A stretch of DNA of 64,000 bases from an uncultured Candidatus Saccharibacteria bacterium. GTDB lineage: Bacteria; Patescibacteriota; Minisyncoccia; Phycocordibacterales; UBA5272. Below the pieces are notes generated by a model. That model did no database searches. It was not told where the DNA came from and was given only the letters and a program-made list of their open reading frames with translations. The stretch covers positions 2,237 to 66,236 of the forward strand of contig CAYJED010000005.1 of the NCBI GenBank assembly GCA_964369115.1. The letters run 5' to 3'. How positions within the stretch are numbered: the stretch's first letter is position 1; each line of letters begins with the position of its first letter. Below, one piece after another: positions 1 through 64,000 of this stretch. Position numbers and translations under genes: made by a program.

Positions 1-5
1 CCACA

Positions 6-1475
6 ATGTACAAAATTATTTTGTACGCACTTTTACTTCTCATTATTCAGGCGTTCATTGGAACTTTCTTAGGATTTGTTTCTTTTTCTTTTGTGGAGCT
101 TTTGGTAAGCCTTCTTGTTATTTCTTCGGTGACACTTTGTAGTCATTTTCTGTTTCGTAAACTGTATAGTGCAGAGGTAAGTGCAGAATCGAGTTATATC
201 TCTTTGTTTATTTTGTTTCTTATTCTTGCGCCATCTACTGAAAAGGGAGATATTCTTATGATGGCTGCAGCTTCTTTTATTATGGTTGCTTCAAAGTATG
301 TTGTTGCATACAGGTTGCGTCATATCTTTAACCCTGTTGCTTTCAGTCTTGTGTTTCTCGGTGTTCTTGGTTCAACACTTTCAATATGGTGGGTCGGGGC
401 GGTGTACTTTTTCCCAACAGTATTTCTTCTTGCTTTCCTTATGCTACGAAAGCTAAAGTGCTACAGCCTTTTCTTTAGTTACGTTATTTCAAGTCTTCTT
501 ACGGTCACTGCATATGCACTTTTTAGTGGTCGCGGAATAGATGAAGCATTTACTCAACATCTTATTTCCTGGCCATTTCTTTTCTTTGGTATCATTATGG
601 TGACTGAGCCGTTTACTATACCGGCGCGTAACCTTACTCAAGGTATATATGGAGCTCTTGTGGGTGTGCTCTCATCATTTCCGTACGCATTTCCGCCTCT
701 TTATAGTTCACCCGAGCTTGCACTTATTTTAGGAAATTTTTTTGCTTTTACAGTTTCTCTTAAAACTAAACCACTCCTTTTCTTTAAAGAAAAAAAACAA
801 ATAGCTCAAAATACATTTGAGTTTACTTTTACAAAAAAAGAACCTATTCCATATATTTCTGGGCAATATATGCAGTGGTCACTTCCACATCATAAAGAAG
901 ATGTTCGTGGAACAAAGCGTTACTTTACTATTGCTTCCTCTCCATACGATGAAGATATTAAGCTTGGTGTTAAGATTTTGGATAATGGGAGTACTTTCAA
1001 AAAAGAGTTAGCTGATTTACAAAAAGGGGATACGCTTCTTGTAAACTCTGTTCGAGGAGATTTTGTGCTTCCAACTGACACAACAAAAGCAGTGGTGTGT
1101 GTTGCTGGAGGTATTGGAATTACACCGTTTATAAGTATGCTTCGTACGCTTCTTCATACAAAAGAAAAACGTAACCTCAGTCTTTTTTACTTTGTTAATC
1201 AAAGAGAAGATATTGCCTATAAGGATGTTCTCCAAGAAGTAAAAGATACTTTAGGAATTACAACAGTGGTAAGTCTTTCTAAAGAAACTGTTGAAGGATA
1301 TGAATCTGGAATGTTAACAAAAGAGATGCTTGGTGTTCATATAAAAAGTATCACCGATACGTATTTTTATATTTCCGGTCCACCTATGATGGTGTCAGCA
1401 TATAAAGACCTCCTCATTTCGCTCGGTGTAAAAAGAGCATACATCGTTACTGACTTTTTCCCGGGACTTGAATAA
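6..1475 (+). CDS. Membrane-anchored FAD/NAD(P)-binding oxidoreductase (polytopic N-terminal domain fused to a ferredoxin-NADP-reductase-like C-terminal domain)
   Basis: The N-terminal ~270 aa are hydrophobic with multiple predicted TM helices. The C-terminal half carries an FNR-type FAD motif RYFTIASSP (RxYS) and an NAD(P) motif GGIGITP (GGxGxxP). It lies immediately upstream of apbE. Confidence 0.6.
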   Translation: MYKIILYALLLLIIQAFIGTFLGFVSFSFVELLVSLLVISSVTLCSHFLFRKLYSAEVSAESSYISLFILFLILAPSTEKGDILMMAAASFIMVASKYVVAYRLRHIFNPVAFSLVFLGVLGSTLSIWWVGAVYFFPTVFLLAFLMLRKLKCYSLFFSYVISSLLTVTAYALFSGRGIDEAFTQHLISWPFLFFGIIMVTEPFTIPARNLTQGIYGALVGVLSSFPYAFPPLYSSPELALILGNFFAFTVSLKTKPLLFFKEKKQIAQNTFEFTFTKKEPIPYISGQYMQWSLPHHKEDVRGTKRYFTIASSPYDEDIKLGVKILDNGSTFKKELADLQKGDTLLVNSVRGDFVLPTDTTKAVVCVAGGIGITPFISMLRTLLHTKEKRNLSLFYFVNQREDIAYKDVLQEVKDTLGITTVVSLSKETVEGYESGMLTKEMLGVHIKSITDTYFYISGPPMMVSAYKDLLISLGVKRAYIVTDFFPGLE

Positions 1476-1483
1476 GCTTATCT

Positions 1484-2377
1484 ATGAAGACGGAGCGTTT
1501 TTCACATGTGCTTACATTTGAAAGTATGGGGACTGTTTGGAAAGTTTCTTTTAAGGAATTTTTTCATGAAGAGAAAGTGAAAGAGATAGAGGGTGTGATA
1601 CAAACACACCTTACCACTTTTAATAATGTATATTCTCGTTTTAATCGTGATTCTTTCATTTCTAAGCTTCAAGAGGTGCGTGGGGTGGTGGAAGTACCAC
1701 ACGATCTCGTCGCTATGCTTAGGTTATATGCTAAGTATTATATGGTGAGTGATAAGAAGTTTACCCCATGTATTGGGGCGCTTCTTGAAGATGCTGGATA
1801 TGATGACGTGTACTCCTTTCAAGAAAAAGAAAGCAAACGCCCTGTGCCTGACTTTTTTGAAGCAGTAAAAATAGTTGATGACACACATATTTTTCTTAAT
1901 GATAGTGTTCTTCTTGATCTTGGTGCACTTGGAAAAGGGTATTGTGTTGATCGGTTGGTTGAGCTACTTCGTCCGTACACAGAAGAATCTTTCTTGGTTG
2001 ATGGAAGTGGAGATGTGTATTATGTTGGTAACGACTCTCTTGCTGTTGGACTTGAAGATCCAGATGATACAACGCAGGTGATAGGGGTTATTGCTATGAC
2101 AGAAGGTGGTATGTGTAGTTCGTCTACAAACCGTCGTGCGTGGGGTAGGTATTCGCATTATCTTGACCCAACCACCACTTCTTCTCCTTCGTTTATTCGA
2201 TCAAGTTGGGTGCTTGCTCAAACTGCTGCCGAAGCTGACGCTCTCTCTTCAGTACTTTTCTTTGTTGCTCCAGAAAAAATAGAAGAAGAGCTTGGTGTTA
2301 CTTTTTCATACTGTCTTTTAAATAACGAACGACACATAAAAAAATCACCGAATTTCTTGGCGACTTTTTTCTCATAA
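1484..2377 (+). CDS. apbE: ApbE-family FAD:protein FMN transferase (flavin transferase)
   Basis: ~300 aa soluble protein with the ApbE-like motif LDLGALGKGYCVDRLVELL (compare DLGGIAKGY). Adjacent to a membrane oxidoreductase and an FMN-binding-domain protein. Confidence 0.65.
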   Translation: MKTERFSHVLTFESMGTVWKVSFKEFFHEEKVKEIEGVIQTHLTTFNNVYSRFNRDSFISKLQEVRGVVEVPHDLVAMLRLYAKYYMVSDKKFTPCIGALLEDAGYDDVYSFQEKESKRPVPDFFEAVKIVDDTHIFLNDSVLLDLGALGKGYCVDRLVELLRPYTEESFLVDGSGDVYYVGNDSLAVGLEDPDDTTQVIGVIAMTEGGMCSSSTNRRAWGRYSHYLDPTTTSSPSFIRSSWVLAQTAAEADALSSVLFFVAPEKIEEELGVTFSYCLLNNERHIKKSPNFLATFFS

Positions 2378-2391
2378 TGCACCTTAAGTAA

Positions 2392-2910
2392 TTAACTTTT
2401 TGCTCCAAGCTTTACCTTCTGTAGCGCATCCATAAAACCCTTTGGTGTAAGTGATGATCCATTCACAACGGTGAGTGCTACTTCATCAATCTTCTTACCT
2501 ACAACAGCAGCACTAAACCCTTTACTAAATTCTCCTTGCCAACGAATACTCCCTGGGTTGGTTGCTTCACCTTTCCATGTTGCAGAAGTGATGATGTCAT
2601 CGGTGAGTGTGATAGACACCTCTACATGTTCTTCTCCAGCAGGAGAAGTGTAAGTTCCTTTGTTGGTGTAGATTCCGTTTTTGTATACAGTTGTTTTTGC
2701 GAGCTCTTCTTTTGTGAGAGGGAGTTCATTTTTTTGCCCTTCATTTGCTGTTTGACCCTTTGTTTCTTCTTTTGTTGTGATAGAGGTTTCTGCTACTTCT
2801 TCTTTTTTAGATCCACTCACATACATTGCAATTCCTGCAATAGCTACAACAGAAACAATACCAATAATTCCTTTTTTAAGAGCGCTTGGCCTGGTTGTGT
2901 TTGATTCCAT
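2392..2910 (-). CDS. Membrane-anchored FMN-binding domain protein (probable ApbE flavinylation substrate)
   Basis: Likely start is the internal Met (MESNTTRPSALKKGIIGIVSVVAIAGIAMYV), which gives one TM anchor. The C-terminal domain resembles the FMN_bind family (RnfG/NqrC-like), with VVNGSSLTPKGF near the C-terminus (compare the flavinylation motif D-x-SGAT-x-T/S). The 5' extension in the ORF track is probably spurious. Confidence 0.5.
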   Translation of the reverse strand: MESNTTRPSALKKGIIGIVSVVAIAGIAMYVSGSKKEEVAETSITTKEETKGQTANEGQKNELPLTKEELAKTTVYKNGIYTNKGTYTSPAGEEHVEVSITLTDDIITSATWKGEATNPGSIRWQGEFSKGFSAAVVGKKIDEVALTVVNGSSLTPKGFMDALQKVKLGAKS

Positions 2911-2957
2911 ATAATAGTCAGTATATCGAAACTCTTCAATATGTAAATGTGAAATGT

Positions 2958-2987
2958 AAAAGGCGCGACCGCATAGGTCGCGCCTCT
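2958..2987 (-). terminator. Rho-independent terminator (GC hairpin aggcgcgacc-gcat-aggtcgcgcct) downstream of the GNAT gene
   Basis: 10-bp GC-rich inverted repeat followed by a U-run on the minus strand. Confidence 0.5.
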
Positions 2988-3548
2988 CTACTTGCAAAAA
3001 GCTCTCGACAAGATGTCGTCTTTTACAAGTAGGATTGCTTCAGCTTCCCCGCTCAAGCCTGTCATGGATTCCGCTTTTCCGGCAAAGCGGAATCCATACT
3101 TTTGGTAAAATCCCACATGTGCCGGGTTGACGATACACATGGCACTTGTTACGCCAAGCAGAACAGCGCGACGCTCGACCTCTCGAATCATAAGAAGGGC
3201 GACACGTTTGCAGTGTTTGCTTGGGGTTGTTGCAAACGACCCAATGTACATCCATTTTTTTTCGGATGTACGGAGGGCAACAAGCTTTTCATGGAAAAGC
3301 TTGTCTGCGGGTAGATTTCCGTTGTCGACCATGTATGAGATGGTGCCGACAACACAAGCGTCTTCTTCTGCAACGAGGATTTCGTTGGAAGGACGAAACA
3401 TCTGCTTTCCAATTTTCAGAAGACTGGTTATCCAGTCCATCGAAAAAGAAAAGCAAACGTAGCCCTTCTTGGTGTAGTTTCCTACCACCAAGAAAAAAGC
3501 TGAGACAGCTTCCAACGTGGAAGCTTGACGGACCAGTACGTGCGTCAT
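2988..3548 (-). CDS. GNAT-family N-acetyltransferase
   Basis: Acetyl-CoA-binding-like core ...RVALLMIREVERRAVLLGV...VNPAHVGFYQKYGFRFAG typical of GNAT motifs A/B. Confidence 0.6.
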   Translation of the reverse strand: MTHVLVRQASTLEAVSAFFLVVGNYTKKGYVCFSFSMDWITSLLKIGKQMFRPSNEILVAEEDACVVGTISYMVDNGNLPADKLFHEKLVALRTSEKKWMYIGSFATTPSKHCKRVALLMIREVERRAVLLGVTSAMCIVNPAHVGFYQKYGFRFAGKAESMTGLSGEAEAILLVKDDILSRAFCK

Positions 3549-3751
3549 CGCAAACTCCTTTTGGGCTTATGGCCCATAAGGGGAGTTGTGACAACCGTTT
3601 GGGCCAAAGTAATGACGGGTTGGTGAGAAAGATCAGTGAGGGAAAGGGAATCCCCCCCCTATATTTCGATTATATCATATATATAATATTTGTCAAGCAT
3701 CTCTTGTTTACCCACATAATGTGTCTAACTATCCTGATATACTCTTACTAT

Positions 3752-4399
3752 ATGAAAGAAACTTCGCCAGAACAGCTTATTGCAAAACCTAGGTACTATG
3801 CCCGCCTTCTTGAGGCATTTATTCTCTTTGTTGTTGCTGTGTTTGCAACACATTTTGCAAGTAAGTATGCTCACATTAAAGCAAGTAACCACGTAGAAGA
3901 TATTGTTCTTAGTAATACTCGTGTATACGATTCTGAGTTCTTTTTTGTACACGGTGCAATAATGCTTTCGCTTTTTGTGGTAGCGCTCTGTTTTCGTTTT
4001 GCAAAGACAGCACCTTTTGTTATTAAGACGGTATCACTTTTTATTATCATCCGCGCAATGTTTGTTTCAATGACCCATATTGGGCCGTACCCAACCAAAC
4101 TTGAACTTGAGTCGAGTCTCCTTGATTTTATTACGTCAGGAAATGATCTCTTCTTTTCTGGGCATACTGGATTACCATTCTTGATTGCGCTTCTTTTCTG
4201 GAAACATTTGTATGTACGAACTCTCTTTTTGGTGGCGTCTGTGATGTTTGGAATTACGGTACTTCTCTCACACCTTCACTACACAATTGATGTTTTTGCG
4301 GCATTCTTTATTACGTACACTATTTATCATTTGGGAATTAAGTTTTTCAAGAAGGATTATCTCTTCTTTCAGGAAGAAGAACATAAACATCACGCATAA
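3752..4399 (+). CDS. PAP2_C / sphingomyelin-synthase-like membrane phosphotransferase
   Basis: Polytopic membrane protein with SMS/PAP2_C D3-D4-like motifs FFSGHTG and HYTIDVFAAFFITYTIYH. The track ORF start at 3221 overlaps the antisense GNAT gene, so the start is more likely Met at 3719 or 3752. Confidence 0.45.
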   Translation: MKETSPEQLIAKPRYYARLLEAFILFVVAVFATHFASKYAHIKASNHVEDIVLSNTRVYDSEFFFVHGAIMLSLFVVALCFRFAKTAPFVIKTVSLFIIIRAMFVSMTHIGPYPTKLELESSLLDFITSGNDLFFSGHTGLPFLIALLFWKHLYVRTLFLVASVMFGITVLLSHLHYTIDVFAAFFITYTIYHLGIKFFKKDYLFFQEEEHKHHA

Positions 4400-4401
4400 G
4401 T

Positions 4402-4812
4402 ATGGAACATTCACTCTCTCTTCCTCGTATTCATATAGATAATCAGCCGCACCTTGTTAAAGAAGGGGTGTTTATTGTTGATGATGAAGTGTGGAGTACG
4501 CAGAAACGTATTGCAAGAATTTATGGAAGAAGTGTTCCTACAATAAACGATCACCTTAAAAAAATTTACGGAGAAAAAGAACTCACAAGGAACATAAGTG
4601 AACGAGAACTTATGGTAACGCAGCAGGAAGGGAAGAAAAAAGTGTCACGAAAGATTTATGTGTATAGCACTGATGTTGTGATCGCTATCGGATTTCGTGT
4701 AAAAGGGGAATGGGGTAAAGAGTTCAGAATTTGGGCACGAGAGGTGGTAAGAGGAAGTTACGACCCTCAAGATCAGGTGAAGCATTTAGTAAAAAAAGAA
4801 AGAGGGTTTTAA
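4402..4812 (+). CDS. RhuM-family protein (short, N-terminal RhuM-like domain only)
   Basis: TQKRIARIYGRSVPTINDHLKKIYGEKEL...IAIGFRVKGEWGKEFRIWAREVV matches the conserved RhuM core pattern (TxxxIAxxxGxSxPTINxHLKNI...GYRVxSxxGxxFRxWA). Confidence 0.5.
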   Translation: MEHSLSLPRIHIDNQPHLVKEGVFIVDDEVWSTQKRIARIYGRSVPTINDHLKKIYGEKELTRNISERELMVTQQEGKKKVSRKIYVYSTDVVIAIGFRVKGEWGKEFRIWAREVVRGSYDPQDQVKHLVKKERGF

Positions 4813-4838
4813 AATAAAAGAAAGCCTACGGCGTTCGT

Positions 4839-6464
4839 TTATTTTTGTACAATATGTTGCTTAAGATAGGTAAGTGAGGCGCCTACTTTTTTTCCTGGAT
4901 TAAGAACACCGAGAGGATCCCAAACATTTTTTATTTTTTTAAAGAGGTTGATAATTTGGTCGCTATACGAGTATGACAAAAATGGAGTTCGCATAAGACC
5001 TTCACCAGAAGACATACTGACACCTCCTTTGTATTCTTTTATAATTGCACAGATATCTTGCGTTACCCTAAGGAGGGTGTCTCCGTAGTGTTCGTTGTGT
5101 TTATCAAAGAGAAGAGTGATAGAAATATTACCAACATCAATTGCTCCAGTTAAGATATGTGGGAGCCCTTTTTTGTGGAGATAGTTTTCGATATCAAGAA
5201 GAGCTTCTTTTATTTGTGGACTGGTAACAACAAGATCATTTAAGCCACTGTAAATACTAAAAGCTCCTCGGGTATAATCTTCACACAAAGAAAAGAGAAA
5301 CCCTTTTTCTGTTATTGTTTCAAAAAGTTCTATACCAGAAACATATTTTATAGTAAAAGCTTCAACAGGGATTTTTTTAAGGTAACTCTCTATTTTTTCT
5401 TGAAGAGATGCTTCGCTTTTTCCACTGAAAGTAAGTGCAAGTACATATGGTGTTTCTGAAAAAAATGGAACCATGCCTTGTCTATATTTTTGAGCGAGTT
5501 GCATGAAGGTTTCGTCGTATAAAAACATTTTTTCACCTCCTTTATTTTTTGCTTCACGGATGCACACTTCGAGATCTTTTTTATTATGAAGAGGTATGTA
5601 TATTGTTCCGGTGTGTGATTTTTTGTGTGTAATGCGAAAAGTTGCAGAAGTGATAATGGCAAGAGTTCCTTCTGATCCAATTATTTCATCGATAAGTTGT
5701 CGTGGCCCGATTGAGGTGTCCCATATACGATATCCGCTCCCGTCAACATGAGATAAAGGTTTGTGTGCTCGAAGCAGTGGAGCCTCCTCTGTAAGAAGAG
5801 GGAATAGAGCTTGATAAATACCAAGAAGTCTTCCGTGAGGGGTTATGCCTTCCTTAAGAATATGTTCTTCTCCTTCGTCTGTTACTATGGTTATAGATTC
5901 AATCCAATCACGTAAAGAACCAAAAGAGAAGGTTCCAAAAGTTGCACCATTGGTTGCAATAAGGCCCCCAACAGTTGAAGGGTCTTTCTTTGAAAGAAGA
6001 GGTATGTCGTAATTTATTGGGTGTAATCTCTCAAGGAGTTCTTCAACAGAAAATCCAGCTTCAGCAGTTACTGTATTTTCTAAAAGATTCACCGAACGCA
6101 TGCGTGTAAAGTAACGCGACATATCAATGATCACACCTTCACCTAAAGCTCCCCCGTTACCACCTATTCCTTTTCCTCGCACAGTAACAGGGATTTTATA
6201 TTCACGTGAAAAAGAAAGAATGTGTTTTATATCGCTTGGATTTTTAGGATAAACAACTGCTTGAGGTGTAATAAAAAAAGGGGATAAATCTTTGGTGTAT
6301 TTTTGTAATGTTTCATATGAGCAATCAATATCACCGTGAAGCATTTTTGCTACATCTTGAAAGAGTGGAGGTATGCGATGTGTTGAATTAGAGACCGTTA
6401 TCATAGATGCTTTTACCGTTTTGATGAACGAGAAAGAAAATAAAAGTAAGTGTACATAAAACAA
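4839..6464 (-). CDS. FAD-linked oxidase (PCMH-type FAD-binding domain, GlcD/D-lactate-dehydrogenase-like) with N-terminal signal/TM segment
   Basis: VRGKGIGGNGGALGEGVIIDMS matches the FAD_binding_4 Gly-rich loop. The hydrophobic N-terminus MFYVHLLLFSFSFIKT suggests secretion or anchoring. Confidence 0.6.
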   Translation of the reverse strand: MFYVHLLLFSFSFIKTVKASMITVSNSTHRIPPLFQDVAKMLHGDIDCSYETLQKYTKDLSPFFITPQAVVYPKNPSDIKHILSFSREYKIPVTVRGKGIGGNGGALGEGVIIDMSRYFTRMRSVNLLENTVTAEAGFSVEELLERLHPINYDIPLLSKKDPSTVGGLIATNGATFGTFSFGSLRDWIESITIVTDEGEEHILKEGITPHGRLLGIYQALFPLLTEEAPLLRAHKPLSHVDGSGYRIWDTSIGPRQLIDEIIGSEGTLAIITSATFRITHKKSHTGTIYIPLHNKKDLEVCIREAKNKGGEKMFLYDETFMQLAQKYRQGMVPFFSETPYVLALTFSGKSEASLQEKIESYLKKIPVEAFTIKYVSGIELFETITEKGFLFSLCEDYTRGAFSIYSGLNDLVVTSPQIKEALLDIENYLHKKGLPHILTGAIDVGNISITLLFDKHNEHYGDTLLRVTQDICAIIKEYKGGVSMSSGEGLMRTPFLSYSYSDQIINLFKKIKNVWDPLGVLNPGKKVGASLTYLKQHIVQK

Positions 6465-6713
6465 ATATAATAAGAAGGATATGCCGTACTGCTGGGTAGA
6501 GATTCTTCTTATGGTGGCGATTGTGGTAAGCCTCTTCTTCTGTAGGGGAAATTGTTTGAGGGGTGTCTTCTGTTGTCATGATCTATGTGAAGCTAGTGGT
6601 TACAGTATACTTTGTTTTCTATGCTTTTTTTAGAGTATCCTGTCCACAGAGAAGAGCGATAAAAACAGGATATACTTACGGTATACAGCGTTTTTATTAC
6701 TAAGTACATTTTT

Positions 6714-8741
6714 ATGAAAGGAATTACACTATTTTTTACAAAACTTTATCAATACGCAACTATTTTTATTGCGGTAGGAGCACCACTTTTCTTTATTCCT
6801 CGTATTGGATTTTCAGGAGACGTGACGTACCACATCGCAATGATGCTCCTCATTGCTGTTGCGCTCTTCTCATATGTTTTGGTTGCTCTTATTACAAGAA
6901 CATGGCATACGGTTTCTCGTTTTGAGTTTGCCGCATACGCTGTCTTCTCTGTTGCAGCGCTCCTTTCGGTTCTTTTTTCTAAAACACCGGGGCTTATTCT
7001 TTTTGGTGAAGCATTTAATCAATTCTCAGGAGTGGCGCTCCTCTCTCTTCCTGTGGTTATGTACCTTGTGCGTACACTTCCAGAAAACGTAAGACGTAAA
7101 CTAAAGTTTGCCATTGTTGGAGTGCTTGGTGTCGCATCGTTTGTTTTTGTAAGCGCTCTTATCTTTGGTGGTCATGCTCTTTCTGCAACAAAATTCCTCT
7201 TCTCTGGTTTTTCAAGCTCAATGTCACTTTCTGTGTACCTCGGACTCTTCTCTGTTATCGCTCTTTTTTATGTGAAAAAGGGAGGCATTAAGAAGCGATA
7301 TAAGTCAGTTGTACTTACAATGGCGCTTCTTTTTATTGCTTGGACAGTAACTATTTCTTCTCAAAATAGTATTCGTCCCAACTTAAGTAGCACCCTTCTT
7401 GCAGGTAAGCAAGTACTTTTAAATGAGGGTGTTTTTGGTATCGGTGCAGGGAACTTTGCACGTGCTTGGCAGTTGTACAAGCCACAAGATGTAGTAAATT
7501 CACAGTACTTTAGTTATGACTTTAGTGTTGGTTCAGATACCATGACTACGTTTTTTGTTACTGTTGGTATTGTTGGGCTTGTTGGCTTTATGATGCTTGT
7601 GTTGTCTGCACTCTATAACACTATTCGTAATTACCGAGCAACTAAAGAAGGGGAAGAGCATATGGTGCTCGGTATCCTTTCCTTCACCCTGATTTATTTC
7701 CTTGGTGTTTCATTCCTCGTTCCTCTTACGTATTCAATGCTTGTAATGTGGATGGTGGTTGCAGGGCTTGGTATAGCAAAGACACCGCTCACAGAATTTC
7801 ATCCAAGTAAAAAGGTTGGATATATCGTTATTCCTGTTATGGCGATCCTTGTTGTGAATGCATTTATGACAGTTAATAAAGCTCGTGCTTTTAATTACTT
7901 CAATAGCGCTCAAACAGCAAAGACTGTTGAAGAGGCTGAAGCTTCTGTTCTTAAAGCGACACAGCTTTATAAGTTCGACGGTTTCTATAGAGTTCTTGTT
8001 GAGTATGGTATTACTGCAAACCGAAACCTCCTTAGCACCCCAACAGAAGATCAACAAGCTCTTAAGAATGCTTATCTTAAGAAAGCTCAAGTTACTGTAG
8101 ACTATGCTTTGCTTGCACGCGATCTCAATCCTCATAACTATCAGAACTATGTAAGTCTTGGTCGTGCATATGAGCTTGCTGTTCCTTTTGATAAGGATAA
8201 TGCGTTTAAGAATGCAGAAAATGCATACAACGAAGCAATTAAACTTTACCCAGAAAACCCTTACCTCTACTTGATGGCAGCACGTCTTGAGACATCTGCT
8301 GGAACAAGGGAAGGGGTTCGTGAGCACTTAACTGGCGCTCTTAAAACAAAACAAAACTTTGCAGATGCTCTTTATCTTATGAGTCAGCTTGAAGCTTCAG
8401 AAAGTAAAATTGAAGAAGCTCTTGCGTACGCAATTGAAGCAATTAAGAGTGCACCAAATGATCCTGCAACATATGTTCAGGCTGGGCTTCTCTTTTACGG
8501 AAAGAGGGATTATGAGAATGCTGTGCTCGCGCTCCGTACTGCGCTTGAAAAAGATCAGAACAATCCAAACATCGCATACTTCCTTGCGCTCTCTCTTAGA
8601 GATGGTGGTCGCCCTGACCTTGCGCTCCCTATTGCGGAAGAACTTCTTCGTAGAAATCAGGGTAATACTGAAATTGAACAATTTTTAAAATCTCTTACCC
8701 CAGCAAAAGAAGAGAAAGCTCCTGCTGTAAAGACGAGATAG
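6714..8741 (+). CDS. Polytopic membrane protein (O-antigen-ligase/Wzy-like N-terminal domain) with C-terminal TPR repeats
   Basis: ~390 aa with >=10 hydrophobic helices, followed by ~280 aa of TPR-like repeats (YNEAIKLYPENPYLYLMAARL..., ALAYAIEAIKSAPNDPATYVQAGLLFY...). Confidence 0.4.
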   Translation: MKGITLFFTKLYQYATIFIAVGAPLFFIPRIGFSGDVTYHIAMMLLIAVALFSYVLVALITRTWHTVSRFEFAAYAVFSVAALLSVLFSKTPGLILFGEAFNQFSGVALLSLPVVMYLVRTLPENVRRKLKFAIVGVLGVASFVFVSALIFGGHALSATKFLFSGFSSSMSLSVYLGLFSVIALFYVKKGGIKKRYKSVVLTMALLFIAWTVTISSQNSIRPNLSSTLLAGKQVLLNEGVFGIGAGNFARAWQLYKPQDVVNSQYFSYDFSVGSDTMTTFFVTVGIVGLVGFMMLVLSALYNTIRNYRATKEGEEHMVLGILSFTLIYFLGVSFLVPLTYSMLVMWMVVAGLGIAKTPLTEFHPSKKVGYIVIPVMAILVVNAFMTVNKARAFNYFNSAQTAKTVEEAEASVLKATQLYKFDGFYRVLVEYGITANRNLLSTPTEDQQALKNAYLKKAQVTVDYALLARDLNPHNYQNYVSLGRAYELAVPFDKDNAFKNAENAYNEAIKLYPENPYLYLMAARLETSAGTREGVREHLTGALKTKQNFADALYLMSQLEASESKIEEALAYAIEAIKSAPNDPATYVQAGLLFYGKRDYENAVLALRTALEKDQNNPNIAYFLALSLRDGGRPDLALPIAEELLRRNQGNTEIEQFLKSLTPAKEEKAPAVKTR

Positions 8742-8799
8742 TGTTTTTGAGGTAGAGGGCAGCGTCTCTCCTCAGCATCGTTCGTAGTACTATAACGGA

Positions 8800-10206
8800 A
8801 TGACTTTAACCTTAAAAGAAATTGAGACCGCTCTTGACCAGCTAGTAAAAAGACATCCGGATATTGATACGGAGTTACTAACAACGTTACTTACTGCGTC
8901 CGGATGGGAAAAGGCACAACTTAAAGATGCTACGCTTTTGTTTAAACAAAAGTATCCAGAAAAAGCAAAAGAAAAACCTGTTTCTCAAGAAAAAAAATCT
9001 AGTGAAGGGATTCCTTCTGTGCGTAAACAAGAAACTATTTCTGTTCCACCTGCTCCCACTTCGCGTCCTGTTGTAAGGCAACAGCAGAATATTGGTTTTT
9101 TTGAAGCACTGTTTCAAGCTTTTTTTGGTGGTAACTCTTCTCCTAAAACAGCGCCAGCAACTATTCAGGTCCCACTTCCTCCTAAAGAGGAGGTGAAAAA
9201 AGTTGAACCACCTAAAGAAAGTAAGGTGAATACTCAGCCTGATGTAACACCTCAGGTGATACAGCAAAAAGAAGAGGTGCATGTTGTGGCTACTCCTGTT
9301 CTCTCTAAGAAAGAGGAAAAAGTTTTTATACCCCCAGTTCAGCCTGTTATAGTGCCTCCACCTGTTTCCTCTCCACAAGTTGTACCAGTGTCACCTCCTA
9401 AAAAAGAAGTGATTGAGGAAAAAAATCTTACAAAGCAGGTTATAGAAAAATCGTCAGTACAGAAAAGTGAAACTCCTTCATTTTTATCAGCACTGTTTCG
9501 TGCATTTTTTGGAGAACCAGGCGAAAGGGGTGAAGGAAGGGTGTTGGATAAAAAAGAAATTACCGCAGATGTAAAAAAAGAAGTACCGCTACCTGCTCCT
9601 CCTAAAAAGGAAGAACATCAAGAAGTTCGTCCTCAAGAGGTCACACCTCCTCCTGTTGTTTTGCCTGAGCAACGCATCGTTTCTGAGTCTGTTCAGAAAA
9701 ATAATCTCACCGAATCAAGGTCAGCACTTCAAAGAGAGTATGCTACAGAAGGGATTGCTATTAGTGCTATGGATAATGTTGCGGTTGATGATGTTGGGCA
9801 GGCACCTGTACTTGATATACTTCCTGCGCCTGTAGAGCAACCTCCTGTAAAAGAAGAAAAAGTCACCACCTCACTTATTGAAACTACAGTTAGTTTGCCT
9901 GAAAAAAAACAAGGGGAACTTCCTCATAATCTTCCTATTGTTCCTTTCGAATCTTCAAATCACGTGTGGGCGCTTAAAGATTATAAGGAAACTTTCCACA
10001 AAGAAAAGGAAGTTGAGCAGAAAAAAGAGGAACCTGTGTCACAAAGTTCTGCGCCAGCTGTTATAGAGGATAACGGTGAAGAAGACATTGTCCTTGAAAG
10101 TGTTCCGCTTACAAGAGGAGATGAGTCACTTGTTTTTATGGCCGGGGTTATGCTTCTTGTTATAATCTTAATACTGGGATATATGTACAGTAACGGGCGT
10201 TTATAA
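8800..10206 (+). CDS. Pro/Lys/Glu-rich low-complexity envelope protein with C-terminal TM anchor
   Basis: Extensive PPxK/PxV repeats. An amphipathic motif repeats twice (EALFQAFFGGNSSPK and SALFRAFFGEPGERG). There is a C-terminal hydrophobic helix LVFMAGVMLLVIILILGYMY. Confidence 0.4.
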   Translation: MTLTLKEIETALDQLVKRHPDIDTELLTTLLTASGWEKAQLKDATLLFKQKYPEKAKEKPVSQEKKSSEGIPSVRKQETISVPPAPTSRPVVRQQQNIGFFEALFQAFFGGNSSPKTAPATIQVPLPPKEEVKKVEPPKESKVNTQPDVTPQVIQQKEEVHVVATPVLSKKEEKVFIPPVQPVIVPPPVSSPQVVPVSPPKKEVIEEKNLTKQVIEKSSVQKSETPSFLSALFRAFFGEPGERGEGRVLDKKEITADVKKEVPLPAPPKKEEHQEVRPQEVTPPPVVLPEQRIVSESVQKNNLTESRSALQREYATEGIAISAMDNVAVDDVGQAPVLDILPAPVEQPPVKEEKVTTSLIETTVSLPEKKQGELPHNLPIVPFESSNHVWALKDYKETFHKEKEVEQKKEEPVSQSSAPAVIEDNGEEDIVLESVPLTRGDESLVFMAGVMLLVIILILGYMYSNGRL

Positions 10207-10229
10207 ATTTTTTAAACTTATAGTTATAT

Positions 10230-11027
10230 ATGGAGTCACTTACTTATAAAAAACATATCTGGATTGCGGGAACAGTTGCTCTTGTGTGTATTTCATTTGC
10301 TTCACTTGCATTTGGAATTCAAAATCTCGACAGCATCAAACATCCAAATGGACAGGTTGCTACGATTTCTGTTTCAGGGGAAGGGGAAGTTACTGCAGTT
10401 CCTGACATAGCAACAGTAAGCTTTACTGTTCGTGAATCTGCAAAAACTGTTCCTGAGGCACAGAAACTCGTTGAAGCAAAAATTGCTAAAGGTCTTAAAG
10501 AGCTTGAGGTTATTGGTGTAGAAAAGAAAGACGTGAAGACTCTCTCTTATAATGTTAGTCCTAAGTATGAAACTCAGGGCGGATATTGTGCTCCAGGTGC
10601 ATACGCATGTCCTCCAATGAAGACAGTTATTAATGGCTACGAAGTAAGTCAGTCTGTTTCAGTAAAAGTACGTAAAGTTGATCAAGCAGGAGAAGTGCTT
10701 GGTATGCTCGGAAAAGCTGAAATTACAGAAATTTCTGGTCCTGATTTCACTGTAGATGATATGGATAATCTTAAAGCAAATGCTAAAGTGATTGCTATTA
10801 AGAAGGCTCAAGCAAAGGCGGAAGAAGAAGCTAAGGCGCTCGGAGTATCTCTTGGCTCAATTATTTCTTTCTCAGAAGATAATGGCGGATACTACCCTCC
10901 AATGATGTATGCATCAAAGGCTATAGGCGGAGTTGCGATGGCAGAATCAGCTCGTGATCAGGTGTCTCTTCCAGAAGGGGAGAATCTCATTAAGTCACGT
11001 GTGACTATTACGTATATCATTAAGTAA
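10230..11027 (+). CDS. SIMPL-domain (DUF541) protein
   Basis: N-terminal TM segment, then ISVSGEGEVTAVPDIATVSFTV... matching the SIMPL/DUF541 pattern (VxGxGxVxxxPDxA). Confidence 0.55.
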   Translation: MESLTYKKHIWIAGTVALVCISFASLAFGIQNLDSIKHPNGQVATISVSGEGEVTAVPDIATVSFTVRESAKTVPEAQKLVEAKIAKGLKELEVIGVEKKDVKTLSYNVSPKYETQGGYCAPGAYACPPMKTVINGYEVSQSVSVKVRKVDQAGEVLGMLGKAEITEISGPDFTVDDMDNLKANAKVIAIKKAQAKAEEEAKALGVSLGSIISFSEDNGGYYPPMMYASKAIGGVAMAESARDQVSLPEGENLIKSRVTITYIIK

Positions 11028-11052
11028 TTAGGTCTATACTGCACTAAAGAAA

Positions 11053-11083
11053 AAGCGCCTTATAAAGGTGCTTTTTCTTTGGT
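11053..11083 (+). terminator. Rho-independent terminator
   Basis: agcgcctt-tataa-aaggtgct followed by ttttcttt. Confidence 0.5.
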
Positions 11084-11218
11084 TTCCAGAAACAAGAAAG
11101 AAAACCCCATAATCTTGCTTTTTTAGTAAAGATATGGTACTATATACATATGGATGCCCCGCGGGGTGTTTTTTAGAATAAGAAGAACGTATACTGTTCT
11201 TACTAACTAGTAGCTACT

Positions 11219-11401
11219 ATGAAATTTACACAATACCTCAAAGAAACCAAAAATGAACTTAAGGAAGTTGTTTTCCCGACAACTGCAACAACAATTACGT
11301 TCACGGTTATCGTTATCGCTGTTTCTGTTTTTATTGCAGCATTTTTGGCTGGTGTTGATTTCTCACTCCGCGAAGTTGTTGAGCGAGTTATTAATCGTTA
11401 A
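11219..11401 (+). CDS. secE: Preprotein translocase subunit SecE
   Basis: 60-aa single-TM protein (TFTVIVIAVSVFIAAFLAGVDF) directly upstream of nusG, the conserved secE-nusG-rplK order. Confidence 0.7.
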   Translation: MKFTQYLKETKNELKEVVFPTTATTITFTVIVIAVSVFIAAFLAGVDFSLREVVERVINR

Positions 11402-11423
11402 TTAAACCTCTCATTTATATTTT

Positions 11424-11969
11424 ATGGCGAAACAAGAATTTACAGGGGAGCGTCATTGGTATGCAATTCATACCTACAGTGGATATGAAAATGCAGTACT
11501 CCGTAACCTCAAGCAGCGTATTGAGTCTCTTGGTATGCAGGATAAGATTTTCAATATTGTTGTTCCAATGGAAAAGAAAATCAAAGTGAAAGGAACTAAA
11601 CGTGTTGAAGTGGAGGAAAAAGTGTATCCTGGATACGTACTTGTAGATATGATCGTGGATGACAATAGCTGGTATGTTGTTCGTAACACTCCTCGTGTAA
11701 CTGGGTTCGTTGGTGCTGGAACTACCCCTGTGCCACTTTCACAAAGTGAAATTGATTTCCTTTTTAGTCGAATGAATACAGGAGATGTTGAACATGAGAT
11801 CTCAATTGTAGAAGGGGAGCTTGTGGGAATTATCGATGGTCCATTTAAGGACTTTGAAGGAAAGGTATCTGAAGTAGACAAGGCTCGCGGGAAGCTTAAG
11901 GTGCTCGTTAATATGTTTGGACGTGAGACACCTGTTGAGCTCGACTTCCTTCAAGTTAAGAAGATCTAA
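11424..11969 (+). CDS. nusG: Transcription termination/antitermination factor NusG
   Basis: NGN domain (HWYAIHTYSGYENAV) plus a C-terminal KOW motif (GKVSEVDKARGKLKVLVNMFGRETPVEL). Confidence 0.85.
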   Translation: MAKQEFTGERHWYAIHTYSGYENAVLRNLKQRIESLGMQDKIFNIVVPMEKKIKVKGTKRVEVEEKVYPGYVLVDMIVDDNSWYVVRNTPRVTGFVGAGTTPVPLSQSEIDFLFSRMNTGDVEHEISIVEGELVGIIDGPFKDFEGKVSEVDKARGKLKVLVNMFGRETPVELDFLQVKKI

Positions 11970-12069
11970 AGCAACGCACACTCATTTTCTTCCTTAATTT
12001 GTATAAGAAACAACCTCTTGAAAAAGAGAAAAAACTGTGTTAGAATAAGCAAACTTTAAAAAAACGTAT

Positions 12070-12483
12070 ATGGCAGCTAAAAAAATTACAAAATATGTAA
12101 AGGTTCAGATCGAAGCAGCTAAGGCTACTCCTGCACCACCACTTGGTCCGGCCCTAGGTCAGGCCGGTGTTCAGATTGGTGACTTCGTTAACAAGTTTAA
12201 CGCAGCAACACAAGGTCAGCAGGGTCGTCTTTCGGTAAAGATCTATGTGTACGAAGACCGTACATACGATTTCGTTATCAAGACTCCTACAGCAACATCT
12301 CTTGTGATGAAAGCTGCTAATGTAGCAAAAGGTAACTCAAAAGGCCGCGCTGGAACAATTTCAAAGGATAAGATTCGTGAAATTGCAGAGCTTAAGCTTA
12401 AAGATCTTACTGCTCACACTGTTGAACAGGGTATGAAGATTATTGAAGGTACTGCACGTTCTGCAGGTATCGCGGTAGTCTAG
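12070..12483 (+). CDS. rplK: 50S ribosomal protein L11
   Basis: MAAKKITKYVKVQIEAAKATPAPPLGPALGQAGVQIGDFVNKFN is the canonical uL11 N-terminus. Confidence 0.9.
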   Translation: MAAKKITKYVKVQIEAAKATPAPPLGPALGQAGVQIGDFVNKFNAATQGQQGRLSVKIYVYEDRTYDFVIKTPTATSLVMKAANVAKGNSKGRAGTISKDKIREIAELKLKDLTAHTVEQGMKIIEGTARSAGIAVV

Positions 12484-12511
12484 GTAAAATTACTTCAATT
12501 ACTTAACAAAA

Positions 12512-12546
12512 CAGAAACTCTCGCATTCGCGAGAGTTTCTGTTTTA
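12512..12546 (+). terminator. Rho-independent terminator after rplK
   Basis: cagaaactctcgc-attc-gcgagagtttctg followed by tttt. No rplA follows. Confidence 0.6.
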
Positions 12547-12586
12547 TGCTAGTGTAGCGGTAGTTCTTTATCTAAGTGAGGTAAAC

Positions 12587-13204
12587 ATGCTTAACTCTTG
12601 CAGTAGTCGTCCCAGCTGGGATGAGATTCATATGCTTGATGCAATTCGTGTTGCAACACGTAGCTCCTGTCTTGTGCGTGCGGTTGGAGCATCTCTTGTA
12701 CGTAATAACCGTGTCATTGCTTCGGGGTATAATGGTGCCCCTCCAGAAGTTGTAAACTGTCTTCAAATGGAAGAGTGTTTCTATCAGCATATTGCTTTTG
12801 AGGACAGTAAGAAAGGTCTTGGCAATTACGAGGATCTCAAGGAGATGCGTAAACCGCTTTGTATTGCGGTGCATGCTGAAGTGAATGCGCTTAGTCAGTG
12901 CGCTATGTACGGTATTAGCTCAATTGGGGCAACATTGTATATCACTAATATTCCTTGTCCAACGTGTACACGAAATGAGATTCTTGCAAAAAAACTGAAA
13001 GAAGTGAAGGTTTGGAAGGGGTATTTGGAAAACCCGCTCCTCACTCTTGATGAAAAAACAGCTACAGAAGATCTCTTGCAACAGGCGGGTATTCCGCTCA
13101 TATACGTTGAACTAAGTCAAGAACGTATGAAAGAAATTTTTGCAACAATGCTCTCTGTTGGTGATCGAACAAGTTATAAGTTTGACCCAAATAAAAGGGT
13201 ATAA
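12587..13204 (+). CDS. dCMP deaminase (cytidine/deoxycytidylate deaminase zinc-binding family)
   Basis: Zinc motifs HAEVNAL and PCPTC. The N-terminus RPSWDEIHMLDAIRVATRSSCLVRAVGASLV is typical of ComEB/dCMP deaminase. Confidence 0.8.
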   Translation: MLNSCSSRPSWDEIHMLDAIRVATRSSCLVRAVGASLVRNNRVIASGYNGAPPEVVNCLQMEECFYQHIAFEDSKKGLGNYEDLKEMRKPLCIAVHAEVNALSQCAMYGISSIGATLYITNIPCPTCTRNEILAKKLKEVKVWKGYLENPLLTLDEKTATEDLLQQAGIPLIYVELSQERMKEIFATMLSVGDRTSYKFDPNKRV

Positions 13205-13250
13205 AAGGAGGGAAACCTCCTTTTTCTTTTTGTTATACTTATACATATCT

Positions 13251-13670
13251 ATGAAAATGTTTGTACAAAAACTTAACGATAAAGCAATTATTCCAGTTCG
13301 TGCACATCATGATGATGCTGGGGTAGATCTTTTTTGTTATGAAGATTATACGTTATTACCTGGTGTGCCATATAAAGTGCCGCTCGGTGTCGCAATAGAA
13401 ATTCCACATGGCTATGTTGGACTTATCTGGGATAAATCATCTATTGGAAGTAAGGGAATAAAAACATTAGGAGGTGTAGTGGACGCTGGATATCGAGGTG
13501 AAGTGCAGGTGGTGCTATGTAATTGCACACATGAACCGTATCATTTTACATCTGGGCAAAAAGTTGCTCAAATGCTTATTCAAAAAGTTGAATTTCCGGA
13601 GATTGAAGAAGTAAGTGAGTTAAGTGACTCCTCTCGTGGTGAGAATGGATTTGGAAGTACAGGAAAATAA
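13251..13670 (+). CDS. dut: dUTP diphosphatase
   Basis: AGVDL, GYRGEV and C-terminal SRGENGFGSTG dUTPase motifs. The start is likely the Met at 13251, since the longer ORF from 13140 overlaps the previous gene. Confidence 0.8.
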   Translation: MKMFVQKLNDKAIIPVRAHHDDAGVDLFCYEDYTLLPGVPYKVPLGVAIEIPHGYVGLIWDKSSIGSKGIKTLGGVVDAGYRGEVQVVLCNCTHEPYHFTSGQKVAQMLIQKVEFPEIEEVSELSDSSRGENGFGSTGK

Positions 13671-13674
13671 AAAG

Positions 13675-13697
13675 AAAAAGGAAAAGCCACCCAAAAG
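13675..13697. terminator. Bidirectional terminator hairpin between dut (+) and the DHFR-like gene (-)
   Basis: agccaccc-aaaagag-ggtggct. Confidence 0.45.
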
Positions 13698-13712
13698 AGG
13701 GTGGCTCTGTAG

Positions 13713-14321
13713 TTACTCCCTTACGTAATCAAGGAAGTTATAAATTGGGGACCATGCAGCGGGGTTGCTGTTTGGTGTTTTTTTGATCAAAACAAAACCC
13801 TGAGCTTCTGCTTCTTCTGTAAGAGGCTTATTAAGTCTTGCGTATTCATCACCTGGGCATTCTTTGTATACCAGAGTGATGTAGGCTTTTCCGGCAACGG
13901 TCATGCCAAATTTCCAACACTCACTCCCTCCAATAAAGATAAGCTTATCAACGATCGGAGAAGGAAGAAGGTTAAGGGTGTCAGCAAACGATCGCGCGAA
14001 GGTGATGCGGTCGTGTCTGGACAGACTTTCACTTTGTGCAAGAAATGCTTCTGGGTGATGTCTGGAAACACTGACAAGAAGTCGGTTTGGACCAAGATCA
14101 AGATCTTTCATTGTTTCTGCTGTAACTCTTCCTGCAACAAGAAGGTTTACTTTGCCCGGCTTGACCTCTTCTGTGACAGATTTGAAGCGCAACATGTCAC
14201 CAGGGAGTCCGGCTTTGCCTCTTTGCCAAGGCATGTCATCATCTAGGCCGTAGGCGCCATCTGAGGTGCATGCTCCAATGACTACAATTCGCGAACGATT
14301 AGCTGTGTTCATGGTACACAT
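13713..14321 (-). CDS. folA: Dihydrofolate-reductase-like protein (DHFR/RibD-C superfamily)
   Basis: IVVIGACTSDGAYGLDDDMPWQRGKAGLPGDMLRFKSVT...NLLVAGRVT...LIFIGGSECW follows the DHFR pattern (LPW..P.D...FK..T...GR.T...IGG). Adjacent to thyA. GC content is higher than the surrounding genome. Confidence 0.5.
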   Translation of the reverse strand: MCTMNTANRSRIVVIGACTSDGAYGLDDDMPWQRGKAGLPGDMLRFKSVTEEVKPGKVNLLVAGRVTAETMKDLDLGPNRLLVSVSRHHPEAFLAQSESLSRHDRITFARSFADTLNLLPSPIVDKLIFIGGSECWKFGMTVAGKAYITLVYKECPGDEYARLNKPLTEEAEAQGFVLIKKTPNSNPAAWSPIYNFLDYVRE

Positions 14322-14374
14322 ATCCTTTCTGTGGAAATAACGAAAAGGTCTACTGGATACTCTACTATGTTTAA

Positions 14375-14404
14375 TAAAAAAGAAAACCCCCTCGAAAGGG
14401 GGTG
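14375..14404 (-). terminator. Terminator hairpin downstream of thyA
   Basis: accccctcgaaagggggt with a U-run on the minus strand. Confidence 0.45.
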
Positions 14405-14415
14405 GTATGAGAAAG

Positions 14416-15219
14416 CTATTTGGAAACTCTTCCTGTAATCGCCGGGTGGTGCTTGTACCCGATCAGTTCAAAGTCCTCGAACTCATAACCAAAGATGTCT
14501 TCTGGTTTGCGTTTCAGGTGCATTGTTGGGTAAGGGTACGGGTCCCGGGACAACTGCAACTTCACTTGCTCAAGGTGGTTGTTGTAAATATGACAATCAC
14601 CACCAGTCCAAATAAATTCACCAAGCTCAAGATCACATTGCTGTGCCATCATCATGGTGAGGAGAGCGTAGCTTGCGATGTTGAAGGGAACACCAAGGAA
14701 GGTGTCACAGCTGCGCTGATAGAGCTGACAGCTGAGCTTTCCTTCAGAAACATAGAACTGGAAGAGTGCGTGGCACGGCATAAGCGCCATCTTGTCGAGA
14801 TCTCCAACGTTCCACGCTGAAACAATGATGCGACGGGAGTCCGGATTTTGCTTCAGAGTTTTTACCACTTCAGCAATTTGGTCAATGTGCCTCCCGTCGG
14901 CAGTTGGCCACGATCGCCACTGCACACCGTAGACAGGACCAAGAGCACCGTCCTCAGCCGCCCATTCATCCCAAACGGTGCACCCACGCTCTTGTAGCCA
15001 GCGAGCATTGCCATCACCACGCAAGAACCACAGCAGTTCAAGGATGATGGACTTCAGGTGTACCTTCTTGGTGGTGACCAAAGGAAAACCTTCAGCAAGG
15101 TTGAAACGCATCTGGTAACCAAACACCGAAATGGTGCCAGTGCCCGTGCGATCGGTTTTCGGCACGCCGTCTTCAAGGACGTGCCGAGCGAATGTTTCGT
15201 ACTGAGAACTGTCGCTCAT
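14416..15219 (-). CDS. thyA: Thymidylate synthase (ThyA type)
   Basis: Near-canonical ThyA sequence: [42 protein letters not shown] (catalytic Cys), [20 protein letters not shown]. Confidence 0.9.
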
Positions 15220-15374
15220 GTAAATCTCCTTGGAATTAGAAAAAGAAGAACGGTAGCAGAATTGCTTCCATGAAGAACTCTACCTTTTCTAGAGGTCTTT
15301 TGCAATTTCTTTCCAAGCAAGCCTTAAACAAGAACAGTCTTTTAATTCTTTAGTAAATACGGTAGTATAGAGAA

Positions 15375-17072
15375 ATGAATTCGCGCGATACTATTTTTTC
15401 AGTCCTTAAAGAACTTAATCCTTCAGCTTCTTTTTCTCTTACTCAACCTGAAGAGACTGCTCATGGCGACTATGCTACCAACATTGCCTTTACTCTTTCA
15501 AAAGAAAAGGGTATTTCTCCGAAAGCGTGTGCTGAAGAACTTGCTACAGTTTTAGCAGAGAAATGTTCTTCAGTTGTAGAAAAGGTGGAGGTTGCTGGTC
15601 CTGGGTTTCTTAATTTTTTCTTGCGAAATGATGTGCGTACTGATGAAGTAGAAGAGCTTGCGTCATATGGTGTACTTCGACCGCTTCGCGACGAGCAGGT
15701 GCTTGTTGAGTACACTGATCCAAATTGCTTTAAGGTATTTCATATTGGTCACCTTATGTCTAACACTATAGGTGAATCACTTGCGCGTCTCTATGAAGCT
15801 GTTGGGTATGACGTGCTTCGTGTATGTTATCCGTCTGATATTGGGCGCAATGTGGCGATGGGGGTGTGGGGAGTGATGAAAAGAAATGCAGAGAAACCTC
15901 CTAGAGATGCAAGTCTTAAAGATAAGGTAACATTTCTTGGTATGTGTTATGCCTACGCAAATCAGCAGTTTGAAGAGAGTGACGAGGCAAAAAAAGAGAT
16001 CATTGAAGTTAATAAGGCAATTTATGGAGGAACTGATGCGCATATTATGGAAGTGTATGCTGAAGGGCGAGCGCTCTCTTTAGAATACTTTGAGTCACTT
16101 TACAAAGAGCTTGGCACAACATTTGATGCCTACATTTCTGAATCAGAGGTTGCTGACCCAGGACTTTTTATTGTAAAAGAATACCTAAAGCGAGGAATCT
16201 TTGAAGAATCAGAAGGGGCTATTGTTTATAAGGGTGAACAGGACGGACTTCACACTCGTGTGTTTGTGAACAAAGAAGGGCTTCCAACATATGAGGCAAA
16301 AGAGCTTGGAAATTATGAAAAGAAAATTGAACTTCTTCCAAATGCTTCAAAGTACGTCATTATTACCGCAAGTGAACAAAGAGAATACTTTAAAGTAATT
16401 AATGCGGTTACCGAAAAAATACACCCAACTCTCAAAGGTAAACTTGTACACATAAGTCACGGCATGATGCGTCTTCCTACAGGGAAGATGTCTTCACGAA
16501 CCGGAAATGTGATTGGAGGGGAAGATCTTCTTAATGATATTAAAGAGACTATCACAGAGAGGGTTAAAGAAATGCGCGTAGAAGATGATGAGAAAGCTTC
16601 ACTTGTGAGCGCTATTGCGGTAGGGGCTATTAAATTCTCTGTACTTAAAATTGCGCCAGGAAAAGATATTGCTTTTGATTTTGAGAAATCAATTTCTTTC
16701 GAAGGTGATTCTGGTCCGTATCTTCAGTACACACATGCACGCCTCTCGGCTCTTTTGGATAAAGGAAATGAAAATAGTATTGCGTATGAACACGGCTACG
16801 TTGTTACCTCTTCTGAGAAGGAGCTTGAGAAAGCTCTCATTGGATATAAAGAGGTGCTCATAAAAGCATATGAAGAACTTAGTCCGCATCACATTGTGCA
16901 ACACTTACTTCTCGTAACACGACTCTTTAATAATATGTACTCACGTGTGCAGATTGTAAACGTAGAGAATAAAGATGAGAGTATGTATTACCTCATGCTT
17001 ACTAAGGCAACCAAAGAAGTTCTTAGTCACGGTCTCAGTGTTTTAGGAATCAATGCTCCAAACAGAATGTAA
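15375..17072 (+). CDS. argS: Arginine--tRNA ligase
   Basis: Class I HIGH motif FHIGHLMSNTIGESLARL, and the Arg-tRNA-synthetase N-terminal and DALR anticodon-binding architecture. Confidence 0.85.
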   Translation: MNSRDTIFSVLKELNPSASFSLTQPEETAHGDYATNIAFTLSKEKGISPKACAEELATVLAEKCSSVVEKVEVAGPGFLNFFLRNDVRTDEVEELASYGVLRPLRDEQVLVEYTDPNCFKVFHIGHLMSNTIGESLARLYEAVGYDVLRVCYPSDIGRNVAMGVWGVMKRNAEKPPRDASLKDKVTFLGMCYAYANQQFEESDEAKKEIIEVNKAIYGGTDAHIMEVYAEGRALSLEYFESLYKELGTTFDAYISESEVADPGLFIVKEYLKRGIFEESEGAIVYKGEQDGLHTRVFVNKEGLPTYEAKELGNYEKKIELLPNASKYVIITASEQREYFKVINAVTEKIHPTLKGKLVHISHGMMRLPTGKMSSRTGNVIGGEDLLNDIKETITERVKEMRVEDDEKASLVSAIAVGAIKFSVLKIAPGKDIAFDFEKSISFEGDSGPYLQYTHARLSALLDKGNENSIAYEHGYVVTSSEKELEKALIGYKEVLIKAYEELSPHHIVQHLLLVTRLFNNMYSRVQIVNVENKDESMYYLMLTKATKEVLSHGLSVLGINAPNRM

Positions 17073-17080
17073 TAGTGAGA

Positions 17081-17704
17081 CTATTCGTGGTGTTCTTTAT
17101 AAAAGCGTTCGATTACTTTTTCAATAAGTTTTGGAAGAACTGTTGCTGTGATCATAATTGCAACTATTACAGTAAGAACATAAGCAATCCCATGTTGCAC
17201 AGAAAGAGCATTTGAAAATCCTTTCCCTAAATACCAACCTACAGGGAAGATTGCTCCAAGGAAAAAAGTGGTACCTATTGCATTAAGGATGATCTTTTTC
17301 CAGAAAGGAATTTTATTTTTAAGAACAATATACAGGGTGAGCACAAGTCGCATTCCAATTAGGAATTTAATAAAGATAAGCACCAAGAAGAAGTGGGTAT
17401 CAACAAGTCGAATAAAAAAACGACTTGATTTTTTTGCCGTTGCTTTTGCTAAATGTTCATCATACGAATGGCGTAAGTATCGTTCGGCAATAAAAAACCA
17501 AAAAATATCAGAAAGAATGGATCCTGTAAATGCAGACAGTACAGCTGTTACAGGATGAATGAACCCTTGAGCTGAGAGTGCAAAAATTGCAATTGCAGCA
17601 TTCTCCCCAAGAAAGAAAACACTAACAACAGTAGTAAGCACCCCATGATGCTCAAGAAGTATTCGAAGAGATTCTATAAGTTCAGTAACAAATCCTTGTT
17701 CCAT
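17081..17704 (-). CDS. DedA/VTT-like membrane protein
   Basis: Small polytopic membrane protein. VVSVFFLGENAAIAIFALSAQG resembles the DedA signature region. Confidence 0.35.
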   Translation of the reverse strand: MEQGFVTELIESLRILLEHHGVLTTVVSVFFLGENAAIAIFALSAQGFIHPVTAVLSAFTGSILSDIFWFFIAERYLRHSYDEHLAKATAKKSSRFFIRLVDTHFFLVLIFIKFLIGMRLVLTLYIVLKNKIPFWKKIILNAIGTTFFLGAIFPVGWYLGKGFSNALSVQHGIAYVLTVIVAIMITATVLPKLIEKVIERFYKEHHE

Positions 17705-17722
17705 TTTTAATAGTGTATCATT

Positions 17723-18550
17723 TTAGTAGTCACGAAGCTTGAAATCATACATTCTGCGGTAAAGTACAGCCCAAAGACGTATATACATAATCCTATACCC
17801 CTCACTACTTGGGTGAAGTCCGTCATGAGAGAAAAAATTATCTGGACATCTTTCATCTTCTAGGAAAATTGGCACTGCTTCAATATTAAAATCTCTTGAA
17901 ACTCTCATAAAGATTTGATTAATTTTATTTGTTCTGTAAAGAATAATTGGTCGAACAATGAGAGGGAAGACTGGGCCTGAGGCAATGTTGTTATAAATAA
18001 TAACCACCACATTATTCCCTGCAATGTTTTTTGCACGTGCAAGTAGTTCTCGAAGAGAGTTTTCAATAGCATCCATTTTTGTCATTTTCCAGGTATCGTT
18101 TCCTCCTGTACTAATAATAACTAAGTTATATTTTGCTTTCTCAATTTCTGCCTTTTCGACTTGTTTAAGTGCATCTTTGGTGACAGAGCCATTTACTGCA
18201 TAATTATCAACCTGCACCTGAGGAAAGTCATGAGCAAATCTTCCTGTTAAAGTATCTTCAAGTTTGTCTGCCCCTGTTCCGTATGCTGTACTATCTCCTA
18301 ACACGAGGATTCTTTTATCTTTCCCTTCATTTAATATTCGAGGTCTTTCTGTGGCAATTTTTGCTAAATTTCTATTACGTTTTCCGTTTTCGATCATTTT
18401 ATTTATGCTCTCCAAAGAAGAAAGAAGAAGTAAAAATGGAACAATAAGCCCATAAACAATAGTTTGATTGGTGTGGAAAAAAGAGAAAAAAGCCTCTACG
18501 GCATCAAGGAAATTTTCGTTGCTAAAAATAGCATAAATAATATTTTCCAT
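17723..18550 (-). CDS. SGNH/GDSL-family hydrolase with N-terminal TM anchor
   Basis: Block I ILVLGDSTAYGTGA (GDS) and block V DGLHPSSEGY (DxxH). Confidence 0.6.
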   Translation of the reverse strand: MENIIYAIFSNENFLDAVEAFFSFFHTNQTIVYGLIVPFLLLLSSLESINKMIENGKRNRNLAKIATERPRILNEGKDKRILVLGDSTAYGTGADKLEDTLTGRFAHDFPQVQVDNYAVNGSVTKDALKQVEKAEIEKAKYNLVIISTGGNDTWKMTKMDAIENSLRELLARAKNIAGNNVVVIIYNNIASGPVFPLIVRPIILYRTNKINQIFMRVSRDFNIEAVPIFLEDERCPDNFFSHDGLHPSSEGYRIMYIRLWAVLYRRMYDFKLRDY

Positions 18551-18680
18551 TTTAATCTTTTAAAGAGTTTGTAAGATAGAGTATATCCTATTCAAAAACC
18601 TTATTTTTATTAGGGGTATGGGGATAGTGGTCACTTTTTTACGACGCTACGCGGTACTATTACAGTAAGAAGATGTCAAA

Positions 18681-20273
18681 ATGTCTTTATTTTTAACAAA
18701 AAAGAAGATCGTCATTGGCGCCCTTATATTTTTATTTTTTGGGGCGGTTGTTTCGTTTGCTGTGTTTTTTTCGAATGATAAAAACGAAGTTTTTTTAGTT
18801 AAGTCTCAGTCTATGACGGAAGAGGTTGTTGCAACAGGCAGAGTTGAAGGTTTAACAAGTGCATCTTTTGGTTTTAAAAATGGAGGTAAGGTGACTTCGC
18901 TTTTGGTAAGCGTTGGGGATACTGTTAAAAAAGGACAAGAGCTTCTTTTTCAGGATACAAGTGCTCTTGATTCACAGATAGCAGAACTTGATGCAGCCAT
19001 TAGAGTGGAACGTGCGCGCCTTAGTCAGTTGCGGGCAGGGTCTTCTTTAGAAGAGATTGAAATAGTTTCTTCAAATGTTGAAGGGGCAGGGGTTGCTTTA
19101 GAGAGCGCAGAAACAAATCTTACGATTGCTAAACAAGCTGTTGTTGACGCTCTTAAAAGTACGTATACAATTGCTGAAGATGGGGTTAAAAATAAGGCCG
19201 ACAAACTCTTTACTAACCCTAACTCAAATGATCCACGACTTTTATTTCAGTCCTCTAATTTCCTACTTGGAAATGAATTAGAGGCAATGAGGGTTGGTGT
19301 GGGCAAGGAACTAAAAGAGCTTAGTAAAGAAGTCTCTGGTCTCAGTGTTGATTCAGATCTCAGTGGAAAGATAACCGCAATAAGAAAAAGGGTTGAGGCT
19401 GTGAAGGTTTTTTTGGAAAAGACTTCTCAATACACTGTTTCCGTTGAGGCTCTTCCTTCGGCACTGCTTCAGACTTCTTTTGAGGTAACGAAAGCTGAGC
19501 TCACACAAGCAAAAAATGCAATTAACTCTTCTCTTTCTCAGATCACTCAAGCTCAGGCAACGTTTACACAAACAACATCCGTTAAAGCTTCCGCAAAAAC
19601 AACTCTCACTACAGTTAATAGGCAGCTTGAGCAAGTTAAAGCCTCTGCACGAGGGACTGACGTTGCTGTGTACCAAGCTCAGCTTGAGCAAGCTATGGCA
19701 GCAAAAAGAAAAGTAGAAACTTTGCGTAGTGACTTTGTTATCACCGCTCCTTTTGATGGGGTTATTACAGATGTTCCTATAAAGCTAGGTGAAGTTGCAC
19801 AGGGTGGTGTTCCTGCTGTTTCGATTCTTTCATATGAAAAATTACAAATAAAGGCAAATATTGTTGAGCATAATATAGTTAGAGTGCGCATTGGTCAGCA
19901 AGTGTTCTTTACCCTTGATGCAATGCCTTCTAAAAAGTTTAAAGGTAAGGTTATCGCAATTGATCCTGCAGAAAAAGAAATCAATAATACCATTTATTAT
20001 AAAGCAACAATTGATCTTGAAGAGAAGGTTGAATTTTTGCGCCCAGGAATGACAGCAAATGTTTTTATTGTTGCTTCTCAGCTAGAAGATATTATTGCTG
20101 TTCCTGCAGCGAGTATTTTTGAGCGAGAAGGGGTTCGGTATGTGAAGGTATTACGCGGCAAAGATGAAGAAGAAAGAGTTGTCACTGTTGGAATTTATGA
20201 TAGAGAAGGAATGGTGCAGATAATCGAAGGTCTTCAGTCAAACGAAATAATTGCCCTTTCCCCAACATTATGA
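18681..20273 (+). CDS. HlyD-family periplasmic adaptor (membrane fusion protein) of a MacAB-like efflux system
   Basis: N-terminal TM, a long coiled-coil middle region, and a C-terminal beta-barrel-like segment ...VITAPFDGVITDVPIKLGEV... Confidence 0.55.
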   Translation: MSLFLTKKKIVIGALIFLFFGAVVSFAVFFSNDKNEVFLVKSQSMTEEVVATGRVEGLTSASFGFKNGGKVTSLLVSVGDTVKKGQELLFQDTSALDSQIAELDAAIRVERARLSQLRAGSSLEEIEIVSSNVEGAGVALESAETNLTIAKQAVVDALKSTYTIAEDGVKNKADKLFTNPNSNDPRLLFQSSNFLLGNELEAMRVGVGKELKELSKEVSGLSVDSDLSGKITAIRKRVEAVKVFLEKTSQYTVSVEALPSALLQTSFEVTKAELTQAKNAINSSLSQITQAQATFTQTTSVKASAKTTLTTVNRQLEQVKASARGTDVAVYQAQLEQAMAAKRKVETLRSDFVITAPFDGVITDVPIKLGEVAQGGVPAVSILSYEKLQIKANIVEHNIVRVRIGQQVFFTLDAMPSKKFKGKVIAIDPAEKEINNTIYYKATIDLEEKVEFLRPGMTANVFIVASQLEDIIAVPAASIFEREGVRYVKVLRGKDEEERVVTVGIYDREGMVQIIEGLQSNEIIALSPTL

Positions 20274-21502
20274 GTCTTCATGATCTTAACGCTGCGCTTT
20301 TCATAGCTTATAAGACAATTGTAAAAGGTAACAAGTCAGTAACTATTCTTCTCATTACTGTTCTCAGCCTTGTTTTTTTTAACCTTATTTTTATAAAAGC
20401 ATTTCTTACTGGTTTTTCTGAAGGTGTTCTCCAATCGATGATAGACACCAGCACTGCGCATATTATTCTTTCACCAGAAGAGAAGCCTATTCAAAAAAGT
20501 TTTATACCAAATCAAGAAAAATTACGTAATCAAATTGAAACAATTCCAGGTGTCGTAGGCACACTAAGACATTATTCTGTCGGAGGGACCATTTCTTTTG
20601 ATAAAAATAAAACAGGATCAGTAAAGTATGTTTCTGCGCCAATTTTAGGTTTTAATCAGAAAGAAGAAAAGACAATTATGGGCGTACATAAAGTTATACG
20701 ATCAGGCACGTTTCCTGACATACTTAACGATGACGAGATTTTAATCGGTGCAAGTTTGGCTGGTGATTATGAAAACAGTGTTCAAGGTTCTGATTTGGGG
20801 GGCGTGCGCGCAGGTGACAAAGTTACTGTTCATTATGTGAACGGAGTTAATAAAATTTATACCGTACGAGGTATTTTTGAAGTAACAATAGGTTTTACAG
20901 GTAGTAGTGCTTTTATTTCTGACAAAGAAGCAGAGCGTATTCTTTCCGTATTTGATCAATCTTCAGAAATTTTGGTGCGTGTTGATCTTACAAAATATCC
21001 AATTGAATCGTATGTAAGACGTATACAAACTATTGCCCCACAACTAAAAATAGAGATATATAAAGACCGCCTTGCTGCAGTGGGTAGTCTTATTGATGCT
21101 TTTAATGTTATAGCGCTCATTATTGTTATTGTAAGCATTCTTGTTTCTGCTGCTACCATTTTTATAATGATTTATATTAATGCGCTTAGCAAGAAAAGAC
21201 ATATTGGAATTTTAAAAGCGATTGGTATTAAAAATGAAAGTATCGAGTTATCGTATATGTTGCAAGCTGTTTTTTTTTCACTTCTTGCCACAATAACCGG
21301 AAGCGTATTTTTTGTAGGAATTGTTCGTCCTTACATGGAAGCGAATCCAATCAAGATGCCGTATGGAGACGCTCTTCTTATTGTTGCTCCACAAGAAATT
21401 ATTATTTACGCAGTTTTACTTATTGGGGCTTCTTTATTTGCGGGAATGTTTTCTTCTCGAGTTATTGCAAGAAAGCCAATAGTTGAAAATATTTGGAAAT
21501 AG
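20270..21502 (+). CDS. ABC transporter permease (FtsX/MacB-type)
   Basis: N-terminal TM, a large periplasmic domain, and a C-terminal FtsX-like 3-TM bundle. Its start overlaps the upstream adaptor stop, indicating translational coupling. Confidence 0.55.
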   Translation: MSLHDLNAALFIAYKTIVKGNKSVTILLITVLSLVFFNLIFIKAFLTGFSEGVLQSMIDTSTAHIILSPEEKPIQKSFIPNQEKLRNQIETIPGVVGTLRHYSVGGTISFDKNKTGSVKYVSAPILGFNQKEEKTIMGVHKVIRSGTFPDILNDDEILIGASLAGDYENSVQGSDLGGVRAGDKVTVHYVNGVNKIYTVRGIFEVTIGFTGSSAFISDKEAERILSVFDQSSEILVRVDLTKYPIESYVRRIQTIAPQLKIEIYKDRLAAVGSLIDAFNVIALIIVIVSILVSAATIFIMIYINALSKKRHIGILKAIGIKNESIELSYMLQAVFFSLLATITGSVFFVGIVRPYMEANPIKMPYGDALLIVAPQEIIIYAVLLIGASLFAGMFSSRVIARKPIVENIWK

Positions 21503-22223
21503 TAATTATATGATTCATGTACGTAATCTAAAAAAAATATATGGAGAGGAGGGGGAGTCTCTGGTAAAAGCTCTTAACGATGTTTTTTTTACTATTAAAG
21601 ATGGAGAATTTATTGGACTTATGGGGAGAAGTGGTTCAGGTAAATCAACTCTGCTTCATCACTTAGGTCTTCTCGATACTCAAACTGAAGGAACTATTAT
21701 TATTGACGGTTTCGACACCACACTTCTTTCCGAGGATGAAAAAACACTTTTTCGACTTACTAAGCTTGGATATGTTTTTCAAGAGTATGGGCTTATTCCT
21801 GAATTTTCTGCATTAGAAAATGTATGCTTCCCTGCTCTTTCTCTTGGAAACATGGAGGCAACTTCTCGTGGCGAAGAATTACTTAGGTATGTTGGTTTAG
21901 GTGACAGAATACATTATTACCCTCATGAGCTTTCTGGTGGACAGCAGCAACGTGTGGCAATCGCCCGAGCTCTTATTAATGACCCTGCAATTATTTTTGC
22001 TGACGAACCTACTGCTAACCTAGATAGTCTTGGCACTGAAATGGTTCTCGCCCTCTTTAAAAAACTACATGAAGATTTTGGTAAAACCATTGTAATGGTA
22101 ACGCACGAAGAAAGTGATCGCCACTTGGTGGACAGGGTTCTTTTTATGAAAGACGGCTTTATTGTGAGTGATACACGCAAAGAAGATGTTGCAACAAGTA
22201 AGAGTAAAGTGTTGCGCTCTTAA
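21483..22223 (+). CDS. ABC transporter ATP-binding protein (MacB/LolD-like)
   Basis: Walker A GRSGSGKST, signature LSGGQQQRVAIARAL, Walker B IIFADEPT. Confidence 0.8.
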   Translation: MKIFGNSNYMIHVRNLKKIYGEEGESLVKALNDVFFTIKDGEFIGLMGRSGSGKSTLLHHLGLLDTQTEGTIIIDGFDTTLLSEDEKTLFRLTKLGYVFQEYGLIPEFSALENVCFPALSLGNMEATSRGEELLRYVGLGDRIHYYPHELSGGQQQRVAIARALINDPAIIFADEPTANLDSLGTEMVLALFKKLHEDFGKTIVMVTHEESDRHLVDRVLFMKDGFIVSDTRKEDVATSKSKVLRS

Positions 22224-22261
22224 GAGGGTTTGCAGGAGTGTGTAATTTTGCTAATATTACT

Positions 22262-22470
22262 GTATAAGCGCCGACGAGAGTAATCGCCTCTGAGCTTCTT
22301 CGGGAAGAACGTTTGCAAAAACTAGTAGAACCCATTCTAAATAAGCCCGACCTCAGTTTTACATTTCTAAAATCAAAACTAAGACCGGGGAATCAAGGTG
22401 GTACCACGATATACATCGTCCTTGGAAAATATGTAGCTACTACATATTTTCTAAGGACGATTTTTATTTG
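22262..22470 (+). promoter_or_regulatory. T-box riboswitch leader of ileS (candidate Ile specifier AUC, antiterminator/terminator switch)
   Basis: T-box-like sequence aatcaaGGTGGTACCacg (compare AGGGUGGNACCGCG) with a 7-nt bulge UGGUACC. It is flanked by helix A1 (caagg/ccttg) and A2 (acgat-atac-atcgt). A competing long terminator follows (tcgtccttgg...aaggacga + ttttt) ending ~20 nt before the ileS ATG. Stem-I-like agagtAATCgcctctga contains AUC. Confidence 0.55.
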
Positions 22471-22487
22471 CAATTTTTATACACATT

Positions 22488-25400
22488 ATGACAAATCCTC
22501 ATCAACAAAAAACCGTAAACGAAAAAGAACAAGAGACACTTCTCTTCTGGCAAGAAAATAACATTTTTGAGAAGTCTATAGTAAATCCAGGAGGTGAAAA
22601 ACCTTTAGGTGACTTTTCTTTTTATGATGGACCTCCTTTTGCGACAGGGCTTCCTCACTATGGTCATATTCTGGCGGGTACCATTAAAGATGCTGTGCCA
22701 CGCTATCAGACGATGAAGGGTAATAGTGTTCGTCGTGTATGGGGATGGGACTGTCACGGTCTTCCAATAGAAAACCTTATTGAGAAAAAATTAGGACTTG
22801 CAAGCAAAAAAGACATTGAAGATTTTGGTATTGATAAGTTTAATAAAGATGCGTATGAAAGCGTGCTTCAGTATGAAAAAGAGTGGCAGAGTATCGTGCC
22901 TCGACTAGGAAGATGGATAGATATGGATCATCCGTATAAGACAATGGATGCAACGTATACAGAAAGTATTTGGTGGGCTTGGAAAACGTTGTATAAAAAG
23001 AAACTTGCCTATGAGGGTAATAAAATGATGCATATCTGCCCACGTTGCGAAACACCGCTTGCACAGTCAGAAGTTGGTCTTGAATACCATGATGTTACCG
23101 ATCTCTCTGTGACGGCCAAATTTGAGCTCGTGGATGAGCCTGGTACATTTGTGCTTGCTTGGACAACTACCCCATGGACACTTCCTGGAAATACCGCGCT
23201 TGCAATTAATAGGGAGATTGTCTATGTGAAAGTGAAAGCTTTTAAAAGGCTTCCTCTTGCGGAAGCTGTTGACGTTAATAATAGCGGTTATGCTGGCAAT
23301 GGTGACCCTGAATTTTACATTCTTGCAAAAACTCAATTTGAGGAATATAAAAATCACTCAGAAAAAGATTTTGCTATTTTTAAAATAGAAGAAGAATTTA
23401 CAGGAGAAAAACTTGAGGGCAAAACATATCACCCTGTATTTTCATATTTCAAAGATACTCACACTGACTATAAAGAAAAGATTTGGAAAATTTGGCATGC
23501 AGATTTTATTACTGATGATACGGGAACTGGTATTGCACACGAGGCGCCAGCATTTGGTGCTGAGGATATGGAACTCGCAAAGCTTCACAATATCCCGGTG
23601 ATTAAACATGTAAAGATGGATGGAACATTTATTGACGCCGTCACCGATTTTGCTGGAAAGAAAGTAAAACAAAAAGATGACACTCAGTCAGCGGACATCG
23701 AAATCATTAAGTGGCTTGCTCATAACGGTAAACTTTTTGAGAAACATAAAATTATTCACTCATACCCACTTTGTTGGCGATGTAAAACGCCGTTACTCAA
23801 CTATGCGACAAGTAGTTGGTTTGTTGATGTTCCGTCTATAAAAGATACACTCATTTCAGAAAATAAAGCTATTGGATGGACACCGTCTCATACTCGTGAC
23901 GGGCGTTTCGGTAAATGGCTAGAAGGTGCTCGTGAATGGGCGGTTTCACGCACAAGATATTGGGGCGCACCACTTCCTGTTTGGAAAAATGCTTCAGGAA
24001 CTGAAGTGAAGGTTATTGGGTCACTTAAAGAACTTGTAGAGAATTCATTTTCACAACCTAAAAATACGTACTATGTGATGCGTCACGGTGAGGCTCACAG
24101 TAATGTAAAAGGGGTAATGGACAAAGGAACAGATGTTCATAATCATCTTACCGAAAAGGGGGTAACGCAGGTGGAAGTGTCAGCAAAGAATTTACATGAC
24201 AAGGGAATTGATATGATACTTGCTTCTCCTGTTGTGCGAGGAAGAGAAACGGCAGAGATTGTCAGTAAAGAACTTGGTCTTTCCGTTTCATTTGATGAGC
24301 GACTCAAGGAATATGATATGGGTATCTACGATGGTAAAACTCGTGAGGAATTCTTCGCTCAATTTGATAGTTCTTTTGTAGAATACGATGCTCGTCCAGA
24401 AGGAGGAGAGACACATAGAGAGATGATGCATCGTATGATGGCTCTTGTGCACGAGCTTGAGAATACCTACGAAGGTAAAACTATACTCCTTGTTACCCAC
24501 GGAGGACCTGCTCGTATGGTATTTGCTGGCGCATCACTTCTTACCGAAGAAGAAGTTGTGACAGATGATGTTCATAATGGAGCAACTCTTTATCCGACAA
24601 ATGCAGAAGTGCGCCATCTTCCACTTCATATTGTTCCTCGTGACGAAACTGGAGCTGTTAATCTCCATCGTCCGTACATTGATCAGGTGGTGCTTAAAGA
24701 TAACACAGGTGCACCGATGCATCGTATCGTGGACGTATTTGATTGTTGGTTTGAGTCAGGGTCTATGCCATTTGCTCAGCTGCACTATCCATTTGAAAAT
24801 AAAGAACTCTTCGATAAAAATTACCCAGCACAGTTTATTGCTGAAGGGCTTGATCAGACACGAGGGTGGTTTTATTCCCTCATTAATCTTGGTGTGGGTC
24901 TTTTTGGAAAAGCTCCATATGAGCATGTTATTGTAAACGGCCTTGTTCTCGCATCTTCTGGCGTAAAACTTTCTAAGAGTGAAAAAAATTACACTGACCC
25001 AATGCTTCTTGTAGAAAAGTATGGAGCAGACGCTATGCGCTATGCGCTCCTCTCCTCTCCTGTGGTAAAAGGGGAAAACCTTCAATTTGATGATGAACTT
25101 ATTGCTGACGTGTATAAGAAATGTATTTTACGTCTTGAAAATGTGCTTACCTTGTATCAGATGAATGCACCTGAAGCGGTTACTCCTTCAACAACATCTG
25201 ACAATGTTCTTGATCAATGGATGATCTCAAGAGTGCATGAGCTTATTACCGCTTCTACAGAAGGGTATGATGCATATCTTCTTGATGATGCAACTCGTGG
25301 AATTGGGGAAATTATTGATGATCTCTCTGTGTGGTATACACGCAGATCACGTGAACGTCTTAAAGGGGATATGGGCGAAGAAGAAAAAATAAAAGCATAC

Positions 25401-26003
25401 GAAACTCTTTCATATGTACTCCTTACACTTACTAAAGTAATGGCCCCAGTAATGCCATTTATTGCGGAACGAGTGTACAAGGACCTTAATGGTAAAAAAG
25501 AATCGGTACATCTTGAAAAGTGGCCAGAGATATCTTCTGTAGATACCGCTCTTCTTAAAAAAATGAAGAATACACGTAAAGTTGCCTCGCTTGCACTTAT
25601 GGAGCGCAACAAAGCAAAAATTGGTGTTCGTCAGCCTCTTACGTCTATAACAACAGGATTTATATTTAACGAACTATATACAGACATTATTGCAGATGAA
25701 GTAAACGTAAAACAAGTTATTGAAGATACAACTCTCGGAGAAGACGAAGTGAAGCTTGATACCGTCATTACTGAAGAACTTCAAAAAGAAGGAGATGTGC
25801 GTAACTTAATGCGTGCTATTCAAGATCTCCGTAAAGAGAAAGGGGTTGCGTACACAGATATAGTTCACGTTGTTTCTGATCATGAAATTATCCTTAATCC
25901 GCAAGTTGCTCCGGCGTGTAAAGTTATAGCTTCAGTTGAAAATACTGTAAACGGAACAGAAGTTGAACTTTCTTTTGGAAAAGTAATTGTTTCACTTAAG
26001 TAA
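22488..26003 (+). CDS. ileS: Isoleucine--tRNA ligase, type 2 (eukaryote-like), with an inserted histidine-phosphatase-like domain
   Basis: PFATGLPHYGHILAGTIKD (HIGH), WDCHGLPIE, editing CP1 domain, KLSKS, and FDCWFESGSMPFAQ. An insertion between ~aa 521 and 715 carries the histidine-phosphatase motifs MRHGEAHSN and LVTHGG. Confidence 0.9.
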   Translation: MTNPHQQKTVNEKEQETLLFWQENNIFEKSIVNPGGEKPLGDFSFYDGPPFATGLPHYGHILAGTIKDAVPRYQTMKGNSVRRVWGWDCHGLPIENLIEKKLGLASKKDIEDFGIDKFNKDAYESVLQYEKEWQSIVPRLGRWIDMDHPYKTMDATYTESIWWAWKTLYKKKLAYEGNKMMHICPRCETPLAQSEVGLEYHDVTDLSVTAKFELVDEPGTFVLAWTTTPWTLPGNTALAINREIVYVKVKAFKRLPLAEAVDVNNSGYAGNGDPEFYILAKTQFEEYKNHSEKDFAIFKIEEEFTGEKLEGKTYHPVFSYFKDTHTDYKEKIWKIWHADFITDDTGTGIAHEAPAFGAEDMELAKLHNIPVIKHVKMDGTFIDAVTDFAGKKVKQKDDTQSADIEIIKWLAHNGKLFEKHKIIHSYPLCWRCKTPLLNYATSSWFVDVPSIKDTLISENKAIGWTPSHTRDGRFGKWLEGAREWAVSRTRYWGAPLPVWKNASGTEVKVIGSLKELVENSFSQPKNTYYVMRHGEAHSNVKGVMDKGTDVHNHLTEKGVTQVEVSAKNLHDKGIDMILASPVVRGRETAEIVSKELGLSVSFDERLKEYDMGIYDGKTREEFFAQFDSSFVEYDARPEGGETHREMMHRMMALVHELENTYEGKTILLVTHGGPARMVFAGASLLTEEEVVTDDVHNGATLYPTNAEVRHLPLHIVPRDETGAVNLHRPYIDQVVLKDNTGAPMHRIVDVFDCWFESGSMPFAQLHYPFENKELFDKNYPAQFIAEGLDQTRGWFYSLINLGVGLFGKAPYEHVIVNGLVLASSGVKLSKSEKNYTDPMLLVEKYGADAMRYALLSSPVVKGENLQFDDELIADVYKKCILRLENVLTLYQMNAPEAVTPSTTSDNVLDQWMISRVHELITASTEGYDAYLLDDATRGIGEIIDDLSVWYTRRSRERLKGDMGEEEKIKAYETLSYVLLTLTKVMAPVMPFIAERVYKDLNGKKESVHLEKWPEISSVDTALLKKMKNTRKVASLALMERNKAKIGVRQPLTSITTGFIFNELYTDIIADEVNVKQVIEDTTLGEDEVKLDTVITEELQKEGDVRNLMRAIQDLRKEKGVAYTDIVHVVSDHEIILNPQVAPACKVIASVENTVNGTEVELSFGKVIVSLK

Positions 26004-26015
26004 ATATAACCAGTA

Positions 26016-26570
26016 ATGGCTATTGAAAAATACGTCACAAGAGCGATTATCCTTGATGTTTATGATCAAGGTGAGCATGATCGTGCATATAAAGCATTTA
26101 CGAGAGATTTTGGACTTATTATATGTCATGCAAAAAGTATCAGAAAACTTGAAAGTAAGTTACGACCCCATGTACTTCCTCGTTCAGTAACAACGCTTAC
26201 CTTAGTAAAAGGGCGTGAAGTATGGCGTATTGTTGGTGCAGAAAAAGAAAATAGAGATTGCTCTTTTGTTCATGAAACAACGCTTCTCCTTGGTCGTTTT
26301 ATTAGAGGGGAAGGAGCACATAAGAATCTCTACGACAAAGTTGATGCATTCTTACATTCAAAAGACGGGTTTGAGGAGAGATATGCTCGCCTCCTTTTGT
26401 ATTACATTCTTCTTGTTGAGCTTGGGTACGTTGACATAGAGGTTGCTCATATTGAAGGTGTTGCTGCATATAAAAAAATGACGTTACCAGAACTTTATAC
26501 TCATATTATTTTAAGTGAGCAACATGTCCGTAGACATATCAATGATGTTCTCAAGGAAATGCAGCTGTAA
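26016..26570 (+). CDS. recO: Short RecO-like DNA repair protein
   Basis: N-terminal OB-fold pattern RAIILDVYDQGEHDRAYKAFTRDFGLIICHAKSIRKLESKLRPHVLP...LTLVKGREVWRIVGAE is similar to the RecO N-terminus. It is shorter than typical RecO and has no obvious zinc finger. Confidence 0.45.
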   Translation: MAIEKYVTRAIILDVYDQGEHDRAYKAFTRDFGLIICHAKSIRKLESKLRPHVLPRSVTTLTLVKGREVWRIVGAEKENRDCSFVHETTLLLGRFIRGEGAHKNLYDKVDAFLHSKDGFEERYARLLLYYILLVELGYVDIEVAHIEGVAAYKKMTLPELYTHIILSEQHVRRHINDVLKEMQL

Positions 26571-26608
26571 GTAAAAAGAGTTTAATGTTCTGGTGGTATA
26601 CTAAGTAG

Positions 26609-28486
26609 ATGAGTATTAGTAACATCAGTAAAGAAGAACGAAGCGCGCTTGATTCTATTGAGCATGAGCTCTATAACCCTAAAGCGGTTATGGGGTCTTC
26701 TGAGATACACGAAACAAAGCGAAGAAAAGATCTACATCTTCCAACATCTTGGGGTGACGATAGTCCTGTGCTAACAAAAGCAAAAGAAGAAGGTGGTTTT
26801 TCTTTTGGAGCAAAGATGCTTCTTCTTGCGACGGTACTTCTTTTGGCTGCACTTATTTTTTCAGCATGGAGAGTGATCTCTCTTAGAAATGTTGTCTCTT
26901 CTTCAAACATTGATATGGTAGTTGATATTATGCCGTACGTAGAGGGCGGAGAGTCTGTTCCAGTTACACTTATTCTTCGTAACAGAAATAGAGTAACACT
27001 TGAAAATGTTCACGTGACACTTCTTTATAAACAAGGAACTGGTGCTCAAGATGAACAAGAAAAAGTTCAAGAAAAGAAAGAACTGGGTGCGCTTGCCCTC
27101 CTTGAGTCTAAGCAGCAAAATTTCTCGCTTGTGCTTTATGGAAGTGAAGGGGAAAAAAGAGATGTAACTCTTAAGTTGGAATATCAGGTTCCTGGATCTA
27201 ATGCTCTTTTTACAAAAATCAAACAGAGCGAAGTTATTTTACGAACCCCACCTATTTCTGTAAGTATTGACGGCCCTGAAAAACTCTCAGTTGGGCAAAA
27301 CGGCGATTTTGTTATTACTGTAAAAAATAATTCAGCAACCACATCAAAACAAAGTCTTCTTCAGGTGACTATGCCAAATACGTTCACTCTTACAGAAACA
27401 GTCCCTAAACCTCTCTCAAGAACAAGTCTTTCCTGGGCGATTCCTCCACTTCTAAAAGGTGAAAATAAAACCATTACTCTTAGTGGAAACTTTAATGGTA
27501 AAGCAGGAGAAGTTGCAACCTTTTCTTCAAAAATTGGAGCAGAAGGCGATACTCCGTCTTCGATAGGTGTTGTGTACGCTGGAGCTTCTCGAGATGTTAC
27601 CCTTAGAAGTTCACCGTTATCACTTCTCATTGATTTAACAACAGAAAGTGGATCTATGTCTTCCCTTCGTTATGGTGATAGGGCTATGCTTACACTTTCA
27701 TATTCAAATAGTAGCTCACAAGCCCTCGAAGACGTTTCGATTGTGCTCTCTCTTAAAGGTGAAGCACCTCTTTACGATGTTATTAATCCGATAAATGGAT
27801 ATTATGATTCAGAAAAAAGAACCATTACTTGGGATAGGACAACTTTTAGAGAGTTTGCTGTCCTGCCTCCAAACGCAAAAGGTACTCTTCAGGTGGTAAT
27901 ACCAATTATTCCAAAAGGTACAAATTCACCAACCATGACGGTCACTCTCAATGGAACTGCTACCACAAAAGAGCGTGACGATATTGTTGCAACTGTTTCT
28001 AAAGTTTACGCTATACAGGGAAGTGCTTCACTTGAAGCATTCACTCAGTATAAAAATTCCTCTCTCCCAAACACTGGCCTCATCCCTCCTGTGCCTAACC
28101 GGGAAACAACATATACGATTCGTCTCCGTGTCTCAGCACAAAATACGTTAAGTAATGCAAATGCCTCTTTTGTTCTCCCTGCATATGTTTCTTGGAAAAA
28201 TACTTTCCTTCAAAATACAAATGTTACCTATGATACAAAAACTCGCACCGTAACCTGGGGGGTCGGACCTCTTAAAGAAGGTGAGGTGCGTACAGCTGAA
28301 ATCATGGTAGGTGTTCGTCCTTCACAGAGTCATGTTGGAGGTTCCCCGTCAATTACAGGAGGGATAGTTCTGGAAGCTGAAGAAGAAGTTTCAAAAATAA
28401 GACTTAAAAGCACTTTGAGTCCGCTCACTACAGCTGTCTTTAATGAGATGTGGCCAACCAATCCATCAGTTGTTGTTAGTCCATAG
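26609..28486 (+). CDS. Membrane-anchored large extracytoplasmic protein of unknown function
   Basis: One TM helix (LLLATVLLLAALIFSAW) after a ~60-aa cytoplasmic region, followed by ~530 aa that is beta-rich and Ser/Thr-rich. Confidence 0.35.
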   Translation: MSISNISKEERSALDSIEHELYNPKAVMGSSEIHETKRRKDLHLPTSWGDDSPVLTKAKEEGGFSFGAKMLLLATVLLLAALIFSAWRVISLRNVVSSSNIDMVVDIMPYVEGGESVPVTLILRNRNRVTLENVHVTLLYKQGTGAQDEQEKVQEKKELGALALLESKQQNFSLVLYGSEGEKRDVTLKLEYQVPGSNALFTKIKQSEVILRTPPISVSIDGPEKLSVGQNGDFVITVKNNSATTSKQSLLQVTMPNTFTLTETVPKPLSRTSLSWAIPPLLKGENKTITLSGNFNGKAGEVATFSSKIGAEGDTPSSIGVVYAGASRDVTLRSSPLSLLIDLTTESGSMSSLRYGDRAMLTLSYSNSSSQALEDVSIVLSLKGEAPLYDVINPINGYYDSEKRTITWDRTTFREFAVLPPNAKGTLQVVIPIIPKGTNSPTMTVTLNGTATTKERDDIVATVSKVYAIQGSASLEAFTQYKNSSLPNTGLIPPVPNRETTYTIRLRVSAQNTLSNANASFVLPAYVSWKNTFLQNTNVTYDTKTRTVTWGVGPLKEGEVRTAEIMVGVRPSQSHVGGSPSITGGIVLEAEEEVSKIRLKSTLSPLTTAVFNEMWPTNPSVVVSP

Positions 28487-28518
28487 TATTTTAAAGTCAT
28501 TGTGCTAGAATACGCCTT

Positions 28519-29565
28519 ATGAAGGAAACATTACGTATTTCTATTAGCACGGGCACAATTATAAGAACAATTCTCCTTCTTATTTTGTTTGCCGCACTTT
28601 TTTATGTAAGTGATTTAGTTATTGCTCTTTTGGTAGCAGTGGTACTTGCTTCTGCTGTCGAGATGCCAGTTAAAAAACTTGCTTCTTTTGGTATACCTCG
28701 AACATTGTCGGTATCTTCTATATTTCTAACTCTTGTTGCTCTTGTTGCGGTATTTATTTTTGTATTTCTTCCGCCTCTTGCCGATGATCTTGCTCGCTTT
28801 ATTAAGGCGCTTCCTAAAATTCTTGAATCTGTTCGCATCTTTGGTCGCGATATGGGATTCAAAGATCTTGCTCTTGCCATTCAAGAGCTTTCAAGAAACA
28901 TCTCTCAGGGTCAGGTTCTTAGTATTTTAAAGACCGCCTTTCTTGGAACGGGGGGTATTTTTGCAACTACAACAGCACTCCTTGGTGGCATTATAAATAT
29001 ATTGCTTACATTTATTTTAGCTTTCTACCTTGCTCTTGAAGAGCATGGGGTGCAAAAGTTTCTTCATCTTATTGTGCCTCGACATCAAGAAGAATATATT
29101 TCTAACCTCTGGGTTCGTGCACAACGTAAGATTGGCCTATGGATGCAAGGACAACTTCTCCTTTCTGTTATTATTGCGCTCCTGATCTACATTCCACTCC
29201 TTGTGCTTCAGGTGCCATATGCTGCGCTCCTTGCTTTCTTAGCATTCTTTGGTGAACTTATCCCAATGGTAGGACTCACGATTGCTACTGTTCCAGCGCT
29301 CTTTATTGCGTGGACTCACGGAGGACTTTCACTACTTGGTATTGTTGCTCTCATTTACTTTATTGTAAGTCAGCTTGAAAATCACGTTCTTTACCCTAAA
29401 GTTATGAACAAGATGGTAGGGGTTCCGTCAGTTGTTGTCATCCTCTCACTTCTCTTAGGTGCGAAGTTTGCAGGTATTTGGGGAATGTTACTTGCTGTAC
29501 CTCTTGCATCTATTCTTATGGAGCTTGTAGGTGATATTAATAAAAGAAAATCTCATGTCGAATAA
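28519..29565 (+). CDS. AI-2E family transporter (PerM/UPF0118)
   Basis: ~350-aa polytopic membrane protein whose length and topology are typical of the AI-2E family. Confidence 0.55.
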   Translation: MKETLRISISTGTIIRTILLLILFAALFYVSDLVIALLVAVVLASAVEMPVKKLASFGIPRTLSVSSIFLTLVALVAVFIFVFLPPLADDLARFIKALPKILESVRIFGRDMGFKDLALAIQELSRNISQGQVLSILKTAFLGTGGIFATTTALLGGIINILLTFILAFYLALEEHGVQKFLHLIVPRHQEEYISNLWVRAQRKIGLWMQGQLLLSVIIALLIYIPLLVLQVPYAALLAFLAFFGELIPMVGLTIATVPALFIAWTHGGLSLLGIVALIYFIVSQLENHVLYPKVMNKMVGVPSVVVILSLLLGAKFAGIWGMLLAVPLASILMELVGDINKRKSHVE

Positions 29566-30988
29566 AAAGCTTCTCACTACTGCAATTGCATACGCAAATG
29601 GTGCACCTCATATCGGGCACGCTTTTGAATTTGTAACGGCCGATACGCTTAGTCGTTTTCTCAAGAAAGACAATGATGTCTTTTTTGTTACGGGGATGGA
29701 TGAGCATGGACAGAAAATACAAGAGAAAGCTAAGGAGAATAATCTTCCTGTACAAGCGTTTATTGATCAGTATGCAGAAAAATTTAAAAGTCTTGATGCT
29801 CGTATGGGTGTGGAGTATGATTTTTTTGTTCGAACCTCAGATAAAGAAAAACACTATAAGGGTGCTATAGCTCTTTGGAACAAGCTTAAAGAAAATGGTG
29901 ACTTAGAAAAGCGAACATATACCGCACTCTACTGTATTGGATGTGAATCATTTAAAACAGAAAAAGATCTTAATGAAAAAGGGGAATGCCCTGATCATCA
30001 AAAGGCACCAGAAACTGTTGAAGAAGAGAATTACTTTTTCAAACTTTCTAAGTACACAGATCAAATCAAAGAAGCGGTTGTTACAGGAAAGATGTCTATT
30101 GTTCCAGAGACTCGTAAGAATGAAATCCTTGCTCTTCTTGATAGAGGGCTTGAAGATGTTTCTTTTTCTCGACCTACATCAAAGGTATCGTGGGGAATTC
30201 CTGTTCCAGGAGATGAGTCACAAGTGATGTATGTATGGTGCGATGCGCTTTCTAATTACATTACGGCAATAGGGTATGGCACTGAAGCATTTGATGAAGA
30301 AAGATGGAAGGACACAACACATATTATTGGAAAAGATATTTTGCGTTTTCATGCTGCGATTTGGCCGGGAATGCTTATATCTGCAGGGCTTCCACTACCT
30401 TCAAAAATCCTTGTGCATGGCCATATTACAAGTGGTGGACAAAAAATGAGTAAGTCAATCGGCAATGTTATTAATCCTAGTGAGGTGATTGAACTATTTG
30501 CTCCGCTTACTGATTATCCAGGGGAGGTGCTTCGATTTATCTTACTTCATGAAATCCCTTCATTTGAAGATGGTGATCTTACAATGGATTCAATTAAGAC
30601 TGCGTATACAGCATACCTTGTAAACGGTATTGGAAATCTCACTAATCGTATTATGAAGATGGCTATTACTAACGGAGTTAGTTTTACCATAGAAAAAGAA
30701 GATCTTGATCTTGAAGATTTTAATCTCTTTAATGTGCAGGGGGCTATTAGAAATGTAACGCTTACTATGAATTCTTTGGATGAAACCATTGCGATTAATG
30801 AACCATTTAAAGTTGTAAAAGTTGATGAAGCAAAAGGTAAGCAAATGATATATGAATGTTTGGCTGGGTTATCTAGGTTTGCACAAAGACTTAGTATTTT
30901 CATGCCACAAACTTCAGCAAAAATTCTTGAATGTATTTCAGAAAATAAAATGCCAGAGGAACCTCTCTTTAACCGTTTTTCAGCATAG
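29555..30988 (+). CDS. metG: Methionine--tRNA ligase (short form)
   Basis: HIGH motif AIAYANGAPHIGHAFEF, KMSKS motif QKMSKSIGNVI, and a zinc knuckle CIGCESF...CPDH. The start is likely Met at 29555. Confidence 0.9.
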   Translation: MSNKKLLTTAIAYANGAPHIGHAFEFVTADTLSRFLKKDNDVFFVTGMDEHGQKIQEKAKENNLPVQAFIDQYAEKFKSLDARMGVEYDFFVRTSDKEKHYKGAIALWNKLKENGDLEKRTYTALYCIGCESFKTEKDLNEKGECPDHQKAPETVEEENYFFKLSKYTDQIKEAVVTGKMSIVPETRKNEILALLDRGLEDVSFSRPTSKVSWGIPVPGDESQVMYVWCDALSNYITAIGYGTEAFDEERWKDTTHIIGKDILRFHAAIWPGMLISAGLPLPSKILVHGHITSGGQKMSKSIGNVINPSEVIELFAPLTDYPGEVLRFILLHEIPSFEDGDLTMDSIKTAYTAYLVNGIGNLTNRIMKMAITNGVSFTIEKEDLDLEDFNLFNVQGAIRNVTLTMNSLDETIAINEPFKVVKVDEAKGKQMIYECLAGLSRFAQRLSIFMPQTSAKILECISENKMPEEPLFNRFSA

Positions 30989-30990
30989 TC

Positions 30991-31617
30991 ATGGAGAAGT
31001 ATTCAGAAGGTCTCATCGAAATAGGGAAACTTGCTCTTAGCTTTGCAAAAGTAAACAGAACAACTTTTCATGAAGACGGTATTCGTTCTGAGTCCGATAC
31101 TGATCATACGGTTATGCTTGCGCTATGTGCGTCCTCTCTGGCTGATGCGCTGTATAAAGACATCTTAGATGTAGGGATTGTTGCACAGTTTGCAATTGTG
31201 CACGATCTTGTTGAAGTATACGCTGGAGATACTAATAGTATCAATCTCAGCAAGGAGGGGAAAAATGATAAAGATAAAAAAGAACAAGAGTCACTTACTA
31301 AAATTAAACTTCAGTTTGAAGGGGTGTATCCTTGGATTCATACGACAATAGAAAGCTATGAATCACTCGCAACAAAAGAGGCACGCTTTGTAAAAGCGCT
31401 TGATAAGGCGATGACAAAAATTACTAATACGCTTGACTGTGGTGCAGCTATTAAAAAACATAATTTGAAAGAAGAAGATTTTTTTCGTCATTATGAAACT
31501 CAGAGAGAGTATTTAGTTTCGCTCACCAAAGAGTTTCCTGAGCTTATGGATATTTTTGATCTTTTAACTAAGAGGATGGTTGGGGAAATCTATGGCAAAG
31601 GTCATGGTAGTATATAA
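30991..31617 (+). CDS. HD-domain phosphohydrolase (YfbR-like 5'-deoxynucleotidase family)
   Basis: HD motif ESDTDHTVMLAL and downstream VHDLVEVYAGDT. Confidence 0.55.
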   Translation: MEKYSEGLIEIGKLALSFAKVNRTTFHEDGIRSESDTDHTVMLALCASSLADALYKDILDVGIVAQFAIVHDLVEVYAGDTNSINLSKEGKNDKDKKEQESLTKIKLQFEGVYPWIHTTIESYESLATKEARFVKALDKAMTKITNTLDCGAAIKKHNLKEEDFFRHYETQREYLVSLTKEFPELMDIFDLLTKRMVGEIYGKGHGSI

Positions 31618-31634
31618 GTTATAATTTATCACGT

Positions 31635-32483
31635 ATGTCGTACGCACTTTTTGATGCTCATGCACACCTTCACGATAAAGCTTTTGATGAAGATAGAGAT
31701 AAACTCATTCTTGAAATGAAGGGATATGGAGTCGGAGCAATTACTGTTGGGACTGATTTGAAAGAGAGTGAAGCGGCAGTAGCTCTTGCACAGCAGTACG
31801 AGAACATCTACGCTACCATCGGTCTTCATCCAGCAGATAATGTACTTGAGGAGTTTGACAAGGAAGCATTTACAACTCTTCTTCTTGAGAATAAAAAAAT
31901 TGTAGCGCTCGGTGAGTGTGGGCTTGATTATCACTATATAGAAAACTTTTTTAGAAGAGATAAAGAAGAGAAGGGAATCACTCATACAGAGGAAGAAGAA
32001 AAAGAGCGTCAAAAAAGAATTTTTAAAGAGCAGGTAGTTTTTGCTTGCGAAAAAAATCTCCCACTCATGCTTCACGGAAGACCCTCAAAGAAAAGTATGG
32101 ACGCTTACGAGGATATGCTTACCATTTTAGAAGAAGCAAAGAAGGAGTACGGTGTACGTTTGCGAGGGAATGCTCATTTTTTTGTTGGAACCATTGATAT
32201 TGCAAAGCGGTTTGTAGAGATTGGTTTTACAATGAGTTTTTCTGGGGTGATTACTTTTACAAAAGACTACGATGATGTGGTTCGCTTCCTCCCGAGTACT
32301 ATGATCTTAGCAGAAACAGATAGCCCGTATGCGACGCCTGCACCATTTCGAGGGGAGAGAAATAGTCCGATGTATGTACAAGAAATTGTTGCAAAAATGT
32401 CGATACTCCGTAATGAACCACTTGAAGAATTGCGAGTACAAATCATTGAAAATACGAAGAGAATGTTTGATTTGACATTTTAA
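31635..32483 (+). CDS. tatD: TatD-family hydrolase (with a ~30-aa Glu/Lys-rich insertion)
   Basis: FDAHAHL, GECGLDYHY, and the ETDSPY metal-binding motif. Confidence 0.8.
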   Translation: MSYALFDAHAHLHDKAFDEDRDKLILEMKGYGVGAITVGTDLKESEAAVALAQQYENIYATIGLHPADNVLEEFDKEAFTTLLLENKKIVALGECGLDYHYIENFFRRDKEEKGITHTEEEEKERQKRIFKEQVVFACEKNLPLMLHGRPSKKSMDAYEDMLTILEEAKKEYGVRLRGNAHFFVGTIDIAKRFVEIGFTMSFSGVITFTKDYDDVVRFLPSTMILAETDSPYATPAPFRGERNSPMYVQEIVAKMSILRNEPLEELRVQIIENTKRMFDLTF

Positions 32484-32568
32484 GGTAAAAGGTCTAGGAT
32501 TTGGGGAAATAGTCCTTCGTGTCCAGTCCAGGTTTTCAATTCCTTCAACTAAACCTTAGGAGGTTGCC

Positions 32569-32823
32569 ATGGCAAAGCATAATGGGGCCGAGCAAGGTAA
32601 GGTGCTCGGAATGGTGGTCAAAGTTCTTGATCATCGGGATGGGACGACAACGTTTGACGTTGTCTGTCACAATTCGCGCGGGGTGGTTGCTCATCGGGAG
32701 AAGTTCCTACTTCCTCCAAAGAGTCCGCTTCGTTCGAGTCTCGCAAAAGGGAGGCGTACGTTCGTGCGCTTCCTGAAAACCGGGAAAGAAAGGGACAGAC
32801 CTGTTGAGGTTCTCCCTCAGTGA
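32569..32823 (+). CDS. Small basic protein of unknown function (GC-rich island; weak IF-1/OB-fold-like N-terminus)
   Basis: Strong RBS taGGAGGttgccATG. 84 aa. FDVVCHNSRGVVAH echoes the IF-1 pattern FxVxxxNGxxVxAH. A hairpin plus T-run follows at 32826-32872. GC content (~50%) is far above the local background. Confidence 0.3.
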   Translation: MAKHNGAEQGKVLGMVVKVLDHRDGTTTFDVVCHNSRGVVAHREKFLLPPKSPLRSSLAKGRRTFVRFLKTGKERDRPVEVLPQ

Positions 32824-32889
32824 ACAAAGCCGTATCCGTAAAAGGGTGCGGCTTTTCTTTTGGCGAAATATGTGGTATAATAGCAACCT

Positions 32890-33372
32890 ATGACTGAAAT
32901 TAATGAAACCACAGTAGATAGCCGTATTTATGAAATTTCTTTCATCTTTGATAACAAACTAGATGAAAGTGCGGCGCTTGAGAAGGGGAACGCGCTCAAG
33001 CAATCTATTGCTACCCTAGGAGGTAGCTTCATTTCGGAAGAAGCTCCGTATATGCGTGAGCTCGCTTATGAAATGATTCGCGTTGTTAATAATGTGAACG
33101 TCCGTTTTAATGAAGGATACTTTGGGTGGATCAAGTTTGAGCTTGAGCCAGCGAAAGTTAAAGATCTTGAAAAGCTTGTAAAGCAGGATGAAGAAGTTGT
33201 TCGCTTTCTCGTTGTAACAACAGTTCGTGAAAACACTGTATACACAAAGCGTGCTCCTGTTATTAAGGCAGAAACACTCGTTGATAATGAGACTGACGAT
33301 GAAGTAATTGATGAGACAGCAGTTGATACAACTACTGAATCAGAAGTTGCTGTTACAGAAGAGGCTAAGTAA
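32890..33372 (+). CDS. rpsF: 30S ribosomal protein S6 (with acidic C-terminal tail)
   Basis: RIYEISFIFD...YMRELAYEM matches the bS6 pattern R.YE..F......R.LAY.I. It sits in an rpsF-ssb-rpsR arrangement. Confidence 0.7.
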   Translation: MTEINETTVDSRIYEISFIFDNKLDESAALEKGNALKQSIATLGGSFISEEAPYMRELAYEMIRVVNNVNVRFNEGYFGWIKFELEPAKVKDLEKLVKQDEEVVRFLVVTTVRENTVYTKRAPVIKAETLVDNETDDEVIDETAVDTTTESEVAVTEEAK

Positions 33373-33456
33373 TTAGGCTTCCCCCGGTGTACCTTACAAA
33401 AAGGTGTATACTATACTCTAGTATTACCAAGCTAAACATAACAATCGATTTATCGT

Positions 33457-33912
33457 ATGTATCTCAATAAAGTCTTTTTATTCGGAAATCTTACACGTGA
33501 CCCAGAACAGCGTTCACTTCCTAACGGAACTGCGGTAACTAACTTTTCCTTGGCAACTAATCGTATCTACAAAGATGCAGGAGGTGCACGTCAGGAACAA
33601 GTTGAATACCATAACATTGTAGTATTCGGTCGCCAAGCAGAAACCAGTGCTCAGTTTCTTAAAAAGGGGCAAGGGGTAATGATTGAAGGTAGAATCACAA
33701 CCCGTTCATGGGACGATAAGACAACCGGTGAAAAGAAATACCGAACTGAAATTGTGGCAGATGCTGTACAATTTGGTCCAAAGTCAGCAGGCACATCTCA
33801 AGAAGGGTTTGCTGGAAATCCAGATCCGGTGACACCAAAGTCTGCAGCTCCTGAGTTAGATACGATTGATTATGGAGATACCAATGTCAATCTCGACGAC
33901 ATTCCTTTTTAA
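33457..33912 (+). CDS. ssb: Single-stranded DNA-binding protein
   Basis: OB-fold LFGNLTRDPEQRSLPNGTAVTNFSLATNR...YHNIVVFGRQAE, with a C-terminal acidic tip DDIPF. Confidence 0.85.
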   Translation: MYLNKVFLFGNLTRDPEQRSLPNGTAVTNFSLATNRIYKDAGGARQEQVEYHNIVVFGRQAETSAQFLKKGQGVMIEGRITTRSWDDKTTGEKKYRTEIVADAVQFGPKSAGTSQEGFAGNPDPVTPKSAAPELDTIDYGDTNVNLDDIPF

Positions 33913-34062
33913 AAATCCATTAGCATAGAATCTGCTTCGTTAGAAAAACTTTTTTCTCCCGCAATGTACTATATGTACATTTTGGTCAAAAAAAGTTTAT
34001 CTGCCTCGCATATTCAGCACTACTGAATTTTTAAACCACTACGAAACTATTAACTATATATT

Positions 34063-34266
34063 ATGAAAAAACAAGACCACTTCAATCAGAACAATATTAA
34101 GTTCATTGATTACAAGGATACTGAAATTCTCGTGAAATTCCTTAACCCACATGCTCGTATTCTTAATCGTCGTAAGACAGGTCTTACAGCAAAGAATCAG
34201 CGTGCGCTTGCAAATGCAATTAAGCGTGCTCGCTTCATGGGGCTTCTCCCATACGTTGCGCACTAA
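34063..34266 (+). CDS. rpsR: 30S ribosomal protein S18
   Basis: [50 protein letters not shown]. Confidence 0.85.
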
Positions 34267-34270
34267 GTGT

Positions 34271-34310
34271 AATAACAAAAACCACCCTTAAAGGGTGGTT
34301 TTTGTTATTG
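34271..34310. terminator. Bidirectional terminator (convergent rpsR and 34305-34610 gene)
   Basis: aataacaaaaaccaccc-ttaaa-gggtggtttttgttatt. Confidence 0.55.
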
Positions 34311-34610
34311 TGAAGTTTTCCTAAGGTTTACTATAAGAAGATCGGCTATTTCATTCGTATAACTCTCTATTACTCCTGGAAGAACATTTTTATCTTGAAT
34401 AAACTTTACTTCACTTAAAATGCTTGAGAATTTTTCACTGAGCGTTCTGCGTGTATCTTCTTCAAAGGTTTCAAATGTATCAGCATTAATTTGGTCAAGA
34501 TTAAACCCGTGCCTATTAAGTGCTCTATCAAGTAAACTAAGGTCAATATAATCTTTTGCAGCACTGTACCTAGCTACTGTTCCTTCTGGAGAAAAATCTT
34601 TAGTGGTCAC
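34305..34610 (-). CDS. Hypothetical protein
   Basis: 101-aa ORF with good coding potential and its own terminator. No recognisable motif. Confidence 0.3.
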   Translation of the reverse strand: MTTKDFSPEGTVARYSAAKDYIDLSLLDRALNRHGFNLDQINADTFETFEEDTRRTLSEKFSSILSEVKFIQDKNVLPGVIESYTNEIADLLIVNLRKTSQ

Positions 34611-34782
34611 AGCTTCAAAGGCTTATTGTTCAAGGTCGTGCGGGGAAGGATTTATTTCTTGTTGCATGATATCTACAGTGTAACATTTTTAGTGATTTTT
34701 ACCTTTGGCAAAAAAGTGCTTTTTTGGTAGTATGGTAAGTACTATCTGTTATTAAATATAATTAAAGTAATTTAACCATTCT

Positions 34783-35394
34783 ATGCACCCTAAAAAAGAA
34801 AGAACGTTTGTAATCCTTAAGCCTGACGCAGTTCAGCGAGGACTTGTGGGTGAAATTATTAAGCGTTTTGAACGTATTGGCCTTAAGATTGTTGGGATGA
34901 AAATGCACACGGTAAAAGAAGATGTGCTCTGGAATCACTACAATAAAGATGATGCGTGGTACCAGAAGAAAGGGGCTTCCATCATCGAAAACAAGAAGAA
35001 GCTCAGCCTTCCTATAGAAAAAGAACCTCTTGAGTACGGTAAAGATATTATTCGTGCCATGGCTCACTATATGTGTGCTGGACCTGTTGTTTCTCTTGTG
35101 ATTGAAGGAAACAATGCTCAGGCTGTGGTAAAGCGTCTTGTTGGCGGAACTGAGCCTGCAACAGCTGACTCTGGAACTATTCGTGGAGATTACGCTCTCG
35201 ATTCATATTTCCTCTGTGATACTGACGGGTCACGTGGAATGCGTAACCTTATTCACTGTACCGATCCGGCAGATGGTGAAGGGGCGTATCAGCGTGAAGT
35301 TGACCTTTGGTTTACTAAAGAAGAGCTTATGAATTACCGTCTCGTAACTGAAGCAATGCTTTACGATGTAAACTTAGACGGAATTAGAGAATAG
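34783..35394 (+). CDS. ndk: Nucleoside diphosphate kinase (long form with internal insertion)
   Basis: ERTFVILKPDAVQRGLVGEIIKRFERIGLKIVGMKM and the active-site region NLIHCTD. It is ~55 aa longer than canonical Ndk. Confidence 0.75.
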   Translation: MHPKKERTFVILKPDAVQRGLVGEIIKRFERIGLKIVGMKMHTVKEDVLWNHYNKDDAWYQKKGASIIENKKKLSLPIEKEPLEYGKDIIRAMAHYMCAGPVVSLVIEGNNAQAVVKRLVGGTEPATADSGTIRGDYALDSYFLCDTDGSRGMRNLIHCTDPADGEGAYQREVDLWFTKEELMNYRLVTEAMLYDVNLDGIRE

Positions 35395-35404
35395 GTATTT
35401 ATAA

Positions 35405-35438
35405 TAAAAACCCCACCCCAAAAGTGGGGTTTTTATTA
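35405..35438 (+). terminator. Rho-independent terminator after ndk
   Basis: aaaaccccacccc-aaaa-gtggggttttt. Confidence 0.55.
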
Positions 35439-35448
35439 TGGGGTATTT

Positions 35449-35655
35449 TTGAGTATACTTAGATGTATTATGATTTCCTTCTACACGCTCCCGCATTCTC
35501 AAGGGGAGAGTGTCGTTATTTCAAATAAAGAACGCCCAGACCCAGATTCATTTGAACCAAAAGGGTATAAAGTATTTTTTCTACTTCTCATCATTAGTTG
35601 TATTTTTCTTAGTATTGTTTATTATGGTGCTTTTAATATTGAAAGTATTCCTTAG
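35449..35655 (+). CDS. Small hydrophobic protein (hypothetical)
   Basis: 68-aa ORF with one C-terminal TM helix. Weakly supported. Confidence 0.2.
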   Translation: MSILRCIMISFYTLPHSQGESVVISNKERPDPDSFEPKGYKVFFLLLIISCIFLSIVYYGAFNIESIP

Positions 35656-35751
35656 TTTATAAAGTTTTTTTATTAAAAAAAGTTATCCACATAAGTCACC
35701 GTTTTTTAGGTTGACAAAGTATTGCCTGTTTTTTTAACAGGACTATACTTC

Positions 35752-35895
35752 GGGTAGGTGCTAAGGAGTTGTTTTTCTACCAAGTATCGTACGAGGGAAT
35801 ACCAATATTGTTGCGGAATGTGACGTCCGCCGTTTGCCATCCCAATTTTATGAAAAGCGCGTAGACAAATATTTTTCTATCCTTAGCACCTCCTC
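35752..35895 (+). ncRNA. Unclassified structured RNA candidate (riboswitch or sRNA) closed by a 12-bp perfect long-range helix and followed by an intrinsic terminator
   Basis: AGGTGCTAAGGA (35755-35766) pairs perfectly with TCCTTAGCACCT (35880-35891), enclosing ~113 nt with internal hairpins (GCGGA...UCCGC, GUAU...AUAC). A terminator gcccgagag-ttatgaa-ctcgggtg + ttttctttt lies at 35907-35937. The region sits inside a ~390-nt ORF-free gap. Confidence 0.3.
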
Positions 35896-36174
35896 TAAAG
35901 AAAATGCCCGAGAGTTATGAACTCGGGTGTTTTCTTTTGTGGAGTTGCATACAATAAGAGAAGGGGTATAATTACAAATAGAGCGTTTGGGTATTTTTCT
36001 GGATACGCATCGATTGGGTTATGGAATATTGTGAACTAGGCTGTGGCCTTATACGTTTCCTACCCACCTGACTACAAGAATCAGGAAGATGCCCCAAGCG
36101 CTCTTTGCAAAAATGACCACAAGAAGTGGTCTTTTTTGTATCTAAAAGAGAAAAATAAGCATGGTATACTTTTT

Positions 36175-36537
36175 ATGATGAAATCTATCCTGAGCTCAAG
36201 TATTTTTCTTTTTGTCATTTTGTGTGCGTCTTTTTTTATTTTTGACCCGACTCATCTTTATTATGAACTCCCGTGGCTCGATATTCCGATGCATGTTTTG
36301 GGCGGCATAGGAATCAGTTTTTTTTACCTTGCTGTAGAAAAGTATAGAAAAAAAACTATTTCATATAAAAAACTTCTTGTTTTTTATCTTATTATTGCGA
36401 TTGGTTGGGAGTTGTATGAGATTGTTAAAGATACTATCCATTCACTTCCTTGGAATAGCACGAGCGATACTGTTTCTGATGTTATTAATGGTTGGATTGG
36501 CGTATGTGTAGGGTATTTTATTAGTAAGAAAAAATAA
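36175..36537 (+). CDS. Small polytopic membrane protein (hypothetical)
   Basis: Hydrophobic helices begin at MMKSILSSSIFLFVILCASFF. The upstream extension to 36043 is poorly supported. Confidence 0.35.
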   Translation: MMKSILSSSIFLFVILCASFFIFDPTHLYYELPWLDIPMHVLGGIGISFFYLAVEKYRKKTISYKKLLVFYLIIAIGWELYEIVKDTIHSLPWNSTSDTVSDVINGWIGVCVGYFISKKK

Positions 36538-36540
36538 TTT

Positions 36541-37914
36541 ATGGCAACATTTAAGGTAACATTTGCAGGAGGTGCACAAATGCCGACAGGGTCTAACTTT
36601 TTAGTTGAGTTTGGGGGTAAAAAAATTCTCGTTGATTGTGGGCTTGTTCAAGGGGAGAAGTATGCTATGCCAATTAACAGTGAAGCTTTTTCGTACGATC
36701 CGCAGAGCATTGATATGCTTTTTGTTACCCACGCTCACTTAGATCATGTTGGACGTATCCCAAAACTTGTAAAAGATGGTTTTAAGGGTGAGATTGTGAG
36801 TACTGCACCAACGCGTGATATGGGGGAGCTTATTATGCTTGATTCGTATAAACTTCTTGCCAAAGAATCTGCTCAGATGGGGCTACCTTCTATTTATGAT
36901 GAGTCCCACGTACTTGAGTCTATGCGTTTATGGAACACAACACTTGAGTATGGTCAAAAGTTTTCAATCGCCACCAATGAAGGAGATGCTACAGTTATTT
37001 TGCGCGACGCGGGGCATATTTTAGGGAGTTCGATTATCGAACTTGAATATAAGGGTAAAAAAATTGCTTTTACAGGAGATCTTGGGAATACACCGTCTCC
37101 TCTTATGAGAAATACTGAAGAGCTTAAAGGGGTTGATTACCTGGTAATGGAAAGTGTGTACGGAGATAGAAATCATGAAGATAAAGATGAACGTATCTCA
37201 ATCTTTAAAGAAGCGGTTACTTCTACTATCAAAAAAGGAGGCACTGTGCTTATTCCAGCTTTTTCTATCGAGAGAACTCAAGAAATTCTACTTGCTTTTA
37301 ATGAGCTTGTGGAAAAAGGAGATATTCCAGAAGTTCCTGTTTACCTTAACTCTCCTCTTGGTATCAATATCACTAAGGTCTACAAAAAATATGATCACTG
37401 GTTTAATCAAAATATTGAAGCGATTATTAAAAGTGGAGATGATATCTTCAACTTTAAAGGCCTCATTCAAACTCCTTCACCTGAAGAAAGTAAAGCAATT
37501 AATCATGATCATAGACCAAAGGTTATTATTGCGGGAAGTGGTATGTCAAATGGTGGACGCATTGTTCATCATGAAGAACAATATTTACCAGACCCAAAGA
37601 GTACAATTATTATTGTTGGATATCAGGCAGTAAATACGCTTGGAAGAAGAATTGTTGATAAAGCAAAAGAGGTGATAATTCATGGTCACCCTGTAAAAGT
37701 GAATGCTCGTGTTGTAAATATCCACGGCTTTTCTGCTCATAAAGACTCTGATAATCTTATTCGTTTTGTTGAGCCAACAAAAGATTCTCTTAAGAAAGTT
37801 TTTGTTGTTCTTGGTGAACCAAAGAGCGCGTATTTCCTTGGTCAGCGTATTCATGAAGAATATGGAGTTCCTGTTACCGTACCTGAGCGTGGAGATGTTG
37901 TAGAGCTCGACTAA
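36541..37914 (+). CDS. MBL-fold metallo-hydrolase, beta-CASP family (RNA-processing nuclease-like)
   Basis: HAHLDHVGRIP (HxHxDH), downstream Asp/His motifs, and a beta-CASP region with a C-terminal His (IHGFSAHKD). Confidence 0.7.
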   Translation: MATFKVTFAGGAQMPTGSNFLVEFGGKKILVDCGLVQGEKYAMPINSEAFSYDPQSIDMLFVTHAHLDHVGRIPKLVKDGFKGEIVSTAPTRDMGELIMLDSYKLLAKESAQMGLPSIYDESHVLESMRLWNTTLEYGQKFSIATNEGDATVILRDAGHILGSSIIELEYKGKKIAFTGDLGNTPSPLMRNTEELKGVDYLVMESVYGDRNHEDKDERISIFKEAVTSTIKKGGTVLIPAFSIERTQEILLAFNELVEKGDIPEVPVYLNSPLGINITKVYKKYDHWFNQNIEAIIKSGDDIFNFKGLIQTPSPEESKAINHDHRPKVIIAGSGMSNGGRIVHHEEQYLPDPKSTIIIVGYQAVNTLGRRIVDKAKEVIIHGHPVKVNARVVNIHGFSAHKDSDNLIRFVEPTKDSLKKVFVVLGEPKSAYFLGQRIHEEYGVPVTVPERGDVVELD

Positions 37915-37960
37915 TTCCACTATCAATTACCATCTATTCTTATATACTGTAGATATATTT

Positions 37961-38539
37961 ATGCAAGACAACTCACAAAGAATTACTATTAGTGTTTCAG
38001 GGGCTGCTGAAATTGCACATTGCGGACCTTCTGTTATTCCTGTCGCAAAAGAGCTTGGAAGAGAAATCGCAAGGCAAGGGGCGCAGATTATCACAGGAGC
38101 AACGAGCGGGTTTCCTCTTTATGCAGCTGAGGGTGCAAAAGAAGTTGGGGGGTTTTCTTTCGGTCTTTCGCCTGCTGCAAGTAAGAGAGAGCATGTTGAA
38201 GTGTACCGTCTTCCAACAAAAGCAATGGATACAATTATTTATACAGGGTTTGGTTTTCCTGGTCGTGATCTTATGCTTATTCGGTCTTCAGATGCGGTTG
38301 TTATTGGGTGTGGGCGTATTGGAACCATTCATGAGTTTACTGTTGCCTGGGAGGCAAATATGCCTCTTGGTGTGCTTGAAGGAGAGTGGGCAACAGATGA
38401 AGTAATTAGAAATATTATTAAGAACAGTAATCGAACTAATCCAAACGTAGTTTTTGATAAAGACCCTAAAAGAATTGTAGAAAAGTTAATTGAGATGGTA
38501 AAAAAACAAGGACCTAATGAAAGGGAGATGAGGCTTTAG
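37961..38539 (+). CDS. LOG/TIGR00725-like Rossmann-fold protein (SLOG superfamily)
   Basis: ITISVSGAAEI...PVAKELGREIARQGAQIITGATSGFPLYAAEGAKEVGGFSFGL resembles LOG/DprA-like nucleotide-binding proteins. Confidence 0.5.
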   Translation: MQDNSQRITISVSGAAEIAHCGPSVIPVAKELGREIARQGAQIITGATSGFPLYAAEGAKEVGGFSFGLSPAASKREHVEVYRLPTKAMDTIIYTGFGFPGRDLMLIRSSDAVVIGCGRIGTIHEFTVAWEANMPLGVLEGEWATDEVIRNIIKNSNRTNPNVVFDKDPKRIVEKLIEMVKKQGPNEREMRL

Positions 38540-38556
38540 TGCATGAAAATAAAACA

Positions 38557-38588
38557 AAAGAGCGACGCCTACGGCGTCGCTCTTTTTG
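38557..38588 (+). terminator. Terminator after the LOG-like gene
   Basis: aagagcgacgcc-tac-ggcgtcgctctt + ttt. Confidence 0.55.
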
Positions 38589-38595
38589 CATAAAT

Positions 38596-38625
38596 AAAAA
38601 CCAGTTCACAGAGAACTGGTTTTTA
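38596..38625 (-). terminator. Terminator after rplT (minus strand)
   Basis: aaaaaccagttc-acaga-gaactggttttt. Confidence 0.55.
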
Positions 38626-38626
38626 T

Positions 38627-38974
38627 TTATGCATTTACTTCTTTTACGATACGAGCAAATGTTTCAGGGTTATCTTGTGCAAGCAGAGAAAGCATTTTAC
38701 GGTTGATAACCATACCTTTCTTTGTAAGCTTATCAATGAAAACACTGTAGGTGGTTCCGAGAGCTCGGAGGCCAGCGTTTAAGCGAACAGTGAAAAGGCG
38801 ACGCATGTCAGTTTTCTTATCTTTACGGTGCGCAAAAGCATGAGCTCCAGCATGGCGAAGTGCAACCTTCGCTTCAACTTCCTTCTTGCTGCGTCCAAAA
38901 CGATAGCCTTTTGCCGCCTTAAGCACATTACGGCGGTGCTTCATTGCAATACTGCTTCTTTTTACTCGTGACAT
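38627..38974 (-). CDS. rplT: 50S ribosomal protein L20
   Basis: MSRVKRSSIAMKHRRNVLKAAKGYRFGRS...AHRKDKK matches bL20 (MARVKRGVxARxRHKKxLKxAKGYxG). Confidence 0.85.
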   Translation of the reverse strand: MSRVKRSSIAMKHRRNVLKAAKGYRFGRSKKEVEAKVALRHAGAHAFAHRKDKKTDMRRLFTVRLNAGLRALGTTYSVFIDKLTKKGMVINRKMLSLLAQDNPETFARIVKEVNA

Positions 38975-39014
38975 GGTAGTTAAATTAAATAATTAAAATA
39001 GTTTTCTCAGAATT

Positions 39015-39203
39015 TTAGAGGAGTCCTGGAAGGAATCGAGATTTCTCCTTTCCTGTCATGGCGAACTCTTGAGAACGCTTTCCCGCAAGCTGCTTACTTC
39101 GAGAAGCTTTTGCGTTAAAGTGGTTGAGTCCTGGCTTACGCGCAAGAATCTTACCGTTTTTTGTTACTTTGAGACGCTTGAGGAATGACTTATTTGTTTT
39201 CAT
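39015..39203 (-). CDS. rpmI: 50S ribosomal protein L35
   Basis: MKTNKSFLKRLKVTKNGKILARKPGLNHFNAK... is bL35-like. It lies between infC and rplT. Confidence 0.75.
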   Translation of the reverse strand: MKTNKSFLKRLKVTKNGKILARKPGLNHFNAKASRSKQLAGKRSQEFAMTGKEKSRFLPGLL

Positions 39204-39302
39204 AGGTTTTATATCGCCTTTTCGATAGTTGGGGTATTATAGCACGTATTAATAGAGATATCAAGTGTTTTTTCTTTAAAAAGAGTAAGGGAAAAAGCTT
39301 AA

Positions 39303-39815
39303 TTACTTAGCTTTTTCAATAACTACCATCATTGATTTAGGAATTTTCTTAAGAGGTTCCGCAATTTTATAGTCCGCAGGAATAATAGCAAGGATACGTT
39401 CCATACGCTCCCGCAGAAAGCCTTCGTCCATATATTTGGTGCGACCTTTTAGCTGAAGATCGATTTTTACACGATGCCCCTCATTAATCCAGATCGCAGC
39501 TTTTTTAGCTTTGATCATAATGTCATTTTCACTAATTGAAACACTAATCTGAATGGTTTTTGTTTCGGTCGTATGAGCTTTTGCTTTTACTTCTTTTAGT
39601 TTTTTAGAAGTTTCGTAGGTATATTTACCGTAGTCAGCGATACGAGCAACAGGAGGGTCTGCTTGAGGTGAAACTTCAATTAAGTCGAGGTTTGAAGCTT
39701 TTGCTTTAGTTAAAGCTTCTTCTTTTGTAAGTACACCTAAATTTTCTCCGTTATGTCCAATGACACGAAGACGTGGGGCACGAATATTGTTATTGATGTT
39801 TACTTTTTCTGCCAA
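39303..39815 (-). CDS. infC: Translation initiation factor IF-3
   Basis: INNNIRAPRLRVIGHNGENLGVLTKEEALTKAKASNLDLIEVSPQADPPVARIADYGKYTYE. Confidence 0.85.
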   Translation of the reverse strand: MAEKVNINNNIRAPRLRVIGHNGENLGVLTKEEALTKAKASNLDLIEVSPQADPPVARIADYGKYTYETSKKLKEVKAKAHTTETKTIQISVSISENDIMIKAKKAAIWINEGHRVKIDLQLKGRTKYMDEGFLRERMERILAIIPADYKIAEPLKKIPKSMMVVIEKAK

Positions 39816-39865
39816 GGTGTTTTAAATTACCTATACTATACCATAAAAAACCTTAGAATACTAGA

Positions 39866-40669
39866 TTAAGCTTTTGGTAGAAGAGGTACAAAGGCACTTG
39901 TTTTTCTTTTGTAGTCTTCCCACTCAGGATCTCCTTTGAAACGTTCTTCAAGCATGGGTATACCTGAAACGTAGAGAAGGAGGTAGGTGATGAGTATTGG
40001 CGAAAGAAAAACGAACAATGATGAAGTAACAGAAAAGCTAATAATTCCAATTCCCCACCACATGGTGGACTCTCCAAAATAGTTAGGATGACGTGTATAT
40101 TTCCAAAGGCCGGTTTTTAAGATATGTCCCCTGTGAGAATCTGTGTTTTTTATAAAACGATCAAGTTGTGCGTCTCCTATTGTTTCAAACAAGAACCCAA
40201 TACACCAAAGTAACCCACCTAAAATGAGGCCGTTCCTTGAAAGCAGTGTCTCATTAATACTTAAGGTAAAAGGGAGGAGGATTATGCTTATAACTACTCC
40301 TTGAAGAATAAAAATTTGTAAGTAAGATCGTGCAAAAAAGTAAACCTTACCTTTTCGTAACCATAGTTTTCTCCATGCTGCGTATCTGAAATCTTCGCTT
40401 TTATGTAGCTTTTTTTTATATACCCGTAGCGATAGTCTTAGTCCCCAAATAGCAATAAGAGTAAAGAGTGCAACAGATACTGGGGCTATGTAGCCATAGC
40501 CATTATGTATTTTTATAAGGAGAAGAAAAGAAGCAATAATAAAAATACTACCGTAGGCAATATCGATGATACTGTTGTCTTTTTTGTGCTGCGCAATAAA
40601 AAATAAAAAAGTTGTACAACCAAATATAACAATAAGTGAAAATAAGTAGAAAGAAAAAGAGAGCATCAA
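39866..40669 (-). CDS. DUF1295 / steroid-5-alpha-reductase / ICMT-like membrane protein
   Basis: Polytopic protein with the C-terminal motif KYTRHPNYFGESTMWWG (RHPxYxGE...W). Confidence 0.5.
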   Translation of the reverse strand: MMLSFSFYLFSLIVIFGCTTFLFFIAQHKKDNSIIDIAYGSIFIIASFLLLIKIHNGYGYIAPVSVALFTLIAIWGLRLSLRVYKKKLHKSEDFRYAAWRKLWLRKGKVYFFARSYLQIFILQGVVISIILLPFTLSINETLLSRNGLILGGLLWCIGFLFETIGDAQLDRFIKNTDSHRGHILKTGLWKYTRHPNYFGESTMWWGIGIISFSVTSSLFVFLSPILITYLLLYVSGIPMLEERFKGDPEWEDYKRKTSAFVPLLPKA

Positions 40670-40749
40670 AAAAGTATAGCAAATAAAATAGTTCTACTGT
40701 TCACACAGAAGATGCAACTATTCGCTATTTTTAAGGTACACTAGTATAT

Positions 40750-42150
40750 ATGAGTATCATTAGAAAAAGTGTCGGTACTGGAATTATTATTTTTATTTTC
40801 ATGACACATCAGGCTTTTGCGGTATCTCTTTTAGAGAGTATTCCAATAAGTTGTTTTAATTCTCCGTATTATAAATACGGAAGTGTTCAGGCAAAAGTTA
40901 ATCAGAAACTTGCCACAGTTGAAGCTGGAAACGATTTGCCTTTTGGTGGGGTGATTATTAATAATAATCAGCATCCAATTTCCGAGGCACTTCTTTACGT
41001 AAAAATTGTCGAGGCAAAAAAAGGTCCGTGGGTGCAACGTAACGGCTACAATGTTGTGGATCAATTTGTTGCCGTGCGAGATCTTCCAATTGCTGCAAGT
41101 AGTTCAAAACAGATTACGTTTACATGGAAAACCCCAAAAGGGTTAGCTCCAGGGGAGTATAGAGCTCTTTACTATGTTTCTCTTAAAGAAGATAAAGACA
41201 TTAGCGGTCTTAATTTTTCTGATGATATCACAGCAAATCAGACTTCATTTAAAGTAACTTCAAAACAAGTAGATAATGCTCCTGTTTTTTTTGTAAAAGA
41301 CAAAGTAACACTTAATGGTATGGCGAATGAATTTGCTCGACCTCAGCTTGAGTTTTTGGCTGGGACGCCTGTCACCTTAAAAGCAACCCTAAAGAACCCT
41401 TCAAAGAAAGAGACTAAAGTTATCGTGACATATAAATATACCGACTGGGGACCACTTTTTGGAACACCAGAAGTAACTCGAGAATCTTTTGTAATCCCTG
41501 CAGGTAAGACGCAGGAAATTACAAAAACCTTTTATTCAAAAGGATATGTTGCTCCGTTTATTTTGGTGAGTGCATACGATGAAACAACTGGAGTAAAGTC
41601 CGAGCTTAATATTCGCTACAGTGATGATAAAAAAGGGGTTCGTGCTCACTACCTTGGGGTAATGAAGTTTCCATTAAAAGAAGATGAACAAACTGAGGTC
41701 TATACATGTTTTCATGCTCTTAATGAAACTGGATATGGAAATGGACAAGTAAAAGTAGAGTTAAGAGGATATGATAGAAGTGGTCGTGAAATCTTCAGTA
41801 AAGAAGAAATGACATCTTCTACCAATCTTCCAAAACAGGGTCTTGCGTACAAGCTTCAAGCAACACGAGATATTACCTATCTTAAACTTGAATCTGTTAT
41901 AACGGCCGACGGTGTAACATATAGTGCTGCAACAACTTATGATTGTTTAATTCTTAATAACTGCCCTGAGCTTAAGTACAAAGGAACAGATTTGTATAAA
42001 CAGGCAAACAAGGAACGCTCTGGTACTTCTCCGTTCTTTGCAGGGACTGTTGCGGGAATATTATTTATTCTTATTACTGGAAGCACAGTGTTTTTCTTAA
42101 GAAAAAAAATCTTTAAAGATAAAGAAAGTGAAAAGCCTGTAAATAATTAA
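40750..42150 (+). CDS. Secreted, C-terminally TM-anchored surface protein (hypothetical)
   Basis: Signal-peptide-like N-terminus, a beta-rich body, and a C-terminal helix FFAGTVAGILFILITGSTVFFL followed by RKK. Confidence 0.4.
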   Translation: MSIIRKSVGTGIIIFIFMTHQAFAVSLLESIPISCFNSPYYKYGSVQAKVNQKLATVEAGNDLPFGGVIINNNQHPISEALLYVKIVEAKKGPWVQRNGYNVVDQFVAVRDLPIAASSSKQITFTWKTPKGLAPGEYRALYYVSLKEDKDISGLNFSDDITANQTSFKVTSKQVDNAPVFFVKDKVTLNGMANEFARPQLEFLAGTPVTLKATLKNPSKKETKVIVTYKYTDWGPLFGTPEVTRESFVIPAGKTQEITKTFYSKGYVAPFILVSAYDETTGVKSELNIRYSDDKKGVRAHYLGVMKFPLKEDEQTEVYTCFHALNETGYGNGQVKVELRGYDRSGREIFSKEEMTSSTNLPKQGLAYKLQATRDITYLKLESVITADGVTYSAATTYDCLILNNCPELKYKGTDLYKQANKERSGTSPFFAGTVAGILFILITGSTVFFLRKKIFKDKESEKPVNN

Positions 42151-42155
42151 AAATC

Positions 42156-42920
42156 ATGAAAAAAATACTCATAGCAAGTTTTTTTATAGTAGCGATTGTT
42201 CAAAGTGCTTTTGCGGGAAGTGTAACAGTTGATATACCAGATACTCCGTCAGGGGGGACCGAATTTGGGTCGCCGTATAGTCAGGTAACGTATACAGGAC
42301 GCGTTATAAATCAACTTGGACAAGAAATATCTGAAGGCGGTAGGGTTAAGGTTGGCGATGTTTTGACCCTGGTGAAAGATTCGTATTCAGATAATACGCA
42401 GATTTATTATTTCTGTCCAGCTGGCCCAAATCCCGGTTCTCCATACGGTTATTGGAATAATAACCCAACTTCACAAAATGGAGATCTTTATGTTAAGCCA
42501 CCTGTTACAAACATTTCAGTACAAGGTTTTTCTGTGAATCCATATTTTACATGTTGGTATGATGGTGAATCTTGTGATCCTTACAGTAACCCCGAGTGTC
42601 AAGTTTGTGGGTTAAACACAGACGCTCCTGAGTATGATCCAAAAAGTGATGCTCCAGGTGGTGTAAATTGTGTAGCAAATACTTGCACAATAACAGGAGC
42701 AGGAAATATTAAAGCAACTTTTGTTATGAGCGAAACTGATTTTCGTTCAAACTACTCTACTTCTGCTCGACACAATTCATGCACAACCAATGTAAATGGA
42801 AAAGTTTCGGCAACTGGTTTTACTATAAGTTTTTTTGCAGAATCGTTGGCGCCAAATGTAGAAATTCGCTTTAGTTTTTTTGAAAAAGTGAAAAGTTTCC
42901 TGAAAGAGATGTTTTCGTAA
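42156..42920 (+). CDS. Secreted Cys-rich protein (hypothetical)
   Basis: Signal peptide MKKILIASFFIVAIVQSAFA and multiple Cys pairs in the mature part. Confidence 0.4.
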   Translation: MKKILIASFFIVAIVQSAFAGSVTVDIPDTPSGGTEFGSPYSQVTYTGRVINQLGQEISEGGRVKVGDVLTLVKDSYSDNTQIYYFCPAGPNPGSPYGYWNNNPTSQNGDLYVKPPVTNISVQGFSVNPYFTCWYDGESCDPYSNPECQVCGLNTDAPEYDPKSDAPGGVNCVANTCTITGAGNIKATFVMSETDFRSNYSTSARHNSCTTNVNGKVSATGFTISFFAESLAPNVEIRFSFFEKVKSFLKEMFS

Positions 42921-42925
42921 AAAAT

Positions 42926-42960
42926 AAAACCACTATAGAAATATAGTGGTTTTATTTTTA
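42926..42960 (+). terminator. Rho-independent terminator
   Basis: aaaccactata-gaaa-tatagtggttt + tatttttat. Confidence 0.55.
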
Positions 42961-43259
42961 TATATTGGTGGGTCGACCGCAAAACTTTCTCGTCGCAAGC
43001 TCCTCGAAAATGTTTCGCGACTCTCATTCGACTCCGACGAAAGTGACGCAGATGGGCGGGGTCGCGAGTACGCTTTCGGTCACCGCTACGGCTCGTTTCA
43101 AAAAGTTTTACTTTTTTCATCTCGGCACGTAGCCTCGACCCCGAGAAAAACCGACAAAATTATAAGCATAAAAGTCTGAAATAAAACTTTTTATACTTAT
43201 AATTTCGTAGACCGGTTTTTCGTTCGACCCCGACATAAGTTAGTTTTGACTAACTTATT

Positions 43260-43324
43260 CCCATCTCCACAAAATTAAAATACTCCACCTAAAAGGTGGA
43301 GTATTTTAATTTTGTGGAGATGGG
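43260..43324. repeat. Perfect 30-bp palindrome (inverted repeat with 5-nt loop) overlapping the 3' end of ssrA
   Basis: cccatctccacaaaattaaaatactccacc / taaaa / ggtggagtattttaattttgtggagatggg. Confidence 0.8.
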
Positions 43325-43705
43325 CGGGGTCGAACCGCCGTGTCACATGGTAGTGTATACACTTCTACGATATGTAGTTTGCTTTTTGTGTTCACAGAAG
43401 CAATAAAAAACAAACGAAAGCTACTTCTGTAGAGCATGCGATTATTTCAGATGAAATATGATGCAAGACCTCATCCTACATCTTCTGTCATATTGCTGAG
43501 TTCATTTCCGAAGATACGAAATGAGTCAACACCAGATCGGCCTTAAATTTAGGCGAATGCTGGAACTAGTCCTGCCATATATGGCGAAGGAATAGCCTTA
43601 CCAGTTGATTTTGCAACATGGTTACTCAAACGTTAACGAGTGCTTGAGTACTCTCGATATCGCGCCTACACACTATGCATATGATCGAAGCCAAAGTACA
43701 TCCCC
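43315..43705 (-). ncRNA. ssrA: tmRNA (SsrA)
   Basis: The minus strand 5' end GGGGAUGUACUUUGGCUUCGAUCA matches the tmRNA 5' consensus (GGGGcUGauUcUGGaUUCGAc). The 3' end carries a T-arm GGCGG-UUCGACC-CCGCC followed by CAUCUCC and discriminator A. The acceptor GGGGAUG/CAUCUCC pairs with a G3:U70 wobble. A candidate resume codon GCA sits near nt ~92. The gene is immediately downstream of smpB. Confidence 0.65.
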
Positions 43706-43709
43706 ATTT

Positions 43710-44141
43710 TTAGTGCTCGCGTAACTCTCTACGTGAAATATCTTTTTTAATCAATTCACGTTTATCGTTTGTGGTTTTTTTCTTACACAAAGCAATATCG
43801 CATTTAACGAGACCTTTTTTAAGATATAACGAATGTGGGGCAAGTGTCAAGGTTTTAGCTGTCTCTGTATCGGAAAGTTTATAAAGCTCTTCTTTTTTAA
43901 GGAGAAGGCGACGTGTTCGGTAGGGGTCGTATGATTTTGGAGTATTTGCTGGCTGGTATGCTGGAATATATCCACCCACTAAAAACCCTTCACCTCCACG
44001 AATAATAATACGTGCACCATCAAGTGATCCAAGCTTACTTCGAAGGGATTTTACTTCAAAACCAAACAGTTCTACACCGGCTTCAATATTTTCGGTAATA
44101 GTGTAGGTGAGATGCAGTTTTTTATACTCAATAAGACGCAT
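43710..44141 (-). CDS. smpB: SsrA-binding protein
   Basis: FEVKSLRSKLGSLDGARIIIRGGEGFLVGGYIPAYQ...YRTRRLLLKKEEL. Confidence 0.85.
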   Translation of the reverse strand: MRLIEYKKLHLTYTITENIEAGVELFGFEVKSLRSKLGSLDGARIIIRGGEGFLVGGYIPAYQPANTPKSYDPYRTRRLLLKKEELYKLSDTETAKTLTLAPHSLYLKKGLVKCDIALCKKKTTNDKRELIKKDISRRELREH

Positions 44142-44185
44142 ATCGTAATTATAGATGCTATTGTACCATGTGATAGAATACCATC

Positions 44186-46090
44186 ATGAAAAGAATGAAA
44201 TTACCAAACATGAAAAAAGAAAAGACAAGTAAGGGGTCGACTAAGACTTCTTCACCTGCAAAGCCTGCAAGCTTCTCACAGCAGCTGTTAGGAACATTTA
44301 TTATCTTTATGTGTCTTGCTTGGGGGTATTCATTGCTCACAAGTAATAAAGAAGTGGCAATCGTTCCGCTCTCTTCATTTGCACAAATGGTGCAAAAGCA
44401 AGAAATTTCTGTGGTAGAAGTAAAAGGTGATACGCTCACTGCAACTACAGCATCAGGAACGAAAATTACCGCAAAGAAAGAAGAAGGAGCTTCAGTATTT
44501 TCAACGCTCGCAGCTTATGGTGTAAGTTCTGGCACTCTTGCAACAACAACAATTACCATTGTTAATGAGCGAGGCCTTTCATTTTGGGGGTCACTTATTC
44601 CAATTCTTCTTCCAATCCTTTTCTTAGGGTTTATGATTTGGTACCTTGCGCGTGGTATTAAGGGTGCAAACGTTCAGGCGCTTTCATTTGGACAGTCTCG
44701 TGCAAAAATTATTTATCCAGATGATACAAAAGAAAAGATAACATTTAAAGATGTAGCAGGAGCAAAAGAAGCAAAGGAGGAGCTTGCTGAAATTGTAGAG
44801 TTTCTTCGTGCTCCAAAGAAGTTTACTGATATTGGTGCAGAGATTCCAAAAGGTGTGCTTCTTATGGGGGCGCCTGGAACAGGAAAAACCATGCTCGCTC
44901 GCGCTGTAGCAGGGGAGGCTGGAGTGCCATTCTTTCATCTATCTGGATCTGAATTTGAAGAAATGTTTGTAGGTGTTGGTGCGTCACGTGTGAGAGATCT
45001 CTTTGATATGGCAAAGAAGGCAGCGCCAGCTATTATTTTTATTGATGAGATTGATGCGGTAGGACGTGCTCGCTCTGCTTCAATTGGTGGACAAGGTGAA
45101 GGTCGTGAGCAGACACTTAATCAGATTCTAGTGGAGATGGATGGATTTGAGCCAACGATGAATCTCATTGTGATGGCAGCTACCAACCGTCCAGACGTGC
45201 TTGATAAAGCACTTCTTCGACCAGGACGCTTTGATCGTCGTGTAACACTCGATCTTCCTGATAGAGCAGATCGTGAAGCAATTCTTTCTGTACACGTAAA
45301 AACAAAACCACTTGCAGAAGATGTAAATCTTCGCGTCATTGCAGAGAGAACTCCTGGGTTTTCAGGAGCAGACCTCTACTCTCTTATGAATGAGTCTGCG
45401 ATCTTAGCTGCTCGTGAAGAGCGTAAAACTGTCGCCCAGTATGATCTTATTCGTTCAATTGAAAAGGTGATGCTTGGTCCTGAACGTAAGAGTCATGTTC
45501 TTTCACAGAAAGAAAAGAAGCTTACTGCATACCATGAAGCAGGGCATGCGCTTGTTGCATCAGTATTACCCGATGCTGATCCGGTACATAAGATTTCTAT
45601 TATCGCGAGAGGATCAGCTGGGGGGTACACACTTAAACTTCCACTTGATGAACGACGTCTCATGAGTCGTCAGACATTCCTAGATGATATTGCGATGTCA
45701 CTTGGTGGGTATGTTGCAGAAAAAGAAATTTTTGGTGACATTACAACCGGACCATCAAACGACCTTGAAGTTGCTTCAGCGATGGCGCGACAAATGGTTA
45801 CTCGTTATGGTATGAGTACGCTTGGCCCTATTGCTTTTATTCCAGAGGACTCACTTCGTGGTGTTTATAATAAAGAGCACAGTGAGGTATATGCTGAAAA
45901 AATTGATGACGAGGTAAAACGTATTATGGATGATGCTTGGAACAGAGCTCGACTCATCATTACTGAGTACCGTCATGTTCTTAATGCGATAGCTGAAGAA
46001 CTTATGCGTGTAGAAAATATTGAGCGTGAAGATTTTGAAAAACTTCTTCTTGTGCACGGTATTGCTCCAAAACGAATTACTGATAAGTAA
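44186..46090 (+). CDS. ftsH: ATP-dependent zinc metalloprotease FtsH
   Basis: Two N-terminal TM helices, the AAA module [15 protein letters not shown] (Walker A) with IIFIDEIDA (Walker B) and the SRH, and the protease motif HEAGHAL. Confidence 0.9.
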
Positions 46091-46093
46091 CAT

Positions 46094-46124
46094 AAAACCC
46101 CCCTTCAAAAAGAAAGGGGGTTTT
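46094..46124 (+). terminator. Terminator after ftsH
   Basis: aaaacccccc-ttcaaaaagaaa-gggggtttt. Confidence 0.5.
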
Positions 46125-46163
46125 ATAAAAAGAAACCGCCCAGTTGGGCGGAGGTGAAGTTTT

Positions 46164-46373
46164 TTATTTTTTTTCGAGAATTCTCGGGCAGCTGGTGCCA
46201 ATCGCCAGGTGATGCTTGCCGTCTCCGAAGTCTACTTCTGCCGGCTCAGCAAGAGGAGTCGGTGCTTGTTGTTGTATGAGTTCGCAGGGGATGCCTGCCG
46301 ACCAGTCACCAAGAGCTTTTTGTACTCCACGATGAAGTGGTGCCCCTGGACCGTGATGCGCTGTTTCAGTCAT
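46164..46373 (-). CDS. Small His-rich protein (hypothetical; GC-rich)
   Basis: 69-aa ORF from a Met preceded by gaGAAGGtttgctcATG, MTETAHHGPGAPLHRGV...DFGDGKHHLAIGTSCP. A terminator ccgcccagttgggcgg + U-run lies downstream on the minus strand. GC is ~55%. Confidence 0.3.
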   Translation of the reverse strand: MTETAHHGPGAPLHRGVQKALGDWSAGIPCELIQQQAPTPLAEPAEVDFGDGKHHLAIGTSCPRILEKK

Positions 46374-46606
46374 GAGCAAACCTTCTCTTTCTTGTTTCAT
46401 CCCTTCAACTATTTGAGGGGATCTTTTTATTATGAGATTTTATTTTTATTTTGTCAAAATATAAAAAAGTTACATAGGCCTTGCCTGTGTAACTTTTTTA
46501 TTCACTTGTTTTTTATAAACAAAGTGCGCCTCCTTGGACCAGAAACCTATGGACCTGTTCGTGTACTAAGGCAAGATTTCTACAGTTAACCAAAAAATAC
46601 TCTGAG

Positions 46607-46679
46607 TGCGCCTACCTGGACTCGAACCAGGGACCAGTCGTGTATAAGACGACGGCTCTACCAACTGAGCTATAGGCGC
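46607..46679 (-). tRNA. tRNA with anticodon UAU (Ile; decodes AUA)
   Basis: The minus strand GCGCCTA-TA-GCTC-AGTTGGTA-GAGC-C-GTCGT-CTTATAC-ACGAC-TGGTC-CCTGG-TTCGAGT-CCAGG-TAGGCGC-A gives a perfect 7-bp acceptor, U8, a GG in the D-loop, a TTCGAGT T-loop, U33, anticodon T34A35T36, and A37. CCA is not encoded. Confidence 0.7.
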
Positions 46680-46766
46680 ACTCAAAATATTTAGTAGCTA
46701 CACTATATCAAAAAAAGTCTTTATTTTCTAGTTTTACAGGTGAAATGATTTTAGATGCTATGTATT

Positions 46767-46889
46767 TTACATTAACCCAATCAGTGCCCCTATAAGTTTA
46801 ACAACAAGAATGATAGCCGTAATTGTAAGTCCAACAATGAGAAATACCCCAAGTATAACTACGGCTATGGCAATTTTTAGGTACTTCAT
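46767..46889 (-). CDS. Small hydrophobic peptide (hypothetical)
   Basis: MKYLKIAIAVVILGVFLIVGLTITAIILVVKLIGALIGLM forms a single TM helix. Weak support. Confidence 0.15.
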   Translation of the reverse strand: MKYLKIAIAVVILGVFLIVGLTITAIILVVKLIGALIGLM

Positions 46890-47009
46890 AAGCGAACGTT
46901 TATCGCCTTGTAAAGCTTTGGTAAAAACTTTTCTTCCTATTGTGTTAATAAAAAAATGTTTAATCATGTGGTGGTGTTTATCAAAAAATAATTTTGTATG
47001 CAAGTTGCG

Positions 47010-49169
47010 CTACTCCATATGCACCCGTTCTTTTTCTTCAAGGGTTTTTTTAAGAAAAGGATGAAGGGAGAGGGTTGCGTCTTTTTCTATAAGGTCACGT
47101 GCTTCCTTTCTTGCAACTTCTACGAGTTTTGGATTTTTTATTGCTTCCATGGCAACGTCACTTAACCCCCACTGCTTTCCGTCAAAGAGTGTGCCGATTC
47201 CTCGCTCATTCATGTCTAATTCCGCAAGCTCAAAGCCATTTTTTGCCTTTACAAGGGCTTCTAGACGACGAGCTGTAGATTCTCCAGTGCTTTCTGTAAA
47301 AAGGAAACAGTGCGATTGGTAGTGAGACCTTCCAACACGTCCACGCAACTGATGAAGCTGGGCGAGTCCAAAACGGTCAGCGTGTTCAATGATAATTACG
47401 GTTGCATTCGGAACGTTTACCCCAACTTCTACTACAGATGTTGCAACAAGGATATCAGATTTTTTATCTAAGAAATCTTGCATCACCTCCTCCTTTTCTT
47501 GCTTCTTCATTTTACTGTGAAGAATATCGACAACATAATCTGGAAAGATGATATTCGCTAATCGTTCAGCTTCTTCTTTTACACTTTTAAGTATACGTTT
47601 CTGGCGCTCTTCCTCATCTTGCTCGTCAATGCGCGGACAGATGACGTACACTTGTCTACCGTCTTTAAGTTCATTTCGTATGTGTTCATATACTTTGTCA
47701 CGTCCGCTTGGTTGCACTATTTCGGTAATAATTTTTTTGCGTTCAAGTGGCATTTGATCTATGACGGTAAGATCTAGATCTCCGAACATAGTAAGAGCAA
47801 GGGTGCGTGGAATAGGTGTTGCGGTCATTGAAAGGAGGTGGGGGATTTTTGTGGTTTCAAGATTTTCAGAATGACGTCTTGTGAGTGCCGCACGCTGCTT
47901 CACACCAAAGCGATGTTGTTCATCGATGATAATGAGTGCAAGATTTTCAAATTCAACCGTGGATTGAATAAGTGCGTGTGTGCCAATAACAATAGACATC
48001 TTGCCTTCCTTAAGCCACTTCTTAAGTTGGGCTTTTGAAATGTCTGTTGCATTGTCTGCTGTTTTACTTGGATACTTTTTACATCCGCTACCAGTCAGTA
48101 GTCCTATTTCAAGATGAGAATCTTTAAAATACGTAATAAAGCTTTCAAAATGTTGTCGTGCAAGGATTTCCGTTGGAGCCATGTAAGCTACTTGAAGTGG
48201 TTTACCGTTGTCACTTTTTGTAGCTGTGACAGCGTGTGCGATTGTTGCTGCAACAAAGGTTTTACCACTCCCAACGTCACCTTCAAGAAGGCGACCCATG
48301 GGGGTGGTTTTTTGTATATCTGTAAGTATTGAGGTGATGGCTTCGTTTTGAGCTTCTGTTGGTGTAAAAGGGAACTGTTTAATAAAAGCCATAAGCTCTT
48401 TCTTTGAAAAAGAAATAGCATGAGCAAGAAGATGTTTTGCTTCATGTTTTTCTTTATGTTGCTTTACCTGCATATAAAATATTTCTTCAAAAGCAAAACG
48501 TTTTCGTGCAGCAACGGTAAGATCCTCTGTTTTTGGAAAATGAATATAAAGAAGCGCTTCTTTAAGTGAGGGAAGGGAGAGGCGTTTTAAGATATATTCT
48601 GGAATAGGATCAATAACTTGATCAAGGATCCCTCCTCCAATTATTTTTTTTATAAGTGTGTAAAGATAGAGAGAGCTTACTCCTTTTGTTTCTCTGTATA
48701 CGGGCGTCAAAAATTCTGGAGGGGTATTCCCTGCAAAGAGTGAATCTTGATGTTCTGGTAATTCAGTAAGTTTTTCAATAATAGGGTTTGATAAAAAGAA
48801 CCCACGAGAATCTTCTTGTACAATTCCATTTACTTTCACCTTAGTACCTTCAGGGTACATTTTTCCTATGTAAGCTTGATTAAACCAAATGACTCGAATG
48901 TTTCCTGTTGTATCTACGACACGCGCTTCCGTCATTGGTACATGCCCTTTGAAACTTCTTCTTACCGTTACTTTTTCCATAAGACCGTACAAGGTCACAG
49001 ATGCACCTTTAGTAAGTTCAGCAATATGAGACTCACTTCTTGAGTCAGCGTAACGACTTGGGAAATGGTAGAGAAGGTCTTCTAAGGTGTGTAAAGATAG
49101 ACGAAGAAGACCACTTGTATGGTCTTTGGTAAGGCGATTGACGGTAGTAATTGGCGAAGATAAGTTCAC
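47010..49169 (-). CDS. recG: ATP-dependent DNA helicase RecG
   Basis: N-terminal wedge/OB domain, helicase motif I GDVGSGKTFVA, motif II DEQHRFGV, and C-terminal helicase motifs (LHSKMKKQEKE, QLRGRVGR). Confidence 0.9.
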   Translation of the reverse strand: MNLSSPITTVNRLTKDHTSGLLRLSLHTLEDLLYHFPSRYADSRSESHIAELTKGASVTLYGLMEKVTVRRSFKGHVPMTEARVVDTTGNIRVIWFNQAYIGKMYPEGTKVKVNGIVQEDSRGFFLSNPIIEKLTELPEHQDSLFAGNTPPEFLTPVYRETKGVSSLYLYTLIKKIIGGGILDQVIDPIPEYILKRLSLPSLKEALLYIHFPKTEDLTVAARKRFAFEEIFYMQVKQHKEKHEAKHLLAHAISFSKKELMAFIKQFPFTPTEAQNEAITSILTDIQKTTPMGRLLEGDVGSGKTFVAATIAHAVTATKSDNGKPLQVAYMAPTEILARQHFESFITYFKDSHLEIGLLTGSGCKKYPSKTADNATDISKAQLKKWLKEGKMSIVIGTHALIQSTVEFENLALIIIDEQHRFGVKQRAALTRRHSENLETTKIPHLLSMTATPIPRTLALTMFGDLDLTVIDQMPLERKKIITEIVQPSGRDKVYEHIRNELKDGRQVYVICPRIDEQDEEERQKRILKSVKEEAERLANIIFPDYVVDILHSKMKKQEKEEVMQDFLDKKSDILVATSVVEVGVNVPNATVIIIEHADRFGLAQLHQLRGRVGRSHYQSHCFLFTESTGESTARRLEALVKAKNGFELAELDMNERGIGTLFDGKQWGLSDVAMEAIKNPKLVEVARKEARDLIEKDATLSLHPFLKKTLEEKERVHME

Positions 49170-49174
49170 AGAGT

Positions 49175-49576
49175 TTATCGAATAGAGCCTCTCTCTGGGC
49201 GGCTGTCGTATCTATCGGTTGGCCAAGTGTCTTCAACAACCTTCACCACTTCTTTATGATGTTTAAAAGCATTAAGTCTTTGTTCTATTTCTGTAAGTAA
49301 TTGGTTAGTTCTATCTAGGTTTTTTTGAGTTGAACCTTTTACTTTTTGTAGGGTGAATACTTTTGTAAAATCTCCAACCTTCTCTCCTTCCTCCATGTCT
49401 TTTGAAAGCGCTACAAGCATAGCCTCAAGAGACCTTTTCTCTTCTTCTTGTTTTCTTCTTTCTTCGATAAGATCTAGCTTACTCATTTTTTCGTAAGGAG
49501 AAGAAGTGTTTGGCAGTGTTTCAGGTGTTGTAAGAGGGGGTGTTTTTTCTAACATATGTAACGAAGTATATCGCAT
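49175..49576 (-). CDS. Hypothetical coiled-coil protein
   Basis: 133-aa ORF upstream of recG and rich in E/K heptads. No motif. Confidence 0.3.
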   Translation of the reverse strand: MRYTSLHMLEKTPPLTTPETLPNTSSPYEKMSKLDLIEERRKQEEEKRSLEAMLVALSKDMEEGEKVGDFTKVFTLQKVKGSTQKNLDRTNQLLTEIEQRLNAFKHHKEVVKVVEDTWPTDRYDSRPERGSIR

Positions 49577-49603
49577 TTTCAGTAAAGAAAAACACCCGCA
49601 AAA

Positions 49604-49957
49604 TTACTTGGGGTGTTCTTGGGGTTTTTGAACAAGGGTCGGAATTCCACCAGAAAGCGTATCGCCGGTTCGTGTTAGAAGGGTGAGCACCTCACACAAC
49701 ACTTCCTGACTATTGAGCAGTTCGCTGACCAGAAGAGATAGCTCAGCTTGTTTTTTTTCTGGAAGCATAGGAAGGATTTCCTCAATCCCTTGCCTCAGAG
49801 CTCTGATGCTCCCCAGTCCTTCGTTAAGGGTAACGTGTGCTTGTCCTGCTTGTTTCCAGACAGGATGCATACGCATTGCTTCGGGGAGAGGCGACGGTTC
49901 CATAAATACCTCTATAGTTAAAAGTGCTCTTAATGTAAACACTAACACTATTGACAA
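49604..49957 (-). CDS. Hypothetical protein
   Basis: 117-aa ORF with no recognisable motif. Confidence 0.25.
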   Translation of the reverse strand: MSIVLVFTLRALLTIEVFMEPSPLPEAMRMHPVWKQAGQAHVTLNEGLGSIRALRQGIEEILPMLPEKKQAELSLLVSELLNSQEVLCEVLTLLTRTGDTLSGGIPTLVQKPQEHPK

Positions 49958-49976
49958 AAATAGTCAAAAGTTGTTT

Positions 49977-50348
49977 TTATCTTATTTGTGGGCGGGCGTG
50001 GTATATGATGAGAGAAAGACTTACGAGAATAAGAATGAAAAGAAGCATGTTACTTCCCGTGTACGATTCCATTGAGAAGTTAATGTAGAGTTCTGTAGAA
50101 AGAATAATGAGCACAAATACAAGAGGGAGTACTGGTCGTGGCCAGATGAGTATCAAGATACCGAGAATGACAAAGAAGGAGTGCCATATAGTAAAAGTAA
50201 TAACTTCAGAAACCTGAATAGACTGATTAATACATTCAAAAAGGGCCATGTTGGCCTTTTTTGCTCCATTTAGAAGTGCTTGAGAGTGAGGATAGATGAA
50301 GTAGAGCGCTACCGCAAGACGAAGGAGAAATGGCCAAATGTTAAACAT
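49977..50348 (-). CDS. Small membrane protein (DoxX-like?)
   Basis: Four hydrophobic helices in 123 aa. The family assignment is tentative. Confidence 0.3.
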   Translation of the reverse strand: MFNIWPFLLRLAVALYFIYPHSQALLNGAKKANMALFECINQSIQVSEVITFTIWHSFFVILGILILIWPRPVLPLVFVLIILSTELYINFSMESYTGSNMLLFILILVSLSLIIYHARPQIR

Positions 50349-50424
50349 ATAAAAAGTATACCATCGCTAGAGAATAGATGATAGATTCAAAAAAGATGAA
50401 GGCTGAGCTGGTTATTTTACTGAA

Positions 50425-50472
50425 GTAAAAAGAGAAAAAATTGGGGGAGGCGACCTTCGGTCGCCTCCCCCA
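50425..50472 (-). terminator. Strong terminator downstream of the giant surface-protein gene
   Basis: 13-bp GC hairpin gggggaggcgacc-ttcg-gtcgcctccccc preceded on plus by an A-run, which is a U-run on minus. Confidence 0.6.
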
Positions 50473-50574
50473 ATAGACACACTAAAGATTTTCTGTACCA
50501 CAACAAGTACAAAAACATACGGAGTACCCAAAATTGGGCAGTCCGTATGTTTTGATACTTTTTATGTATGAAGG

Positions 50575-53500
50575 TTATCCTTCGTTACTTGTACTTACGT
50601 TAACTCGTTTTGTTTCTTTTGTTCCTGTTTGGCACGCTGCTGTAAATTCTGTTGTGTAACGAATTTGTCGTACTGTTTTCTTTCCAAGGGCTTTGTAGTC
50701 AGTAGGGTTATCTGTCGGACTGTGACCTGGAGCAAAATTACGAAGAGATGTGCGCAGATTTCTTTTTCCGTTCGGATCATTTCCGTCAGTTTCTTCTGCT
50801 GGACTGCTGAGGATATCATTGATTCCTTTCTCGTAGTCTTTTTGTTCTTGTGAACATGAATTATTTACACAGAGAACTTTTGCGCTAAGGGTACAAGTAT
50901 TATCGGGATACTGAATAGCCCACGTAAGTACTGTTTGACCTCCTTTTTCAATGGTTACAGGAGAAATGTTAAGTAATGCTTTTGGTGATTTTGGTACCAT
51001 ATCGAAATAAACTGACCATGGATCACTTTCGACATTTCCGTGCTTACAGATAATGGTATATGTCGCACTTGCATCAGGTGTAAAGTCTTGTGGCCCACTG
51101 TAGACAGTGTTATCTATTTCTAGTACACCGTTTTTTAGAATTTTCCATGCATTTGCACTAGAACAAATGAAGTTAATGTTTGGTGGAAATCCTGGGAATC
51201 CGTATTCTCCTGTTTTTACAACACCAGTAACTTCAGGGTCTACACATTTTCCTCCAACGCTGTCCCATTTTCCAGGTCCTGCAGTACAAGCAACTGATAC
51301 ATCTTCAGAATCAAGGGGTGGTTCGCCATTATTATAGAGGAATATTTTTACGGTAGATTTTGCAGCGGTGAGATTTATCGGCTGGTTAACTCCACTGTTA
51401 GCTGTATAGACGATGGTGCCATTTGGACTATTATGCGTAATTTGAGATGTTCCTATTGGATCTTGTGTAGACCATGTAGCACGCACCTGACAAGTGCTAT
51501 CTCCTGTTGCGATGCTGCATGACAGTGGTGCAACAGAAAGTGATCCCGTAGGTAGGGTACATGCAGGCTTAGTGACAGATCCGTTGTTACAGTTTCCACC
51601 TGCACATCCTCCATTACCACAAACTACACAACTACCAGCATCCATAACACGATCTGCTGGACAGATATCACATGTTGGTGGATTCGTAGCACCGTTAGCA
51701 CAGGATGGAGGGGTACATACAGGAGGGTTTGCTCCACCGTTATTACAACTTCCGTCTGTACATCCTCCATTTAGACACACTACACAACTACCAGCATCCA
51801 TAACACGATCTGCTGGACAGATATCACATGTTGGTGGATTCGTAGCACCGTTAGCACAAGCATTAGGCTCACAACTGTCTCCATCCCATGATGTACCATT
51901 TGCACAACTTGCTGTAGTGTTTGTTGTGTCAAGAATTGTTCCTCCAACAAGAACTCCAGCATTGTTTACACCTCCATACTGAACACGATAACACCCACCT
52001 GTGTAGCCACTAAACACAGAAGCACTTTGGTCTCCTGTAAGATATGAACCATAGATGCCATTACTACAGTCAGTGAGAATAACAGGGGTTATATTTGCAG
52101 AAGTCCATGTAAGAGTTGGATTACAAGAAGAATTACCAGAGGATACTGTACAAGAAAATGGTTCGTTAGTGAATGATGCTGTTGGTCCTGCATTAGGCGC
52201 GCAATTATCTCCATCCCACGATGTTCCGTTTGCACAGCTAGTTGTAATCACTTTAGTCGCAAGCTCTACGGTGTTGTTGTACAAATAGTAGGTGATTCCA
52301 CTTCCACTGTAAGGAACAGCTACACTGTAGTTATTTTCACTGTCGTCATTGATTTTAACATTAACATTTCCTGTTCTTGTTACAGAGCTTCCTCCAGCAT
52401 TTTGAGGGTAACTAACGCTCCATGATAGTGACACATTACAGGTGCTGTTTCCTGAACTGATAACACAAGAGTTAGCAGAAGAGGTGAGAGTTCCTGACAT
52501 AAGTCGACATCTGTTATCTGTGTGCACATGTCTTCCTGTGTTACATTGTCCAGTAACGTCAATAGTTTTAAGAGTTACCCCATTGTTTTTTAATGAATGT
52601 CTAGATGGTGAAAGGTAACCAAAAGCTGAAACGCTTTTTGTGTCCTCATGTTGTGGACTATAGATTACAGCACTGTCAGAATCTCGTACAATTTGTGTTG
52701 TTGCACTTTCTGGGTTTGTAACTTTCCAATACAAGGTGACAGCACAGTTGGTTGCGTCATCAGCAATGGTACACGTTGTACCACTAGGTGCTGTAAGAGT
52801 TCCAGTCATAGTGCCAGGACATGTAGGGTAGTTCGCATGTCCATTTTTACATGTTCCTGCACATTTCCATGCATTGTCTGCGCCAAATGCATCATAGTTT
52901 GTGTCAGTTGAAACATTACATCCCCATTTAGGAGCGGAACATGAAAGGCTTCCACATTTCCAATTCCAAGCAGCTGCTGTATCTGCTGCATCTGTGAATG
53001 TTCCACTAGAACACGCTACTCCTCCTGAAGGTTGTGCATCAGGATTTTGAATAGTTCCATTTCCTGTACCACATGAGTCAGCGGGTGCCGTTGTCGTAAA
53101 CGTCGCATCTGCTGAGAAGTAGTATGTTCCACCACTATCTCGTACAAATCCTCTGTAGTGGTATGTGGTATTTGCCAACATACTTCCACCGCGCGCATGA
53201 CTAAACACTCCTGTAGACACTCCTCCTGCATTAGTTGTTTCTGCCGAACAGTTAGTTAAAGGATCTACAACTGATCCCCAACAGGTACCACGTTCAGTTA
53301 TTGTTTTTGTTCCTGCTGATCTAAAGTTTGCTCCAAGTGTTGCTCCTGTTGAGGTGATGTTTGATGCAGTAGGGGTGTCGATGACGGGGTTTAAGGTACA
53401 TGCAGGCTTAATGGTAGAGCCGTTATTACAAACATGGTTTGTACATCCCGAACCTTGACAAGCTTCACAGGAGTCACCGTCCCATGCAGAGTTTGAAGCA

Positions 53501-56340
53501 CAGTCTGCTGTAACGTTAACTGTAGCAAGCTCTTTTGAATTGTTGTAAAGTCTGAAGATATGAGGTTTAGGGTATTGCGCACCTGGTATATCCAGTATAT
53601 AGCGAGCTTGAAGGGATTGACTGCCGTTATTGACAGAATTACTAGATGGCCCTCCGCCGTCACCTACAACTTGAGATACTCCACTTGTTGCATTTGTTGT
53701 TGTCCAAGTAAAGAGAGACCAACATGTGCTTGCTCCGTTTAATATAGTACAAGCTTCAGGAGAAGCTGAGAGAGTTCCTGACATGGCACTTGGTGCCGTT
53801 GTCGTAAACGTCGCATCTGCTGAGAAGTAGTATGTTCCACCACTATCTCGTACAAATCCTCTGTAGTGGTATGTGGTATTTGCCAACATACTTCCACCGC
53901 GCGCATGACTAAACACTCCTGTAGACACTCCTCCTGCATTAGTTGTTTCTGCCGAACAGTTAGTTAAAGGATCTACAACTGATCCCCAACAGGTACCACG
54001 TTCAGTTATTGTTTTTGTTCCTGCTGATCTAAAGTTTGCTCCAAGTGTTGCTCCTGTTGAGGTGATGTTTGATGCAGTAGGGGTGTCGATGACGGGGTTT
54101 AAGGTACATGCAGGCTTGATGGTAGAGCCGTTATTACAAACATGATTTGTACATCCTCCATTTTGACAAGCTTCACAGGAGTCACCGTCCCACACAGATC
54201 CTGAAGCACAGTCTGCGGTAACGTTAACTGTAGCAAGCTCTTTTGAATTGTTGTAAAGTCTGAAGGTGTGAGGGTTAGGGTATTGAGCGTTTGGTATATA
54301 GCGAGCTTGAAGGGATTGACTGCCGTTATTGACAGAATTACTAGATGGCCCTCCGCCGTCACCTACAACTTGAGATACTCCACTTGTTGCATTTGTTGTT
54401 GTCCAAGTAAAGAGAGACCAACATGTGCTTGCTCCGTTTAATATAGTACAAGCTTCAGGAGAAGCTGAGAGAGTTCCTGACATACCACCTGCCGCCGCTG
54501 TCGTAAACGTCGCATCTGCTGAGTAGTAGTATGTTCCACCACTGTCTCGTACAAACCCTCTATAGTGGTATGTGGTATTTGCCAACATACTTCCACGCGC
54601 ATGGCTAAATACTCCTGTTGCTGTACTTCCTTCTGCCACACAGTTACTTGAAGGATTTGCAAGTGATCCCCAACAGGTACCACGTTCAGTTATTGTTTTT
54701 GTTCCTGCTGATCTAAAGTTTGCTCCAAGTGTTGCTCCTGTTGAGGTGATGTTTGATGCAGTAGGGGTGTCGATGACGGGGTTTAAGGTACATGCAGGCT
54801 TGATGGTAGAGCCGTTATTACAAACATGATTTGTACATCCTCCATTTTGACAAGCTTCACAGGAGTCACCGTCCCACACAGATCCTGAAGCACAGTCTGC
54901 GGTAACGTTAACTGTAGCAAGCTCTTTTGAATTGTTGTAAAGTCTGAAGGTGTGAGGGTTAGGGTATTGAGCGTTTGGTATATAGCGAGCTTGAAGGGAT
55001 TGACTGCCGTTATTGACAGAATTACTAGATGGCCCTCCGCCGTCACCTACAACTTGAGATACTCCACTTGTTGCATTTGTTGTTGTCCAAGTAAAGAGAG
55101 ACCAACATGTGCTTGCTCCGTTTAATATAGTACAAGCTTCAGGAGAAGCTGAGAGAGTTCCTGACATACCACCTGCCGCCGCTGTCGTAAACGTCGCATC
55201 TGCTGAGTAGTAGTATGTTCCACCACTGTCTCGTACAAACCCTCTATAGTGGTATGTGGTATTTGCCAACATACTTCCACGCGCATGGCTAAATACTCCT
55301 GTTGCTGTACTTCCTTCTGCCACACAGTTACTTGAAGGATTTGCAAGTGATCCCCAACAGGTACCACGTTCAGTTATTGTTTTTGTTCCTGCTGATCTAA
55401 AGTTTGCTCCAAGTGTTGCTCCTGTTGAGGTGATGTTTGATGCAGTAGGGGTGTCGATGACGGGGTTTAAGGTACATGCAGGCTTAATGGTGGAGCCATT
55501 TGTACAACTCAGACTACCGTCAGGGTCACTGACACTTCCTCCTGTACCTGTACATCCGCTATTACCACATGCAACACACCCTGACCCTGCTGTAAAGTAT
55601 TTCCCGTCGAGACAGCGAGTTACTGTTTCTTGAATAGAAGAAGTCGCACTCTTTGTGCCATTTTTTACAACGTAGTCTGTATTTCTAACACACCCCACAT
55701 CTCCTTCTTGGGCATTTGTGTTGCTATTTCCTGATGCGCTTGTGAATGTCCCAAACACTTTCCATGCAGTATCAGTGTTCCATGAGTTGTTTGCACAAGA
55801 TCCGGTGAGTCTATATCTGTCTGAGTACGTTGCGCCATTTGTAGAGCTCCATGTTTTTGTATTTGCGGTTCCTGCTGGATAGCTGATGGTAGAGACGTTG
55901 GTACCATATGAGCCGGCGGTTATTTTAAGTGAGGCAGTTGGGTCTGCAGCGACACATGCACTACCGTTCCAAGAAGGCCTTCCTAGTGAAAGTGAACCAC
56001 CACAGTCTTCTACAGTAAGAGTATCCGATCCAGTTACTGAATCGCGTGTACACGTAAAACTAAAAGTATCAACTGTTTTAATACTAGCAAAAGTGGCACT
56101 ACCGTTTCCGGCTCGACGGCTTCCGTTCCACTGTACACCGTTTTGGTCTATAATATCATTTGGATTGCCGGTATACGTACTATTTGCATCACAGTCAGTT
56201 GCATTTAGAACAGACCAGTTGATGGTGGCATCTTTTCCTCTCTCTATCGTTTTAGCATAGGTGGTAGTTGTAGAAATAATGACTAAAAGTAAAGAAAAAA
56301 GAATACCGCGAATAATAAGTTTATAGCTATTGTATACCAT
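50575..56340 (-). CDS. Giant secreted/cell-surface protein (1921 aa), Cys/Thr/Ser/Gly/Asn-rich with internal tandem repeats
   Basis: N-terminal signal/anchor MVYNSYKLIIRGILFSLLLVIISTTTTYA. There are four ~228-aa repeats (NGSTIKPACTLNPVIDTPTASNITSTGATLGANFRSAGTKTITERGTCWGS...YHYRGFVRDSGGTYY...), a duplicated Cys-rich module (CANGATNPPTCDICPADRVMDAGSCVVC x2), and a conserved C-terminal ~130-aa domain shared with the 60711-62396 protein. Confidence 0.7.
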   Translation of the reverse strand: MVYNSYKLIIRGILFSLLLVIISTTTTYAKTIERGKDATINWSVLNATDCDANSTYTGNPNDIIDQNGVQWNGSRRAGNGSATFASIKTVDTFSFTCTRDSVTGSDTLTVEDCGGSLSLGRPSWNGSACVAADPTASLKITAGSYGTNVSTISYPAGTANTKTWSSTNGATYSDRYRLTGSCANNSWNTDTAWKVFGTFTSASGNSNTNAQEGDVGCVRNTDYVVKNGTKSATSSIQETVTRCLDGKYFTAGSGCVACGNSGCTGTGGSVSDPDGSLSCTNGSTIKPACTLNPVIDTPTASNITSTGATLGANFRSAGTKTITERGTCWGSLANPSSNCVAEGSTATGVFSHARGSMLANTTYHYRGFVRDSGGTYYYSADATFTTAAAGGMSGTLSASPEACTILNGASTCWSLFTWTTTNATSGVSQVVGDGGGPSSNSVNNGSQSLQARYIPNAQYPNPHTFRLYNNSKELATVNVTADCASGSVWDGDSCEACQNGGCTNHVCNNGSTIKPACTLNPVIDTPTASNITSTGATLGANFRSAGTKTITERGTCWGSLANPSSNCVAEGSTATGVFSHARGSMLANTTYHYRGFVRDSGGTYYYSADATFTTAAAGGMSGTLSASPEACTILNGASTCWSLFTWTTTNATSGVSQVVGDGGGPSSNSVNNGSQSLQARYIPNAQYPNPHTFRLYNNSKELATVNVTADCASGSVWDGDSCEACQNGGCTNHVCNNGSTIKPACTLNPVIDTPTASNITSTGATLGANFRSAGTKTITERGTCWGSVVDPLTNCSAETTNAGGVSTGVFSHARGGSMLANTTYHYRGFVRDSGGTYYFSADATFTTTAPSAMSGTLSASPEACTILNGASTCWSLFTWTTTNATSGVSQVVGDGGGPSSNSVNNGSQSLQARYILDIPGAQYPKPHIFRLYNNSKELATVNVTADCASNSAWDGDSCEACQGSGCTNHVCNNGSTIKPACTLNPVIDTPTASNITSTGATLGANFRSAGTKTITERGTCWGSVVDPLTNCSAETTNAGGVSTGVFSHARGGSMLANTTYHYRGFVRDSGGTYYFSADATFTTTAPADSCGTGNGTIQNPDAQPSGGVACSSGTFTDAADTAAAWNWKCGSLSCSAPKWGCNVSTDTNYDAFGADNAWKCAGTCKNGHANYPTCPGTMTGTLTAPSGTTCTIADDATNCAVTLYWKVTNPESATTQIVRDSDSAVIYSPQHEDTKSVSAFGYLSPSRHSLKNNGVTLKTIDVTGQCNTGRHVHTDNRCRLMSGTLTSSANSCVISSGNSTCNVSLSWSVSYPQNAGGSSVTRTGNVNVKINDDSENNYSVAVPYSGSGITYYLYNNTVELATKVITTSCANGTSWDGDNCAPNAGPTASFTNEPFSCTVSSGNSSCNPTLTWTSANITPVILTDCSNGIYGSYLTGDQSASVFSGYTGGCYRVQYGGVNNAGVLVGGTILDTTNTTASCANGTSWDGDSCEPNACANGATNPPTCDICPADRVMDAGSCVVCLNGGCTDGSCNNGGANPPVCTPPSCANGATNPPTCDICPADRVMDAGSCVVCGNGGCAGGNCNNGSVTKPACTLPTGSLSVAPLSCSIATGDSTCQVRATWSTQDPIGTSQITHNSPNGTIVYTANSGVNQPINLTAAKSTVKIFLYNNGEPPLDSEDVSVACTAGPGKWDSVGGKCVDPEVTGVVKTGEYGFPGFPPNINFICSSANAWKILKNGVLEIDNTVYSGPQDFTPDASATYTIICKHGNVESDPWSVYFDMVPKSPKALLNISPVTIEKGGQTVLTWAIQYPDNTCTLSAKVLCVNNSCSQEQKDYEKGINDILSSPAEETDGNDPNGKRNLRTSLRNFAPGHSPTDNPTDYKALGKKTVRQIRYTTEFTAACQTGTKETKRVNVSTSNEG
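52720..55494 (-). repeat. Four in-frame tandem repeats of ~684 nt inside the giant gene (two copies nucleotide-identical, two diverged)
   Basis: The ORF track shows identical translated sub-ORFs at a 684-nt offset (54099-54362 = 54783-55046, and 54438-54683 = 55122-55367). Diverged copies lie at 53391-53663 and 53739-53939. Confidence 0.8.
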
Positions 56341-56492
56341 ATATTTTAGTATATCTCCCTGTAACCTTCTTTACCTCTGGGCTATACACAGTAAAGAGAA
56401 TAAAAGAAGTAAATTAGTAGATTTGCGGCATGTGTTAGATTTAAGTTTTTCTTTATTGTATTTTTGGTATAGAATTAAGATAATAAAAGCAT

Positions 56493-56813
56493 ATGCGGAT
56501 TCATATTTTTAAATTAAAAAAAAATACTGAATTTCTTCTAAAGCAGTGGGGAGAAGAAGTTTCTTCTGATAGTAAAGAAGAAGCGATTCAAAGTCTTTTA
56601 GAAGAAAACTGCCTTGAAGAATCATTACGAATTTTTAAAATTAACAATGATATGTATCTTGTTGGTGTAATGGTAGCCTTAGATTCAAAAGGTCTTTTTG
56701 AACCAAATCAAAAAAGATCTATAAATAAAAAACACTTTTCTATTTTAAAAGAATGCATAGAAGAAGAAATTTCTCAAGATAAAATTTACAACGTTCGTGC
56801 AGATAAAAAATGA
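56493..56813 (+). CDS. Small protein upstream of the SagB-YcaO fusion (possible leader-peptide-binding/RRE-like accessory protein; hypothetical)
   Basis: 106-aa ORF whose stop overlaps the start of the downstream enzyme (ATGA), indicating translational coupling. No catalytic motif. The sequence is not Cys/Ser/Thr-rich, so it is not itself the precursor. Confidence 0.35.
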   Translation: MRIHIFKLKKNTEFLLKQWGEEVSSDSKEEAIQSLLEENCLEESLRIFKINNDMYLVGVMVALDSKGLFEPNQKRSINKKHFSILKECIEEEISQDKIYNVRADKK

Positions 56814-59041
56814 TAGAAAAAACTCCACTTAAAGAAAAAAAACCTATAATACATTCTTTTGGTAAATATGAGAGCGGTTTTTTTTCTTTTGTAAATTACT
56901 GGGGAGAGATCTCTTTTGAGGTAGATGAGATGATAGCAGAAAAAATAAACAGTATTTGCTTTAAATGTACCGGAACTAACTCTGTAGCAGAAATAATTAA
57001 ATCTTTTAACAAAGATGAAGAGGTGGAGTTGCTAGAGATCTTCGAGTTATTATTTGATAATAAGGTGATTTTTGATTCAAGAGAGTTTTATAAAATTTTT
57101 CATGAAGCATCAGAGTCTCCTTCTCGCTATACTTACAGTTTTTCTGACGATGAGATTAATTCTTTTAAAGCAAAATGCAGAAGTATAGTTCATCCAGAAG
57201 GGGAACTTATTTCTTTGAGAACTGTTTCAAATACTTTATTTACTGATCTTGTCTTAAATAGAAAATCTATTAGAAATTTTTCTGGAGCATCTATAACTGA
57301 TCAAGAGTTATCTGACCTTCTGATCTTATCATATTCAACAAATAGGCATAAGTCGACGCCGTCCGGTGGAGGGTTCTATCCTTTGCGTGTATATTTTTTG
57401 CTTCGTCTTAAAACTGAATCTTTAAGCCCGGGTCTGTATTTTTATAACCACGAAAAATCTTGTATCGTTAAAGTTTCAGAGCTTCCTCTTTTAAAAGATG
57501 AGTATTTTGAAGTTGTTTTAGGGGCACCTATGTATAACAGCAGTTCTGTAGTTATTTTTGTAGGATGTGATTTTAATTTAGTTACTAAAAAATATGCAAA
57601 TAGAGCATATAGGATGGCTCTTCTTGAAGCTGGTCATCTATGTCAAAATGTTTATCTATGCACTTCAAAAACTGAACTTGGTGTGGTTGAATACGGCGGG
57701 TGGAACGATGAAGTTCTCGAGTTTTTGCTAGATATAAAAGATAAAAATATTTTAATTCTTTCTACTTTATTTATCGGACATAAACAAGAAAATAGCTCTT
57801 CTGAGAACAAAACATTTGAAGATATTGAAGAAAAGCTAAGATCTAGTATTTGTCTTAAAGATTCTGGTATTGTTCGTTTTTTTGAGACGGAGTTATTTCA
57901 TTTTAATAATTACATTATGCCTGGATACGCCTCAGTTGCGAGATATGTTAGAGATAGAGATTTAGATAAAAGAAATCCAAAACTTTACTCAGCATTTGGT
58001 TTTGCTAAAACAATATCTGAATCAAGAGTTAAGGCTATTGCAGAAGCTTTCGAGAGATATGTCTCTGGCAGATATAGAGTCGATGAAATTGTTATACCAA
58101 ATAATGCTAAAGAAAAGTTTTTTAATATACTTGAAAATACACATCAAGATATTTTGTATATGAAAGAAAATAATTTATCAATTATTGACTATACAAAAAA
58201 ATGTTCTGTAGTATGGGCTTCGTACCTCCTTGATTCCAATAAAAATGATTATTGCTATGTTCCTGTCGATCATGTTTTTTATCCTATAAGTAAAAAAGAT
58301 GTTTTGCATGATATTTCTTTCCATTCTAATTCTACAGGGGTTGCAGCTCATACCCACTATGAAACAGCAGTTAAAAAAGCATTATTTGAATTAGTGGAAA
58401 GAGATGCTGTTGCGGTCATGTGGTTTTCTAAGATCTCACCAAAAAAAATAGATACCAAATCACTTCCTGAGGATCTTTTTCTTAGGGTTGAGGCTCTTCA
58501 AAAAATCGGCAGGGAGGTTGTTTTTTTTGACATAACAACAGACTCAGTTCCTGTTATTTTATGTTTATGTTATGGTGATTTTTTTCCTATGACAACCTCA
58601 GGGTGTTCTGCTCAAGAGGATCCTGTGGAGGCATGTAGAAAAGCTTTAGATGAAGCAGAATTTATTTTCAACTCCTGGAAAAGAGTTAAAAGAGAAAAGA
58701 AGGAATATTTTGAAGTTAAGTCAGCGACTGATCATGGTGATCTTTTTGCGTGGACAAACCTTAAAGAAGACCATAATTTAAAATGGCTTTTAGAAGGTCG
58801 TGTTATATCTATGCCTGCTGCCAAACAGGATGTTTATTCTAGTTTATTAAAAACACATAACCCCGTAGTTGTTCTCCTTTCCATGAAACATGAACCTCTT
58901 TTTGTTGTAAGAGTTTTGTCTAAAACATTGTATCCTTTTACTTTTGGATACGGTTCTGAGTTTTATGGACACCAAAGATTGAAGATGTTAGGATTAAAGT
59001 GGGGTCAGAATTACCCGTCTTTTCCCCATTTAATTGCATAA
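56810..59041 (+). CDS. Fused SagB-type (nitroreductase-fold, FMN-dependent) dehydrogenase / YcaO-domain cyclodehydratase, a TOMM/LAP-type azol(in)e-forming RiPP enzyme
   Basis: The N-terminal half has NRKSIRNF and TPSGGGFYPLRVY (SagB/McbC-type motifs RxSxRxF and PSAGxxYP). The C-terminal half has the YcaO motifs FGFAKTISESRVKAIAEAFERYVSG and SNSTGVAAHTHYETAVKKALFELVERDAV (ATP/Mg-binding ExxER...ERD). Confidence 0.7.
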   Translation: MIEKTPLKEKKPIIHSFGKYESGFFSFVNYWGEISFEVDEMIAEKINSICFKCTGTNSVAEIIKSFNKDEEVELLEIFELLFDNKVIFDSREFYKIFHEASESPSRYTYSFSDDEINSFKAKCRSIVHPEGELISLRTVSNTLFTDLVLNRKSIRNFSGASITDQELSDLLILSYSTNRHKSTPSGGGFYPLRVYFLLRLKTESLSPGLYFYNHEKSCIVKVSELPLLKDEYFEVVLGAPMYNSSSVVIFVGCDFNLVTKKYANRAYRMALLEAGHLCQNVYLCTSKTELGVVEYGGWNDEVLEFLLDIKDKNILILSTLFIGHKQENSSSENKTFEDIEEKLRSSICLKDSGIVRFFETELFHFNNYIMPGYASVARYVRDRDLDKRNPKLYSAFGFAKTISESRVKAIAEAFERYVSGRYRVDEIVIPNNAKEKFFNILENTHQDILYMKENNLSIIDYTKKCSVVWASYLLDSNKNDYCYVPVDHVFYPISKKDVLHDISFHSNSTGVAAHTHYETAVKKALFELVERDAVAVMWFSKISPKKIDTKSLPEDLFLRVEALQKIGREVVFFDITTDSVPVILCLCYGDFFPMTTSGCSAQEDPVEACRKALDEAEFIFNSWKRVKREKKEYFEVKSATDHGDLFAWTNLKEDHNLKWLLEGRVISMPAAKQDVYSSLLKTHNPVVVLLSMKHEPLFVVRVLSKTLYPFTFGYGSEFYGHQRLKMLGLKWGQNYPSFPHLIA

Positions 59042-59046
59042 AACAA

Positions 59047-59145
59047 ATGAGTACTTTAAAGCTTAAAGTTACATCAAAAAGTCACAAGCAAGTTGTAAGC
59101 TCAGCTAGTCTGTGCTTAACATCTACAAGTTCTTGTGACGATTAG
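59047..59145 (+). CDS. Candidate RiPP precursor peptide (32 aa) with Cys/Ser/Thr-rich core
   Basis: MSTLKLKVTSKSHKQVVSSASLCLTSTSSCDD. It starts 6 nt after the enzyme stop and is followed by an AT-rich hairpin (59166-59202). It is not in the ORF track because it is shorter than 60 aa. Confidence 0.45.
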   Translation: MSTLKLKVTSKSHKQVVSSASLCLTSTSSCDD

Positions 59146-59375
59146 TTTTTTGTTTTGATTTCATACTAAAAATACTTTATGTTTATCATAAAGTATTTTT
59201 AGTTATGTGTTTATTTTTTCTTAGTTTTAATTACTTTGAATTACGAAATACCAAAACTCCCCAAAACCAGTCTCACTTACAAAAGACCATCTACTTACAG
59301 AGCTGGTCTTCCTTAGCTTACTCTAAGTAGAGCTTTATGCACAGAAAAGATACACAGGGGAAATAAGACTATAGT

Positions 59376-59408
59376 ATAAAAAAAGACTGTGTATTTCTAC
59401 ACAGTCCT
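59376..59408 (-). terminator. Terminator downstream of the GC-rich lipoprotein gene
   Basis: gactgtgta-tttc-tacacagtc preceded on plus by an A-run. Confidence 0.4.
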
Positions 59409-59425
59409 TATGGAATAGTGAGGTG

Positions 59426-60472
59426 TTACCGATTGGTAAACACCATCACGAGCACAATCAGTTCGAATTTTTCGGCATTCCCGGTATAGAGCACAGACTC
59501 AACACCAGTAGTAGAAAGCATGCGAAGCACGTGACGGCTAAACCTGTCCACGTATACGTAGTCGCCATTTGTCGTTTGGGCTGAGGTGTACCATGTCGGC
59601 TTATCAGGAGGCACGCGAAGATATCCGTCCTGAAGCAGGACGTAGGTCACGCCAGCTGGTGCTTCTGGGAGATCCTTCAGTTCCATGGTCATCGGGTCAA
59701 GGAAAATGTCATTGTAGCGGATTTTCCCTTCACCGGTTGGGGCTGCACAGGAGTGTGGAATGGTGCCGTCAGGCTGTGGCTGCGTCGCGGGAGCGCAGCT
59801 CGCCACTGTAGCATATTTTGTCTTGTTCTTGGCCAACACCTTGGTACCATCAGGCATGATCTTCGCAGGGAATCCGTTGTCGGTCGGATTATACGTCAAG
59901 ATGAGGTCAGTGTAGACGATTTTTTCTTGAGCCTTCGTCGTGAACGTGAGCGTTGCACTCACGGCGGCAGAAGTCCCTCCCGGGCCACTGCCTTGCACGT
60001 TCGTGGTCGACACTTGGCAGACGGTCGAGAACGGCATGGTGCCGGTGATCGTCACTGCAAAACGTGCGGTCGAGTTGGCGGTGTCAAGCGTCATGATCGT
60101 CGTGCTTGCGACGTCCGCACCTCCGCAGGTGGTGCGGAAAGTACCCGTTGCCGAGTCCATCTGACCACCACCGTTACGGAAGTTGAGGTGTGCGGCGAAG
60201 TTCGTGACGTCCACACCGGTTGCACCGTTATCGGGTGCGGTCGATGCGAGCGTCAGGCTCGGAGGGGCGGGTGGCGGGTTCACGCAGACGCCATTCTGAA
60301 GCACCTGAGGTGCCACGCAAGTGGGCGGAGTGGTGGAGCCACCACCACCACCCCCGCCACCACAGGCGACCAAGCTGGCGATGAGGCCAAGCATCACCAC
60401 ACAGGTGATGACGAAGCGCGCGAAGCGCGCCTTCTCGTCTCCACCAAAGGTGAAGATTTTCATGTTGTTCAT
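59426..60472 (-). CDS. Lipoprotein of unknown function on a high-GC (~60%) island (probable horizontal acquisition)
   Basis: Start likely MNNMKIF, preceded by aaaGGAAGcaccATG. Signal peptide with lipobox LVAC followed by a GGGGGGGGSTTPP linker. The GC shift is abrupt at both ends (~59430 and ~60480). A terminator lies at 59376-59408. Confidence 0.5.
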   Translation of the reverse strand: MNNMKIFTFGGDEKARFARFVITCVVMLGLIASLVACGGGGGGGGSTTPPTCVAPQVLQNGVCVNPPPAPPSLTLASTAPDNGATGVDVTNFAAHLNFRNGGGQMDSATGTFRTTCGGADVASTTIMTLDTANSTARFAVTITGTMPFSTVCQVSTTNVQGSGPGGTSAAVSATLTFTTKAQEKIVYTDLILTYNPTDNGFPAKIMPDGTKVLAKNKTKYATVASCAPATQPQPDGTIPHSCAAPTGEGKIRYNDIFLDPMTMELKDLPEAPAGVTYVLLQDGYLRVPPDKPTWYTSAQTTNGDYVYVDRFSRHVLRMLSTTGVESVLYTGNAEKFELIVLVMVFTNR

Positions 60473-60710
60473 GGTGCTTCCTTTCTGCCCGAAGGCAAAG
60501 ACACACAAAAGGTTTTCAAACCTTCTGTTTGGCGTGTTCAAAAATACAAAGAAATGAGCCTTTTTCATATCTGCTTTAGTCTAGTATTGCATAGACTTCG
60601 GCAGGTATGATAAGTATCTCTCCACATATTACACTACACCTATTTTAAAAACTTGTCAAGTATCCGCAATGTTAACAATTTTTTGTGTACATACAAGCAG
60701 AGAACATTTT

Positions 60711-62396
60711 TTATAGTTCACTACTATCTTTTACCACCTGAACACGTCGTGTTTCTTTGGTGATCCCATCACAGGTAAGAGTAAATTCCATTGAATGTTC
60801 AACATTGAACGTCTTTTTCCCAAGTGCTCGCCATAGCGGTTCTTCATACCCTGGTGCAAAGTACTTAAGCGCATCTTGAATAGGGCGAGTAGTATTTGGA
60901 TCGTTTATATCAGTTGAACTTGAAGTTAAAATAGTATTTACATCGTCCTCAAAAGATGTCTGATCAGGTGTACAGATGTTATTAGTGCAAACTGCTTTTG
61001 CTGTTATTTGACAATCCTCGGTAGGATATTCAATGTCCCACGAAACAACAGTATCTTCATCTTTAGTAACACTTTTCGGATAGACACTTAGGGTTATGGT
61101 AGGTGGTGGTGGAGGTGGCAAATCATAGCGCACAGTGAAAGGCACAGGGTTTCTATATGATCCGTTTCGAGCATAAATGACGAAGTTTGCTGTCTGATTA
61201 ATTTCTACATTTGTGACACCAGAGTACGTACCTGTTGCTACAAGATTTCCTGATGGTAGAGGTGAGGTATAGATTTCATAAGCATCGGATCCTGTTAATT
61301 CAAACGTAATAACTCCTGGTGCTAAATACCAGTTACCTGATGAATATCCGTAACTTATTTGAGGGTTGACACACGTTGATGAGATGGTGTCCCATCCACC
61401 TGAAGAACATGAAGTAGTTACCGTAACTGGACCTGAAAGAAGTTGTCCTGCGTCATAGAGGTACATATCTGTAGCAGGAAATTCTCCAGTTAGAGTAAAA
61501 TTTTGTGCGGTACCAAAATATCCCGTAAACACAGTTGTGTTATCTGGATTATTACGGGTAACTGCTGGTGTGCCTATAGGGTAGCCTGTAGACCATGTGG
61601 CGCTGTACTGACAAGAGCTTTCTCCAACAGGGATAACACAGCTAAGTGGTGTAACATCAAGTGTACCAATTGCTGTACGTACCATAAATCCTTGCCAGAA
61701 ACTGCAGTTATTGTCTTCTGCTGTAGATGATGGCTTTTCAGTAATGAGACCAAGATCACCTGAAGATGATTTGTCTGCACAGGTTCGTACGCTATAAAAC
61801 CCATTTTCAGAAAAAAGGTGGGTGTAGGTGACGACCCTCGCGCCTGTTGCTGAAAGTGAGGCAGTGGACGTTGCTGGCATATCTGTAATCACAGCATCTT
61901 TTTCTATTTGAAAAAAAACATTAAAAGATGAGCCGGTTGTATCTGTGCCTATATTTCGTATAACACTTTCAAAAGTTGTCGGTATACCAGTACGAAGACT
62001 GCCAGAAAACTGATCATCTGTTGTAACGGAGTCTGCTGTGAGATCGGGGTCACGTGTTACGGTGATGGAAGCAAATAGAGGAAATGTAACATTACCTGAC
62101 TTATCTCCATTCTCATAACAAGTGAGACGGTATGTAACGGTGCCTGAATCTAGTTCGCTAAGATTTGTAAACGAAGAGGGAGGGATAAATTCTGCCCAAC
62201 TGTTTGTCCAATCACCTGTTGTTTCTTGTTTGTCGATAACACAGATACCGTACCCTGTATCATCTACGGTAACGTTATAGGTTTCTCCTAGTGTTACTGA
62301 TGATGTTGATGTAGTTATTCCTGCAAACGAAGTAGCACCGTTAGATAATAATAAAAACAGAGAAACTAAAACTATTTTTTTAGAAAAAGTATACAT
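60711..62396 (-). CDS. Secreted surface protein, paralogous to the giant protein (shared internal module and conserved C-terminal domain)
   Basis: Signal peptide MYTFSKKIVLVSLFLLLSNGATSFA. LDVTPLSCVIPVGESSCQYSATWSTGYPIGT is close to the giant protein's LSVAPLSCSIATGDSTCQVRATWSTQDPIGT. The C-terminal ~130 aa (VVSWDIEYPTEDCQITAKAVCTNNICTPDQ...FAPGYEEPLWRALGKKT...EFTLTCDGITKETRRVQV) align with the giant protein's C-terminus. Confidence 0.6.
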   Translation of the reverse strand: MYTFSKKIVLVSLFLLLSNGATSFAGITTSTSSVTLGETYNVTVDDTGYGICVIDKQETTGDWTNSWAEFIPPSSFTNLSELDSGTVTYRLTCYENGDKSGNVTFPLFASITVTRDPDLTADSVTTDDQFSGSLRTGIPTTFESVIRNIGTDTTGSSFNVFFQIEKDAVITDMPATSTASLSATGARVVTYTHLFSENGFYSVRTCADKSSSGDLGLITEKPSSTAEDNNCSFWQGFMVRTAIGTLDVTPLSCVIPVGESSCQYSATWSTGYPIGTPAVTRNNPDNTTVFTGYFGTAQNFTLTGEFPATDMYLYDAGQLLSGPVTVTTSCSSGGWDTISSTCVNPQISYGYSSGNWYLAPGVITFELTGSDAYEIYTSPLPSGNLVATGTYSGVTNVEINQTANFVIYARNGSYRNPVPFTVRYDLPPPPPPTITLSVYPKSVTKDEDTVVSWDIEYPTEDCQITAKAVCTNNICTPDQTSFEDDVNTILTSSSTDINDPNTTRPIQDALKYFAPGYEEPLWRALGKKTFNVEHSMEFTLTCDGITKETRRVQVVKDSSEL

Positions 62397-62504
62397 ATAC
62401 TGTATGTATATTTAGTATATTCACAATAGGTACACAAAAGAAGTGACTTATACCCACTCAATGCATTGTAGTAAAAATAAAGTAACACCCATTTCCTTCA
62501 CTTT

Positions 62505-63854
62505 TTGAAATATGATAGAATCAGCCCATTACTTTATATGAAGCAGAAAATTAAAGCATTTTGGATACTTATCCTTGTGGCTGTATTTGCAGTATGGCTT
62601 GCAAAAGGGGACACATTATTTAATGGAGAATTTAAAAAAGACTTCGTACTTGGTCTTGATCTTGCTGGTGGAGCCTCACTTGTATACACAATTGATACAA
62701 ATGCTCTTCCTGAAGGAATAGATATTAACGAAAGTGTTAACGCACTTCGTGATGTCATTGAGCGTCGTGTGAATCTCTTTGGAGTTCGTGAGCCGACAGT
62801 GACAACTTCATTTAGTCGCCTTGCTTCGGAGTGGCGTCTCAATGTAGATCTTCCTGGTGTGGTAGACGTTGAAGAGGCTGCAAAGCTTATTGGAGAAACT
62901 CCAGTGCTTGAATTTCGTACGCTTAAGAAAGATGCAAAAGAGCTTACTGCATCTTCAACTTTATACGATTTAATCGGTAACTTCGAATCTACAGCACTCA
63001 CCGGTACCTATCTTAAAAAGTCCCAGCTTATGTTTGATCAGACGACTAAGCGTCCAATGGTGGAGCTTACTTTTGATGAAACAGGGGCACAACTTTTTGC
63101 TGCTATCACAAAAGCAAATATTGGAAAACAGGTGGCAATCTTTTTAGATGGTGTACCTATTTCTTCTCCTGTGGTAAATGAAGAAATTACTCTTGGAAAA
63201 GCAGTGATTTCTGGAAGTTTTAGTGTAGAAGAAGCGCGTCAGATGGTGGGGCGTCTTAACTCTGGAGCTCTTCCTGTGCCAATTTCTCTTTCTGGTAAAA
63301 GTCTTGTAGAAGCTTCTCTTGGAGAGAAAGCTATTGAAGCAGGAAAGAAAGCTGCAGCTATTGGATTCCTCCTTGTGATTCTCTTTATGATTGTGTGGTA
63401 TCGTCTTCCTGGAATTATGGCATCCCTTGCTCTTGTTGCGTATTCAGTGATTATGCTTACACTCTTTAAGCTTATCCCTGTAACCATTACTTCTGCTGGA
63501 CTTGCGGGGCTTATTATTTCGCTTGGACTCGCTGTTGATGCAAACGTGCTTACATTTGAGCGCATGAAAGAAGAGCTTGCTAAAGGTAAATCGCTTCGTG
63601 AAGCTATGGAGACAGGATTTCTTCGTGCGTGGACGTCTATTCGTGACTCTCATATCGCAGCAATCATTGTTTCTGTTATTCTCTTTTGGTTTGGAACATC
63701 TATTGTAAAAGGATTTGCATTTGCGTTCTTCCTTGGTGCTGTAGTGTCTCTTATTTCTGCTCAACTCATTACTCGTGCGTTCCTTCGTGCTATTGTTGCT
63801 GAAAAAATAGGGAAAGTTGGTCGCTTCCTTTTTGGGTCAGGTTTTAGGAAATAG
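62505..63854 (+). CDS. secD: Protein translocase subunit SecD
   Basis: N-terminal TM, a periplasmic domain (LGLDLAGGASLVY) and a C-terminal 5-TM bundle. secF follows. Confidence 0.8.
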   Translation: MKYDRISPLLYMKQKIKAFWILILVAVFAVWLAKGDTLFNGEFKKDFVLGLDLAGGASLVYTIDTNALPEGIDINESVNALRDVIERRVNLFGVREPTVTTSFSRLASEWRLNVDLPGVVDVEEAAKLIGETPVLEFRTLKKDAKELTASSTLYDLIGNFESTALTGTYLKKSQLMFDQTTKRPMVELTFDETGAQLFAAITKANIGKQVAIFLDGVPISSPVVNEEITLGKAVISGSFSVEEARQMVGRLNSGALPVPISLSGKSLVEASLGEKAIEAGKKAAAIGFLLVILFMIVWYRLPGIMASLALVAYSVIMLTLFKLIPVTITSAGLAGLIISLGLAVDANVLTFERMKEELAKGKSLREAMETGFLRAWTSIRDSHIAAIIVSVILFWFGTSIVKGFAFAFFLGAVVSLISAQLITRAFLRAIVAEKIGKVGRFLFGSGFRK

Positions 63855-63902
63855 TCGTACAGAACTAATTACCAATTACCAAAAACTAATTACTATATCA
63901 TT

Positions 63903-64000
63903 ATGTTTATCGTAAAATATAAAGCACTTTTCATTACGCTTGCCCTCATTATGGTGCTTGCAAGTGCATTTCTCGTGTCTTCATTTGGTATTAAGAAAGG
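63903..64000 (+). CDS. secF: Protein translocase subunit SecF (5' partial, runs off the window)
   Basis: MFIVKYKALFITLALIMVLASAFLVSSFGIKK is the typical SecF N-terminal TM, directly after secD. Confidence 0.55.
   Translation, partial: MFIVKYKALFITLALIMVLASAFLVSSFGIKK

Follow-up and report, generated by a model that had tools for sequence, protein, structure and literature searches.

A predicted NQR/RNF-like electron-transfer module with a leaderless ApbE and a non-canonical flavin acceptor motif in a Candidatus Saccharibacteria genome

The window analyzed here, a stretch of 64,000 nucleotides from an uncultured Candidatus Saccharibacteria bacterium, begins with three adjacent genes with open reading frames at 6..1475 (+), 1484..2377 (+) and 2392..2997 (-), in which all motifs quoted in a preliminary description of this DNA were found. 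The three genes are real and make up a small membrane system of a kind already predicted from genomes. The features referred to in the following are:

1..1475, + strand: gene 1, truncated at the window edge, with a predicted NqrB/RnfD-like membrane domain joined to an FNR-type FAD/NAD(P)H module
6..770, + strand: membrane domain of gene 1, aa 1-255 (window numbering), a putative shortened RnfD/NqrB homologue
774..1472, + strand: FNR-like module of gene 1, aa 257-489, FAD_binding_6 and NAD_binding_1
1484..2377, + strand: gene 2, an ApbE-family FAD:protein FMN transferase of 297 aa, leaderless
2392..2910, - strand: gene 3, 172 aa, signal-anchored, with a predicted remote FMN_bind domain in its C-terminal part (aa ~72-172)
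2452..2454, - strand: codon of Ser153 of gene 3, the predicted FMN attachment residue, inside the invariant VVNGSSLTPKGFMDAL
2821..2871, - strand: hydrophobic anchor at the N-terminus of gene 3, GIIGIVSVVAIAGIAMY, with RPSALKK before it
2920..2947, - strand: possible promoter of gene 3, TTTACA-16-TATACT, a consensus match only
2962..2984, - strand: strong hairpin (-24.7 kcal/mol, z -7.3), the intrinsic terminator of the GNAT/FeeM-like gene lying upstream, and then a U-run in UUUUACAUUU

The most likely start of gene 3 is the ATG at 2910, giving 172 aa, because an open reading frame from the TTG at 2997 would take in the terminator hairpin of the GNAT gene at 2962-2984; near-identical database proteins are 173 aa long. 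This hairpin marks the 5' boundary of the gene 3 transcription unit. The number of promoter-type matches across the region is not above shuffle expectation. Gene 3 and the ApbE gene lie tail to tail with a spacer of 14 bp and are hence convergent, not divergent as had been described.

Gene 1 continues beyond the window. A 98%-identical homologue (P0001) indicates a full length of 502 aa with 13 extra N-terminal residues, the in-window Met at nucleotide 6 being residue 14 of the 502-aa protein, and the family-wide N-terminal motif IDxFLNxxTMYR extends past the edge. The fusion recognized in the preliminary description stands; its length of 489 aa reflects the truncation by the window edge. The C-terminal part matches NAD_binding_1 (PF00175; E 1.2e-14 and 55.3 bits, the cut-off being 22) and FAD_binding_6 (E 2.7e-4) in Pfam, with GGIGITP (nucleotides 1107-1127) in the former, RYFTIASSP (nucleotides 918-944) in the latter and TDFFPG at the C-terminus. 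NCBIfam gave partial matches of this module to flavohemoprotein, NqrF and BenC reductases, and its best Foldseek matches (E 1e-16 to 1e-12) were flavohemoglobin, the NqrF FAD domain, FNR and the SpNOX dehydrogenase domain. In the AF2 model of gene 1 (mean pLDDT 86), about ten helical segments are followed by the beta/alpha FNR fold.

For the membrane domain, the Pfam family NQR2_RnfD_RnfE (PF03116) gave E 5.3e-5 and 23.2 bits, which lies under the cut-off of 27.7 bits, and NCBIfam nqrB gave E 1e-3. PF03116 is precomputed in many homologues of gene 1, including ones at 40–55% identity, suggesting that this feature is present at the level of the family and weak for the window sequence alone. In addition, profile comparison with RnfD from the PDB (8ahx_D) yielded E 0.032, and the domain was aligned with E. 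coli RsxD by hhalign (84%, E 7e-6) as well as by MAFFT. Its motifs are SKY, HIFNP, WWVG, RKLK and MVTEP (Glu201), and a TDP/TEP motif with an invariant acidic residue is common to gene 1 and RsxD. These comparisons indicate an NqrB/RnfD-like domain by homology rather than by mere analogy. The loop that carries the flavinylated Thr of RnfD/NqrB (around RsxD T187) is shrunk to about 9 residues and holds no conserved Ser/Thr, the residue aligned with T187 being Ile in the window and variable across the window's subtype. As judged from the alignment, the transmembrane domain of gene 1 is without the flavinylated Thr of NqrB/RnfD and has lost the covalent-FMN loop. The sequence reveals no cofactor that would sit between FAD and the outer FMN.

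A bis-heme ferric reductase was considered for gene 1 and rejected: no match to Ferric_reduct (PF01794) is listed in Pfam, and His106 is the sole near-invariant His of the membrane domain, in which conserved His pairs are lacking. This agrees with the earlier view of a membrane domain joined to an FNR module with no obvious ferric reductase.

The assignment of gene 2 to the ApbE family, already made from its motifs, is borne out by Pfam (E 4.8e-41, 141.5 bits, above threshold). Residues 9-269 align with E. coli ApbE structures (PDB 4xgw/2o18), aa 9 pairing with residue 17 of the deposited E. coli chain. LDLGALGKGY is found at nucleotides 1913-1942 and an MGT motif from aa 15, and the motifs DLGxxGKGY, H-x-x-DP (SHYLDP) and ADA(L/W) (AEADALS) are kept. 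At the position of E. coli Tyr60, where an aromatic residue marks the FAD-binding class, gene 2 has Phe, which by this comparison speaks for that class and not for the pyrophosphatase one.

Neither a signal peptide nor a lipobox or transmembrane segment was found in the ApbE of the window. An in-frame stop lies 5 codons upstream, and reading through this TGA still reveals no signal peptide. An export signal is likewise missing from ApbE in all 66 loci in which the trio is syntenic and in the 150 nearest cluster representatives at 50% identity. The extracytoplasmic ApbE anticipated in the preliminary description is thus not what the sequence predicts; that description had also named, as counting against its flavin module, a cytoplasmic ApbE devoid of an exported substrate, of which the first part applies, yet an exported substrate is predicted to exist.

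This substrate would be gene 3, which on its own has no significant match in Pfam or NCBIfam. FMN_bind (PF04205) scored E 0.3 and 12.2 bits, below the threshold of 22, and appeared at E<=1 in only 4 of 36 close homologues. As single-sequence searches gave nothing significant, profile-profile and fold comparison were needed to detect the resemblance. Against the canonical SGAT subfamily, hhalign gave 96.7% and E 3e-10, which substantiates the similarity of the exported domain to FMN_bind noted earlier, and syntenic SGAT-type partners themselves pass Pfam FMN_bind (E 1e-10 to 5e-8). A direct hhalign comparison of gene 3 with E. coli RsxG was not significant. Foldseek matches, which are weak (E 4e-3 to 6e-2), include 3o6u, 8p2a, 8p2b, NqrC and RnfG, and the AF2 model has pLDDT above 90 across the FMN_bind domain. 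We conclude from these profile and model comparisons that gene 3 has a remote FMN_bind domain and represents the predicted NqrC/RnfG-like subunit of the published model. A heuristic based on hydropathy and charge bias predicts an N-in/C-out topology with a signal-anchor-like N-terminus. Among 70 homologues, 69 have a hydrophobic N-terminal segment, 59 follow the positive-inside rule and 8 have a lipobox, the lipoboxes occurring in actinobacterial and Peribacteria members.

The candidate flavinylation site proposed earlier, VVNGSSLTPKGF, is present and includes Ser153, which hhalign places on the flavinylated Thr of the canonical I-I-S-G-A-T, so that a hydroxyl residue occupies the acceptor position; the surrounding VVNGSSLTPKGFMDAL is invariant in 36 homologues of gene 3. 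Compared with D-x-x-[S/T]-G-A-[S/T], the window motif T-V-V-N-G-S-S retains only the Gly and the hydroxyl acceptor. Of the five positions that the consensus specifies, it deviates at four, namely -6, -3, -1 and the acceptor position, at which Ser is tolerated but less favoured. The ApbE subfamily strictly co-varies with the acceptor motif of gene 3 (23 loci of type A, 45 of type B), as expected for an enzyme and its substrate. Type B partners retain the textbook D-x-x-S-G-A-T, and type B ApbE is likewise leaderless. By its sequence the window falls into a subtype in which the acceptor motif is non-canonical (N-G-S-S without Asp) and co-varies with a distinct ApbE subfamily; across this subtype the motif reads [S/N/A]-G-[S/A]-S-L-[T/S], with Asp usually absent. 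The searched passages of Meheust 2021 and Huang 2024 raise neither a non-canonical acceptor subtype nor a leaderless ApbE.

Of 80 related loci, 66 preserve the synteny of the trio, spanning five phyla-level groups (Patescibacteria, Chloroflexota, Actinomycetota, Alphaproteobacteria and Spirochaetota). The usual order is gene 3, ApbE and fusion, with the gene 3 homologue directly in front of ApbE within one operon; in the window this is rearranged to fusion and ApbE followed by the convergent gene 3. There are over 4,000 relatives of the fusion protein in the databases; those of the best 120 that are named are Patescibacteria, and the titles of most top-ranking genome loci describe candidate-phyla MAGs. 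The capability had been called noteworthy in a minimal organism; with so many relatives, and with CPR already given as a main host in the published survey, the system is common in CPR rather than exceptional.

We consider it fairly likely that the three genes specify a transmembrane electron-transfer module of the 'NQR/RNF-like' type, with two subunits, together with its flavin transferase, including the following path. In the FNR module of gene 1, on the cytoplasmic side, NAD(P)H would reduce FAD; electrons would then traverse the membrane via the fused, shortened NqrB/RnfD-like domain without the covalent-FMN loop, probably through a non-covalently bound flavin like the riboflavin in NqrB. 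They would arrive at an FMN phosphoester-linked to Ser153 of gene 3 at the outer face and pass from there to an extracellular acceptor. This FMN is probably transferred from FAD onto gene 3 by ApbE, as suggested by the comparisons above. Since ApbE is leaderless, gene 3 would have to be flavinylated in the cytoplasm prior to or in the course of its export, or else by some other route. The sequence work itself supports the domain identities, the conserved linkage of the three genes, the alignment of the acceptor Ser, the loss of the RnfD/NqrB flavinylation loop and the predicted N-in/C-out signal anchor, while the cofactor content, the direction of electron flow, the acceptor and the site of flavinylation in the cell are points that we infer. 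Against this reading weigh the leaderless ApbE beside a gene 3 predicted to lie outside, the deviating acceptor motif and the sub-threshold FMN_bind score of gene 3. Moreover, a terminal reductase or acceptor-related gene is not linked to the trio in the 64-kb window and not consistently so in its relatives. The path from NAD(P)H to an outside flavin drawn in the preliminary description is the one published for 'NQR/RNF-like systems', and the NqrB/RnfD homology lends it support. No experiments on any member of this system were found in the literature searched.

More tentatively, a cofactor-first route might operate in both subtypes, in which a dedicated ApbE clade, leaderless and cytoplasmic, flavinylates the unfolded motif before or during Sec-type export and, in the window subtype, the enzyme has co-evolved with its non-canonical substrate motif; we regard this as possible, though doubtful. 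The acceptor motif lies about 20 residues from the C-terminal end of gene 3. Such a route would remove the need for FAD export and would suit monoderm cells and CPR. It would also mean that a survey asking for a signal peptide, whether on ApbE or on an FMN_bind protein recognized by Pfam, would miss the window subtype and undercount flavinylation in CPR.

A different and rather unlikely explanation is that the cytoplasmic ApbE does not modify gene 3 and serves flavin handling at the inner face or another cytoplasmic target, gene 3 binding flavin non-covalently or acting in docking. FAD hydrolysis or the loading of FMN or riboflavin into the membrane domain are examples of such handling. The universal lack of a leader in ApbE among the relatives and the non-canonical motif of the window subtype would suit this explanation; moreover, a cytoplasmic ApbE/substrate pair is known from the fumarate reductase of K. 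pneumoniae, and some ApbE/Ftp enzymes hydrolyse FAD. Against it, the motif of gene 3 is invariant and changes in step with the ApbE subfamily, type B partners retain D-x-x-S-G-A-T despite their leaderless ApbE, the Phe at the Tyr60 position points to the FAD-binding and not the pyrophosphatase class, and no conserved [S/T]-G-A-[S/T] site was seen in the cytoplasmic parts of gene 1.

It is still less probable that the trio is an ion-coupled mini-NQR rather than a plain outward electron conduit. In this reading the retained NqrB/RnfD-like channel domain, which has the invariant membrane Glu201 in MVTEP, would link the oxidation of NAD(P)H to the movement of Na+ or H+; Glu201 may be the counterpart of a residue known from the Na+ site. 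The homology to the ion-translocating subunits RnfD/NqrB and the invariant acidic residue in the TDP/TEP motif shared with RsxD speak for this; however, NqrD/E, RnfA/E and a return electron path are absent from the window, NqrD/E and RnfA/E are not among the recurrent flanking families of related loci, and there is no quinone- or ferredoxin-side module. Finally, the reading of gene 3 as a neighbour without a part in the system (an IscU/NifU-like or a cell-surface protein, for instance), with genes 1 and 2 cooperating alone, is disfavoured and highly improbable: it can draw on the missing Pfam match in the window, weak IscU/SufU sequence and fold matches, a homologue named 'NifU-like' by one source and the opposite strand with its own putative promoter, but in 66 of the 80 loci homologues share an operon with ApbE and directly precede it, hhalign (96.7%) ties gene 3 to canonical FMN_bind partners, and the Cys ligands that an Fe-S scaffold would need are missing from its domain.

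The preferred reading, that of an electron-transfer module with its own flavin transferase, can be compared with several known systems. With NOX and ferric reductases (FRE, SpNOX) the locus shares a polytopic membrane domain with a C-terminal FNR-type dehydrogenase and a presumed outward flow of NAD(P)H electrons, whereas gene 1 has no six-helix bis-heme domain. The cytoplasmic ApbE of K. pneumoniae, required for fumarate reductase maturation, also lacks a signal peptide, its substrate being a soluble cytoplasmic enzyme and not, as here, a linked protein with predicted export.

Flavin-based extracellular electron transfer in Listeria (Ndh2, EetA/B, PplA, FmnB) similarly leads from cytoplasmic NADH to an ApbE-flavinylated FMN_bind protein at the surface of a monoderm cell, and its ApbE, FmnB, acts extracytosolically. 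Listeria employs a quinone pool and a type II NADH dehydrogenase, whereas no quinone step is evident here. FmnB is exported as a lipoprotein and is served by a flavin exporter; the ApbE of the window is leaderless and no flavin exporter is linked to it.

Na+-NQR and RNF have in common with the locus the predicted homologous membrane domain of NqrB/RnfD and an FNR module like the FAD/NADH part of NqrF, and gene 3 resembles NqrC/RnfG in its N-terminal anchor, the predicted FMN_bind fold and an acceptor near the C-terminus. In contrast to these complexes, a 2Fe-2S or ferredoxin domain is missing, the membrane domain falls short of NqrB/RnfD by about 100 aa and is without the covalent-FMN loop, and a single one-way path would replace the semicircular route. 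None of NqrA/D/E/F-2Fe2S or RnfA/B/C/E was found among the Pfam-scanned open reading frames of the 64-kb window.

The closest counterpart is the NQR/RNF-like system itself, described in Meheust 2021 (eLife, PMC8238504) and Huang 2024 (mSystems, PMC11334425), which is reported mainly in Actinobacteria and CPR and for which the same architecture and electron path are proposed, including the loss of the flavinylation site in the transmembrane domain. Meheust 2021 defines it by a C-terminal PF00175 and an N-terminal PF03116 in one protein, clustered with ApbE and/or an FMN-binding protein of which at least one has a signal peptide or lipidation site. In the window the adjacent ApbE is leaderless, and gene 3 is signal-anchor-like by the heuristic and below threshold for Pfam FMN_bind. 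The window differs from the system as published in its rearranged gene order, its sub-threshold partner and N-G-S-S in place of S-G-A-T. It shares with it the predicted NqrB/RnfD-PF00175 fusion, the adjacent ApbE, a predicted membrane-anchored FMN-binding partner and the missing transmembrane flavinylation Thr, and by these predicted features the trio is probably a further member of the known NQR/RNF-like system.

Judging from their sequences, the three genes at the start of the window belong to the 'NQR/RNF-like system' of Meheust et al. 2021 (PMC8238504), a system that, according to that survey, was defined bioinformatically, comprises 127 clusters mainly from Actinobacteria and CPR (Patescibacteria), and shows a PF03116-PF00175 fusion together with ApbE in every cluster. 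Huang et al. 2024 (PMC11334425), using AlphaFold-Multimer, describe two subunits and a transmembrane (TM) domain without the NqrB/RnfD flavinylation site, and propose one-way transfer from NAD(P)H to an extracytosolic FMN. No experimental study of any member of the system was found in a literature search. The genes and their neighbours are arranged as follows:

1..1475, plus strand: gene 1, NqrB/RnfD-like membrane domain fused to an FNR-type module
1484..2377, plus strand: gene 2, ApbE flavin transferase, 297 aa
2392..2910, minus strand: gene 3, membrane-anchored remote FMN_bind protein, 172 aa
2962-2984, minus strand: intrinsic terminator of the GNAT/FeeM-like gene, hairpin of -24.7 kcal/mol, z -7.3, with U-run
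2988..3548, minus strand: FeeM/GNAT-type N-acyl amino acid synthase-like gene, E 1e-18, followed by the very stable terminator hairpin
Within ORF 3221..4399: PAP2_C membrane protein, beyond the FeeM/GNAT-type gene
4402..4812: RhuM fragment, beyond the PAP2_C ORF

The ORFs of the preliminary description (6..1475 and 1484..2377 on the plus strand, 2392..2997 on the minus strand) were all located and every motif quoted in it is present. Its parts and its logic held, while its views on gene orientation, on the location of ApbE and on the rarity of the module did not. Gene 3, for instance, is not divergent but convergent with ApbE, from which it is separated by a 14-bp spacer.

The gene 1 family has >4,290 protein matches, those named among the best 120 belonging to Patescibacteria, and at least 486 loci were confirmed in GTDB species representatives. 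The module, which had been called noteworthy in an organism that appears metabolically minimal, is therefore an already known kind of system that is common in CPR and not exceptional. Carriers that can be cultivated are Ktedonospora, Dictyobacter, Mesorhizobium, Agreia and Arthrobacter. Of 80 related genome loci, 66 have a gene 3 homologue immediately ahead of ApbE and the fusion gene. Two types can be told apart among the loci, with strict co-variation of ApbE and acceptor motif. Type A, the type of the window (23 loci), pairs an ApbE of ~290 aa with the acceptor motif [S/N/A]-G-[S/A]-S-L-[T/S], the acceptor being Ser in all and the canonical Asp at -6 being absent in 18 of the 23; type B (45 loci) has an ApbE of ~247 aa and the canonical motif D-x-x-[S/T]-G-A-[T/S].

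Gene 1 is truncated by the window edge; a 98%-identical homologue has 502 aa, and the conserved family N-terminus 'IDxFLNxxTMYR' starts 13 residues ahead of the first in-window Met. A standard FNR-type FAD/NAD(P)H module makes up the C-terminal half (aa 257-489), with Pfam matches to NAD_binding_1 (E 1.2e-14) and FAD_binding_6 (E 2.7e-4) and partial NCBIfam matches to flavohemoprotein, NqrF and oxygenase reductases. In addition, the AF2 model of gene 1 (pLDDT 86) has structural matches to flavohemoglobin, NqrF, FNR and the SpNOX dehydrogenase domain (E 1e-16 to 1e-12). A ferric-reductase/NOX identity of the membrane domain was rejected, as no PF01794 match is listed and the N-terminal half has one near-invariant His and no conserved His pairs, which agrees with the earlier reading of gene 1 as an FNR module joined to a membrane domain that is not obviously of the bis-heme kind.

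Several lines of comparison identify the N-terminal half as a shortened NqrB/RnfD homologue. These are a weak, sub-threshold Pfam match to NQR2_RnfD_RnfE (E 5.3e-5, 23.2 bits versus a cut-off of 27.7 bits) and a weak NCBIfam match to nqrB, the precomputed assignment of PF03116 to many gene 1 homologues at 40-55% identity, the match of the family profile to RnfD (8ahx_D, E 0.032) as the only one among PDB sequences, and an hhalign match to E. coli RsxD (84%, E 7e-6) that covers the final ~100 residues of the membrane domain and takes in the common TDP/TEP motif. When RsxD was added to the family alignment, its extracytoplasmic loop with the flavinylated Thr187 ('GISQAT187PLD') corresponded to ~9 residues in the fusion family, between the 'FNPA' helix and 'WWVG', and the residue aligned to Thr187 is Ile in the window protein and variable across type A. 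With its loop reduced and the Thr187 equivalent replaced in this way, the membrane domain no longer has a covalent-FMN site of its own. In the AF2 model, the order of the helices and the positive-inside charges suggest ten membrane segments with both termini inside and the vestigial loop outside. As for the type B fusion proteins (loci L008-L082, e.g. L042:5962-7482), 36 of 41 sequences have Ser/Thr at the Thr187-aligned position, directly ahead of 'WW', and Ala is found at -2 from it in 38 of 41 ('[S/P]-A-[S/T]-W-W'). On these grounds the type B TM domain may keep a flavinylation-like site, at odds with the published statement.

The gene 3 protein begins with a short stretch of positive charge, continues with a single hydrophobic segment and a low-complexity linker, and ends in a globular domain of ~100 aa, which was modelled at pLDDT >90. 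The start is most likely ATG 2910, giving 172 aa, and a promoter-like match just upstream of it is not above chance; a longer ORF from TTG 2997 was rejected because it would include the intrinsic terminator of the upstream GNAT gene. The window scan gave no Pfam match for gene 3, which misses the FMN_bind threshold with E 0.3. Among its syntenic homologues, about two thirds count as canonical FMN_bind proteins, with the motif D-x-x-S-G-A-T and Pfam E 1e-10 to 5e-8, and the profile-profile comparison of the gene 3 group with these (96.7% probability, E 3e-10) sets V-V-N-G-S-S-L-T of the window on I-I-S-G-A-T-x-T, which makes Ser153 the predicted FMN acceptor and agrees with the resemblance to FMN_bind and the candidate acceptor site suggested earlier. 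A direct hhalign comparison of gene 3 profiles with E. coli RsxG was not significant. Foldseek matched, with weak E-values, the flavinylated FMN_bind structures 3o6u, 8p2a and 8p2b as well as NqrC and RnfG, and IscU/SufU were also matched. An IscU/NifU-like identity, to which weak PDB sequence and fold matches and one source name point, was rejected on two counts: the domain lacks Cys ligands, and hhalign and synteny both tie it to FMN_bind. An N-terminal hydrophobic segment is found in 69 of 70 gene 3 homologues, a positive-inside bias in 59 and a lipobox in 8 (Actinomycetota and one Peribacteria MAG), and on these grounds the gene 3 domain is predicted to be extracytoplasmic.

In the most likely mechanism, the FAD of the FNR module would be reduced by NAD(P)H in the cytoplasm, and a flavin bound non-covalently by the NqrB/RnfD-like domain would take over the electrons; on the outside, they would then reach the FMN that ApbE would have attached covalently to Ser153 of gene 3, and go on to an acceptor outside the cell. 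While the anatomy can be read from the genes, we infer all electron-transfer steps from NQR/RNF homology and the cited models (Meheust 2021, Huang 2024). No linked acceptor gene is present in the window, where the neighbours are a GNAT/FeeM-like acyltransferase, a PAP2 membrane protein, a RhuM fragment and a GlcD-like FAD oxidase, the remainder being housekeeping genes, and a search of the 80 loci gave no consistent terminal acceptor gene. Recurrent neighbours in these loci are a histidine kinase (18), a response regulator (14), a MacB-type ABC transporter (17) and an HlyD-like protein (9); MsrA-like and MsrB-like proteins and VIT1-like and NRAMP-like transporters, named from sequence reading, occur sporadically in 3 loci each. 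HlyD-like, FtsX-permease and ABC-ATPase genes are also present in the window (18681..22223, plus strand), at a distance of 16 kb from the module. Should the published model hold, the system would offer fermentative bacteria that are poor in quinones, CPR among them, a direct exit for NAD(P)H electrons, usable for redox balance, iron reduction or envelope repair, and two proteins plus flavins would suffice.

Other genes of the window include a 1171-aa IleRS-like class I aminoacyl-tRNA synthetase (22488..26003, plus strand) whose catalytic domain is split by a histidine-phosphatase domain (His_Phos_1, E 3e-36) inserted at aa 529-689, a 743-aa protein (56810..59041, plus strand) that joins a nitroreductase-family domain to a YcaO cyclodehydratase domain, resembling a TOMM-type dehydrogenase/cyclodehydratase in a single chain, and a 1921-aa ORF (50575..56340, minus strand) without a Pfam match at E<=1e-4. 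The sole tRNA in the 64 kb is a tRNA-Ile with anticodon TAT (UAU) at 46606..46679 on the minus strand, an uncommon bacterial means of reading AUA. The 30 main genes stop with TAA (21), TAG (8) or TGA (1), the sole TGA overlapping the start of the next gene at 20270. Real window genes contain no internal TGA and, since none needs TGA read-through, the window uses the standard code with strong TGA avoidance. On a 98%-identical contig, a diversity-generating retroelement signature (bAvd accessory protein and RVT_1 reverse transcriptase; L001:347-1955) and a divergent methyltransferase closely precede the fusion gene, at ~3 kb from gene 1 and beyond the window.

Canonical ApbEs are exported lipoproteins, and the ApbE of the module had been placed outside the cell as well. 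However, no signal peptide, lipobox or TM segment was found in gene 2, the MGT motif of which begins at residue 15, with an in-frame stop five codons upstream. A signal peptide hidden by an upstream start or TGA recoding was rejected, as TGA read-through yields neither a start nor a hydrophobic segment. The assignment itself stands: by Pfam (E 4.8e-41) gene 2 is a bona fide ApbE, which aligns from residue 9 with the ApbE structures of E. coli, Salmonella, Thermotoga and Treponema, keeps DLGxxGKGY, H-x-x-DP and ADAL, and has Phe at the position of E. coli Tyr60, mutation of which yields an FAD pyrophosphatase in place of an FAD-binding enzyme. Even with each ORF extended as far upstream as it can go, nearly all ApbEs of the 66 loci have an MGT/IGT/MGMP motif near the start, and the few longer upstream extensions include none with a hydrophobic segment. 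An N-terminal hydrophobic segment is likewise found in 0 of the 150 nearest 50%-identity ApbE cluster representatives (E<=1e-33). As neither set contains an export signal, this ApbE clade is leaderless. Type A gene 3 partners also lie under the Pfam FMN_bind threshold, so that a survey requiring a signal peptide on a Pfam-recognised ApbE or FMN_bind gene, the criterion described by Meheust 2021 (PMC8238504), would by inference drop type A clusters, and this may be part of the reason why flavinylation has been reported as under-represented in CPR.

A predicted cytoplasmic ApbE is therefore linked to a predicted exported substrate, a mismatch consistent across the loci, and leaderless ApbE is not mentioned in the searched passages of Meheust 2021 (PMC8238504) and Huang 2024 (PMC11334425). 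It is possible that the C-terminal motif of gene 3 is flavinylated on the cytoplasmic side, before or during export, beside which we set the recognition of a seven-residue motif by ApbE. As regards Tat export of pre-flavinylated folded gene 3 homologues, RR motifs were sporadic at best when the N-termini were inspected by eye. Possibly ApbE has a different, cytoplasmic role, or an export route not yet recognised might resolve the mismatch. Worth an experiment are the paradox of the leaderless ApbE, which turns the site of covalent flavinylation into a concrete and testable question, and the non-canonical subtype. One leaderless case, the ApbE of K. pneumoniae, has been well studied; its substrate is cytoplasmic, whereas the substrate linked to the ApbE of the present module is predicted to be exported.

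Follow-up and report, generated by a model that had tools for sequence, protein, structure and literature searches.

A histidine phosphatase domain nested in the type-2 isoleucyl-tRNA synthetase of Patescibacteria and its linkage to ileS

The isoleucyl-tRNA synthetase (IleRS) encoded in the window (the whole 64-kb stretch of DNA analysed here) carries a complete branch-1 histidine phosphatase (HP) domain of about 200 aa, of the PhoE/PspA/CobC-like kind. The domain is nested in the catalytic body of the synthetase, and in relatives it recurs in further loops of IleRS, as a separate gene next to ileS and as a part of other fusion proteins. The architecture and origin described below are put forward with high confidence, while the role proposed for the domain is more tentative.

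The ileS product and its insert

The ileS gene (22488..26003; this and all other features described lie on the + strand) is an uninterrupted ORF that encodes a type-2 (eukaryote-like) IleRS of 1171 aa with the nested phosphatase domain. The product matched NCBIfam TIGR00392 with 805.9 bits (cutoff 621.4) in two stretches with the insert between them, and Pfam recognised tRNA-synt_1 as two halves flanking His_Phos_1, followed by Anticodon_1 and DUF5915. The best structural matches of its AF2 model were P. megaterium IleRS2 (8c8v, E=1.5e-64) and the yeast IleRS-tRNA complex (8wnd). Translation places the HIGH signature of the aminoacylation site, PHYGH, at aa 56-60 (22653..22667) and the KMSKS signature, KLSKS, at aa 827-831 (24966..24980). 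Residues P56, H57 and G59 of the former and K827, S829, K830 and S831 of the latter are invariant in 119 homologues, as are the CP1 editing motifs TTTPWT and GTG.AH. A search of the 64-kb window gave no other ileS and, with its aminoacylation and editing signatures all intact, the ileS product is presumably the housekeeping type-2 IleRS of the organism.

A reading made from the sequence only had placed an insertion of ~195 aa at 24048-24633 (aa 521-715). The insertion is real, though its extent was set too short: alignment to solved IleRS gives aa 521-722 (24048..24653), comprising the phosphatase domain and short linkers in the CP3 subdomain. Residues 15-492 and 498-795 of human cytoplasmic IleRS (9w01) align to aa 13-520 and 725-1010 of the query, and thus ~204 aa in the latter replace a linker of ~5 aa; the same boundaries were obtained with 8c8v. 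Neither of these solved enzymes has the insert, and it is no part of canonical IleRS, from which the earlier reading had not recognised it either. The upstream anchor of the site is YWGAPLP (aa 491-497; 23958..23978) at the end of the CP2-CP3 linker, and the downstream anchor is DCWFESG (aa 752-758; 24741..24761), which is also the upstream anchor of a second site, B. The flanking segments had been described as normally only a few dozen residues apart, and indeed the spacing from YWGxPxP to DxWFESG is about 60-77 aa in insert-free IleRS versus 261 aa in the window protein.

The placement in CP3 follows from Ca IleRS, in which this subdomain spans residues 473-534 and residue 498 is equivalent to aa 519 of the query. 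The insert occupies a surface loop right after the CP2-CP3 linker and adjoins the catalytic core; the homologous segment of yeast IleRS (..SRNRYWG) forms part of the wall of the tRNA-CCA/reveromycin pocket (PMC7955072). All domains and signatures of known type-2 IleRS (P. megaterium 8C8V, T. thermophilus 1ILE, yeast/C. albicans 8WND and 6LDK) are shared by the window protein. The exception is CP3 itself, which in the known enzymes has ~60 aa, arranged as beta-beta-alpha-alpha in Candida and as a Zn knuckle in Thermus and P. megaterium, whereas in the window IleRS a 202-aa enzyme domain divides it and Zn cysteines are absent.

The His_Phos_1 (PF00300) core covers aa 529-689 (24072..24554; E=2.8e-36, profile positions 2-165 of 194). 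It scored 125.5 bits in the context of the full protein and 130.4 bits when the insert was taken by itself (E=8.4e-38), the cutoff being 21.7. The insert was modelled with pLDDT 91-97 in the full-length AF2 model and, taken alone, as a folded domain with pLDDT 89 and pTM 0.88, so that both profile and structure prediction bear out the assignment made from the sequence. The model has the alpha/beta/alpha fold of phosphoglycerate mutases, and Foldseek retrieved the glucosyl-3-phosphoglycerate phosphatase GpgP (6s2q/4pz9), the phosphoserine phosphatase PspA (4ij5/6), PhoE (1h2e) and CobC (6nru) at TM 0.73-0.78, rmsd 2.3-2.9 A and E values down to 1.4e-15. The same fold (TM 0.73-0.78, rmsd 2.3-3 A) is seen when PhoE/YhfR (1H2E, 1EBB), PspA (4IJ5), GpgP (4PZ9, 6S2Q), CobC (6NRU, 6E4B) and the riboflavin-pathway HFP (9MMH) are considered together. 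The insert and the PhoE/PspA/GpgP/CobC-type enzymes have in common a size of ~190-200 aa and the full catalytic set RHG...N, SPxxR, GE and HG, at 20-30% identity; the known ones are free-standing metabolic proteins, whereas the insert and its kin are nested in, or encoded beside, an aminoacyl-tRNA synthetase (aaRS).

No NCBIfam equivalog cutoff was reached by the insert (dPGM_arch NF038349, 96 versus 225 bits; CobC TIGR03162, 87 versus 163; PspA NF045917, 69 versus 350; GpmB NF002901, 65 versus 261; SixA TIGR00249, 44 versus 74.5; NF005567, 97 versus 326). Free-standing relatives of the domain likewise scored below every such cutoff, and no characterised family therefore offers a substrate class that could be assigned to the domain.

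The predicted phospho-acceptor H533 lies in the RHG motif together with R532 (24081..24086) and G534; the phosphate-binding N539 (24102..24104) completes RHGExxxN, and R584 (24237..24239) is the second phosphate-binding Arg (SPxxR). The predicted proton donor E641 (GGE; 24408..24410) aligns with the GE motif of PhoE, and H671 (THG; 24498..24500) is the second catalytic His. All seven residues are invariant in the 119 close homologues. Among 84 copies at the site of the window insert (site A), R and H of the RHG motif were found in 82/82 aligned copies, two being gapped, and the equivalents of R584, E641 and H671 were kept in 84, 83 and 83 copies, respectively. In Gracilibacteria/Peregrinibacteria-type copies the corresponding counts, out of 119, are 119 for the RHG His, 118 for its Arg, 117 for N539, 118 for R584, 115 for E641 and 119 for H671. 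The catalytic set, of which the sequence-only reading had quoted four motifs, all present, is retained across 167 representative domains and 119 further copies; R584 is the first Arg of PVVRGRE, not the second. No part of the protein is less conserved than the insert, which evolves faster than the synthetase core (mean column conservation 0.64 versus 0.84-0.88 for the IleRS catalytic core), and the cap region of the insert (aa 608-640) is acidic, aromatic and poorly conserved. From the residues retained, the nested domain is likely to be catalytically active.

Distribution, insertion loops and the free-standing gene

PF00133 and PF00300 occur together in all 120 best matches to the window IleRS, and when 1.84 billion representatives were searched with the insert, 87 of the best 150 relatives proved to be embedded in IleRS. 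The nested architecture occurs in Yanofskybacteria, Paceibacterota and Patescibacteria MAGs, and a protein identical to the window IleRS was found on several contigs and in several sources. An assembly join, already discounted when only the sequence had been read, or a frameshift is ruled out by the uninterrupted ORF, the even composition, the identical protein on several contigs and the 120/120 homologues alike, the same architecture recurring in hundreds of independent assemblies; the GC content differs little between the insert (0.427) and its flanks (0.396), and there is therefore no compositional break. Representatives that start at the phosphatase domain, which might have indicated a gene split into this domain and the C-terminal half, are contig-edge truncations (in P0171, for example, the gene begins 45 nt from the contig end), and a recoded stop in P0161 under code 25 was rejected because the in-frame stop is TAA, not TGA. 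A neighbour-joining tree of the IleRS core, drawn to trace gains and losses, was too star-like for that purpose; in it multi-site forms seem to cluster and insert-free sequences seem to interleave with insert-bearing ones. No description of an IleRS with His_Phos was found in the literature, nor one of the ileS_w_GNAT architecture. With the latter, NF040702, a curated family already exists in which an IleRS has an additional catalytic domain; the window protein reached 270 bits against its cutoff of 1999, and Pfam finds no GNAT in it.

In IleRS of the Candidate Phyla Radiation (CPR), one to three phosphatase copies are accommodated by three discrete insertion loops (A, B and C) that surround the catalytic core. 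All three are within the catalytic body and together they bracket the KMSKS segment. Site C, ~60 aa downstream of KMSKS in relatives, is empty in the window IleRS, as deduced from a spacing of 122 aa from KMSKS to WYxR versus 250-312 aa when the site is occupied. Gracilibacteria/Peregrinibacteria-type lineages have one to three copies of the domain, located in loop B and/or C. Since the identity between copies of a single protein is only 33-39%, recent intragenic duplication was rejected as the source of the multi-copy forms. Other domains found at the IleRS loops of relatives are GNAT, P-loop kinase, HAD phosphatase, serine hydrolase, DUF559 and a Y1 transposase-like domain. One relative (P0460) has, at loop B, two capped HAD_2 domains, their DxDGV motifs intact, in place of the histidine phosphatase, another (P0411) combines a GNAT at loop B with a phosphatase at loop C, and AAA_33/AAA_18 kinases with intact Walker A motifs co-occur with the phosphatase in five (P0461, P0476, P0481, P0482 and P0484). 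None of the 87 embedded forms is a terminal fusion of the phosphatase with IleRS, though loss of a stop codon would suffice for one.

Patescibacteria whose IleRS lacks the insert encode a member of this phosphatase family as a free gene of ~190 aa, located between argS and ileS in 6/6 contexts among which IleRS identity is 38-75%. The gaps from the HP gene to ileS are 2, 2, 4, -4, 35 and 941 bp (-4 to +4 in four), and between the same genome pairs HP identity is 48-70% versus 38-75% for IleRS. The gene is part of a conserved housekeeping cluster, infC-rpmI-rplT / smpB / pyrH-like / argS / HP / ileS / recO. In an insert-bearing relative (L014) argS directly abuts ileS and the free gene is missing. 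In the window, argS (15375..17072; Pfam Arg_tRNA_synt_N, tRNA-synt_1d and DALR_1), the ancestral upstream neighbour, is separated from ileS by a 5.4-kb block (VTT, GDSL lipase, HlyD-FtsX-ABC), and a free phosphatase gene is missing, an HMM of the free form having matched the ileS ORF only. The conserved downstream partner is kept: a recO-like gene (26016..26570; RecO_N E=2.6e-9) lies directly 3' of ileS, as recO does in four relatives (L018, L022, L026 and L027). We infer that the domain derives from a Patescibacteria-specific phosphatase family whose free gene is often translationally coupled to ileS, and that in the Paceibacteria-type lineage of the window it was probably taken up into loop A of IleRS.

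Further fusions join the domain to ArgRS, Sua5/TsaC and QueC, and all of its partners, IleRS included, are enzymes that convert ATP to AMP and PPi. The stop of ileS overlaps the start of a Sua5-HP fusion; near this pair a CCA-adding enzyme and TGT are encoded in L033. One genome has ArgRS-HP followed by recO, without ileS. A profile of the non-IleRS copies, used to look for further fusion partners, gave only free-standing proteins. The HP-ileS linkage is kept in three independent arrangements, namely argS>HP>ileS, the Sua5-HP overlap and the loop inserts.

Fusions of His_Phos_1 are known from other proteins. RNase H-acid phosphatase Rv2228c/RnhC (NF005567) was the top or near-top NCBIfam match to the insert (93-97 bits, cutoff 326), and in the Nudix-HP protein MutT1 (NF052459; the insert is far below its cutoff of 475) the domain is joined to an enzyme of nucleotide chemistry. 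Both are end-to-end fusions, as is PFK-2/FBPase-2, whereas the window insert is nested. In this respect it resembles the CP1 editing domain of IleRS/ValRS/LeuRS and the INS domain of ProRS, hydrolases that cleave aminoacyl esters, are nested in the catalytic domain and are universal in their families: in each case an autonomous hydrolase fold is inserted in a loop of the Rossmann or catalytic domain. The insert differs in its phosphohydrolase fold, its lineage-specific occurrence and its location in a different loop.

Possible roles of the phosphatase

Among the options raised by the sequence-only reading, an embedded or moonlighting phosphatase appears to be the best reading. An editing activity is unsupported because the nearest relatives are small-molecule phosphomonoesterases, and a degenerate insertion is disfavoured because the catalytic residues are strictly conserved. 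In the mechanism considered here the synthetase and phosphatase parts would fold and act independently, the former charging tRNA-Ile. In the latter H533 would be the nucleophile, R532, R584, N539 and H671 would hold the phosphate and E641 would act as the acid. The phosphatase would hydrolyse a small phosphorylated molecule made or bound at the adenylation site, preferably pyrophosphate, with a nucleotide phosphate as the alternative, and tethering would provide 1:1 stoichiometry and proximity. Removal of PPi would keep the formation of Ile-AMP irreversible, as the kinetic proofreading of IleRS requires.

A small-molecule substrate functionally tied to the ATP->AMP+PPi chemistry is given a probability of about 0.4. 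A tethered phosphohydrolase is favoured by the linkage to ileS in three arrangements, by fusion partners that all form AMP and PPi, by the internal position of the inserts, by the unrelated HAD phosphatase at loop B of P0460, which points to convergence, and by the nearest characterised relatives, all of which act on small molecules. Against it stand the faster evolution of the inserted copy and the genome in which ArgRS-HP occurs without ileS. That the substrate is PPi specifically is a tentative and rather doubtful proposal. The HP domain of MutT1, which cleaves a phosphoanhydride, is a precedent for substrates other than monoesters; no member of branch 1 is known to us to serve as a dedicated pyrophosphatase, and the cap region does not look like a PPi site. 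The bias towards AMP-forming partners could merely mirror the translation-gene neighbourhood of the free gene, and GNAT, kinase, serine hydrolase and DUF559 domains at the same loops are unexplained by PPi removal and suggest that the loops are generally permissive. No ppa, tilS or PGM gene was noted among the annotated ORFs of the 64-kb window. The literature gave no statement on ppa in these lineages, and in Méheust 2019 pyrophosphatase appears only in a reference.

In a second explanation, somewhat unlikely in our judgement, the domain would be a housekeeping phosphatase or mutase (PGM-, PSP- or PhoE-like) with no tie to aminoacylation, a neighbour of ileS and argS captured into permissive surface loops of IleRS, its fusion only securing co-expression in a streamlined genome. 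The nearest relatives are indeed metabolic phosphatases, the free gene resides in a housekeeping cluster, ArgRS-HP is explicable by stop-codon loss between neighbours, unrelated domains down to DUF559 and the Y1 transposase-like one are tolerated at the same loops, and the insert evolves faster than the IleRS core. However, terminal fusions with IleRS, mechanistically the easiest, are absent among the 87 embedded forms, while internal insertion took place at three or four sites. The linkage to ileS has moreover been held in three arrangements over deep divergence, an unrelated phosphatase fold occupies the same loop in another lineage, and 1:1 stoichiometry with a synthetase would be odd for a high-flux glycolytic enzyme.

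The location of the domain, in a tRNA-binding enzyme and directly after the linker that lines the CCA pocket, would suit the healing of tRNA ends, in which a 3'-phosphate, a 2',3'-cyclic phosphate or a toxin-added (pyro)phosphate would be removed from the CCA end before charging. Toxins of this sort exist, as toxSAS enzymes pyrophosphorylate tRNA CCA ends. With a nested kinase the domain would form a pair like that of T4/mammalian polynucleotide kinase-phosphatase (PNKP), in which a P-loop kinase is combined with a HAD phosphatase; five relatives do have a kinase with intact Walker A alongside the phosphatase in one IleRS, and the CCA-adding enzyme and TGT lie near ileS/Sua5-HP in L033. The window IleRS, in contrast, is without a kinase, and the HAD that replaces the histidine phosphatase in P0460 is of the capped HAD_2 type, not the PNKP type; capped HADs are known to act on small molecules, as do all of the closest solved relatives of the insert. 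Sua5 and QueC, as partners, do not bind tRNA, loops B and C would be unlikely to reach the acceptor end, and no reason is evident for such a need in IleRS, and rarely ArgRS, alone. End-healing is considered unlikely.

Protection of an antibiotic target, in which the nested phosphatase, GNAT, kinase and serine hydrolase would inactivate Ile-AMP mimics or other active-site inhibitors where they bind, is judged improbable. IleRS is a frequent antibiotic target and, to our knowledge, none of its inhibitors is phosphorylated. The nested domains do match the classes of small-molecule-modifying resistance enzymes, and the GNAT TfxH detoxifies the ArgRS inhibitor trifolitoxin (bioRxiv 10.64898/2025.12.02.691738). 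On the other side, the free phosphatase shows the conservation typical of a housekeeping gene (48-70% identity versus 38-75% for IleRS), and neither the insert nor two free-standing relatives matched any PADLOC-DB family at E<=0.01.

A SixA/PGAM5-like phosphoprotein phosphatase, reversing an inhibitory phosphorylation of the synthetase (for example by HipA-type kinases, at the KMSKS serine) or acting in signalling, is very improbable. HipA and HipT phosphorylate GltX and TrpS, loops B and C bracket KMSKS and the SixA profile matched weakly, at 44 bits against 74.5, but the domain is full-size with a cap, unlike the minimal SixA; this role would leave the QueC and Sua5 partners unexplained, and no kinase toxin is found nearby in the window. 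Lastly, a non-catalytic or degenerate insert, or an artefact of assembly or annotation, could be suspected from the insert being the least conserved part of the protein and is effectively refuted by the invariant catalytic residues, the confidently predicted fold, the unbroken composition and the recurrence of the protein and its architecture in independent assemblies.

Significance

The aaRS belong to the most thoroughly studied enzymes, and those of bacteria are considered architecturally conservative. In much of the CPR, as described here, an essential synthetase accommodates a whole second enzyme next to its active site. As judged by comparison of sequences, the linkage of this phosphatase family to ileS as neighbour, Sua5 fusion and three-loop insert is a strong signal of a functional partnership hitherto uncharacterised. 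Should the phosphatase remove PPi or another by-product of adenylation, it would bear on irreversible amino-acid activation and on proofreading in ultra-reduced cells; should it act on tRNA ends or inhibitors, it would represent a new form of built-in repair or resistance. In annotations such proteins frequently appear under no other name than 'class I tRNA ligase family protein', 'GNAT family N-acetyltransferase' or 'hypothetical', and metabolic reconstructions may be led astray by this; the three permissive loops of IleRS are ready-made sites for engineered domain insertions.

More speculatively, Patescibacterial IleRS may be a modular platform, the three loops of which recruit phosphatases, GNATs, kinases and serine hydrolases to act in cis at the adenylation site, with the phosphatase an obligatory partner of adenylate-forming enzymes as a local pyrophosphatase or as a detoxifier of adenylate-mimicking inhibitors. 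This broader proposal is a doubtful one at present; if true, it would reveal a hitherto unrecognised layer of aaRS function in a major bacterial branch.

Histidine phosphatase domain nested in the isoleucyl-tRNA synthetase

The ileS gene of the window (22488-26003, + strand) is a single uninterrupted frame of 1171 aa, and its product is an isoleucine-tRNA ligase according to TIGR00392 (NCBIfam, 805.9 bits against a cutoff of 621, in two stretches). Pfam detected tRNA-synt_1, Anticodon_1 and the type-2 C-terminal domain DUF5915 and, between the halves of the catalytic domain, a histidine phosphatase (HP) domain of the His_Phos_1 family at aa 529-689 (E=2.8e-36). The sequence-only reading, which had placed a histidine-phosphatase-like domain at 24048-24633 within a type-2 IleRS, was essentially right and the nesting is real; its insert coordinates, motifs and size were all correct on recheck. 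On alignment to human cytoplasmic IleRS (9w01), chain residues 15-492 and 498-795 correspond to query residues 13-520 and 725-1010, and the same insert boundaries were given by P. megaterium IleRS2 (8c8v). About 204 aa stand where the solved enzyme has a linker of about 5 aa, in agreement with the view that canonical IleRS does not include this domain. The distance from YWGxPxP to DxWFESG is accordingly 261 aa, compared with 60-77 aa in relatives that lack the insert.

Query residue 519 corresponds to residue 498 of C. albicans IleRS, which lies within the CP3 subdomain of that enzyme (473-534), a subdomain whose topology varies among IleRSs and which forms a Zn knuckle in Thermus (PMC7191050). 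In yeast IleRS CP3 spans 459-526, and the CP2-CP3 linker (..SRNRYWG) just before it contributes to the tRNA-CCA/reveromycin pocket (PMC7955072). The insertion point is flanked by CxxC...CxxC in P. megaterium IleRS, whereas the window enzyme does not have those cysteines.

The best 120 database matches to the whole protein, drawn from NCBI, JGI, ENA and Logan assemblies, are 62-100% identical and 1138-1214 aa long, and all 120 carry both PF00133 and PF00300. This shared architecture, the unbroken frame, the GC content, which shows no break across the insert and its flanks, and the occurrence of an identical protein on several contigs argue against an assembly join, as had been maintained from the sequence.

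Within the protein, conservation is lowest in the insert (mean column conservation 0.64, against 0.84-0.88 in the catalytic core; n=119). R532, H533, N539, R584, E608, G612, E641, R649 and H671 are invariant in the same alignment of 119 homologues; H533 is the predicted phospho-acceptor, R532, N539 and R584 would bind phosphate, E641 is the predicted proton donor and H671 is the second His. Among 84 divergent copies inserted at the same site, R584 is kept in 84, E641 and H671 in 83, and R532 and H533 in every one of the 82 aligned at that position. The catalytic set is also kept in 83 HP copies from other contexts and in 119 copies from Gracilibacteria/Peregrinibacteria-type enzymes (both His in 119/119).

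The insert was modelled as a histidine phosphatase fold, both within the full-length protein (AlphaFold, pLDDT 91-97) and alone (pLDDT 89, pTM 0.88). Foldseek placed it among short-form branch-1 phosphatases (TM ~0.77, rmsd 2.3-2.9 A), the closest folds being GpgP, PspA, PhoE, the riboflavin-pathway HFP and CobC; PhoE is also its best sequence match among solved structures. Outside the insert the model matches type-2 IleRS (8c8v, E=1.5e-64) and also the yeast IleRS-tRNA complex. Alignments and models together show a predicted folded domain with a complete, conserved catalytic set in a functional-looking synthetase. As no characterised equivalog was found at cutoff in NCBIfam for the insert or its free-standing relatives, substrate specificity is not transferable to it.

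Gene neighbourhood and origin of the insert

The insert alone was searched against 1.84 billion representative proteins and the best 150 matches were classified, giving 87 IleRS (full-length or fragments), 53 free proteins of about 190 aa and 10 tandem pairs. A profile of the non-IleRS copies disclosed an abundant free-standing phosphatase family in Patescibacteria. In all six free-phosphatase contexts looked up, the gene order is argS, phosphatase, insert-free ileS (952-1002 aa) and, further on, recO, with phosphatase-to-ileS gaps of 2, 2, 4, -4, 35 and 941 bp. IleRS identity across the six genomes is 38-75%, i.e. they are deeply diverged, and the HP family has an ancient genomic partnership with ileS.

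The free gene is missing from the insert-bearing loci, namely the window and two contigs of relatives, L014 and L015. In L014 argS abuts the HP-bearing ileS, while in L015 (Yanofskybacteria) the two are separated by a reverse transcriptase (RVT_1, 3534-4502). In the window, argS (15375-17072) is followed by a 5.4-kb block (17081-22223) of a VTT-domain protein (-), a GDSL lipase (-) and a HlyD-FtsX-ABC efflux system (+), occupying the spot where relatives have the phosphatase gene only; ileS follows, with recO directly after it. An HMM of the free form matched only the ileS ORF in the window. We infer from gene order that an ancestral neighbour gene was probably internalised into ileS.

Partners other than IleRS among the best 150 matches were only ArgRS (C-terminal fusion), Sua5/TsaC and QueC, each fusion occurring on more than one contig or from more than one source. 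ArgRS-HP lies in the usual cluster, but with recO directly after it, the Sua5-HP gene begins where an insert-free ileS ends, at its stop codon, and QueC-HP is near a Vut_1 transporter. Across these loci the genetic association of this phosphatase family with ileS is conserved and takes three arrangements. Separately, the argS/ileS cluster of another contig, L027, is adjoined by bAvd and RVT_1 (1255-2586), which together resemble a diversity-generating retroelement. Downstream of recO, in the window and several other loci, come large surface-type proteins (DUF11/CLIPPER/DUF7619).

The sole tRNA of the 64-kb window is a tRNA-Ile with anticodon UAU (46606-46679, - strand; loop C-U-UAU-A-C, no encoded CCA). 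It is unusual, since AUA is read in most bacteria by a CAU tRNA modified with lysidine, and may be relevant to tRNA recognition by the window IleRS; no tilS turned up in the window's annotated ORFs. A tmRNA lies at 43312-43705 (-; RF00023, 86.8 bits, full-length model match). The nucleoside diphosphate kinase (34783-35394, +) is matched by Pfam NDK in two stretches and has 203 aa, compared with the usual 140-150 or so, which suggests another protein with an internal insertion in this genome. A 743-aa protein (56810-59041, +) with nitroreductase-family (aa 149-316) and YcaO cyclodehydratase (aa 397-642) domains may be a peptide-modifying enzyme. There is also a giant ORF of 1921 aa (50575-56340, -), and the ORFs at 8800-10206, 40750-42150, 42156-42920 and 60711-62396 had no Pfam match at E<=1e-4.

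Insertion loops and nested enzymes of CPR IleRS

Motif anchoring defined three insertion loops. The window enzyme uses site A, the CP3 loop. Site B falls between DxWFESG and (D/E)QxRGWF, and site C about 60 aa after KMSKS, ahead of the anticodon-binding domain. In 176 full-length IleRS, motif spacing varies at these loops only and is rigid elsewhere (QTRGWF to KMSKS, 38-46 aa in all). Empty and occupied spacings are about 60 and about 200-300 or 434 aa at A, 31-37 and 150-460 aa at B, and 122-138 and 250-312 aa at C. In this sample, which is biased to relatives of the two queries, 107 proteins are occupied at A only, 29 at C only, 13 at B and C, 7 at B only, 6 at A and C, 3 at A and B, 3 at all sites and 8 at none. 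Two-insert enzymes are present on contigs of up to 1.06 Mb.

Other enzymes are nested in the IleRS of Gracilibacteria, Peregrinibacteria and Peribacteria, mostly alongside the phosphatase: GNAT (protein P0411, for one, has it at B and has HP at C), P-loop kinases whose Walker A is intact (P0461, P0476), a serine hydrolase (P0450) and DUF559 endonuclease-like domains (P0412, P0476). In P0460, the place of HP is taken by two HAD_2 phosphatases of the capped type, their DxDGV motifs intact.

DUF559 (REase_MTES_1575) is in frame in some CPR IleRS, among P0482 (1790 aa), P0476 (1753 aa) and P0412 (1374 aa), and one has a Y1 transposase-like PF01797 domain in the precomputed Pfam list; the DUF559 of P0476 occupies aa 294-399, within the CP1 region, which makes a fourth location. 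These matches hint that the synthetase also takes in domains derived from mobile elements. P0161 has phosphatase domains at B, C and a variant of A after the Zn knuckle, and ends at an in-frame TAA within the third domain on two independent contigs (L030, 4972-4974; L031), the frame continuing as ...NVKN*HHLTEKG...; pseudogenisation, a split enzyme or read-through could each account for this, UGA recoding being ruled out by the TAA stop. P0121 (1161 aa; ENA, two contigs) has an N-terminal IleRS part (tRNA-synt_1, 14-417) followed by four His_Phos_1 domains; its C-terminal synthetase half was not detected, and it may represent a paralogue that has decayed or been repurposed.

Transferred annotations are unreliable in this family: fused enzymes are named 'class I tRNA ligase family protein', 'hypothetical protein', 'GNAT family N-acetyltransferase' or, at JGI, 'isoleucyl-tRNA synthetase/phosphohistidine phosphatase SixA/...', and a free-standing 189-aa phosphatase (P0303) is labelled 'isoleucyl-tRNA synthetase'.

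Possible roles of the nested phosphatase

By analogy, the insert would be an autonomous small-molecule phosphohydrolase whose role is tied to the adenylation reaction. The first part is suggested because all its nearest characterised relatives act on small molecules, as do capped HAD phosphatases, the type that replaces HP in another lineage. The link with adenylation is suggested because IleRS, ArgRS, Sua5/TsaC and QueC all convert ATP to AMP and PPi via adenylate intermediates, so that every fusion partner releases PPi, and because loops A, B and C all lie in the catalytic body, bracketing KMSKS.

The favoured substrate would be PPi, or else a nucleotide phosphate; removal of PPi would hold activation irreversible, as IleRS kinetic proofreading needs. 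This choice of PPi is speculative, with a probability of about one in four, and the arguments against it are substantial: we know of no branch-1 histidine phosphatase acting as a pyrophosphatase, the cap region of the insert is acidic and poorly conserved, and the loops also host unrelated domains. It is possible, though doubtful, that an adjacent housekeeping phosphatase was captured neutrally. None of the 87 IleRS-embedded forms within the best 150 matches is a simple end-to-end fusion, though gaps of 2-4 bp make that the easiest event, which suggests that position matters. A tRNA end-healing module is an unlikely reading, and inhibitor detoxification, for which the tiarin preprint (bioRxiv 10.64898/2025.12.02.691738) documents a case of GNAT immunity to an inhibitor of ArgRS, appears less likely still. 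Protein dephosphorylation is very improbable.

Literature searches returned no published description of any IleRS with a nested phosphatase, GNAT or the other enzymes; for GNAT-bearing IleRS an NCBIfam exception model, 'ileS_w_GNAT', exists. The window IleRS falls within a widespread family of CPR IleRS that contain nested enzymes, a family not yet published, and the nested-phosphatase IleRS belongs with the known synthetases bearing appended or nested domains, not in a new category.

Follow-up and report, generated by a model that had tools for sequence, protein, structure and literature searches.

The segment at positions 42966–43270, behind the tmRNA gene of the analysed window (64,000 nucleotides of a contig from an uncultured Candidatus Saccharibacteria bacterium), consists of two tandem, cargo-less members of one conserved element family. 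The members of this family are small non-coding elements of ~85–280 bp, located 3' of tRNA and tmRNA genes in Patescibacteria. That mobile DNA inserts at such genes is textbook knowledge. Neither Rfam 15 nor the searchable literature, by contrast, yielded a compact, gene-free, structurally conserved element that lies at nt 55|56 of many different tRNA genes and has the host 3' end in both sense and antisense orientation.

The smpB–ssrA locus

The features of the locus are:

43710–44141, minus strand: smpB, 143 aa (Pfam SmpB, E=4.2e-34)
43312–43705, minus strand: tmRNA gene, ssrA (Rfam RF00023, full length, 86.8 bits)
43315–43332, minus strand: s1, the tmRNA 3' end from T-loop C56 to discriminator A73, CGACCCCGCCCAUCUCCA (repeat family D2); this segment is duplicated downstream
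43260–43324, no strand: perfect palindrome, 31+3+31 (inverted repeat I1), with unitig breaks at 43295 and 43289
42920–42959, no strand: second bidirectional terminator-like hairpin with an 18-bp perfect stem (inverted repeat I2)

The tmRNA gene of the window is ordinary. The initial annotation recognised a smpB–ssrA locus with a minus-strand tmRNA carrying G3:U70, and both the pair and the assignment are borne out. An identical copy of the SmpB protein is present on 7 Logan contigs, and the smpB stop codon lies 4 nt ahead of the tmRNA 5' end. The Rfam tmRNA model, one of two checks suggested at the time, matches the gene over model positions 1–374 (gathering score 47). The acceptor, read from the sequence, pairs GGGGAUG with CAUCUCC and includes G3:U70; the T-arm is GGCGG-UUCGACC-CCGCC. 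The mature RNA probably ends at A43315, and the gene does not encode CCA (it reads ...CUCCA-CAA). ARAGORN, the other check, was negative for a tmRNA in the window and reported a tRNA-Ile as its sole call; it calls tmRNAs in 35 fetched loci, nearly all of them related smpB loci, and it also misses many tmRNAs of relatives that Rfam detects. The tag frame (GCA AAA ... GCC UAA) comprises 21 codons with an alanine resume codon and a stop, and encodes AKSTGKAIPSPYMAGLVPAFA. This tag matches the pattern of the lineage, A[KN]...SPY(F)...(P/F)AFA (examples from relatives are AKQSPYFGMADFAPAFA and ANKVAKVKSPYFGKFDFAPAFA), and is therefore normal in it; the reading frame stands as annotated, whereas its doubtful status does not, since AFA-type tags are usual among relatives.

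A terminator palindrome and duplicated tmRNA 3' ends

The perfect hairpin annotated at 43260–43324 was confirmed, with arms of 31 nt rather than 30 (43260–43290 and 43294–43324, 100% complementary) and a 3-nt loop; the chance expectation for such a structure is ~1e-13 per 64 kb. Its centre (43282–43302) is a terminator-like hairpin, ACUCCACC-UUUUA-GGUGGAGU, bounded by A- and U-tracts, and in its outer 11 nt the acceptor 3' strand pairs with its own antisense copy, aA (43260–43270). The palindrome is a bidirectional terminator whose stem runs on into the antisense acceptor 3' strand. A simple terminator scanner did not call this hairpin, because it counts the entire long stem. The second hairpin (42920–42959) closes both the array and a convergent 254-aa ORF (42156–42920, plus strand).

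The reported 15-nt direct repeat of the tmRNA 3' end is exact (AGATGGGCGGGGTCG, 43050–43064 and 43318–43332, 15/15 nt), with ~2e-4 such repeats expected in 700 nt. The motif TCGACCCCG occurs at 43135 and 43224 on the plus strand and at 43325 on the minus strand, and five of its eight one-mismatch matches in the 64-kb window fall inside 43028–43333. The two copies in opposite orientation are present, but they are not independent scars: the one at 43224 truly copies the T-arm in antisense, and the one at 43135 is part of the family core motif GGGGTCG(A/C)G. The GC content shows a local rise to 0.53–0.58 at 43000–43150. The statement that this segment has no credible ORF holds in part: mechanical ORFs of 122 aa (42752–43120, minus strand) and 77 aa (plus strand) do exist, neither has a match in Pfam, and both traverse two terminator hairpins.

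Independent Logan unitigs reach the palindrome from both sides and are otherwise identical to the window. They end at 43295 from the tmRNA side (L081, L086) and at 43289 from the other side (L096), exactly where a k=31 graph must break. The structure is not an assembly artefact, one of the conditions under which the initial annotation would have failed. Three ERR44054xx unitigs end at 43314, and strain heterogeneity begins right at the tmRNA end; these breaks hint at a second haplotype.

Two tandem elements in the window

Element A (hpX type), 43050–43270, minus strand, is homologous to elements behind tRNA-Ser (L001) and tmRNA (L007, L023) and to the L157 dimer. Its parts, all on the minus strand, are:

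43260–43270: aA, antisense acceptor
43235–43259: hairpin hp2
43222–43234: aT, antisense T-loop and 3' T-stem
43145–43221: long hairpin hpX
43078–43144: core hairpin, GGGGUCGAG...GGUGACC
43065–43077: linker
43050–43064: direct repeat s2

Element B (minimal type, 5'-truncated; alignment A1, covariance model R1), 42966–43049, minus strand, is made up of:

43038–43049: 3' arm of hp2
43027–43037: aT, which fits a TTCGACU-type T-loop
42976–43026: core, GAGUCGCGAAAC...GUUUUGCGGU
42966–42975: degenerate repeat s3, CGACCCACCA

Model R1 matches 42958–43075 on the minus strand, the region of Element B, with 61 bits (E=8e-17). In the RNA fold of Element A, aA and aT pair with s2 and close a multi-branch structure. 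The sense strand of the window segment folds with −120.7 kcal/mol (z=−7.7) and the other strand with −97.4 kcal/mol (z=−5.2), a difference of 23 kcal/mol.

Anatomy, hosts and distribution of the family

Members share one order of parts. First comes the 3' end of the host gene, beginning at T-loop nt 56, and then a terminator or short linker. The antisense acceptor follows, in some members accompanied by a hairpin, and after it the antisense T-loop/T-stem, a hairpin core and a direct repeat of the host 3' end. The antisense acceptor strand is often, not always, present, and the antisense T-loop/T-stem is found in each member. The core always ends in ...TTYGTGAC directly before the repeat, the junction is constant (...GTGAC|C56), and the host gene is left intact. 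The conserved modules that are not templated by the host are hp2 with its CUGC loop, the M module (with a conserved internal loop, GGCGGAGCG...CGCGAGCC, resembling the tandem G·A motif), hpX and the core ending in TTYGTGAC; the ends of the elements are imperfectly inverted (GGTCGCGAA and TTYGTGACC). The antisense T segment tracks the T-loop of each genome (TTCGATT, TTCAATT, TTCGAAT, TTCGAAC, TTCGACC, TTCGCCC and TTTCAATA).

The family is present at ~24 of 80 related tmRNA loci, always co-oriented with the tmRNA; roughly 55 of the 80, some of which end just past the tmRNA, show no match to either model. The related loci without elements (L015, L025, L032 and others) are from other species than that of the window, and L017, again a different species, retains just ...TTTTGTGAC and the repeat. 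Metagenome loci were retrieved with a target-independent core pattern, and 43 of 123 matches lie ≤350 nt downstream of a co-oriented tRNA gene, as do at least 18 of the 23 covariance-model matches (within 350 nt). The tRNA hosts in metagenomes cover at least 14 amino-acid specificities, with the element always downstream and co-oriented (30 type-tallied matches represent 13 specificities; the remaining matches add Ala and Glu). A processing or terminator structure peculiar to the lineage, as one early suggestion had it, does not describe the segment, which is not confined to tmRNA, the family following many tRNA types. An identical 44-nt core is found behind tRNA-Trp (L122) and tmRNA (L023); the core thus moves between host genes.

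At least 10 elements have a direct repeat that is perfect across 17–23 nt; in others it has decayed, distal repeats more so than proximal ones. Overall the repeat length ranges from 3–7 nt (variant ...GTGAC|CAC) through 17–23 nt to ~68 nt. Repeats can run on beyond the gene and take in its trailer or all of the terminator (L118, ~68 nt; L156, ~45 nt), which indicates duplication at the DNA level and not a copy of the mature tRNA. Some distal repeats carry CCA though the gene does not (L104, L160, L122). A reverse-transcribed mature tRNA, with a PBS-like antisense segment, was rejected as a source, as the antisense copies and several repeats hold genomic trailer or terminator. Derivation of the antisense acceptor from the 5' acceptor strand of the tRNA was also rejected: tmRNA elements read GGAGAUG (A3), the complement of the 3' strand, and not GGGGAUG.

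Compound arrangements are found as well. In L012, two complete copies of a 281-nt unit follow each other directly, with a 21-nt repeat, and L157 is an element dimer; the arrangements in these two loci are tandem or back-to-back. In L144, tRNA-Ser is followed by 5.2 kb with Type III R-M Mod and Res, the antisense segments, the core and the repeat (16/17 nt plus CCA); in L137, tRNA-Ile is followed by a membrane-protein gene (0.9 kb), a core-like end and the repeat. The elements of L163, L126 and L102 lie between co-oriented tRNA genes without a terminator and must therefore be transcribed.

Conservation of the core structure

In alignment A2 (25 elements), 95.5% of cells pair versus 80.2% in shuffles. 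The covariation score was 0.447 versus 0.154 in shuffles; none of 500 shuffles reached it, and slid controls gave ~0.06. A G·U pair occurs without exception (25/25), and a second one varies between G·U and G-C. The core structure is genuine and favours the sense strand. A G·U strand count on regex-collected cores was set aside in favour of the alignment-based counts, since two of the G·U pairs are dictated by the search pattern and the test is thus largely circular. The per-site divergence was 0.14 for the antisense T segment versus 0.31–0.45 for the distal repeat (unfiltered values, the antisense match being the best of a window), and the antisense T segment is nearly always within 0–2 mismatches of perfect.

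A reading of the plus strand as a gene that ends like a tmRNA (T-loop, hairpin, acceptor strand and terminator) was rejected, because it turns the conserved G·U pairs into A·C mismatches and because this strand folds less well, by 23 kcal/mol. A self-cleaving ribozyme was likewise rejected: set beside the hammerhead core by eye, the three-way junction lacks CUGANGA and has GAC, not NUH, as its triplet. Rfam 15 at the gathering threshold gave only tmRNA and tRNA in the window and no described family for the elements. At E≤10, a search of 42800–43340 returned the tmRNA 3' end and generic sub-threshold matches, mostly microRNA hairpins on the palindrome; at E≤0.5, five M-type loci returned tRNAs and weak sub-threshold matches outside the element cores only. 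Full-text literature searches turned up the Dehalococcoides ssrA islands as precedent, but no description of the element.

Origin of the elements

The elements may be cargo-less miniature integrative elements accreted at the tmRNA T-loop, a reading that we favour and to which we give roughly even credence. An incoming element would insert site-specifically into the T-loop between nt 55 and 56, with a recombinase acting in trans, and would bring a replacement 3' end and terminator, so that the old 3' end is pushed downstream. Integrative elements that target ssrA and tRNA genes likewise replace the 3' end and displace the old one. Successive insertions would accrete a tandem array, in which Element A of the window would be newer and Element B older and truncated. 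The 31-bp palindrome would be the terminator of the element, with its stem continuing into the antisense acceptor. When the element is transcribed, its antisense segments are predicted to pair with the displaced repeat in a self-contained multi-branch fold that would not compete with tmRNA folding.

Two observations expected of integrative elements were made. The intact gene is accompanied by a repeat at the far boundary (15/15 nt, with a weaker copy at 42966–42975), which recurs in relatives, and cargo and tandem forms share the same boundaries (L144, L137, L012). The 'integration scars' of the initial annotation are in this respect correct, as the repeats are duplicated tmRNA 3' ends and the bracket recurs in relatives (tandem in L012, with cargo in L144 and L137); they are not random scar sequence. 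Nothing tested shows the repeated excision that was also proposed. The view of the tmRNA 3' end as an integration site held up: in other relatives, large serine recombinase genes adjoin it. This recombinase family has >2000 homologues; its ORFs lie antisense to the tmRNA, and their 3' ends overlap that of the tmRNA. Within the clade, then, the tmRNA 3' end is an integration site in use.

A search for integrase, recombinase or transposase genes found none inside or beside an element, none in the two cargo forms and none among the 26 larger ORFs of the window that were tested; nor was there a tyrosine recombinase among the ORFs tested. A direct tie to the serine-recombinase ssrA islands was rejected: in five contexts that were fetched, models R1 and R2 find no core within reach, and the link to the enzyme is thus unproven. 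In one recombinase context (L223), an 11-nt repeat follows a GCAG-loop hairpin at +7370, the sole such trace in these contexts. A viral or plasmid vehicle was rejected as well, two IMG/VR pattern scans giving only chance matches in coding DNA. BLAST against phage and plasmid collections gave no match to the element, and neither these searches nor the viral-contig scans revealed a free, circular or viral copy. Against mobility, an element specific for one gene 3' end cannot simply hop to another tRNA, and host-matched sense and antisense segments would have to be re-derived at many different genes. The range of repeat lengths, 3 to ~68 nt, is unlike a fixed staggered cut.

The better-kept antisense T segment, the invariant G·U pair and the terminator-free spacer elements (L163, L126, L102) point to constraint at the RNA level and not to a passive scar. 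It is possible, with a probability clearly below even, that the elements are functional cis-acting RNA modules of t(m)RNA units that have spread by duplication, the repeats being helix strands and not scars. Such a module would belong to a 3' trailer or a spacer, and its three-way junction would be closed by pairing between the antisense T-arm segment and the duplicated 3' end; proposed roles are precursor processing, 3'-end definition, insulation, or a minihelix for RNase P, RNase Z or the CCA-adding enzyme. The strong covariation, with pairs that favour the sense strand (the invariant G·U and the G·U/G-C alternation), the better fold of the sense strand in the window, the position of the spacer elements between co-oriented tRNA genes, the near-perfect antisense T segment and the resemblance of the M-module loop to tandem G·A all speak for a functional RNA. 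However, a strong terminator-like hairpin precedes the elements in the window and in many relatives, so that the host promoter would rarely drive their transcription. In many cases the element persists although its distal repeat is badly decayed, Element B of the window is truncated at its 5' end, and most of the related tmRNA loci (the roughly 55 of 80 above) are without a match. Cargo inside the bracket and the tandem or back-to-back forms (L012, L157) are insertion-like behaviour. Recombination sites that act as single-stranded DNA (integron attC, IS200/IS605 ends) also carry strand-specific non-Watson–Crick features, and the G·U pairs are therefore not proof of RNA.

An unlikely variant of mobility is a cassette-type system of Patescibacteria, in which the T-arm/3' end of the t(m)RNA would be the acceptor (attI-like), a folded, strand-specific hairpin the donor (attC-like or CTX attP-like), and the recombinase would be encoded elsewhere. 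Such units, whether empty or loaded with promoterless or defence cargo, would accumulate in stacks behind t(m)RNA genes, and the insertion chemistry would regenerate the host-matched arms.

Still less probable is a by-product of replication or repair, in which template switching at the terminator palindrome (quasi-palindrome extension and correction) and slippage between T-loop sequences would generate the sense-antisense-sense copies in place, with no mobile element. The perfectly complementary arms include trailer and A/T tracts (window, L102, L138), the antisense copies mirror the genomic trailer and not CCA, and the self-complementary TTCGAA of the T-loop is a natural switch point; arm-to-arm conversion could in addition keep the antisense segment matched while the distal repeat decays. 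Template switching cannot, however, make non-templated modules that are shared by at least 14 tRNA types and tmRNA across many genomes, nor can it explain identical cores at different host genes or the cargo forms; as the sole explanation it is largely refuted by the conserved core.

It is very improbable that the segment is an assembly artefact or that the 122-aa ORF is a protein-coding gene: palindromes at contig joins are a familiar assembler artefact and a gene caller did predict the ORF on a Logan contig, but unitigs from other samples reproduce both flanks and break at k=31 limits, the architecture recurs in dozens of unrelated assemblies, and the ORF, without a Pfam match, crosses two terminator hairpins, overlaps the convergent 254-aa ORF and is conserved in its 5' half as paired nucleotides, not codons.

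If the elements are mobile, the mechanistic puzzle is how the host-matched arms are made; t(m)RNA 3' ends would be cargo slots (e.g. for Type III R-M) in the streamlined genomes of Patescibacteria, and a circle junction would join ...GGTGACC or ...TTYGTGAC to CGACCCCGCCC-terminator. Should they be functional RNAs, they form a new widespread class attached to tRNA operons. In practical terms, the elements interrupt k-mer assemblies wherever they follow a tmRNA or tRNA gene, yield pseudo-tRNA fragments and spurious ORF calls, and may contribute to the tmRNAs missed by ARAGORN in this clade.

Comparison with known systems

The centre of the palindrome resembles bidirectional intrinsic terminators in its GC-rich 8-bp stem, upstream A-tract and downstream U-tract. 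The stem of an ordinary terminator does not reach 11 nt into the acceptor strand of a mature RNA, whereas that of the window does.

MITE-like repeats (REP/BIME, Correia, RUP, ERIC) share with the elements a size of ~100–250 bp, long imperfect palindromes, co-transcription with neighbours and the lack of coding capacity. MITEs have target duplications of fixed length and many dispersed, near-identical copies; here the host 3' end is duplicated over 3 to ~68 nt, the target is a specific position within t(m)RNA genes, and some of the element's own sequence matches the host. Neither a fixed target duplication nor terminal inverted repeats were found, the ends being merely imperfect (GGTCGCGAA/TTYGTGACC).

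Like integron attC and the folded attP of CTX-type IMEX phages, the elements have a distal imperfect palindrome whose arms are antisense and sense copies of the acceptor site. As in integron cassettes, the structure is strand-specific and extra-helical, the newest unit lies by the acceptor site, the recombinase is outside, and cargo is co-oriented and sometimes promoterless. The elements differ from attC in repeats of 17–23 nt versus 7 nt and in having no linked IntI or Xer gene, and the attC consensus RYYYAAC/GTTRRRY is absent from alignments A1 and A2; folded-strand recombination is pure conjecture for the elements.

CIMEs and degenerate cargo-only remnants occur in tRNA-linked arrays (ICE accretion in Streptococcus, tycheposon arrays in Prochlorococcus). 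They are, like the elements, att-flanked, recombinase-free and stacked by a t(m)RNA gene, from which the oldest, most decayed unit is farthest. CIMEs are decayed islands of variable content, whereas the elements are a compact family conserved in sequence and structure; because their internal junctions agree between unrelated loci, random deletion is not their origin.

The ssrA-specific islands of Dehalococcoides are integrative and mobilizable and have a CcrB-like serine recombinase, DsiB (McMurdie et al. 2011, PMC3146451). They insert in the middle of the tmRNA T-loop with a 20-bp repeat and a conserved motif directly upstream of each repeat, and they form tandem arrays downstream of an intact ssrA, in which cargo-only members are read as cis-mobilizable (PMC3146451). 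T-loop insertion, as proposed for the elements, the motif before the repeat, tandem arrays and the intact ssrA are all shared with the family described here. The islands are kilobases long and mostly have an integration module, whereas the elements are 85–280 bp and gene-free; unlike the islands, the elements have a built-in antisense host 3' end and a covarying hairpin core, and follow not only tmRNA but also at least 14 types of tRNA. Overall, the Dehalococcoides ssrA islands are the closest precedent for the elements.

The smpB-tmRNA gene pair

The two genes of the pair were located with Pfam and Rfam as follows.

44141-43710, minus strand: smpB (Pfam SmpB, E=4e-34)
43705-43312, minus strand: tmRNA (Rfam tmRNA model, full length, 86.8 bits; gathering score 47)

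The tmRNA that the initial annotation had recognised next to smpB was thus recovered by Rfam; ARAGORN missed it in the window. Only 4 bases separate the smpB stop from the tmRNA start, whereas the gap in relatives is 10–410 nt, commonly ∼80–110 nt. The sole good sigma-70-like site upstream of the tmRNA (region 43706-43850, minus strand) sits within smpB (TTGACA-18-TATCTT, 43850-43821). The acceptor stem is GGGGAUG/CAUCUCC, including G3:U70, the T-arm is GGCGG-UUCGACC-CCGCC, and CCA is not encoded (...CUCCA-CAA). The tag frame GCA...UAA yields AKSTGKAIPSPYMAGLVPAFA, which had been called tentative for its length and its AFA end. The tags that ARAGORN reports for related loci (e.g. AKQSPYFGMADFAPAFA, ANSISKVKSPYFGMKDFAPAFA and ANKVAKVKSPYFGKFDFAPAFA) look alike, so a long PAFA-ending tag is the norm of the lineage and not an oddity. 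Overall, the data show that the tmRNA locus is an ordinary one. The genome belongs to the Patescibacteria. The nearest SmpB relatives are found in MAGs labelled Paceibacterota, Nomurabacteria and Parcubacteria, and many carry the label "uncultured Candidatus Saccharibacteria bacterium".

The palindrome and the segment behind it

The palindrome at the tmRNA 3' end, first described as 30 bp, consists of two fully complementary arms of 31 nt (43260-43290 and 43294-43324) around a 3-nt loop; by chance ∼1e-13 such palindromes are expected. Its centre (43282-43302) is a GC-rich 8-bp stem, ACUCCACC/GGUGGAGU, with an A-tract on one side and a U-tract on the other, a layout that matches bidirectional intrinsic terminators. 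A simple terminator scanner did not call it, because it counted the whole 31-bp stem and then detected no U-tract. In the outer 11 nt the 3' strand of the tmRNA acceptor is paired with an antisense copy, GUGGAGAUGGG (43260-43270), showing that the palindrome is a terminator fused with an antisense acceptor segment.

An assembly artefact was ruled out with Logan unitigs. Two that carry an identical SmpB (L081, L086; L numbers denote loci and contigs compared with the window) end at 43295, and one from the side of a 254-aa ORF (L096) matches the window exactly from 42920 and ends at 43289; these ends are the breaks forced on a k=31 graph by a perfect 31-nt palindrome. Three further unitigs end at 43314, the end of the tmRNA, which suggests a co-existing haplotype that differs directly after the gene. 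The ORFs convergent with the tmRNA array (466 aa, 40750-42150, and 254 aa, 42156-42920, both plus strand) had no Pfam match; they are conserved beside DUF1295 and IF3 on Logan contigs.

Comparison with relatives, and only this comparison, resolved 42966-43260 into modules, which form two elements, A and B:

43270-43260, tmRNA strand: element A, antisense acceptor segment
43259-43235, tmRNA strand: element A, hairpin hp2
43234-43222, tmRNA strand: element A, antisense T segment GUCGGGGUCGAAC (antisense of G53 to N65, one mismatch)
43221-43145, tmRNA strand: element A, long hairpin hpX
43144-43078, tmRNA strand: element A, core hairpin GGGGUCGAG...GGUGACC
43077-43065, tmRNA strand: element A, 13-nt linker
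43064-43050, tmRNA strand: element A, direct repeat of the tmRNA 3' end
43049-43038: element B, loop and 3' arm of an hp2
43037-43027: element B, antisense T segment UCGGAGUCGAA
43026-42976: element B, core GAGUCGCGAAAC...GUUUUGCGGU
42975-42966: element B, degenerate repeat CGACCCACCA
42959-42920: second bidirectional terminator-like hairpin, after element B

The 15-nt direct repeat noted initially is exact (43050-43064 and 43318-43332) and marks one boundary of this structure. Both inverted copies of TCGACCCCG belong to element A: the one at 43224 is its antisense T segment, and the one at 43135 is the 5' strand of its core, which is conserved. The sense-strand RNA of 42960-43272 folds with −120.7 kcal/mol (z=−7.7) and the opposite strand with −97.4 kcal/mol (z=−5.2). 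In the sense fold the antisense acceptor and T segments pair with the repeat, enclosing hp2, hpX and the core. Element A aligns with hpX-type elements behind tRNA-Ser (L001) and tmRNA (L007, L023). These comparisons show that the segment holds two tandem members of a conserved, structured and host-matched element family.

Elements behind tmRNA genes

Among 80 loci encoding SmpB relatives, Rfam placed the tmRNA shortly downstream of smpB, and in many of them the next 150–300 nt keep one order of modules: (1) a terminator, the stem of which often extends into an antisense acceptor segment; (2) a CUGC-loop hairpin whose stems are compensated (GAAAGUGAC/GUCACUUUC, GAAAGCCAA/UUGGCUUUC, GAACAUGAC/GUCAUGUUC); (3) an antisense copy of the T-loop and 3' T-stem of the same genome; (4) GGGGUCGCGAA, a hairpin and UUYGUGAC; and (5) a direct repeat of the tmRNA 3' end, starting at C56. 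Long palindromes like that of the window occur in L010, L019 and L028, with an antisense copy of 20 contiguous nt in L019. A covariance model built on nine tmRNA-linked cores (R1, alignment A1) scored 61 bits on element B, and 98 and 91 bits on two untrained copies in L012. In this locus a complete unit of 281 nt (3' end, terminator, spacer, antisense segment and core) is present twice in tandem, with a 21-nt repeat and differing terminator hairpins. With R1 and a second model (R2), at least one element was found behind the tmRNA in ∼24 of the 80 loci, always co-oriented with the gene.

In one subtype the terminator hairpin lies between 6–7-bp direct repeats, GCTTCGC, as if it were an insertion in itself. 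Copies that lack a terminator have a conserved linker, GAACGAAGUGA, after the tRNA. The flanks compared for these features were those of the tmRNA in L001 and L012 and of the tRNA in L126, L030, L163 and L206.

Elements behind tRNA genes

Metagenome contigs were scanned, irrespective of taxonomy, with a pattern confined to the core and free of host-specific sequence (GGGTMGSGAA N20-45 TTYGTGACC). A co-oriented tRNA 3' end was present at most 350 nt upstream in 43 of 123 matches; the remaining matches were mostly chance occurrences in coding DNA or lay at contig ends. Among the tRNA-linked matches, the 30 tallied by type represent 13 amino-acid specificities; Ala and Glu come in addition from the remaining 13 matches. 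Model matches lie 14–60 nt downstream of co-oriented genes for tRNA-Trp, Leu, Lys, Cys, Arg, Pro, Phe, Ser and Asp, and related elements follow tRNA-Ile in SmpB loci. In all cases the antisense and sense segments fit the adjoining tRNA, with the junction ...GUGAC|C56. At least 10 elements have a distal repeat that is perfect across 17–23 nt, whereas in others it has decayed; the 12-nt antisense T segment has 0–2 mismatches in almost all. Divergence per site is 0.14 for the antisense T segment versus 0.31–0.45 for the distal repeat (unfiltered values, the antisense segment being the best match within a search interval). Some elements lie between two co-oriented tRNA genes with no terminator (Arg-element-Val, L163; Pro-element-Ala, L126; Leu-element-His, L102) and must therefore belong to the precursor transcript. 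The data show a family attached to the 3' ends of tmRNA and many tRNA genes; repeats of the host 3' end enclose its members, which in occasional cases carry cargo.

Structure of the elements

For 25 elements of the commonest type (alignment A2), RNAalifold gave a three-way junction as consensus, made up of a closing helix formed by the antisense T segment and the repeat, a hairpin M with a conserved internal loop (GGCGGAGCG/CGCGAGCC) and the core helix.

Pairing and covariation in alignment A2.
Cells paired: 95.5% observed; 80.2% in shuffles
Compensated cells: 93 observed; 25 in shuffles
Covariation score: 0.447 observed; 0.154 in shuffles (0 of 500 reach the observed value); 0.05–0.08 with slid partners

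The closing stem of M covaries independently of the host (one pair is GC in 13, AU in 6 and CG in 6 elements). In the core, one G·U pair is invariant (25/25) and another is G·U or G-C (13/12); read from the other strand, the G·U pairs would turn into A·C mismatches, which together with the covariation argues that the structure is real and belongs to the host-gene strand, as RNA or single-stranded DNA. No match to it was found in Rfam 15.

Brackets, cargo and rearrangements

Several observations speak for the bracket as a site of insertion. In some loci the repeats extend into the trailer or a whole terminator (∼68 nt in L118, ∼45 nt in L156, an additional 4–5 nt in L150 and L197), and the antisense acceptor copies track the genomic trailer and not CCA; the duplication was thus made on DNA. 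Locus L144 (2364-7963, minus strand) consists of tRNA-Ser(GCU), 5.2 kb of Type III restriction-modification genes, and then antisense segments, M, core and a repeat of the tRNA 3' end (16/17 nt plus CCA):

7735-5660: Mod
5655-2887: Res

This system is defence cargo inside an element bracket. L137 has a membrane-protein gene in the corresponding place, after tRNA-Ile and before a core-like end with a repeat.

A 44-nt core is identical behind tRNA-Trp (L122) and tmRNA (L023), and the antisense T segment of L122 is chimeric, its stem part fitting tRNA-Trp and its loop part a UUCGAUU-type host. L157 (∼620-1020, plus strand) has two elements of different subtypes back to back around a single terminator and without a tRNA body; each uses the antisense arm of its partner as its 'host' 3' end, and a hairpin interrupts each of them. 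In L036 (∼525-680) and L044 (∼205-360; both minus strand), M and core have been inserted into a 5' fragment of tRNA-Ile, after ∼nt 26, and then come ...GUGAC|UCGAGCUUAUAC (anticodon stem-loop), a spacer and the intact tRNA-Ile gene, indicating that the right end of an element can join tRNA positions besides C56. In a further variant the repeat is limited to the last 3–7 nt (...GUGAC|CAC). Hairpins are exchanged wholesale between otherwise identical flanks (units of L012; L020 versus L024; L197).

Apart from these elements, tRNA-Ile(UAU) of the window (46607-46679, minus strand) is followed by a 37-nt spacer (46570-46606) and a degenerate copy of its 3' half, from the anticodon loop on (46524-46569, minus strand). 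Relatives share the gene, a homologous spacer of ∼36 nt and the copy, which is near-perfect in L019 and present as two consecutive copies in L007. This arrangement represents, besides the elements, a second type of partial duplication of t(m)RNA sequence in the clade.

Recombinases at the tmRNA 3' end

The 26 larger ORFs tested in the window and the cargo of L144 yielded no integrase, transposase or reverse transcriptase. Among 97 ORFs downstream of the tmRNA in the 80 loci, two encode large serine recombinases with Resolvase, Recombinase and Zn-ribbon domains:

L031, 5833-4190, minus strand: large serine recombinase
L043, 5481-3898, minus strand: large serine recombinase

At E≤1e-20, more than 2000 homologues of this family were counted, some of them with Parcubacteria or Paceibacterota as their name. 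In 4/4 homologues examined for context, the gene points towards tmRNA-smpB in convergent orientation. The final codons of the ORF correspond to the antisense strand of the tmRNA 3' end in all four loci where this end was located by eye, so that integration evidently makes use of the tmRNA 3' end in the clade. Behind the recombinase lies variable cargo (DUF4747, acetyltransferases and NUDIX proteins in L031, L043 and L220-L224), including a reverse transcriptase-trypsin fusion, RVT_1-Trypsin_2 (L222, 7365-8945). These loci are probably ssrA-specific islands of Paceibacteria. R1 and R2 found no core module in them; only an 11-nt repeat behind a GCAG-loop hairpin was seen, at the far end of the L223 island.

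Three other coding regions of the window were of note. The isoleucyl-tRNA synthetase (22488-26003, plus strand, 1171 aa) has an inserted histidine-phosphatase domain (His_Phos_1, residues ∼529–689), a fusion also present in L222-L224. A nitroreductase-YcaO fusion protein (56810-59041, plus strand, 743 aa) is possibly part of a RiPP or azoline-forming locus. The 1921-aa ORF (50575-56340, minus strand) had no Pfam match.

Origin of the elements and comparison with known systems

We favour, with moderate confidence, an origin of the elements by site-specific insertion between positions 55 and 56 of the T-loop, with the recombinase supplied in trans. Each incoming unit would supply a new 3' end and terminator, displacing the previous ones; in the window, A would be the newer unit and B an older, truncated one with a decayed repeat. 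The main alternative, which we consider somewhat unlikely, is a module that serves primarily as a functional RNA within t(m)RNA transcription units. Such a role is favoured by the G·U pairs of the sense strand, the copies inside operons and the well-kept antisense T segment, but many copies are preceded by terminators, repeats are decayed, forms with cargo exist and the distribution is patchy. Insertion and RNA function are mutually compatible. For a selfish insertion that must leave an essential gene undamaged, folding away the duplicated 3' end would be expected. The arms may well be shaped and maintained by template switching at palindromes, but the conserved core cannot come from it.

Insertion at tmRNA and tRNA 3' ends, att repeats and accretion are already known. 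As in Dehalococcoides, the tmRNA 3' end serves as an integration site in the clade of the window; the Dehalococcoides ssrA islands make a 20-bp repeat preceded by a conserved motif and form tandem arrays with cargo-only members among them (PMC3146451). The present miniature, gene-free, covarying family was found neither in Rfam 15 nor in a limited full-text search of the literature. What sets it apart is an antisense arm that forms part of the element, a junction that is constant at 55|56 and the broad range of host genes.
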